A DNA stretch of 28,881 bases, from assembly GCA_031414955.1 (NCBI GenBank), contig JANOQV010000022.1:1-28881 (forward strand), written 5' to 3'. Position numbers and translations under genes: made by a program. Below the pieces are notes generated by a model, which worked only from the letters and a program-made list of their open reading frames with translations, made no database searches and was not told the origin of the DNA. Below, one piece after another: positions 1-28,881 of this stretch. Each line of letters opens with the position of its first letter. The first letter of the stretch is position 1. This DNA comes from Pedosphaera sp. Lineage in GTDB: Bacteria; Verrucomicrobiota; Verrucomicrobiia; Limisphaerales; SIBH01.

Positions 1-292
1 ACCCCAGGCCCGGCGCACCGGGCAGAACCACTCACCGCTGGCCCGGTCCTGACCGTAATCGACGGTGAGTTTGATCTCGCCCAGTTCGCTGACCAAGGTC
101 AGCGGACGGCGCTGGCGCTGGGCGAGGGGAAAAAACCTGGCCTTCTTCCCCGGCCAGTTGTTGCAGTCGTTCTTGGAGACGTCGCCGGCCCCATTCACGG
201 GACTCGGCCACCACTTCACGTTCGACCTCGGCCAGCGTGGGCCGGGGCTTGGGCGCGGGACTGGGTTGACTTGGGGGCGATGCTTTTTTCAT
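1..292 (-). CDS. Transposase N-terminus (partial), split over two frames
   Basis: ATG at 292 gives MKKASPP...LAEVEREVVAESREWGRRRLQERLQQLAGEEGQVF. After TTTTTTCCCC (135-126) the +1 frame reads FPLAQRQRRPLTLVSELGEIKLTVDYGQDRASGEWFCPVRRAWG and stays open to the edge. The 'LxTxxGEIxL...YG...WxCP..WG' pattern resembles ISKra4/UPF0236 transposases. Confidence 0.6.
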
Positions 293-377
293 GTGACGAC
301 ACGACAGCCATGTTCTTGTTTTTGCCGGTCGAGGAACCGTGACCACCTCACTTTAAGAACAGTGTCAAGATGCACCC
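1..377 (-). mobile_element. Left end of a probable ISKra4-family (p-MULT, ISMich2-like) insertion sequence, truncated by the window edge
   Basis: The minus strand from 377 reads GGGTGCATCTTGACACTG..., a candidate terminal IR. It is followed by a two-frame transposase-like ORF with a T6C4 slippery motif. The other IR and any target duplication lie outside the window. Confidence 0.6.
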
Positions 378-404
378 TGCACCGGTCCGCGAGGAAACAA
401 TCTT

Positions 405-434
405 TTGACCTCGCCGCGCAACTTTGACTAGCGT
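405..434 (+). promoter_or_regulatory. Possible sigma70-type promoter for the gsp operon
   Basis: TTGACC (405-410), an 18-bp spacer and TAGCGT (429-434), about 40 bp upstream of the ATG at 472. A GAGG lies at 459-462. Confidence 0.3.
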
Positions 435-471
435 GCGGTGTAAATACGGGACGACTTGAGGATTACCTCCG

Positions 472-2229
472 ATGTCATTTGTTTCTCTCAATAATGTTTT
501 TGCCCAGGCCGCGCAGACCACGGCGCAGCAGATTGCCGATTGGGCCAAGGCCTGGCGCATCGCCGTGGAAAACGGATCGGTGGAGTCGTTGGTCGATTTC
601 GTCTGTCGCGAGAGCGGCATGAGCGAGGAGCACTTTCTTAATCACCTCGCCGTAGTACTCAAGTGGCCCTTCATTGACCTGAAGAAAACCACCGTCCCGA
701 CCGAGGCGCGCAACGCCATCTCGACCAAGGTCGCCTTCCAGTACAACGCCATCCCCATCGACGCCCAGAACGGCACCCTGGTCATCGCGGTGAGCAATCC
801 TTTCGACACGGGCATGCTGAACTCGGTGCAGTTCGACGCGGGCAAGCCGGTCAAGTTCGCCCTCGCCACCAAAGGTGAGATCGAAAAGGCGCTGAAGAAG
901 TATTACGGCGTCGGGGCCGAGACGCTGGACGAACTGGCCAAGGACGATGACGAGCCGATCGAACTCGATCTGGGCGACAAGGAAATCACCGAGGGCGACC
1001 AGGAGGCCAGCGTCATCAAGTTCGTCAACCAGATCATCTGGGAGGCCTTCAAGGATCGCGCCACGGACATTCACTTCGAGCCGGCCGAGGACGAGTTGCG
1101 CATCCGCTACCGCATCGACGGCATCCTGCACCAGACGCCCATGCCGCCGCAGTTGAAGCGCTACCAGGCGGCCATCATCTCGCGCATCAAGGTCATGTCG
1201 GGGATGAACATCTCCGAGCGCCGTCTGCCGCAGGACGGACGCATCAACGTCCGCATCAAGGGCGAGGAGATCGACATCCGCGTCTCGACCGTGCCGACGG
1301 TGTACGGCGAAAGTGTATCGCTGCGCTTGCTGACCCGCGGAAAGATTTTCCTCACCCTGGACAAGCTGGGCTTCGACCCGAAGGAGGAATCAGCCATCCG
1401 TGAGATCGTGCTCAAGCCCCACGGCATCATGCTGGTGACCGGCCCGACGGGTGCAGGCAAATCGACTTCCCTTTACGCCTTCCTCAGTTCCATCAACTCG
1501 GTGAGCAAGCGCATCATCACCATTGAGGAACCGGTCGAGTATGAGTTGAAAGGCATCAACCAGATCGCGGTGCGCTCGGACATCGGACTGACCTTCGCCA
1601 TGGGGCTGCGCCACATCCTGCGGCAAGACCCGAACGTGATCATGGTCGGCGAAATTCGCGACTTGGAGACGGCGGAGATCGCCATTCGCGCCGCGCTCAC
1701 CGGCCACCTGGTTTTCTCCACCCTGCACACCAACGACGCGCCCAGCGCCTTCACCCGCTTGATCGACATGGGCATCGAGCCGTTCCTCGTCGCGTCGTCG
1801 GTGGAGGCCATCATGGCCCAACGCCTGGTGCGGACAATTTGCAAAACCTGCAAGAAGCCGCAGGCCGTCGAGCGCACCTACCTGCGCAAGATCGGTTTCC
1901 CCGAGCAAGACATCGACGCCACGACTTTCTACAAGGGCGTGGGCTGCGAGGATTGCCGCACGCTCGGTTACCAGGGACGGCTGGGCATTTATGAATTGCT
2001 GCTCGTCACCGAAGCGGTGCGCCCGCTGGTCATGAACCGCGCGCCCGCCTCGACCATCGCCCAGGCGGCCATCGCCCACGGCATGCGCACGCTGCGCGTG
2101 GACGGCTGGCAGAAGGTGCGCGAGGGCCGGACCACCATCGAGGAAGTCATCCGCGTGACCCAGACGGAGGAACACATGATGTCCCTCGTCGAGGACAGCC
2201 GCACGGAGTTTTTCGTCAAGAAAAGTTAA
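472..2229 (+). CDS. gspE: Type II secretion/type IV pilus assembly ATPase (GspE/PilB family)
   Basis: Motifs: ATDIHFEP, RYRIDG, ERRLPQDGR, Walker A GPTGAGKS, TIEEPVE, LRQDPNVIMVGEIRD, His box TGHLVFSTLHTN, tetra-Cys CKTC...CEDC, and an N-terminal T2SSE_N-type domain. Confidence 0.95.
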   Translation: MSFVSLNNVFAQAAQTTAQQIADWAKAWRIAVENGSVESLVDFVCRESGMSEEHFLNHLAVVLKWPFIDLKKTTVPTEARNAISTKVAFQYNAIPIDAQNGTLVIAVSNPFDTGMLNSVQFDAGKPVKFALATKGEIEKALKKYYGVGAETLDELAKDDDEPIELDLGDKEITEGDQEASVIKFVNQIIWEAFKDRATDIHFEPAEDELRIRYRIDGILHQTPMPPQLKRYQAAIISRIKVMSGMNISERRLPQDGRINVRIKGEEIDIRVSTVPTVYGESVSLRLLTRGKIFLTLDKLGFDPKEESAIREIVLKPHGIMLVTGPTGAGKSTSLYAFLSSINSVSKRIITIEEPVEYELKGINQIAVRSDIGLTFAMGLRHILRQDPNVIMVGEIRDLETAEIAIRAALTGHLVFSTLHTNDAPSAFTRLIDMGIEPFLVASSVEAIMAQRLVRTICKTCKKPQAVERTYLRKIGFPEQDIDATTFYKGVGCEDCRTLGYQGRLGIYELLLVTEAVRPLVMNRAPASTIAQAAIAHGMRTLRVDGWQKVREGRTTIEEVIRVTQTEEHMMSLVEDSRTEFFVKKS

Positions 2230-2230
2230 T

Positions 2231-3604
2231 ATGGCGCGTTGGCATTCGGCGAATGTTTTGCAGGCGGCGAGCGACAAGAAGCGCCTGTGGCAATTCAAGG
2301 TCGGCGGAGACATCCCCAGTCTTTCCCGAGAGGAAACCAAGCTTCCCACCGAGGCGCTGCCCTCCGGCCTGACGGCCAAGGACTGGCAGACGCTCTACAA
2401 ACCCAAGCTGAATGTCGCCTGGCTCGCCGCCGACAAGTCCTTCCTGCGCGTCCTGCAAATTCCACCCGCCGACACCTTCCAGGAAACGGCGGCCATGATC
2501 GAACTTCAGTTGGAGAAGGCCTCGCCCCTCCCCGTCGCGCAGATCATGTGGACCTTCGAGCTGCTGCCCAAGCGCCCGGGTCATCCCCAGACCGCCATCG
2601 TCGTCATCGTGGCGCGCAACGTGGTGGAAGAATTTCTCGGCCGCCTGGAGAAGGAGTCGTTCGCCCCGGATCGGCTGGAGGTTCCTTTCATTGATCAATT
2701 GCTGGCCACCAAGGTCACGGCCGATGGCGTTTGGATTTATCCCGCGTCGGGCCAGGATGAAAGCAGTTGCGTCATCGCCTGGTGGTGCGGCGGCACGCTG
2801 CAAAGCGTCTCGCTGCTGCATCTGCCGCCGGTGGAGGAGCGCGGCGCGTTCCTGCGCGAACAGATCGCGCAGATGGCCTGGGCGGGCGAGTTGGAAGGCT
2901 GGATTACCACGCCGCCCCGCCGCTTCCTCGTGGCCACGCCGGCCATCGCCGCCGTCTGGCAGCCGATCTTGCAGGATGGTTCCACCCCGGAGTTGGAAGT
3001 GGTGGCTCCCCTGGCCGATTCGGAGTTGGCCAAACTGACCGCCCGCCGCGCCACTCGCGATCCGATTCCAGCCAGCCTCGTGCCGCCGGAATTCACCACG
3101 CGTTACCGCCAGCAGTTTGTGGATCGCATCTGGATGCGCAGTCTCTTCGCGGTGGTGCTGCTCTACATGTTCGGCGTGCTCATCTACCTCGCGGCGGTGC
3201 AGTATGTGGAGTTCCAGGTCGCCGACCTCGAACGAAAGGTCCGCGACCAGTCCGGCAGTTATACCAACGCCCTCGTCCTCAAGGACAAAGTGCGGGTGAT
3301 GCAGGATCAGTTGAACCTCCAGTTCGCCGCCCTCGAATGCTACAAGGCCATGGCCCAGCAGATTCCCGAGGGCGTGACCCTGGACAGTTTTAATTTTCAG
3401 AAGGGCCGGACCATGTCGGTGCAAGGCACGGCGCCGAAGGACATGATGACGAAGATCAACGACTTCAGCGATTCCCTGCGGCGCATCCTGGTTCACGATG
3501 AGCCGCTCTTCAAAAACGTGACGGTGCCGACCATCGGCGTGCGTGGAACGGACTTGATGGGGTGGAGCTTCACCGCCGAGCTGACGAAGGGAGAGAGCGA
3601 ATGA
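2231..3604 (+). CDS. GspL-like assembly platform protein (cytoplasmic PilM-like domain + TM + PilN-like domain)
   Basis: Starts 1 nt after the gspE stop. Shows 'FLRVLQIP...AAMIELQLEKASPLP', then 'SLVPPEF..R' ahead of a single TM (LFAVVLLYMFGVLIYLAAV), a coiled coil and 'IPEGVTLDSF...VQGTA' (PilN/GspL ferredoxin-like pattern). Confidence 0.75.
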   Translation: MARWHSANVLQAASDKKRLWQFKVGGDIPSLSREETKLPTEALPSGLTAKDWQTLYKPKLNVAWLAADKSFLRVLQIPPADTFQETAAMIELQLEKASPLPVAQIMWTFELLPKRPGHPQTAIVVIVARNVVEEFLGRLEKESFAPDRLEVPFIDQLLATKVTADGVWIYPASGQDESSCVIAWWCGGTLQSVSLLHLPPVEERGAFLREQIAQMAWAGELEGWITTPPRRFLVATPAIAAVWQPILQDGSTPELEVVAPLADSELAKLTARRATRDPIPASLVPPEFTTRYRQQFVDRIWMRSLFAVVLLYMFGVLIYLAAVQYVEFQVADLERKVRDQSGSYTNALVLKDKVRVMQDQLNLQFAALECYKAMAQQIPEGVTLDSFNFQKGRTMSVQGTAPKDMMTKINDFSDSLRRILVHDEPLFKNVTVPTIGVRGTDLMGWSFTAELTKGESE

Positions 3605-4317
3605 CCTCCCTCTTCGACAAGTTGAACCTGCGCCCGAACGAGCGGCGGCTGGTCATCGCCGTCGTCATCGTGGTCTTCATCATCCTCAACTGGATCTTCG
3701 TCTGGCCGCATTTCGGCGACTGGACCAAGCTCAAGAACCGGAGGGGCGCGGCGGAACGGACCCAGGGGCAGTACCAGCAGGAGATGCAGAAGATGCCGGA
3801 CAACCAGAAGAAATTCGCCGACCTGGAAAAAGCCGGCCAGACCGTGAACTCCGAAGACCAGGCCATCAAACTTTCCTCCACGATTTACAACCAGGCCGCC
3901 CTCTCCGGGGTGGCCGTGAACAACTATGTGGAAACGCGCCAGACCTCGGTCACCCTCAAGTCGAACCAGTTCTTCGACGAGAAAGGCGGGACCGTGAGTG
4001 TCACGGCGGAAGAAAAATCGCTGGTGGATTTCCTCTACAATCTCGGCCTGGGCGGCTCGCTCATTCGCGTCCGCAGCATGACCATCAGCACCGATCCCGC
4101 GCGACAAAAGCTTCAGGGAAGCCTCATGTTGGTGGCCAGCTACGCACGCAAAGCGCCGCCCAAGATAAAACCGGTCGCCGCAACCCCGGCCCGCACCAAC
4201 GCGCCCAACGCGCCGACCATGAAGCCCGTGTCACCCGAGACCAAAACCGCTTCTCCTTTCGCCCGCACGAGCAACGCGCCCGCTGCGTTGAAGACCAATC
4301 CACCGCCGAAAAAATGA
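3601..4317 (+). CDS. GspM/PilO-like inner membrane protein with Pro/Ala/Thr-rich tail
   Basis: ATGA overlap with the upstream stop. The N-terminus LNLRPNERRLV followed by a TM is typical of GspM. It continues with a coiled coil and 'LVDFLYNL...IRVRSMTI'. Confidence 0.75.
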   Translation: MTSLFDKLNLRPNERRLVIAVVIVVFIILNWIFVWPHFGDWTKLKNRRGAAERTQGQYQQEMQKMPDNQKKFADLEKAGQTVNSEDQAIKLSSTIYNQAALSGVAVNNYVETRQTSVTLKSNQFFDEKGGTVSVTAEEKSLVDFLYNLGLGGSLIRVRSMTISTDPARQKLQGSLMLVASYARKAPPKIKPVAATPARTNAPNAPTMKPVSPETKTASPFARTSNAPAALKTNPPPKK

Positions 4318-6752
4318 AAACTTTTAACCTCGGACTGTGCCTCGCCGCCGGAATGCTGGCGCTCCACGCCCAGAATCCGCCCGCGCCCAACACGACCGCG
4401 CGCCTGACCAATGCGCCCGCCGCGCCGACCAATGCTTTGATGAACCGTCCGGCGGATTTCGGGCGAAACAAGAACAGCCCTGCGTCTGGCCCCGCCGGCC
4501 CAGGCGCCGCCAACGTCGCCGCACCCGCCGCAGGTCCGGCACCCGCGCCGGTGAACAACCCGGCCACTCCTCTGCCCCGTCAGCCCGCCGTGCCCGGGCT
4601 GCCCAGTGCCGGGCGACCGGCGGTGATTCCTCCGGGCGGGCTTAACACCGGTGCCACTCCCCCAGGCGGTGTCGCCGGGGCCGTGGGTCCGGGCGCAGCG
4701 GGGGCGGCCAACTCGATCATCGGCAGCGGGGGCCGGACCAATGTTGCGGCCACTAACATCGTCCCGCGTGATGCGACGAGCATTAAGGCCAACACCATTT
4801 ACTTCCAGGAAGCCGACCTCAGCCAGGTGCTCGAACTGTACGCCGAACTGGCCCAGCGAACTTTGCTGAAATCCCCCCAGGTGCCGGCCAACGTGAAGAT
4901 CAGTGTGCGCAACCAGACGGAATTGACCCGGCAGGAAGGGCTCGACGCGCTCAACACCATCCTCGCGCTCAACGGCATCACGATGGTTCCGCAGGGCGAC
5001 AAATTCATCAAGGTCGTGCCGCCCACCACCTTTCCGGGTGAAGCCGCCCCCTTCATCACGAACGATTGGAAGAGCCTGCCGAACTCCAAGTATCCCGTGG
5101 CGCAGGTCGTGCAGTTGAAGAATCTGCTGCCGGAAGAGGCGACGCCGTTGCTCCAACCCTTCGCCAACCTGCCCAACAGCATCGTGGGCGTGAAGGGCAG
5201 CCCGGTGCTCATCCTGCGCGACTACGCGGAAAACGTGCAACGCATGCTGGAGATCCTGGAGAAGGTGGACATTTACGTCGCGCCGGAAATTGACACGGTG
5301 GTCATCCCGATTCGTTACGCGCTGGCCGGGGAAATCGCCAGCGTGTTGGGCGGGCTCAGTTCCGGCGGCAGCACCACGAGCTTCGGCAGCAGCGGCGCAG
5401 GGGGCGGTGGAGGAGGATTTGGGGGAGGTGGTTTCGGCGGCGGTGGATTTGGCGGTGGCCGCGGCGGTGGATTTGGGGGAGGAGTCGGAGGCAACCTGGG
5501 CGGCGGCTATGGCGGTGCCGGTGGACTGAACAGCGGCTACGGCGGCGCGGGCTCATCCTACTCCGGCCAGCCAGGGGTCCGCGGACTGGGATCCCCCGCG
5601 CAGGGTTTGGGCGGCAACTCCGGGGGAGCTTTCGGAGCCGGTGGACGAACGGCGGCGGGCAGCGCCATCAATCGAGCCGTCAGTGGGGCCGTGGGCCGGG
5701 CCGGCGGCTCGGGCGGTGCGGCGGGCGAAATCCAGTTGATCGGCATGGCCAAGATCATCGCCGACGAACGCTCCAACGCGCTGCTCGTCTTCGCCGACAA
5801 GCACGACCTGACCATGATTAGCAACATCATCTCGAAGCTGGACATCGTGCTGCCGCAGGTCCGCATCGAGGCGCTCATTCTGGAAGTCAACCTGGGCGAC
5901 AGCAAGACGCTCGGCGTGAGCATGAAACAGAACAATCAGAAGTTCGGAGATTTGAGCGTCGCGGGCGGCTCATCCCAAGGTCAGCCCTTCCTGAATCCGA
6001 ACACCATCAGCGGGCTAACCGCCATTGCCGGCAGCAACAGCGCCCTGCCCGGCGGCTTCAGCTATTTCGGCAAGCTCAACCAGGACTTTGATTTCGCCCT
6101 CCAGGCGGCCGCCGAAGACAACCGCCTCAACGTGCTTTCCCGCCCGAGTGTGGTGACTTCCACGGCCCGGCCCGCGCAGATTTTCGTCGGCGAAAGCCGG
6201 CCTTACGTCACCGGCTCCAGCTACGGTTACAGCGGAGTGGGCGTGCAGTCGCAGGTGGCGCAGCTCCAGATCGGCATCAGCCTTTCCGTCACCCCCATCA
6301 TCAACCAGGAGGGGCTGGTGGTGATGGACATCGCGCAGGACATTTCGCAATCCGGCGCGGACGTGATCATCGATGGCAACGCCGTGCCCGCGACCATCAA
6401 TCGCAACGCCAGTTCCTACATTGCCGTGCGGGACCGCGACACCATCATGCTGGGCGGCTTCATCAGCACCACCAAGACCAAGTCGAGCGGAGGCGTGCCC
6501 TACCTGAAGGATATTCCCGGCCTCGGCTTGCTCTTCCGCAGCAGCAGCGAAAAGGTGGGCCGGGTCGAGCTGATGGTTCTCATCCGCCCGACCGTGCTCC
6601 AGACGCCGGAAATCGCCGCGCTGCACACCTCCGAGCAACTCGACAAGCTCCCCACGGTCAAGAAAGCCGTGCGCGAGGAAGAAGAGTTTCAACAAAAGCA
6701 GCAGGAAAAAGAGCGCAAGGAGCAGGAGAAAATCGACAAGCGCAACCGGTAG
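4314..6752 (+). CDS. gspD: Type II secretion system secretin GspD
   Basis: Signal peptide, Pro/Ala linker, N0 (IYFQEADLSQVLELYAEL), N domains, IIADERSNALLV, KLDIVLPQVRIEALILEV, NVLSRPSVVT, and the C-terminal secretin motif GGVPYLKDIPGLGLLFR...ELMVLIRP. ATGA overlap with the upstream gene. Confidence 0.93.
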   Translation: MKTFNLGLCLAAGMLALHAQNPPAPNTTARLTNAPAAPTNALMNRPADFGRNKNSPASGPAGPGAANVAAPAAGPAPAPVNNPATPLPRQPAVPGLPSAGRPAVIPPGGLNTGATPPGGVAGAVGPGAAGAANSIIGSGGRTNVAATNIVPRDATSIKANTIYFQEADLSQVLELYAELAQRTLLKSPQVPANVKISVRNQTELTRQEGLDALNTILALNGITMVPQGDKFIKVVPPTTFPGEAAPFITNDWKSLPNSKYPVAQVVQLKNLLPEEATPLLQPFANLPNSIVGVKGSPVLILRDYAENVQRMLEILEKVDIYVAPEIDTVVIPIRYALAGEIASVLGGLSSGGSTTSFGSSGAGGGGGGFGGGGFGGGGFGGGRGGGFGGGVGGNLGGGYGGAGGLNSGYGGAGSSYSGQPGVRGLGSPAQGLGGNSGGAFGAGGRTAAGSAINRAVSGAVGRAGGSGGAAGEIQLIGMAKIIADERSNALLVFADKHDLTMISNIISKLDIVLPQVRIEALILEVNLGDSKTLGVSMKQNNQKFGDLSVAGGSSQGQPFLNPNTISGLTAIAGSNSALPGGFSYFGKLNQDFDFALQAAAEDNRLNVLSRPSVVTSTARPAQIFVGESRPYVTGSSYGYSGVGVQSQVAQLQIGISLSVTPIINQEGLVVMDIAQDISQSGADVIIDGNAVPATINRNASSYIAVRDRDTIMLGGFISTTKTKSSGGVPYLKDIPGLGLLFRSSSEKVGRVELMVLIRPTVLQTPEIAALHTSEQLDKLPTVKKAVREEEEFQQKQQEKERKEQEKIDKRNR
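5395..5550 (+). repeat. Low-complexity Gly-codon repeat encoding (GGFGG)n inside gspD
   Basis: Degenerate ~15-bp GGnGGATTTGGnGGn units translate to GGGGGGFGGGGFGGGGFGGGRGGGFGGG. Confidence 0.8.
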
Positions 6753-6956
6753 CCGCGAACGGGGCAACGCGCCTGGGCGGGATCGGAACCGGCCTTGGTG
6801 GTAGCTCGCCGGGCCGCCAGACGCTTCCTTCCGAGGGAGTTCCAAGGAAGGGTTGAGCCAACCAGAAAATCCGCCGCCCGATAGCTGGAAGTTTCCATCC
6901 GCGCACTTTGACCTTTGATGGCAGGCCGCATCAGGTGTTCGATGAAGCCAGGATCA

Positions 6957-7616
6957 ATGTTCAAAACTCCCTGTTCATGCCTGCTGCTCTTGCTCTTCGC
7001 GCTTTTGGCGCGCGGCGCGGAAACCAATTCGCCCGTGGTATCACTCGGCCAGGGGCGGCTCGCCATCGGACTTGTGACCCTGGATGGCAGCAATCGCACG
7101 GCGCGTTTTTCGGCGGCGGTCTGCTTGCGCGAGGAGACGGTTGAATACGCCCTGGTCCACCAGACGGGCAAGACGCACGAGAGCGTCTTCCGCACGGACG
7201 CGCACCCCCGGGACATTCACCTCGCCCTGCTCCTGCTCGGGGCGAAACCGGTGCTGACAAATTCCTTCGGCGCGGACGGCCAGGGACCTCCGCTGGGCAG
7301 TGCTGTGACCGTATCCGTCACTTGGAACCACGGTGGCCTCCAGCCTCAATACGCCATCGAAGATCTCATCCTCGACCGGGAGACGACCAACTCCATGTCG
7401 CCGGGAGGATGGATTTACAATGGATCAAACTTTTCCGAAGGCGTGTTTACCGCCGGGCGGGACGGTTCCATTCTCTCCCTGCACATCGACCCCGATGCCT
7501 TGATCAACAATCCCCGGCCCGGCCGCGCCCGGGACGACCTGCACGTTCCAAATGCCGCGCGGCTGCCACCCACCGGCACGCCGGTGGTCATCACGATACG
7601 GATGATCCAGCGGTGA
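6957..7616 (+). CDS. Exported YdjY-domain-like protein
   Basis: Signal peptide (LLLLLFALLARGA). The motifs 'VEYALV...GKTHES...PRDIHLALLLLG' and 'WIYNGS...GSILSL..DPDALINNP' resemble the YdjY family. The start was chosen at the ATG preceding the signal peptide. Confidence 0.65.
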   Translation: MFKTPCSCLLLLLFALLARGAETNSPVVSLGQGRLAIGLVTLDGSNRTARFSAAVCLREETVEYALVHQTGKTHESVFRTDAHPRDIHLALLLLGAKPVLTNSFGADGQGPPLGSAVTVSVTWNHGGLQPQYAIEDLILDRETTNSMSPGGWIYNGSNFSEGVFTAGRDGSILSLHIDPDALINNPRPGRARDDLHVPNAARLPPTGTPVVITIRMIQR

Positions 7617-7683
7617 ACTGCCCGGACCGGAGGCCGGTCGCACCAGCGGAAACAGACCGGCGGGGAAAGCAACCAAGCGCGCG

Positions 7684-8460
7684 CTAAAAAACGAGCAGCG
7701 CCCCGCCCAAGGCGATCCGATACCAACCAAAGCCCGTAAAGGTGTGAGTCTGCACGTAGCGCAGCAGCCACTTGACCGCCACGAAAGAAACCACCGCCGA
7801 GACGAGGGTCGCGAGCGCGAGCATCGTCCAGTTCTCGGGCACGCCCGCCGGATGGCGCAGTTCCTTCACCATCTCCAACCCGCCCGCCGCCAGCATGGTC
7901 GGGATACTGACGAGAAAGGAGAATTCCGCCGCCGCCGGACGTTTCATACCCAACAGCAGCGCCAGCAGGATGGTGGTGCCGGAACGCGAGGCTCCCGGAA
8001 AAATGATCGCGATGAGTTGTCCCACACCGATGGCGATGGCGATGGTCCAGGTGACGTCGTCGCAGAGGGGTTTGCCGCGCAGCCACCACTCGATGACCAG
8101 GAAAAGAAGGCCGCCCACGAGCAAGGCCACGGCCACGGGCGCAATTTCCTTGGGCAGGGCGAACTTCAATTTCTTGAGCACCAGCCCACCTGCGCCGGTG
8201 ATGATGAAGGCCGTGACCAGCTTGAGGAAATAATCCCTCGTGGCCGGCTCCCGCCATTGGAAAAGGAACTGGGCGAGACGCGGGCGAAAGAGCGGCAGCA
8301 CGGCGATCACGGCGGCGCATTGGATGACCACGTTGAACAGTTCGCTCTGGCGCGGCAGCCAATGCTCCGCGAGCAGCAGATGTCCGGTGGAGGAGATGGG
8401 CAGGAACTCCGTGATTCCCTCGATAACTCCGAGCACGATGACGACAAGCCAGTCTGGCAC
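7684..8460 (-). CDS. uppP: Undecaprenyl-diphosphatase (BacA/UppP)
   Basis: Motifs GVIEGITEFLPISSTGH, PGASRSGTTI, AAEFSFLVSIP and FGWYRI. The GTG start at 8460 gives 258 aa; the longer ORF call overlaps the neighbouring gene. Confidence 0.95.
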   Translation of the reverse strand: MPDWLVVIVLGVIEGITEFLPISSTGHLLLAEHWLPRQSELFNVVIQCAAVIAVLPLFRPRLAQFLFQWREPATRDYFLKLVTAFIITGAGGLVLKKLKFALPKEIAPVAVALLVGGLLFLVIEWWLRGKPLCDDVTWTIAIAIGVGQLIAIIFPGASRSGTTILLALLLGMKRPAAAEFSFLVSIPTMLAAGGLEMVKELRHPAGVPENWTMLALATLVSAVVSFVAVKWLLRYVQTHTFTGFGWYRIALGGALLVF

Positions 8461-8602
8461 GCGCCGTTTACACTCGAAAGCCGTCCCGGATACAAGCGGC
8501 AAATGGGGATGGCCCGGCCTGCGTGACGCCGCGCCGTCCCCGGCGTCTGGGATTGGGCCTTGAACGAGCCGGTCTTCGGACTTCAGGCTGACTGAACTAG
8601 GT

Positions 8603-10027
8603 ATGACAATGCGAAATTCAACTGTGCTGGCTGCCGGACTCCTGGCTCTGGCTTCCGTCCTGCCCGTCGAAGCCCAAACCAGACTCAACATCTCGCGTCA
8701 GGATCGGAACGCTCCGAATCAATTCCACTTTTCATCCGTGCCTGTGCCTTCCCGCCGCGACGCGGCTGGCCCGGCCAAGTTCACCCTCGTGGATGGAACG
8801 CGGGATGAAAACGGCGGCCGCCTCGACCAGTTGCACGACGGACTGCTTCCACGCGGCGAGGATGAGCCGTCCGCGAATTTCTTCTTTGCCCAGGGCCGCG
8901 ACGGCGGGCGGATCCAGATCGATCTGGGCACCAACACCATCATCAGCCAGATCAACACTTACTCCTGGCACGGCGGCTCACGCGGGCCGCAAGTCTATGT
9001 GCTTTATGCCAGCCCTGGAACCGCCGCCGGTTTCAAGGCCGAGCCTAAGCGCGGCACCGATCCTCAGACCTGCGGGTGGCAGCAACTCGCCAAGGTGGAC
9101 ACCCGGCCCAGCGATGGTCAGATCGGCGGACCGCACGGCGTGAGTGTCACCGACCACGCCGGAAACCTCGGGCGTTTCCGCTTTCTGCTCTTCGACATCT
9201 CGCGCACCGAGGACCACGATCCTTTCGGCAACACCTTCTTCAGTGAGATCGATGTGGTCGATCCAGCGGTGCCGCCCCTGCCCATTGTCACCGGAACGCC
9301 GCAGACCGTGGCCCGGCAGTTCACGGCGGCGGGTGGAAAATATCAATTCACCCTCAACGCCACCCTGGCCCCGGACTTGATGGAATGGGCCGAGACCGAG
9401 CTGCGTCCCGTGGTGCAGGAATGGTATCCCAAGCTGGTCGAGTTGCTGCCGAGTGAAGGGTTCAAGCCGGCCACGAACGTCACGCTCCGTTTCCGCGACG
9501 ACATGGGGGGCGTGCCGGCCTCGGCGGGCGGGGGCTTCATCAATCTGAACGCCGGCTGGTTTCGCAAGGAATTGAAACGCGAGGCCCGTGGGTCGGTGGT
9601 TCATGAAATGGTGCATGTGGTGCAGAATTATCGGGGCGGCCGGCGCAACAATCCCAACGCTGGCCGCCTGCCCGACTGGCTCATCGAAGGCATCCCCGAT
9701 TACATCCGCTGGTATCTTTATGAACCGCAAAGCAAGGGGGCCGAGATCACGCCGCGCAACCTGGCCCGCGCCAAATACGACGCCAGTTATCGCGTCACAG
9801 GCAACTTCCTCAACTGGGTGGGCGAGAAATACGACTCCAACATCGTGGCCCGGCTCAACGCCGCCGGCCGGGCCGGCAACTACCGCGAACAGGTGTGGAA
9901 GGATTCCACGGGCAAGTCAGTCCAGGAACTGGGCGACGAGTGGAAGAAATTCCACCAGCAACGCCTGGCCGACGCGCCCAAGCCGGAGGTCCGGGCGACG
10001 GAACCAAAGGACTCCACTCCTCCATGA
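8603..10027 (+). CDS. Secreted basic secretory protein (BSP)-family zinc metallopeptidase with N-terminal discoidin/F5-8-like beta domain
   Basis: Signal peptide; 'L.DG...GRIQIDLG...ISQINTYSWH...FFSEIDV' discoidin-like domain; HEMVH plus the downstream WLIEGIPDYIR (gluzincin); YRVTGNFLNWV. Confidence 0.8.
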   Translation: MTMRNSTVLAAGLLALASVLPVEAQTRLNISRQDRNAPNQFHFSSVPVPSRRDAAGPAKFTLVDGTRDENGGRLDQLHDGLLPRGEDEPSANFFFAQGRDGGRIQIDLGTNTIISQINTYSWHGGSRGPQVYVLYASPGTAAGFKAEPKRGTDPQTCGWQQLAKVDTRPSDGQIGGPHGVSVTDHAGNLGRFRFLLFDISRTEDHDPFGNTFFSEIDVVDPAVPPLPIVTGTPQTVARQFTAAGGKYQFTLNATLAPDLMEWAETELRPVVQEWYPKLVELLPSEGFKPATNVTLRFRDDMGGVPASAGGGFINLNAGWFRKELKREARGSVVHEMVHVVQNYRGGRRNNPNAGRLPDWLIEGIPDYIRWYLYEPQSKGAEITPRNLARAKYDASYRVTGNFLNWVGEKYDSNIVARLNAAGRAGNYREQVWKDSTGKSVQELGDEWKKFHQQRLADAPKPEVRATEPKDSTPP

Positions 10028-10063
10028 AAACCCGCCGCCGGCCAAACGCCGGGCGGCGGGCTT
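10027..10063. terminator. Hairpin between convergent genes, likely intrinsic terminator
   Basis: CCCGCCGCC (10031-39) pairs with GGCGGCGGG (10052-60), with an inner GGC/GCC pair and loop CAAAC. AAAA at 10027-30 gives a U-tract on the minus strand. Confidence 0.65.
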
Positions 10064-10818
10064 CACCGGAGCAATCGGGCGTGGGCCTTCAACCAGCGTT
10101 CGGCGGTGCGAAAGTCCGGACAGACCTGCTCCACCTCCTGCCAGAATTTTTGGGAATGGTTCATTTGCCGCAGGTGCATGAGTTCGTGGAGGAGGATGTA
10201 ATCCGCCACGAAGTCCGGGGCCTGAAGCAGCCGCCAGTTCAGGGAAACTGTTCCCCGACGTGAACAGGAACCCCAGCGTGACTTCTGATTCCGCACCGTG
10301 ACCCGCTCCACCTTCAAACCATGTTCCTGGGCAAATTGAAAAACCCTCGGCGGCAAGACCGCCGCAGCCAGGCGATGCAAATGACGTTCAAGGGCCGGAC
10401 GGCAATCCGGCTCGCCGTCGGAGATGCGGACGGTTTGATCCGCGAAGGTGACTTCCCGAGTGCCATCAAGACCGGCTAAAATTTTTACCGCTTCCCCGCG
10501 GAACAAAATTTCCGACCCGACCAGCCAGGGAGCGCGTTCCATCGGCCGGGCCGCCAGCGTTTGCCGTTGGAGCCACGTCATGTTCCGCGCCACGAACCGC
10601 CGGGCTTCGACCCAACTGCCGCCACGCGGCACGGTGACGCGAGCCGTGCCGTCGGGACGCAGCCGCAGCACGTAACGTCGGGCCCGAGGATTTCTGACGA
10701 AGAGCAGCGGCACGCGCTTCCCCTCCACCAGCAGCACCTCTGCGGCGGGCGGTTCTTTCAGCCGGGCAAGTCCGAATGGCACGAGGGAATTCAAAAGGGG
10801 GCACCGGCGATTTGGCAA
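10063..10818 (-). CDS. YgjP/DUF45 (M48/SprT-like) metal-dependent hydrolase; start uncertain
   Basis: RNPRARRYVLRL, VRNQKSRWGSCS, LNWRL, DYILLHELMHL..MNHS..FW. Confidence 0.88.
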   Translation of the reverse strand: MPNRRCPLLNSLVPFGLARLKEPPAAEVLLVEGKRVPLLFVRNPRARRYVLRLRPDGTARVTVPRGGSWVEARRFVARNMTWLQRQTLAARPMERAPWLVGSEILFRGEAVKILAGLDGTREVTFADQTVRISDGEPDCRPALERHLHRLAAAVLPPRVFQFAQEHGLKVERVTVRNQKSRWGSCSRRGTVSLNWRLLQAPDFVADYILLHELMHLRQMNHSQKFWQEVEQVCPDFRTAERWLKAHARLLR

Positions 10819-10901
10819 TCACAACCAACTGAACATTCCGCAGAGGTCGGACGGGCCTCCGCTGGCACATGTTGAGGTGTCTCGCTTGGCCGAACAGTCC
10901 T

Positions 10902-12293
10902 TCACACCAGATGAAAGCAGAGGAGCGCGAACAGCAGGCCGACGACGCCGACGATGGTTTCGCAGACGGTCCAGGTCTTGAAGGTCTGCGTCACGGTCAA
11001 GCCGAGGCAGTCCTTGACGATCCAGAAACCTGCGTCGTTCAAGTGGGAGAGGAAAAGGGAGCCGCAGCCGACGGCGACAATGATCAGCGCAACGTGGGCC
11101 TGGCCGAGTTCGGGATGTTGGGCGAGCACCGGTACCAGCAAGCCGGACGCCGTCGTGATGGCGACCGTGGCCGAGCCGGTGGCCACACGGATGAAGGCCG
11201 AGATCAACCAGCCGTAAAGCAACGGCGAGAGGTGCATCTGATCGCCGAAGCGGCCGATGGCATCCGCCACGCCGCCGTCGCGCAACACGCGCGCGAAGCC
11301 GCCGCCGCCGCCGACCACCAGAATCGTCATGCCCACGGCCGCCACGCTGGTCTCGGTAAACTTGAGCAACTGGCTCAGCGAGTAGCCGCATTTCGCGCCG
11401 AGCGACCAGAGGCAGAACACGACCGAGCCGAGCAGCGCGATGGTCGGATTGCCAATGAAGCTCGCGACTTCGCGCGCGCTGTTTCCTTTCGGCAAGGTGA
11501 GTTCAGCCACGGTCGAGATCAGCATCAGCATCACCGGCAGCAGGATGGAGAACAGGGTCAGTCCGAAACCGGGCAGGCGGAGGTTCGGATCGCGCCGGGC
11601 CGAGGAGACTTCCGGAGGGTTGGCTTCCACATGTTTGACCGCCCACTTTGCATAGAGCGGGCCGGCCACCATCGCGGTTGGAATGCCCACAATGAAGCCC
11701 CAGAACAGCACCAGCCCCATGTTGGCCTTCAACGCATCCACCGCCACCACCGGACCGGGATGCGGCGGCATCACGCCATGCATGACCGAGAGACAGGACA
11801 GCAGCGGGAGCGTGAGCAACAGAAACGGCTGCTTCGTCTCGCGCGTGAGCGTGAGCAAGATGGGAAGCAGCAGCACCAAACCCACGGCAAACCAGGTCGT
11901 CAAACCCACGGCCAGCGCCAGCGCCATGATGCACCACTGGATGCGTTGCGGGCCGAAGAAGGCCGCGAATCGTTTCGCCAGCACTTCGGCCCCGCCGGAT
12001 TCGGCGAGCAACTTGCCGAGCATCGTGCCCAGGCCGAGCACCGCCGCGATGCCCCCGAGCGTCGCACCCAGGCCATCTTGAATCGATTTGGCCACGCCAA
12101 GCATGGTCAGCGGAACCAGTTGACCGGCCGCATTTTTAACCGGCTGGCCAAGCCAGACCGCGCCTCCGCCAACGATCAGCGAGGCGATGACGAGCGAAAT
12201 GAAGGCGTTGAGCTTCAGGCGGGTCACCAGCAGCACGAGCACACCGATGGCCGCCAGCGCCAGCGCAACCAGTTTCCAATCTTGGGGATTCAT
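10902..12293 (-). CDS. GntP-family gluconate:H+ symporter
   Basis: KLNAFISL, GTMLGKLLAESGGA, HGVMPPHPGP, IRVATGSATVA, SHLNDAGFW, KTWTV.ET, with multiple TMs. ATG at 12293. Confidence 0.92.
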   Translation of the reverse strand: MNPQDWKLVALALAAIGVLVLLVTRLKLNAFISLVIASLIVGGGAVWLGQPVKNAAGQLVPLTMLGVAKSIQDGLGATLGGIAAVLGLGTMLGKLLAESGGAEVLAKRFAAFFGPQRIQWCIMALALAVGLTTWFAVGLVLLLPILLTLTRETKQPFLLLTLPLLSCLSVMHGVMPPHPGPVVAVDALKANMGLVLFWGFIVGIPTAMVAGPLYAKWAVKHVEANPPEVSSARRDPNLRLPGFGLTLFSILLPVMLMLISTVAELTLPKGNSAREVASFIGNPTIALLGSVVFCLWSLGAKCGYSLSQLLKFTETSVAAVGMTILVVGGGGGFARVLRDGGVADAIGRFGDQMHLSPLLYGWLISAFIRVATGSATVAITTASGLLVPVLAQHPELGQAHVALIIVAVGCGSLFLSHLNDAGFWIVKDCLGLTVTQTFKTWTVCETIVGVVGLLFALLCFHLV

Positions 12294-12357
12294 GAATGAC
12301 CGGACGTTCCAAGGCCACCCAGGCCACGGCAAGGCGAAAGTGCGGACGGGCCAGGCG

Positions 12358-13842
12358 TCAGGCGAGAATGTCGCGAATCACTTCGCCATGCACGTCGGTC
12401 AGGCGCCGATCCACACCGTTGTTGCGATAGGTAAGCTTCTCGTGATTGAGGCCAAGTTGATGCAGCACGGTGGCGTGCAGATCGTAGCACTGCGTCTCAG
12501 CCTCGGCAGTCCGGTAAGACCACTCGTCGCTCTGTCCGAAGCTCACCCCGCCCTTGAGGCCGCCACCGGCCAGCCAGCTCGTGAAGGCGAACGGATTATG
12601 ATCGCGCCCCTTGCCGCCCTGGCTGCACGGCATGCGGCCAAACTCCGTGGTCCAGATCACGATGGTGTCGTCGAGCAGGCCGCGCGCTTTCAAATCCTGG
12701 AGCAGCGCCGCCGCCGGCTGATCCATGCCGCGCGCCATGTCGAGATGGTCCTTGGCCAGATCCTCATGGCTGTCCCAGTTGCGACGCGGGAAACCATTGT
12801 CGGCCCCGCTCCAGACCTGGACGAAGCGCACGCCGCGCTCCAGCAACCTCCGGGCGACCAGGCAGCGCGTGCCCAGGTCGCGGGTGTGCTCGGCATCGAC
12901 ACCGTAGAGCTTCTTCGTCGCGTCGCTCTCACCGGTGAGGTTGAGCACCTCGGGCGCGGTCAGTTGCAACTTCGCCGCCATCTCGTAGCTGGCGATGCGC
13001 GCATCCAGGCGCGAGTCCCCGGCCCGGCTGGCGCGATGCGATTCGTTCAAGTCCTTGAGCAAAGCCAGGGTGTCGCGTTCGCTTTCCGGATTGATGAACT
13101 TCGCGCTCTCCGGCGGGAAGAGATCGAAGATGGGATTTGGTTTGCCCACGCGAATCATCGTGCCCTGGTGCGCCGCCGGCAGAAAGGCCGAGGCCCAGTT
13201 GCCCGGCCCATTCGGCGCGAAACCGCGCACATCGGGCAACACGACGAAGGTCGGAAGATTGTCGGTGAGCGCACCCAGCCCATAGGAAACCCACGCGCCC
13301 ATGCTGGGAAATCCGGGCAACACGAAGCCGGAGTTCTGCATGAAGGTGGCCGGACCATGCACGTTCGACTTGGAGATCATGGCGTGCAGGAAGGCGATGT
13401 CATCGACGCACGAGCCAAGGTGCGGCACGAGGTCGCTGACCCATTTGCCGCACTGGCCACGCTGCTTCCAGTCCCAGGGACTCTTCATCACCGCGCCCGG
13501 CTCGCTCTGGAACAGTTCAACCTTCCCGCCCGGATCAAACTTCTGTCCATGCCGCGCGATCAACTGCGGCTTGTAATCGAAGGTGTCGCACTGGCTGGCC
13601 GCGCCAGACATGAAGAGCTGCACCACGCGCTTCGCCTTGGCGCGATGATGCAGACCGCCATTGAACTCGGGCCGGGGTTTCACCGCGTCGGCCAACAAAC
13701 CTTGAGCGCCCAGCAACTGCGCCATGGCGATGCCGCCGAGTCCGCCGCCGAAACGCCACAGGAACTCGCGCCGGTCGAAGTGCGGCGAGCCGCAACTCAG
13801 GACCGCCTCCTGCGAGGAACAAACATGACGTGGAGCATTCAT
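12358..13842 (-). CDS. DUF1501 domain protein with Tat signal
   Basis: DRREFL twin-arginine motif; AKRVVQLFMSGAASQCDTFDYKP, ARRLLERGVRFVQ, WDSH, EFGRMP, GRDHNP, RRLTDVHG. TGATG overlap with the upstream gene at 13842. Confidence 0.9.
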   Translation of the reverse strand: MNAPRHVCSSQEAVLSCGSPHFDRREFLWRFGGGLGGIAMAQLLGAQGLLADAVKPRPEFNGGLHHRAKAKRVVQLFMSGAASQCDTFDYKPQLIARHGQKFDPGGKVELFQSEPGAVMKSPWDWKQRGQCGKWVSDLVPHLGSCVDDIAFLHAMISKSNVHGPATFMQNSGFVLPGFPSMGAWVSYGLGALTDNLPTFVVLPDVRGFAPNGPGNWASAFLPAAHQGTMIRVGKPNPIFDLFPPESAKFINPESERDTLALLKDLNESHRASRAGDSRLDARIASYEMAAKLQLTAPEVLNLTGESDATKKLYGVDAEHTRDLGTRCLVARRLLERGVRFVQVWSGADNGFPRRNWDSHEDLAKDHLDMARGMDQPAAALLQDLKARGLLDDTIVIWTTEFGRMPCSQGGKGRDHNPFAFTSWLAGGGLKGGVSFGQSDEWSYRTAEAETQCYDLHATVLHQLGLNHEKLTYRNNGVDRRLTDVHGEVIRDILA

Positions 13843-16586
13843 CAGTCGAGGAACATAAACTCGTTGCTGTTGAACAACACGCGGCAGGCGCTGGCCAGGC
13901 CGTGCTTGCGGGCGTGGGCCGTGAGCTTTTCCTGCTCGCGCGAGTCGGGAGCACGTTGCAGGCAAAGCTCATAGGCGCGGTCAATCTGACCAGCCACGTC
14001 GGGGCGCTCCTTCGCCAGTCGCACCGCCAGTTGCTCCGCCTGCCGGATGACGAAGGCGTCGTTCAGCGTGGCCAGAGCCTGAAGCGCGGTGGTGGTGACG
14101 TTGCGCACCGGGGTCAACGCGTTGGCATCGGGACAATCGAGCGCGTCCATGAACGAGTCGGGCACGCTGCGCACAGTGAAGCGATAGATGCTGCGACGAT
14201 TGGCCCCCGGACTGTTCCAGTCGAAGCGCGTGTAATCGTAGATGGGGGAGTGATCGTCCTTGAACCAGAACTGCTGCACCGACGGGCCGCCCATTTTGAG
14301 ATCGAGGTTGCCGGCCACCGAGAGCAGCGCATCGTGGAACTGCTCGGCGTCCAGACGGGACCGGTTCATGCGCGCGAGGAAGCGATTGGCGGAGTCGGTT
14401 GGGTTCCGAGTTTCGGATTTCGAGTTACGAGTCGATGGCTCTTCCAAACTCGAAACCCCAAACTCGGAACTCGAAACTTGTTTGTAAGTCGCACTGGTCA
14501 CGATCAGTCGATGCAGCTTCTTGATCGATTCGCCGTTTTCCTGGAACCAAAAACTCAGCCAGTCGAGCAACTCGGGATGGCTCGGCAGCGCACCCATGCG
14601 GCCGAAGTCATTGGGCGTCTCCACCAAGCCACGCCCGAAGTGATAGTGCCAGACACGGTTCACGATGCTGCGACGAGTGAGCAGGTTGTTAGTGTGAGTG
14701 ATCCATTTCGCCAGCGCGGCGCGGCGCGCCCCTTCGTTGCTGGCATCGGGGATCTGAAACTCCGCAGACGATCCGGGCACGGCAGGCACGGCGGCGGCCT
14801 TCATTTCTTCGCCCGGCTTCTTCACGTCCCCGCGCTTGAGCAGATGAACCGGCCTCGGTCTACGCGACGGGATGAATGAGCCGTTGGTCGCGAAATCAGC
14901 CGTCGCTGCATAGACCATCTGCGGTTTGGGCAATTTTGCCTGGCCTTCACGCACGGACTTCTTCCCGTCGTCATTGCGCAAAATCTTCCGGAGCAGGTCG
15001 TCGGGAATGACGCGTTGCAAGCGCGCCTCACGCTGGGAGCGCAATTCCGCCAGGGCAGCACCGGCGTCGTTCGTCTCCACGCCAAAAAAGTAACCATCCA
15101 CGAGGTTCTTCTTCTGCCAGCGCACGGGAGCTTCGATCGAATCCAGCGCAGTGACCTTGGCGGTGCGGGCCAGATTTTCTCCAATGGAGTCGAAGACCAT
15201 CAATTCCGCCAAGGCGAAGATGAAATCGTTCTGGCGGGGCGCCAACTTGGTGGCGGTGATTCGGACGAAGCGCGCCTTGACTCGCGAACCGTCCTCGGTG
15301 AGACAGCCACAAATGGGAATGCTCTGTGGCTCGACGCCCGGATTGACCATATCATCCGCCAGGTTTTCCTGAATCATGGTCACGCCCTCGCGAAACTCCG
15401 CGTCGTTGGAAACCTCAATCTTGTAGCGCACGGGAAAACCGAAGCCGGCCCCGATCTTGTTGAAGTCGTCGTGGCAGCCGACAAGTTCGACGCGATCCAG
15501 TTCGTGCGGGGCGCCCAAATCCACTTGCACCCACTTCTCAACATCCTGCTTGAGAGAAATCTGGCTGTGGTAACCAAAGGCGGCCTTGTTGAGCTTGGCG
15601 TCGGGCCTGGCTTCGGCGATGCGCACGTCCAGGGCGCGCAGTTCCTCGCCACCAAGGTGCGCCACATCCAGATCAAGCCGTTTGCGTTCAACTGCAAGCT
15701 GCCATGCGGCCAGATTGAGTTCACTCCGTTGCTGTGCCACCGCCTTGTCGCCATCGAAAGGACGATCCGCACGATCCACACCGGCAAACACCGCCTGCAA
15801 GCCGTAGTAGTCGCGCTGCGTGATGGGATCGAACTTGTGGTCGTGGCAACGCGCGCAATGCACCGTGAGGCTCTGGAAGGTGCTCATGGTGTTCATGACC
15901 ATGTCATCGCGGTCGTTGTAGCGAGCGATGAGTCCGTCGGTCTTGGTGATGGGGAGCTCGACGTGGCCCACGAAATCCCATGGCCCGGCGGCGATGAAGC
16001 CGAGCGCGGGAATCAACGGCGGCGCGTCGGGAAACAAAACGTCCGCCGCCAACTGCTCTTCGACGAAGCGCGAGTAGGGCTTGTCGTTGTTGAAAGCACT
16101 GATGACGTAATCGCGATACGGCCAGGCGTTCAGGCGCGGCTTGTCCTTGTCGTAGCCGTGCGATTCGCCGAAGTGAACCGTGTCCAGCCAGTGCCGCGCC
16201 CAGCGCTCGCCGTGGCGCGGCGAGGCGAGCAAGCGATCCACGACGCGCTCGTAGGCGTCCGGGCTGCGGTCGTTGAGAAACGCGGCGACTTCCTCGGGCG
16301 TGGGCGGCAGGCCAATCAAATCAAACGTCACGCGACGGAGGAGCGTGCGCCGATCGGCTTGCGGAGACGGAGTCAGCTTTTGCTCCGCGATCTTGGCGCG
16401 GATGAAATGGTCGATGGGATTGGGAATAGCCAACAGCCGATCGCCAAGAGCCGGAACGCGCGGTTTCGCCGCCGGCGTGAAGCTCCACCAGTTGGTCCGA
16501 TCCGCCGCCCCAGCCATCGACGTGAACACGCCAACGAGCCAGAGCAGCGCGAAGAGCGCGGAGCCATTTCGGGAACGTGTGATCAC
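13842..16586 (-). CDS. DUF1549/DUF1553 (PSD1-type) protein with CxxCH and an inserted F5/8 type C (discoidin) domain
   Basis: Signal peptide; WWSF.P, NPIDHFI, RRVTFDLIGLPP, GERWARHWLD, HCARCHDHKFDP; the insert 'KWVQVDLG...GFGFPVRYKIEVS...ARFVRITAT...FALAELMV'; DUF1553 motifs VNRVWHYHFGRG, PSHPELLDWL, RRSIY, QALATLN. Confidence 0.9.
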   Translation of the reverse strand: MITRSRNGSALFALLWLVGVFTSMAGAADRTNWWSFTPAAKPRVPALGDRLLAIPNPIDHFIRAKIAEQKLTPSPQADRRTLLRRVTFDLIGLPPTPEEVAAFLNDRSPDAYERVVDRLLASPRHGERWARHWLDTVHFGESHGYDKDKPRLNAWPYRDYVISAFNNDKPYSRFVEEQLAADVLFPDAPPLIPALGFIAAGPWDFVGHVELPITKTDGLIARYNDRDDMVMNTMSTFQSLTVHCARCHDHKFDPITQRDYYGLQAVFAGVDRADRPFDGDKAVAQQRSELNLAAWQLAVERKRLDLDVAHLGGEELRALDVRIAEARPDAKLNKAAFGYHSQISLKQDVEKWVQVDLGAPHELDRVELVGCHDDFNKIGAGFGFPVRYKIEVSNDAEFREGVTMIQENLADDMVNPGVEPQSIPICGCLTEDGSRVKARFVRITATKLAPRQNDFIFALAELMVFDSIGENLARTAKVTALDSIEAPVRWQKKNLVDGYFFGVETNDAGAALAELRSQREARLQRVIPDDLLRKILRNDDGKKSVREGQAKLPKPQMVYAATADFATNGSFIPSRRPRPVHLLKRGDVKKPGEEMKAAAVPAVPGSSAEFQIPDASNEGARRAALAKWITHTNNLLTRRSIVNRVWHYHFGRGLVETPNDFGRMGALPSHPELLDWLSFWFQENGESIKKLHRLIVTSATYKQVSSSEFGVSSLEEPSTRNSKSETRNPTDSANRFLARMNRSRLDAEQFHDALLSVAGNLDLKMGGPSVQQFWFKDDHSPIYDYTRFDWNSPGANRRSIYRFTVRSVPDSFMDALDCPDANALTPVRNVTTTALQALATLNDAFVIRQAEQLAVRLAKERPDVAGQIDRAYELCLQRAPDSREQEKLTAHARKHGLASACRVLFNSNEFMFLD
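14399..14481. repeat. Inverted pair of heptamer tandem arrays inserted in-frame in the DUF1553 domain
   Basis: ttgggtt-ccgagtt-tcggatt-tcgagtt-acgagtc, a 13-bp spacer, then aactcga-aacccca-aactcgg-aactcga-aacttgt. AACTCGA is the reverse complement of TCGAGTT. Confidence 0.9.
16427..16454. repeat. Short degenerate heptamer tandem array in a DUF1549 linker
   Basis: tagccaa-cagccga-tcgccaa-gagccgg, period 7 with a GCC core. Confidence 0.6.
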
Positions 16587-16650
16587 GCGGCCAGCCTAGC
16601 CCGGCCCCAGAGACTGGCAAGCCACGCATTCCCGCCGGAGTGGCCGGTTT

Positions 16651-17580
16651 TCAGAGCAACCGCACGCCGCGCGTTGACTCCCGCACGATCCGCCGCGACG
16701 GAAGTTCGCCCGCCGGGACGCGCGTCGCCGCCGTGCCCGCTCCCACGGCGGCCCGCAGCCAATCCTCCGGCGCGACTCTTTGCACCAGGCCGAATGCCGC
16801 CGCCGCGAGCATGGCATCGCCAGCGCCGACGGTGTTGAGCACCGGCCCGCGCGGCGGCACGGCTCGGGCGCGGAAGGACGCACGCGCGTTGATCAGCAGG
16901 GCGCCCTCCGCGCCGAGCGAGAGCAGCACCCAGCCCTGCGTGGTCGCGGAAAGTTTCGCGGCGGCGGATTCGGCGGCGCGCAGGGTCGGGAGCCGACGAC
17001 CGAACCAACGCTCCAGTTCGTGCAGATTGGGCTTCACCAGCCCAGGCCGGGCGGCGGCTCCGTGCGTGAACGCGTCGCCGTCGCAGTCCAGAATCACCGG
17101 CTGGCCGGCCTGGTGAGCGAGCCGGATCAACTGGGTATACGCATCCGAAGGCAGGCCGGGCGGCAGCGCGCCGGAGAGGATGAGCGCCGCGCCCTGCGCG
17201 AGAATTTTCTTCGCCGCGCCGACCACCGCGCGCCATTCAGCGCCGCTGTATTCAGGTCCGGGCGGATTGAACCGCATCTGGCGTCCACGCGCGGTGGTGA
17301 CGACCACGTTGACCCGGGTATCGCCGGCGAGCGGAATGACCTGGGCGCGGAGTTCCCAGGCTTTGAGACCCGAGCGCAGCTCGCGGCCCGACGCGCCACC
17401 GAGCGGGATGAGGATTTGGGAATCGCCTTCGAGAAAATTCAGCCAGCGCGCGACGTTCACGCCCTTGCCGCCCGGCCAGCGGCGTTGGGAGCGGACCACG
17501 TTCTTTTCCTCCCACAGCACGTCCTCGACGCGCCATTCGGCGTCGAGGGCGGGATTGAGGGAGACAACGCAGAGACGCAT
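16651..17580 (-). CDS. PfkB-family 1-phosphofructokinase-like hexose kinase
   Basis: SLNPALD, PGGKGVNVAR, LSGALPPG, LVKPNLHEL, LSLGAEGA, NTVGAGDAM. TGATG overlap with the subtilase stop. Confidence 0.92.
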   Translation of the reverse strand: MRLCVVSLNPALDAEWRVEDVLWEEKNVVRSQRRWPGGKGVNVARWLNFLEGDSQILIPLGGASGRELRSGLKAWELRAQVIPLAGDTRVNVVVTTARGRQMRFNPPGPEYSGAEWRAVVGAAKKILAQGAALILSGALPPGLPSDAYTQLIRLAHQAGQPVILDCDGDAFTHGAAARPGLVKPNLHELERWFGRRLPTLRAAESAAAKLSATTQGWVLLSLGAEGALLINARASFRARAVPPRGPVLNTVGAGDAMLAAAAFGLVQRVAPEDWLRAAVGAGTAATRVPAGELPSRRIVRESTRGVRLL

Positions 17581-20500
17581 CAGCGCTGGCGGATGCGGTA
17601 GAAACGATGACTGGGCAAGCCGCCGGTCAACGTGCCGTCGTCGGTGAAACTGAATTCGCCGGTGGCGGATGAGATGATCGCGGGCAGTTCAATCCACGGC
17701 CCGGCCGGGTCTTCGGCATACAGCACAGCAAAGGTGGCGCTGGAACTGGCGCTCCAGGAGAAGCTCGCGCCACCGGGGCCGAAGGACAGGCTCTTGCTCA
17801 CGGCAAGGTCAGCCCCGGGGGAGAAAGCCGCGCAGTTGGTATCAAAGCCGGCGATGATCTCAAAAGGCACCGGCACGGCGTTGGTGTTTTGCACGGCCAG
17901 GAAGTAGCGCCCGCGATTCAACAACGGATAGCTGCCCACCGAAAGAATGTTGGTCTCATCCAGCACATTGATGAGCAGCGGATAGTCGCCGAACGCGCCG
18001 GTGAGCGGGAAGGTGCCCTGGTTGAAAATGAGGTTCAGCGCATAAAGCGGGTTCAGGCTGCGCAAGACGTTGGTCACCTCGGCGCTGTCGCAGCTCACAT
18101 CGAAGGCGAAGTAGCTCTGGTTGCCGGGACCCACGCCCGCCTTGAAGGGCAGCGTGTTGGTCAGCAAGACGAAGGGCGGGTTGGTCCGCACGTAGGTCAG
18201 GTGCAACCGCCAGGCGATCAGATTCGCGGTGCTCACGTCCGCGCCCAGCCGGTTGTCCCAGAGCTCCAGCTTCCAGTCTCCCGCCGCCTGCTGGGCAATG
18301 AAGGGCGTCAACGGCTCCTCGGGCAGGTAATACTTCCGCCCGGTCTCGCGCAGCCACACGTCGTCCAGCCACACGCCGGGAGTGACGCCGGTGAATTCCA
18401 GCACCGTGTTGGTCGCGCGGGCCACGAAGGTGACGGTCTCGGTGCGCCATTGATCGGAGAGGGCGGAGAAGAAATTAGTGTAGCAGCCCACGAGCTTGAC
18501 CTGACCGACCGAGGCCGCGATGCGCGGGGCGACGCCGGGGTCGAGGAACAGGTTGTCCATGGTAAAGAGATCGCCAAATTCAGTCGTGAACCGCACCTCA
18601 TCCACGCCCTGATAGTCAAAGTTGACCAAAGTGGGGCCAGCCGTGGTCAGGTAGTTGGTGGTGTCGTAAACCACCGCGCCGCGCAGCAATCCCTCCACCC
18701 GCAGCGGCAAGCCGTCCACCAAAAGCGCGGTCAACTGCGCGGCGTTGAAGTTGAACGGACGGGCGCTGAAAAAGGAGGCGGCCACTCCGAGTCCATTGGT
18801 GTTGATGACCACGTTGCGCGGCGTCACCCAGGCCACCGGGAACTGGGCCGCGCCGTCCACCGCCGCAAAATAGTTCCACTGCAACCCGGCGAAGTCGTTG
18901 GGCACGGGCATGAAACTGCTGGGCGCGCCAGGGGCCGGCAAATCATCGAAGGTCACGACCGGAGTCTCGAGTGCGCCGGGCGCGAACTGAACTCGGAAAC
19001 CATGAGCGGAAGTCCCGCTCCCGTTGTCGCCATTGTCGAGCAGGAACTCCAACTGGTTCTGTCCGTTGGTGAACCCGGACGAGAGGGTGAAAAACACAAA
19101 CCCATTGGTGGCCGGTGGGCCGACCGCGAGACCGACGTCGCGCCCATTCAAACGAGTAGCGAGGATCTTGTCGTCGCCCGCCAGCCACCCGCTCAGGATG
19201 GCATTCGTCTGAATGCCCCGGAGATTGAACAAGACCCGATAGGTATAGGCGGTCGTGCCCAAGATCGAGGCGGCCAGATGATTTGAAGGATCAATTCCAA
19301 TCCATCGGGTGGCACCGTTGGTCTGATCAAACCAGGTGAACTCCATCGCATTTGTCCACTGCACGAAAGGCCGGTTGCTGCTCACCGTAAAGTCGTTGCT
19401 CGAGACGAGATAATGGGAATCGATCTCGCCGGGCAGCAAGGGCACATCGTCCCGGTCCACGCCCGTGCTGTAGAGGCTCCGGCGTGCCGTGCGGGTGGCA
19501 AAGCGCAGCGTGTATTCCCGGCCGACCACGGTCGGCAGCACCCGCTCCACCACGCCGGTGCGCAAGAAAAGGACGTTGGTGTCCGAGTAACCCAGCGCCA
19601 CGTTGGTTTGGACAAAGACGTGGTTGCTGGTCACCAGCCAGCCATCGAAAGCCTGGGTGGTGATGAGGCGGTTGGCGAAGGGGAAGATGGCGACATTGGT
19701 GAAGTTCGTCCGCTCAAACCCGCCGAGGAAAATGTTCGTCCCCGTGAAGTTCGTCTCCCCAAACGGCGTGGGCGCAAACTTGATCGGCCAGATGGCCTTG
19801 GCCGGATCGTCGGTGAAGGTTGCGTAAAGGATCTTGTTGGTGATGACCTCGATCTCATCCACGCGGACGGTGTCGAACAAGACGCCCGCCGGGTCGATCT
19901 CGCCGTTCACATTGGTGCCCCGGAATTGCAGCCGGTTGGTCACGCCGGTCGGGCGGAAGATAAAATTCGTCACCTTCCACGCCAGGTTCGTCCGGTCGCC
20001 CCAAGTATTGAGGGCATCATCCCGCACCTGGGCCTGCAACGTCGTCGTGCCCGAGAACAGATTGCTCAACGTCACCTCCGCCTCCGGCACGTAGGGCGTG
20101 AGGGTGATGACGCTGTTGGAACTGTCTGGATTGCGCGCGTAGGCGAAGGAAAGCTGATAGGTCCGGTTGGTTTGGAGCACCAGATTCGTCCACACGGTGC
20201 CGGGGGCGAAGTTTCCTACGTCCAGGCTGGCGCGGCCGCTGTGCGCGACGAAGCCGTGATCCGGATCGGGGTTGTCCACGATCAAAAGCGTGTTCCCTTC
20301 CCCGACCCTCCAGCCGGAAGTGATCGGCCCGGGCGGGTTGGTGCTCACGACCGTGCTCACGTTGAACCGGGGATCTTCAAATCCATCATCGAAGAGCCGC
20401 GCCCCGAAATTCGTGACCACGATGTTCGAGACCGTCCAGCCGTAGCCGTGCGGCGTATCGTACCCACGATTCTCGGCCAGCAGAGTGCGCACGCCGGTCG

Positions 20501-23500
20501 GGCCGGTCAGATGCACGGACAGATCGGCCACGCGCGGATGATCGATGCGCAGGTCCACCTCCACGCTGGCTACGAGGCCGCGGTTGGTCACGGTCAGGAA
20601 CGAGTTGGTCGTGGCGTCGTCGATGAAGAAGACGGAGTTGGTTTGCTCGAGGGTGAGAATGCGGTTGGCGTTCAAGCCCCGTTCGAGATCAACGGTCAGA
20701 TGGTAAGGCACGTCGTCCGGCCCCGCGTTGTAGAGACCCACGTAGTACCGGCCGGGGCTGACGGGCGGGTTATCGTTCAAGCCCAGGTCCAGGCAGCCGC
20801 CGGGAAAGAGGATGTCGAGCAACGCCTTGTCGTAGAAGACACGATCCGGGAAATCACCGCGCCGCAGATACAGTTCCAGCGGGCCGGTGCCGCCGCCTTC
20901 ATAGGTGACACAGGCATGGATGTTGGTCACATCCGCCGTCACCGGGAAGGCCGCGTAGCGCCAGCGCCCCGGCGGCAGCGTCCCGTACAAATCCACCGGA
21001 CGATTGCGGTTGGTGCTCGCGGGCGAGATGACCAGGGTCAGTTCCTGCACCAGGCCGGTGTGGAAAAGCGCGTTGTCCGAGATGTCATACTGCCAGAGGC
21101 CAAAGGCTTGCTGCCCGACGAAGTTGCGCAAGCTGCCCGGGCCGTCCGGCGGGATCGTCGGCGGCACGGAGTTGGTCAGGTCGCCTTCGTCGCTGTCGTC
21201 ATAGATGCTGGTGTCCCAACCGTTCCAGGTGCGGTGATTGTTTAACGTCACCGCCGCGTCGCTGCCATCGGTGGGATCGGCATGATGCAGGATGCCGATC
21301 AGGTCGCCCGCCTCCTCGTGGAAAAGGATATTGGTCACGATGACGCGCTGCACGAGCACGTCCCGCTCGACCACCAGGGCGAAGAGATTGGTGCCGCCCG
21401 GCGCGTCGGGCGTGCCGTCGGGAATGGGCGCGGGGAAGACGCTGGCGACGATGTTGTTGCTGCTGTCCCGCGCGCTAAAAGCTTTGTCGCTCGAAATGGC
21501 GATGATGCTGAACTGGGCCGCCTGCTGGTCCTCCGACTTCACCCCGATGTAGAAAACTTCATCCGGCACCGCGTTGGTGAAAAGCACCAGTTCGGTGCCG
21601 CTGCGGCCGGTGGATTTGGCGGCCAGCCCCACTTCGGTTGGATCGAGGAGCAAGAGCTTCTCCGCCGTGGCCGAGTGCTGGTCGGCACAAACATACAAAT
21701 CAATGTCCGCCTCGCGCACGCGCGGCCGCGACAGCTCGGGCGCGAAGAAGGTGAAGATGGCGACGTACTGCCCGGTCTTGACCACATTGTTCAGCGAGTT
21801 GGTGTAGAGGAAGAAGCACCACTGGTTGGTCGTGCCGTTGGTGCTGACGATCAGGGCGGAGTTCGCGCCCACGCGCTGGTTGAACAGTGCGGCCGAGTTG
21901 GCGTTGGTGTTGGCGCGAACGAGCGACGCGATCCGGTTGGAATTGTCGGAGGCAAAAGCCACCGGGCCGGTCACGGCCAGGTTCACGTTGTTCGAGGGCG
22001 CGACGTTGCCGCTGGAGATGACCAGGGCGTAATCCTGCCCGATGTAGTTGGAGTGGCTGTTGACTGAATTCACGTTCACCCGGTGGCCCTTGACCACCAC
22101 GTTGTAACTGGCCGCGAGCGGCGGACGGATATAGATGTTCTCGACGTTGTTCACGTAGTCGCGCGCGTCGCCCACCACCTGGGTCAGGTTCGTGACCGCC
22201 GGCAGGTTCGTATCCGTGGTCGAGACAACGAACGGCTCCACGAAATCGCTGCCGGGCGAAAAGTTGTTCCCCAGGTAGAGCAGCGCCGAACTGTTGGTCA
22301 CCGAATTGGTGCCGGAGACCGCGACGCTCGTGCCAAGTCCATCCACGGTCAGATTCAAATCGTTGACCAGCTTGACCCCGGTGAGCGGATTGCCGGGCGG
22401 ATCCGTCCAGACCAGCGAGACGCGCAACGGATAAGAGCGGGCCTCGGGCGGCACGGTGATGGTGTAGGTGTTCGACGCGCCGGTGATGAGCGAGTTGGTG
22501 AGGTCCTGGTCGAAGAAGCGCATCGGGCCAGTGGTGCCGTCCGGGTCCAGCCCGGAAGGAATCGAGTTGCTCAGGCTGACCAGACCCCAGCCCTGGTGAT
22601 TGACCACGGCGTGAGTGTCGAGGTTGTAACTCGGGCTGAGCGAGCGGGCACCGTTGATGACCAGCGCCTTGAGCAGCGCGGGGCTGGCACTGGTGACCCG
22701 CGAACCTTTGGCCAGGAACTCCTGGAAGAGCGCGAGCAGGCCGGAGATTTGCGGCGCGGCCATGCTGGTGCCCGCCTCGTAGCGATAATAGGGCTTGAGC
22801 GGCTCGTTCAGCGCCTTCAACTCCTCGTAGTAATTCCCCACGTCGTTGGTGACGGTGAGCAGCACCACCAGATCGAACACCACCGTGTTCGAGTCGAAGG
22901 CGTTCACCACCGTGTAGAACATCGTCCCCGGCCGCAGCGTCGGCGGCACGAGCGTCACGGGGCTGGGGCCAATGGTCGTGGTCGGCACGGCGTCAATGTC
23001 CGCGCCGATGAGCAGGCCCGGGTGGATCTGGGCCGTGGAATTCGAGAGCGCGAGAATGGTCACGCTGAGGGCATTGCCCGGGATGTTGAGCGCGAAGAGG
23101 TTGGTGACGTTGAACGGCGCGGGGACGAAGTTGTAGCGATAGACCGCTGTGCTGAGCGAATTGCTCTCCTCCTGAAAATCGATGCTGCGGGCCGAGACCA
23201 CCATGCCGCCAGGCGCGATCACGTCCGGCTTGAAGCGCCCGTTCGGCCCCTCGAGGCCGATGCCCACGTTGCCCCGCGCCGAGAAGGGCGCGACCTGGCT
23301 CGAGCTGTCGGTCATGGGCAGCCAGGGCTGGTTGGTCTGGCAGACCGTGACCACGCTGGTGGAGGTGGCGGTGATATTGGTCACGTCAAAGCATGGGTTG
23401 CGATAGACACGATTATCTATGAAGCGCGGCAGATCCGACCCGCCCACCGAGATCACATTCTTGGCCGTGGCCGGCGAGAGGATGCTGCCGGGAATGCCGT

Positions 23501-24911
23501 TCAAGCCCTGGCTGTCGCCGCCGCCGTTGTTGCCCGCCGCAAAGACGTAGGCCACTTCCTGCTCGCCCGTCTCGCCCGGCGACGAATCGCGCACCGCCGC
23601 GTCATAGCTGGCCGCGAAAATGTCGTAGTCGTTGATCGGGTAGCCCCAACTGTTGTTGGAGATGCGAATCTTCCGCAGCGCCGTCTCCAACTGGAGGTTG
23701 GCATCCGGCCCGCGATAATCCTGCACAAAGACCGTGGCCAGCGGAGCCACCCCGGAGAAGATCGCCGCGTTCGTCGAACCCATCGCGTTGGTCGGCGCGA
23801 GCGGCGAGGCCGCGCCATCTCCGAGCAACGTGCCGAGGACGTGCGTGCCGTGGCCATCCAGGTCCGGCGCGTAACTGCCCGGATCGATGCGACCGGTGAA
23901 GTCAGGATGCGAATCGTCCACGCCCGAATCGTTCACGCCCAGCAGCACATTGAGACCGGTCAAGTGATCCGCCGCCGTGGGCGCACCGTAATGACTCTCG
24001 GGCGGGCGCGTGATGGGCTGGTTGGTGGAGACGCGAATCTTGACCCGGCTCAGATCGTTGGCGAGCCGCTTCGGCACATGGACCGAGATCAATTGCACTT
24101 CGCGAATCTGCGCGAGGGCCGCGAGCGCGTTGGCCGGCGCCTTCACCTTCAACACGTCGCCAAACACGGTGGTCTGCGGTGCGCCCTCGATCTGCGCGCC
24201 CAGCCGTTCCAGTTGCGCCCGGACGGCGGCGGCCTGGCGCGGGAAGCTGACCACGTTCAGGAATTCATAGGCGGAGAACTGCCGCTCCACCGCCAGCGGC
24301 AGCAGCAGCGAATCAAATTTGTAGTACGGCTCCAACGGCTCCACCGCCTGCACCCAGGACGAGCCGCGAATGCCGGCCAGCACGCCGGAATCCGCGCGCA
24401 CCAGGAAGGCGTTGTTCGGCACGTAGGAAATAATTTCCGCGCCCGCCCCGGTGAGCCACGCGCGGAAGGAGGCCGTGATCGCGCCGCGCGACTGCACGAT
24501 GTAAGCGCCGGGATCGCCCTGCGCCCGCAGGTGCGCCGGGATTTCCGGCCGGGCCGGGTTGGCCGTGTTCAAGAGCACGTTGCGCAAGAGCAGCGCGCGA
24601 TCACTGCGGGCCAGTTCGTTGAGCGGCAGCTTCGTGTTGCTCAGGCGATAGGCGACCAAGCCCGCCGGTGGGCCGTTCGGGACATTGGTCGTGACGGTGG
24701 CGAGCAGTGGGAGCACCGAGGCGTCCGCGAGATAGTTCGTGACCTGGAGTCGGAAGGGCTGGCCGGTGGCGGCGTTGGTCGCGCTGACCGCGTTCGTGGC
24801 CACGGCGGAGGGCCGCCGCGCGACGCGCTGGTCGCCGAGGTGCCAGAACCAGGCGGCCGCGCCGAAGAGCACGAGGCTCAACAGGAACCAATGACGTGTT
24901 TTGAGGCGCAT
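17580..24911 (-). CDS. Giant multidomain S8 subtilase (propeptide, catalytic domain, proprotein-convertase P-domains, PPC/DUF642-like beta domains, C-terminal FYR domain)
   Basis: N-terminal hydrophobic anchor or signal; propeptide 'YIVQ...AEIISYVPNNAFLV'; catalytic triad GVNDSG (~23930), HGTHV (~23850), GTSMAAP (~22765); oxyanion FAAGN; KPDVIAPG; QGWG; 'LVWTDPPG...NDLNL...NNVE'; P-domain motifs. Confidence 0.92.
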   Translation of the reverse strand: MRLKTRHWFLLSLVLFGAAAWFWHLGDQRVARRPSAVATNAVSATNAATGQPFRLQVTNYLADASVLPLLATVTTNVPNGPPAGLVAYRLSNTKLPLNELARSDRALLLRNVLLNTANPARPEIPAHLRAQGDPGAYIVQSRGAITASFRAWLTGAGAEIISYVPNNAFLVRADSGVLAGIRGSSWVQAVEPLEPYYKFDSLLLPLAVERQFSAYEFLNVVSFPRQAAAVRAQLERLGAQIEGAPQTTVFGDVLKVKAPANALAALAQIREVQLISVHVPKRLANDLSRVKIRVSTNQPITRPPESHYGAPTAADHLTGLNVLLGVNDSGVDDSHPDFTGRIDPGSYAPDLDGHGTHVLGTLLGDGAASPLAPTNAMGSTNAAIFSGVAPLATVFVQDYRGPDANLQLETALRKIRISNNSWGYPINDYDIFAASYDAAVRDSSPGETGEQEVAYVFAAGNNGGGDSQGLNGIPGSILSPATAKNVISVGGSDLPRFIDNRVYRNPCFDVTNITATSTSVVTVCQTNQPWLPMTDSSSQVAPFSARGNVGIGLEGPNGRFKPDVIAPGGMVVSARSIDFQEESNSLSTAVYRYNFVPAPFNVTNLFALNIPGNALSVTILALSNSTAQIHPGLLIGADIDAVPTTTIGPSPVTLVPPTLRPGTMFYTVVNAFDSNTVVFDLVVLLTVTNDVGNYYEELKALNEPLKPYYRYEAGTSMAAPQISGLLALFQEFLAKGSRVTSASPALLKALVINGARSLSPSYNLDTHAVVNHQGWGLVSLSNSIPSGLDPDGTTGPMRFFDQDLTNSLITGASNTYTITVPPEARSYPLRVSLVWTDPPGNPLTGVKLVNDLNLTVDGLGTSVAVSGTNSVTNSSALLYLGNNFSPGSDFVEPFVVSTTDTNLPAVTNLTQVVGDARDYVNNVENIYIRPPLAASYNVVVKGHRVNVNSVNSHSNYIGQDYALVISSGNVAPSNNVNLAVTGPVAFASDNSNRIASLVRANTNANSAALFNQRVGANSALIVSTNGTTNQWCFFLYTNSLNNVVKTGQYVAIFTFFAPELSRPRVREADIDLYVCADQHSATAEKLLLLDPTEVGLAAKSTGRSGTELVLFTNAVPDEVFYIGVKSEDQQAAQFSIIAISSDKAFSARDSSNNIVASVFPAPIPDGTPDAPGGTNLFALVVERDVLVQRVIVTNILFHEEAGDLIGILHHADPTDGSDAAVTLNNHRTWNGWDTSIYDDSDEGDLTNSVPPTIPPDGPGSLRNFVGQQAFGLWQYDISDNALFHTGLVQELTLVISPASTNRNRPVDLYGTLPPGRWRYAAFPVTADVTNIHACVTYEGGGTGPLELYLRRGDFPDRVFYDKALLDILFPGGCLDLGLNDNPPVSPGRYYVGLYNAGPDDVPYHLTVDLERGLNANRILTLEQTNSVFFIDDATTNSFLTVTNRGLVASVEVDLRIDHPRVADLSVHLTGPTGVRTLLAENRGYDTPHGYGWTVSNIVVTNFGARLFDDGFEDPRFNVSTVVSTNPPGPITSGWRVGEGNTLLIVDNPDPDHGFVAHSGRASLDVGNFAPGTVWTNLVLQTNRTYQLSFAYARNPDSSNSVITLTPYVPEAEVTLSNLFSGTTTLQAQVRDDALNTWGDRTNLAWKVTNFIFRPTGVTNRLQFRGTNVNGEIDPAGVLFDTVRVDEIEVITNKILYATFTDDPAKAIWPIKFAPTPFGETNFTGTNIFLGGFERTNFTNVAIFPFANRLITTQAFDGWLVTSNHVFVQTNVALGYSDTNVLFLRTGVVERVLPTVVGREYTLRFATRTARRSLYSTGVDRDDVPLLPGEIDSHYLVSSNDFTVSSNRPFVQWTNAMEFTWFDQTNGATRWIGIDPSNHLAASILGTTAYTYRVLFNLRGIQTNAILSGWLAGDDKILATRLNGRDVGLAVGPPATNGFVFFTLSSGFTNGQNQLEFLLDNGDNGSGTSAHGFRVQFAPGALETPVVTFDDLPAPGAPSSFMPVPNDFAGLQWNYFAAVDGAAQFPVAWVTPRNVVINTNGLGVAASFFSARPFNFNAAQLTALLVDGLPLRVEGLLRGAVVYDTTNYLTTAGPTLVNFDYQGVDEVRFTTEFGDLFTMDNLFLDPGVAPRIAASVGQVKLVGCYTNFFSALSDQWRTETVTFVARATNTVLEFTGVTPGVWLDDVWLRETGRKYYLPEEPLTPFIAQQAAGDWKLELWDNRLGADVSTANLIAWRLHLTYVRTNPPFVLLTNTLPFKAGVGPGNQSYFAFDVSCDSAEVTNVLRSLNPLYALNLIFNQGTFPLTGAFGDYPLLINVLDETNILSVGSYPLLNRGRYFLAVQNTNAVPVPFEIIAGFDTNCAAFSPGADLAVSKSLSFGPGGASFSWSASSSATFAVLYAEDPAGPWIELPAIISSATGEFSFTDDGTLTGGLPSHRFYRIRQR

Positions 24912-24975
24912 AGCTTAGTTAATCACACTTTCTCACTTCACCGAAACCACAATTAACGGAGACCGGAATTTCGGA

Positions 24976-25026
24976 CCTCCCTCTCCCCTCAACGGGGAGA
25001 GGGAATGAGGGTGAGGGGAGAGGGAG
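24976..25026. repeat. REP-like palindromic element (CCCTCACCC...CCCTCTCCC...GGGAGAGGG type)
   Basis: cctccctctcccctcaacggggagagggaatgagggtgaggggagagggag. CTCCCTCTCCCCTCA can pair with the proximal GGGGAGAGGGA or with the distal TGAGGGGAGAGGGAG. Confidence 0.85.
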
Positions 25027-25069
25027 CTGGAACGCGCCGCTTTGGCGGCCCTGTCCTTCGTCCTGTTCG

Positions 25070-25097
25070 CATCCGTGTTCATCCGTGTCATCCGTGT
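25070..25097. repeat. 9-bp tandem repeat (CATCCGTGT)x3
   Basis: catccgtgt-t-catccgtgt-catccgtgt, just downstream of the pseudopilin stop codon. Confidence 0.85.
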
Positions 25098-25112
25098 CTA
25101 AAAATCTTCCGC

Positions 25113-28100
25113 TCAATCCGGCGGCAGCACATTGAAGCTCTCCACCACGGCGCGCAGCTTGCCGCGCGGGTCGCCCTCCACCCGCACCACCGTGCGCGTG
25201 GCGTACTCGGCCGTGACCTGATAATTGCGCACCAAGCCCGTGGCCGGATCGATGTCCGCCGGCTTGAGCGCCTGGCCGTAGGCGTAAATCACAAAGCGCG
25301 GCTCCCCCAGCCGGAGCAGGGAAAGAATCTGCTGCGGGATTTGTTCGTAGGCGAAATCGTCCACGCCGTCCTTCGCCTGCTTCCCGGTCGGCTCATCCAC
25401 GTTCAAGTAAGGCGACTTCACCGTCAGCTCGGGAAGCTGGAGCAAATCGCCAATGCGCTCGATGGGCATGATGCGCCCCGCGGCGTTCGTGCGGCTCGTT
25501 TGATAAGAATAAATCGTGGACCAGATGCGGCCCAGTCCGGTGTTCGCCGCAACCTGGGAACCGATGGGTTCGATGAACTGCGGCTCATATTGGTGGGGTG
25601 TGAATTGAGCCGGCGACGGGGTGGAATTCGACAAGACCACGATCGCGCTGAATAACGCCGACCAGGATTCGCGATTGGTTTGATTCATCGACATCAGCCC
25701 GCGGGTAGTGCGCTCGTCGATGCCGGTGGTGAACATATCCGCCAGCAACCAGTCGTTGGTCGGATGGGTGCGTGAAAAATCAACCCAGTTGGTGGCGTCA
25801 AGACGCGACGCCACATCCGCAGATTGCTCCAGCCAGACTTTTACCGGGACAGGGCCACTACCTTTGTTGGTCGTGATGCTCAACGGTGCGGCCTCGGACT
25901 TGAAGTAAACCGACTGCCACGGAGTGCCACGGTGAATGCGCCCTAGCAAGCCGATGCTGGCCAATGGACCCTTGGGAAAATTCCAGTCGTCAGGAGAGTA
26001 AATGCCGGCATCCTTGATTCTCCGATCGTACTGGCCCGGAGGAGGATCCAGCGGGTCACTGAAAGGACTTCCTCCCCACGGTGCGTATCGCTCGTTTAAC
26101 CGCCCCAAACTTGAAGGCGCAATGTTCGTTCCTGCTACGTTCGGCTTCAAATGCTGGTAATTCGTCGATGTCCCAAGGCGCAAATCTTGCGGGTGATAAT
26201 GCACAATAGGATCGTTCGCCTGCCAGGTGCTGACCACCGCCAGTTTCGCGGCCGGATTGAAACCAGCCTGCATGGCGAGCACAGAATTACTGCCGACGGT
26301 ATTGGTCCCGAGTGCGCCCAGACCACAGAAAACCCGGAATGCAGTGATGGCGTTATCCTTGTCCCTCTGACTCAGGCTGACCGCTGGGGTGAAGTCACGC
26401 CACTCCGCCAAGGTGGTCGTCAAATTACCCAACGCGATGTCCATCTGTCGCTTGATGCCCTCCGTCGGAGCAGTCGCGGAGTAGCGATTGGTGTCCCAGA
26501 CACCTTGAATGTTTGGAGTGGCGGACCCAGCAGGATAGGGAGCGCCTGTGAGATTGGGGAATAAATCCACGACCTGATTGTCGGTGAGCATCACGTAGTC
26601 CACCATCCGGTTGCCTTCGGACATCAGGTAGCTCATCCGGTTCGACACGGTGTAAACCCAATCAGGAAGAGGGAAGCCGGGAACCGACTCGAAGACGTTG
26701 GCGTTGATGTTGGTAAAATAATTTCCAGTGAACCGATACACCGCATTGGTCAGGAAGATCACGTTGGTCTGCACCGGCACGGCGAAGCCATACGTGTCAC
26801 CGCCCAGCCAGTTCGCGGGGAGGTTTGTGGTGTTGCCGGAAATCAGGGTTGCATTGGCCTGATAGCCCAAAGAATTGCTCAACATGCAAGTGGCCCGATT
26901 GGTCACGGTGATCGTGACCGATCGCGGATATGGACCAGCCTTTCGGTAGTCGTATGAATTCCACGTCTCAATACCGAAGAAATTGGAGATGCCGAGCACG
27001 TACATCTGGTTGGTGGCATCCGGAAACCGTCCGGGGCTGGGCGGATTAAACGCTGTGCGGGTCAATTGGAGTTTGCGCGCGACCGTGATGTCGGAGCGCA
27101 GGGTCAATTCGTTAAAATTCGGAAAGCCCTTCTTCGTGCCGACAACGAGCGGGATGCCGTTCGTGTTCGTGTCCACCCACGCCTGCAACGTACTCACGCG
27201 GTCGTCATTGGTGAAGCCCACGACGTAGTTCACCCCGCTCAATGGCCCTGGCCCGAAGAGCGGGCGGAAGACGGACGGATATTCCGTCCCGTTAATCGCG
27301 TCGTAGATGTTCGCCGCCTCCTGAAGAATGCGATGGATGGCCGTGGTGTAGAGGTTGGTCGGGTAAACCGGAATCTCGGTCATGGAGCGAATCGGAATCG
27401 AATTGGTCGCCGGATTAAACTCGTTCGACTGCGCGAGGAAAATGCGCTGGGCCACGTTGACGAAAAACTCCACCGGAAAATTGGTCCAGGAGATGAAGTC
27501 CGCCGCCGAGTTGGTGCCGAAGGCGGCGTAGTTGAGGTTGATGCGGTTGTGGTAGTCGCTGCCGGTGTCGGTGTTGAGCTGGGCGATCAGCCGGTAGAAG
27601 GTCAGCGGGTCAGCCCGGATGCCGTCGGGGGTGTAGCCATTGATGGCCCGGAGCAGGTTGGTGTGGAACCCGGTGGTGACCTTGCCCGGCGCGTAGGTGT
27701 TGGTGACGTGGAAAAGTTCCTGCGGATGGAACCAGTGGTGGAAGGCATCCGCGCCCGGCCAGCCGAAGTTCACCGCCTTGGTCGCCACGTCGTCACCCGG
27801 AGCAAACGGATTTACGCCCAGGACATTGCCCGCCAATCCCGTCCCATCAGAATAAGCATCGATGGAAGGCGGAGGAAAGAAATTGGGCGGATTGGTGGCG
27901 TTCGGGAACGTGTCGGAGAGCTTGGGCATGACGTTCCCCCAGTCGTTCCGGTAGGCCAGAAGCGAGCGAGCGTCCTTGAAGGCCGTATTACCGGAGCTGA
28001 GGGCCGCGCTGCCAGCGATGGGCGAGGGGAACGGCCCGTAGCCGTACTGGCTCAGGTTGCCGTTGGGCGTGCTCCACCAGACATCCGGCTGCAACTCGGC

Positions 28101-28871
28101 AAGGAAGGCGGCGAGGTTCAGCTCCCACGGACCAAAGCCCTGGTTGCGCTTGAAGTGCGAACCCGCATTGAGCAGCGGGTCAACGGCCGCATTGTGAATC
28201 GTGTTCAGGTCCAGCGACTTGCCCGCCGGCAGGACGATGTAAGCCATGCGCCCGAGGAAGCGGTTGTTCGGCCCAATCGGCGTCCATTGCTTTTCGGGAA
28301 TGCCAATCCAAATGGGATCGCCAAAGGGCGCGTTGGTGAACTCGTAGGGGTCGTTGAACTGATTGTCGCGATTCCAATCAAGATAAACCCCCATGGTGTT
28401 GCCCAGATTGGTCACGGCGGGAATCTCATTCCGGTTGGAGGGGCTGAGCACGCCGCCAAAGAATCCGACCTGGTAATTGGGCGAGTTGGTGGGCGAGGCG
28501 TAATTCGTGGAGGGCGCGGAGACGAAGAATTCAAAGGAGAGCAGATTCTGGTCGCGCAGGATGCGGTTGATGGCTTCGCCAATGGCGCGCTGATAGGCGG
28601 CGTCGCCGGCGAACTCCGCGCCGGACTGCTCGCGCCGGAGGGAGGTGCTCTGGCGATTGCGCCGGGCCGTGGCCAGGAACACGACGGTGAGAATGGTGAT
28701 GATGGCCAGCATGATGAGCGTGAGCACGAGGGCCACGCCGCGTTGGGAGCGCATCCGGCCTCCCTCGCCCCTCCACGGGGAGAGATTCCACGAACGAGCG
28801 TTCGCGATTTGTGCCCCTGAACCGGGCAGAGCGCCGGCGGCCGCCCCCGCGTTTGGGGGGCGGATATACAA
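25113..28871 (-). CDS. Giant GspK/PilX-like minor pseudopilin; start uncertain (ATG 28754, TTG 28871 or beyond the window)
   Basis: Class III leader SQRG|VALVLTLIMLAIITILTVVFL with no Glu at +5. GspK-like motifs: 'GRMAYIVLPAGKSLDLN', 'RGLMSMNQ...WSALF' and the C-terminal 'RFVIYAYGQAL...EYATRTVVRV'. The frame stays open to the window edge. Confidence 0.75.
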   Translation of the reverse strand: MYIRPPNAGAAAGALPGSGAQIANARSWNLSPWRGEGGRMRSQRGVALVLTLIMLAIITILTVVFLATARRNRQSTSLRREQSGAEFAGDAAYQRAIGEAINRILRDQNLLSFEFFVSAPSTNYASPTNSPNYQVGFFGGVLSPSNRNEIPAVTNLGNTMGVYLDWNRDNQFNDPYEFTNAPFGDPIWIGIPEKQWTPIGPNNRFLGRMAYIVLPAGKSLDLNTIHNAAVDPLLNAGSHFKRNQGFGPWELNLAAFLAELQPDVWWSTPNGNLSQYGYGPFPSPIAGSAALSSGNTAFKDARSLLAYRNDWGNVMPKLSDTFPNATNPPNFFPPPSIDAYSDGTGLAGNVLGVNPFAPGDDVATKAVNFGWPGADAFHHWFHPQELFHVTNTYAPGKVTTGFHTNLLRAINGYTPDGIRADPLTFYRLIAQLNTDTGSDYHNRINLNYAAFGTNSAADFISWTNFPVEFFVNVAQRIFLAQSNEFNPATNSIPIRSMTEIPVYPTNLYTTAIHRILQEAANIYDAINGTEYPSVFRPLFGPGPLSGVNYVVGFTNDDRVSTLQAWVDTNTNGIPLVVGTKKGFPNFNELTLRSDITVARKLQLTRTAFNPPSPGRFPDATNQMYVLGISNFFGIETWNSYDYRKAGPYPRSVTITVTNRATCMLSNSLGYQANATLISGNTTNLPANWLGGDTYGFAVPVQTNVIFLTNAVYRFTGNYFTNINANVFESVPGFPLPDWVYTVSNRMSYLMSEGNRMVDYVMLTDNQVVDLFPNLTGAPYPAGSATPNIQGVWDTNRYSATAPTEGIKRQMDIALGNLTTTLAEWRDFTPAVSLSQRDKDNAITAFRVFCGLGALGTNTVGSNSVLAMQAGFNPAAKLAVVSTWQANDPIVHYHPQDLRLGTSTNYQHLKPNVAGTNIAPSSLGRLNERYAPWGGSPFSDPLDPPPGQYDRRIKDAGIYSPDDWNFPKGPLASIGLLGRIHRGTPWQSVYFKSEAAPLSITTNKGSGPVPVKVWLEQSADVASRLDATNWVDFSRTHPTNDWLLADMFTTGIDERTTRGLMSMNQTNRESWSALFSAIVVLSNSTPSPAQFTPHQYEPQFIEPIGSQVAANTGLGRIWSTIYSYQTSRTNAAGRIMPIERIGDLLQLPELTVKSPYLNVDEPTGKQAKDGVDDFAYEQIPQQILSLLRLGEPRFVIYAYGQALKPADIDPATGLVRNYQVTAEYATRTVVRVEGDPRGKLRAVVESFNVLPPD
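28759..28784. repeat. Second, partial copy of the REP-like palindrome at the 5' end of the pseudopilin gene
   Basis: cctccctcgcccctccacggggagag matches 24976-25001 at 24 of 26 nt, in the same orientation. Confidence 0.8.
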
Positions 28872-28881
28872 AGACCGCGGG

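Follow-up and report, generated by a model that had tools for sequence, protein, structure and literature searches.

Proteins of the window and their TN sites

The window (the whole stretch of Pedosphaera sp. DNA analyzed, 28,881 nucleotides) carries on its minus strand two genes for large proteins rich in the dipeptide Thr-Asn (TN), both predicted substrates of the modification considered below. One is a secreted subtilase of 2443 amino acids (17580..24911), with Peptidase_S8 and P_proprotein domains and a choice-of-anchor C-like stretch. The other is a PilX/GspK-like large pseudopilin of 1213 amino acids (25113..28754), whose match to Verru_Chthon_A/GspK is limited to the N-terminal helix and falls below the cut-off, and whose predicted model has no Foldseek match at E<=0.001. 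Its gene most likely starts with the ATG at 28754 rather than the TTG at 28871. The first-pass annotation of this DNA had counted by hand about 59 TN and 11 NT in the subtilase and about 29 and 9 in the pseudopilin. The exact counts agree, where 14.8 and 8.0 TN are expected, and none of 2000 shuffles of either protein gave as many. Also as described there, most of the sites lack Ser or Thr at +2 (present in 7/59 and 0/29, respectively). The sites do fit T-N-[^P]-[VILFMTPAW], in 49 of the 59 cases in the subtilase (7.6 expected) and 18 in the pseudopilin (3.9 expected). The TN ratio of observed to expected (O/E) exceeds 1.5 in 120/120 homologues of the PilX-like protein, and that of Pedosphaera parvula (P0240) has 31 TN against 8.8 expected.

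Smaller numbers of sites occur in the Gsp genes of the plus strand. GspD has TNAP (residue 32) and TNAL (39) in an N-terminal Pro/Ala linker (4407..4439) and TNVA (142) and TNIV (147) in a second linker region (4737..4763), while the periplasmic tail of GspM (4195..4305) has TNAP (199), which fits the motif, and TNPP (232), which, with Pro after Asn, does not. The clustering that had been proposed for these regions is not significant in the single proteins (GspD: TN 5 vs 2.4 expected, p=0.08, with NT also 5; GspM: TN 2 vs 1.2 expected), but it holds in the families: 147 TN vs 35.3 expected in the linkers of 64 GspD sequences (O/E 4.2, at shifting positions) and 31 vs 6.8 in 69 GspM tails (O/E 4.6), the related sequences not being independent in either set. 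The GspL/PilM-PilN-like protein has a periplasmic TNAL site (345; 3263..3274, plus strand). TN was seen in 64/74 sequences of this family, which together have 70 TN vs 32.7 expected in the periplasmic part and 23 vs 28.2 in the cytoplasmic domain (O/E 0.82). Two further proteins of the window carry the motif, an exported YdjY-domain protein (7023..7397, plus strand) with TNSP, TNSF, and TNSM (3 vs 0.4 expected) and a PSCyt2/PSD1 cytochrome-type protein (14682..16496, minus strand), in which 3 of 4 TN fit (0.8 expected).

The only TN in GspE, as had been noted, is that of HTND (1729..1740, plus strand), a conserved motif of this cytoplasmic ATPase present in 80/80 sequences and outside the phenomenon. 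Apart from HTND, the 80 sequences hold 6 TN vs 69 expected. PfkB and the DUF1501 protein with a Tat-like signal (12358..13965, minus strand) indeed have no TN, but these zeros say nothing by themselves, because only 0.3 and 0.7 are expected; the DUF1501 protein belongs to the Tat-signal class, which shows no excess.

Extent of the excess and definition of the motif

Localization classes were assigned by our own hydropathy rules, not by SignalP. The 966 proteins with signal peptides contain 3701 TN vs 1747 expected (O/E 2.12), and the 1659 proteins of a strictly defined cytoplasmic class contain 836 vs 710 (O/E 1.18; a looser class, in which trimmed starts hid signal peptides, gave 1.61). The small cytoplasmic excess (sign test 338:273, p=0.01) is probably due to mis-called starts. 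The 77 proteins with Tat signals show none (62 vs 62.7, O/E 0.99), in contrast to Sec proteins (2.13), lipoproteins (2.12), and c-type cytochromes (2.27), and this difference fits a modification that takes place before folding. The first-pass proposal of a proteome-wide excess in Sec-exported proteins is thus borne out, and cytoplasmic proteins are not equally enriched. Its stronger wording, that TN is confined to exported proteins, is right for the excess but not for presence, since cytoplasmic proteins have TN at about the level of chance.

Within the signal-peptide class, the excess is steady over length classes (2.02-2.22) and charge quartiles (2.00-2.16). TN outnumbers NT in 528 proteins and is outnumbered in 129. 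The motif is carried by 552/966 signal-peptide proteins vs 287/1659 cytoplasmic ones, at densities of 5.71 vs 1.05 per 1000 residues. Sites do not cluster just behind signal peptides, as had been suggested: TN per residue is 0.0077-0.0083 at positions 20-70, 0.0068-0.0071 at 70-200, and 0.0075 in the last 40. In 35 Ser/Thr kinases, TN is scarce before the membrane helix (6/11.1, 0.54) and abundant after it (110/46.1, 2.38). Seven kinases classed as without a helix have 8 TN vs 3.5 expected; a single protein accounts for five of the eight, which follow a weak helix. Proteins classed as having a signal peptide plus one helix (n=33) run contrary to the topological reading, with 62 TN vs 29.8 expected on the C-terminal side; 38 of these 62 sit in three giant secreted proteins whose helix was falsely called.

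The motif had been proposed as [T/S]-N, of which the T-N part stands. S-N alone is at chance (1558 vs 1503 expected, O/E 1.04), and a nonpolar residue is needed at +2: O/E is 3.29 for TN[^P][VIL], 0.97 for TN.[KREDG], and 1.61 for SN[^P][VIL], falling to 0.84 and 0.60 when Asp or Gln replaces Asn after Thr. Pro after Asn is disfavored, with TNP at 1.15 against 2.12 for all TN, although N-P is favored after other residues (1.25). Gly before TN is mildly favored (1.45). In the motif columns of 118 aligned PilX-like sequences, Asn is paired with Thr 2199 times, with Ser 476 times, and with the next most frequent partner 73 times; given Thr, Asn occurs 2199 times and Asp 30. So defined, the motif (T>S)-N-[not P]-nonpolar is enriched about 3-fold on the outer side of exported proteins. 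Among signal-peptide proteins, neither canonical [^T]N[^P][ST] (2670/2783=0.96) nor the Bacteroidota motif D-(S/T)-(A/I/L/V/M/T) (1068/1314=0.81) is enriched, and the latter stands at 125/166=0.75 in 17 Limisphaerales genomes.

In the N-X-S/T sequon, Thr is favored over Ser (NxT>NxS). The strict Asn of the motif and the exclusion of Pro after it resemble the rules of N-glycosylation, and we have counted this against O-linkage.

Lineage range and candidate enzymes

The excess is order-wide in Limisphaerales and patchy in a second (sister) class. Other sampled Verrucomicrobiota show none (206/242), in line with the lineage-specific scope that had been proposed. The first-pass annotation had suggested looking for a co-distributed oligosaccharyltransferase. 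No STT3 was found: PF02516 and PF21436 have no match in genome G000 (95.9% complete), PF02516 has none over the cut-off in 46 genomes (0/46, with 2 weak matches, in a search whose controls responded in archaea only and so vouch for no sensitivity to bacterial PglB), and no membrane protein has WWDxG, the sole WWDFG lying in a soluble oxidoreductase-like protein. What does co-occur with the motif is a pair of GT-C candidates, one TMEM260-like (A) and one YfhO-like, the only two of seven membrane glycosyltransferase candidates found in all 19 motif-positive panel genomes (19/19). The seven were drawn from more than 15 GT-C-like proteins seen, and the co-distribution reflects few independent lineages and samples of 20-100 kb per genome. 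Four others were rejected on their distribution: a PMT_2-like protein (L202) occurs also in motif-negative families, and three motif-positive genomes gave no match to it; Agl23/TIGR03663 (L193; 19/46 genomes) was not found in 9/19 motif-positive ones; O-antigen-ligase+TPR (L204; 34/46) is common in motif-negative ones; and a TMTC-like protein (L191) is present in 22/46.

Protein A (G000:C241:30017-33745, minus strand) has 1242 amino acids, a PF11028 match (E 9.6e-29), and C-terminal TPR hits. Its profile matches human TMEM260 (9rql) in three stretches, the GT-C core, donor loop, and palm region (E 1.6e-38), and its family assignment rests on such profiles, the single-sequence fold having a pLDDT of only 41.5. 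Equivalents of the human donor-binding residues D52, H67, R264, and Y267 are kept in the alignment, with RGQY in 120/120 homologues and xxDSGE in 101/120. The human catalytic base D441, however, aligns with the Thr of GGTDPG (119/120), an invariant Asp following one residue on, and human R355 aligns one residue off a Lys/Arg. A degenerate paralogue, B (G000:C14:50536-53424, minus strand), does not conserve the equivalents of D52, H67, R264, and Y267 (14 B-type sequences from the order and 27 from the second class; three rows of the whole set failed to align at the donor-binding motifs). The tree of B-type proteins is unrooted, and orthology between order and second class cannot be read from it. 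Among 14 control genomes, only Bacteroides thetaiotaomicron has a PF11028 match.

The YfhO-like protein is encoded at G000:C165:17075-19708 (minus strand). Its C-terminal part adjoins A in G008, and in G104 some 4 kb separate it from A. In G050, A is directly preceded by GT2 and decaprenyl-phosphate phosphoribosyltransferase-like genes; in G000, it has no glycosyltransferase neighbors. For non-cytoplasmic proteins, the O/E of TN and that of the motif are 0.79 and 0.82 in 19 genomes without A, 0.88 and 1.02 in 2 with A only, 1.13 and 1.18 in 7 with A and the YfhO-like gene but no B, and 1.69 and 2.23 in 10 that also have B; the 17 Limisphaerales genomes give 1.82 and 2.26. The paralogue B tracks motif strength, though it is present in one motif-negative genome (G158) and was not found in two motif-positive ones (G023, G071). 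Six genomes (G153, G005, G104, G125, G038, G158; 10-23 thousand residues each) have A and no excess, four of them with the YfhO-like gene as well. A is therefore not sufficient for the motif excess.

Interpretation and comparison with known systems

On balance we favor, with a little more confidence than doubt, the reading of (T>S)-N-[not P]-nonpolar as acceptor sequon for a general glycosylation system of the periplasm, with O-linkage to Thr or Ser by a predicted TMEM260-like enzyme. A would initiate it, with a polyprenyl-phosphate-linked sugar as donor and the hydroxyl of Thr (or Ser) as acceptor, as the still unfolded chain exits Sec. The YfhO-like protein might then extend the sugar or ligate an outer glycan, and B might serve as a non-catalytic recognition partner. 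Modification of the sites, its glycan nature, the choice of Thr over Asn as acceptor, and the roles given to A, the YfhO-like protein, and B are all inferred.

Perhaps nothing reads the motif. The excess of TN would then be a habit of this lineage's beta-rich secreted proteins, rooted in structure, composition, or codon use, or else a product of expanded repeats. The strongest single proteins are, after all, giant beta-rich surface proteins, and a nonpolar residue at +2 could stem from strand register. A beta-turn or strand motif is ruled out, however, by the sites in disordered linkers, by their turnover, and by their spread over coil, strand, and helix (motif ratios 1.09/1.12/0.90 in a predicted model of pLDDT 83). 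Disorder-like windows have 46 TN vs 18.4 expected. The PilX-like alignment has 332 different motif columns, only 9 of them kept in at least half of the sequences, and the residues that replace motif positions are polar (hydrophobic fractions 0.18 and 0.09 vs 0.34 background). Repeats and paralogues do not inflate the count, as 615 segments without paralogue hits still give 1186/594 and the 3701 TN sites comprise 3298 distinct 6-mers. As for codons, the pair ACT-AAY is avoided, which would suit a codon-level cause, but the excess appears with ACC, ACG, and ACA and is absent from shifted frames (0.94, 1.16) and antisense (1.22). The excess is equal in short and charged exported proteins, the other Verrucomicrobiota orders lack it, and 28 exported proteins of E. 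coli, fimbriae and autotransporters included, give TN 40/74.2, so that beta-rich proteins of an unrelated phylum are not equally enriched. We strongly disfavor an explanation without a reader and consider it very improbable.

The main rival to O-linkage is N-glycosylation with a new type of sequon, in which the glycan sits on Asn, Thr/Ser lies at -1, and a GT-C enzyme outside STT3 (A or the YfhO-like protein) is responsible. Asn is almost irreplaceable, Pro after it abolishes the excess, Thr is preferred over Ser as in NxT, and the hydroxyl-activating Asp of the human enzyme aligns with Thr in A; exclusion of Tat proteins fits equally well. Against these stand the missing STT3/PglB core, the canonical sequon at chance, and the characterized activity of TMEM260, all of it O-linked. 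We think N-linkage unlikely, and grade no higher its fuller form: a proteome-wide, Sec-coupled, STT3-free system of Limisphaerales and part of the sister class, in which a TMEM260-like enzyme of altered active site is assisted by an inactive paralogue and by a YfhO-like protein that extends the glycan. If that were true, periplasmic proteins would be glycosylated by a third route, on Asn at thousands of (T/S)-N-X-nonpolar sites, and genome sequence would suffice to recognize the sequon. Alternatively, the reader may be a non-sugar transferase (of phosphoethanolamine, phosphoglycerol, or acyl groups), a protease/ligase, or a Sec-associated chaperone, with A and the YfhO-like protein merely sharing its lineage. 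The sequence statistics would suit any co-translocational reader, both genes occur in motif-negative genomes, and only seven candidates were tested, in genomes that are not independent. We nonetheless consider such a reader rather improbable, because in each of two separate clades the GT-C genes go together with the trait, and thousands of dispersed, fast-turnover surface sites in about half of the exported proteins match the pattern reported for Bacteroidota (PMC12871550).

If O-glycosylation by a TMEM260-like enzyme is correct, the motif would be the second sequon of a motif-driven bacterial O-glycosylation, and it would belong to an order abundant in soil and freshwater. The TMEM260 family would include general bacterial protein glycosyltransferases with lineage-specific sequons, giving a function to its bacterial relatives, and the four-residue tag might be of use in glycoengineering. 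Some 1700 excess sites are predicted in the 966 signal-peptide proteins of this one genome (2533 vs 856), which would matter for proteomics of these bacteria. Pedosphaera parvula is a cultured strain with a motif-rich PilX-like protein, so the reading is directly testable. We found no earlier description of a TN motif or of protein glycosylation in Verrucomicrobiota in a literature search that covered subscription journals thinly.

The motif resembles that of PglB, AglB, and STT3 in its central Asn, its aversion to Pro after Asn, its preference for Thr over Ser, and its place outside the cytoplasm, but differs in having the hydroxyl residue at -1 and a nonpolar residue at +2. In the PVC bacterium Kuenenia stuttgartiensis, the motif proposed for S-layer O-glycosylation is G-(T/S)-X (PMC5088730). 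The mild preference for Gly before TN recalls this, although there the glycans are reported on Ser/Thr of one S-layer protein in a different phylum, and the tentative motif lacks Asn.

A close parallel is the general O-glycosylation of Bacteroidota, with the motif D-(S/T)-(A/I/L/V/M/T) (PMC12871550, PMC8729774). It is described as the only known motif-driven bacterial O-glycosylation, its transferase undiscovered and its glycan joined through mannose at the reducing end (PMC12871550). A Man-Rha-GlcA core O-linked to Ser/Thr and a metG-wzx-glycosyltransferase (lfg) locus are further traits of that system. There, as here, a short motif of hydroxyl residue, Asx, and nonpolar residue exceeds chance only in non-cytoplasmic proteins, about half of them, and is restricted to a phylum but not present in all its species. 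A PF11028 gene is also shared, in B. thetaiotaomicron. Ser is preferred over Thr after Asp in Bacteroidota, whereas the motif here, known from sequence, is T-N-X-nonpolar with Thr preferred, and the Bacteroidota motif is depleted.

Human TMEM260 is a protein O-mannosyltransferase with PF11028 (PDB 9rql/9rqm/9rqn; PMC10214176; 10.64898/2026.03.17.711096), which is reported to modify extended peptides on Thr, with Ser tolerated (10.64898/2026.03.17.711096; 10.64898/2026.09.21.753134). Its liking for unfolded chains and for Thr over Ser fits what is seen of the motif here, and A appears from alignment to share its core, donor loop, palm region, and donor-binding residues. A differs in its length, its extra membrane helices, and the Thr at the D441 position, and a second, degenerate paralogue exists here. 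The human enzyme has few clients, marked by a long signature of the IPT domain as sequon, while the motif described here has four residues and thousands of sites.

Thr-Asn excess and protein export

A type II secretion/pilus cluster (GspE, GspL-like, GspM, and GspD) lies in the window together with several unrelated genes. Two minus-strand genes encode a subtilase of 2443 amino acids (17580-24911), with 59 Thr-Asn (TN) and 11 NT dipeptides and 14.8 expected, and a PilX-like protein of 1213 amino acids (25113-28754), with 29 TN, 9 NT, and 8.0 expected. These recounts match the hand counts of the first-pass annotation exactly, and the TN count of each protein was reached by none of 2000 shuffles. 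TN sites reported in GspD and GspM are present, but neither protein is significant alone, and the reported absence of TN from PfkB and the DUF1501 protein is correct but by itself uninformative.

Genes of the organism's own genome (G000) were called by a hexamer model, which found 13 of the 14 window genes used (a short M48-type gene was missed), and the resulting 4334 genes were placed in localization classes by hydropathy. TN occurs 3701 times against 1747 expected (observed/expected, O/E, 2.12) in 966 signal-peptide proteins, 775 against 400 (1.94) in 381 multi-pass proteins, and 836 against 710 (1.18) in 1659 strictly cytoplasmic proteins, whose two most charged quartiles give 0.93 and 1.07. 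The proposed tie between TN and export thus holds proteome-wide (2.12 vs 1.18), but the extension to SN does not, as SN as such is not enriched (1.04). The reverse dipeptide NT stands at 0.83. TN is the top dipeptide of most exported subsets, setting aside CH in cytochromes. The excess is independent of protein length and charge, uses the codons ACC, ACG, and ACA alike, does not appear in shifted reading frames, persists with all paralogous stretches masked (1186/594), and is dispersed across proteins (TN exceeds NT in 528 and falls below it in 129).

The excess also respects topology. In 35 Ser/Thr kinases, TN is 6/11.1 in the cytoplasmic half and 110/46.1 beyond the helix; the counts for 31 type II membrane proteins are 10/11.2 inside and 63/31.1 outside; 74 GspL sequences have O/E of 0.82 inside and 2.14 outside; and GspE, apart from HTND, has 6 TN against 69 expected. 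One test gave a contrary result, with 62/29.8 for the segments of 33 proteins assumed to lie inside, but three giant secreted proteins in which a helix was falsely called account for 38 of these 62 sites. The excess extends to Sec proteins (2.13), lipoproteins (2.12), c-type cytochromes (2.27), and sulfatase-like proteins (2.16). The 77 proteins with twin-arginine signals, a large set including DUF1501-like proteins and oxidoreductases, have none (62/62.7), though some may not be exported; exported or not, they fit a reader of unfolded chains leaving Sec. Absence of the motif could mark Tat off from Sec substrates in Limisphaerales.

The motif and its placement

Context analysis gave O/E of 3.29 for T-N-[^P]-[VIL] and 2.96 for T-N-[^P]-[VILFMTPAW], 0.97 for T-N-X-[KREDG], 1.15 for TNP, and 1.61 for S-N-[^P]-[VIL]. 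Residues other than T or S preceding N give 0.90, and replacing N by D or Q gives 0.84 and 0.60. The motif is (T>S)-N-[not P]-nonpolar. Its nonpolar set was picked on G000 and then stood up to a check on independent data, with 189/83.5 in 17 Limisphaerales genomes and 2400/445 in 120 PilX-like homologues. The motif fits 49 of the 59 TN in the subtilase (7.6 expected). As first supposed, the sites are distinct from canonical N-X-S/T, which is not enriched (0.96); nor is the Bacteroidota motif in the exported proteins of G000 (0.81).

The motif is not a fold feature. It spans 332 columns of 118 aligned PilX-like sequences, only 9 of which keep it in at least half of the sequences. T exchanges mainly with S and N is nearly fixed, and where the motif is lost, polar residues occupy the T and N columns. 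In the AlphaFold model of the PilX-like protein (pLDDT 82.8), coil, strand, and helix hold sites at background proportion. Pro/Ala linkers carry TN at shifting positions (147/35.3 in GspD, 31/6.8 in the GspM tail), and disorder-like windows have 46/18.4. The long Gly-rich loop of GspD (window 5349-5723, residues about 346-470) is nearly TN-free, in contrast to the N-terminal linker, with 1 TN against 23.6 expected in 64 sequences.

Lineage range and candidate enzymes

A survey of 55 genomes, with one to six 20-kb samples from each, gave TN counts of 305/168 (1.82) for the non-cytoplasmic proteins of 17 Limisphaerales and 54/53 for their cytoplasmic ones; four of the 17 individually, in small samples, fall at or below 1.2. 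The excess is lacking in the other sampled orders of the class (206/242, 0.85), in one other class (47/67, 0.70), and in 28 chosen exported proteins of E. coli K-12, from an unrelated phylum (40/74.2), so the suspected lineage specificity is borne out. A second class, probably Kiritimatiellia, is patchy: 10 genomes are positive (motif p<0.05), with TN O/E as high as 2.8, 4 are negative, and 3 are unclear. D-(S/T)-nonpolar falls short of expectation (25/44.9) in a small sample, the non-cytoplasmic proteins of family f4 (L050-L053).

G000 encodes many GT-C-like proteins, and panels of between 46 and 62 genomes were searched for seven of them. The distribution of four fails to follow the motif, and these were dropped. 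PF11028 is found in all of 81 order genomes, usually as two matches, and in 72 of 201 in a phylum sample. The TMEM260-like protein A (G000:C241:30017-33745, minus) is present in 34 of 52 panel genomes, among them all 19 motif-positive and six motif-negative ones. A YfhO-like protein (G000:C165:17075-19708, minus) occurs in 26 of 46: 9/9 of the order, 17/17 of the second class, and 0/20 others. B, a degenerate paralogue of A (G000:C14:50536-53424, minus), is found in 13 of 13 order genomes. Of the 17 second-class genomes sampled, 10 have a B-type protein, and 8 of these 10 are motif-positive (Fisher p 0.02-0.03, with kin not independent). When genomes are sorted by which of the three genes they carry (B was checked in 13 and the YfhO-like gene in 9 of 17 order genomes), motif O/E rises through 0.82, 1.02, 1.18, 2.23, and 2.26. 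A retains the donor-binding residues of human TMEM260, with Thr in place of the base D441 and an invariant Asp adjoining; B-type proteins lack the donor-binding residues.

A adjoins a YfhO-like gene in G008 (neighbours there identified by eye), lies near one in G104, and in G050 is downstream of GT2 and prenyltransferase genes. The G050 cluster (L274:2369-3627, L335) places genes like those for a GT2 polyprenyl-phosphate hexose transferase and decaprenyl-phosphate phosphoribosyltransferase, together with A and a B-type gene, all inside some 9 kb, and the sugar donor may be a pentose. Methyltransferase-like genes (identified by eye) flank the G000 YfhO-like gene, extending to 30572, and suggest a methylated outer glycan. 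In G000, the gene immediately upstream of A, in the same orientation, encodes an ECF sigma factor (G000:C241:34071-34604), and such a gene has this position at three more Limisphaerales loci (L089:9532-10083, L091:8737-9291, and L093:8578-9126). In G003, a genome of unclear motif status (1.46), A is seemingly split into two frames of 327 and 702 amino acids (G003:C1:213045-215134). G253, a 2.9-Mb Limisphaerales genome, has 23 matches to TMTC-like GT-C/TPR proteins on contigs C11 and C17, and many of these form tandem arrays.

Possible readers of the motif

The signal is real, strong, and lineage-specific, and the literature searched does not describe the motif. Glycosylation of some kind at the motif is quite probable, and we lean somewhat toward an O-linked form by machinery based on A. 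N-linked glycosylation instead seems unlikely; a search for STT3 found none in G000 and none over the cut-off in 46 relatives. That a different factor reads the motif is slightly less likely still, and that nothing reads it at all is very improbable.

If the O-linked reading is right, A would transfer a lipid-linked sugar onto the Thr or Ser of (T>S)-N-X-nonpolar as chains exit Sec, and the YfhO-like enzyme would extend the glycan. We infer each enzymatic step, by analogy, as the most likely one. The analogies are with human TMEM260, whose substrates are extended peptides (10.64898/2026.03.17.711096), and with the two-step model of Bacteroidota O-glycosylation (PMC12871550). The general O-glycosylation of Bacteroidota would be similar in its mode of working, but its motif fails here, and N-X-S/T glycosylation has similar rules, but its sequon and STT3 are missing; on balance, the motif most plausibly represents a new sequon for a system of known type.
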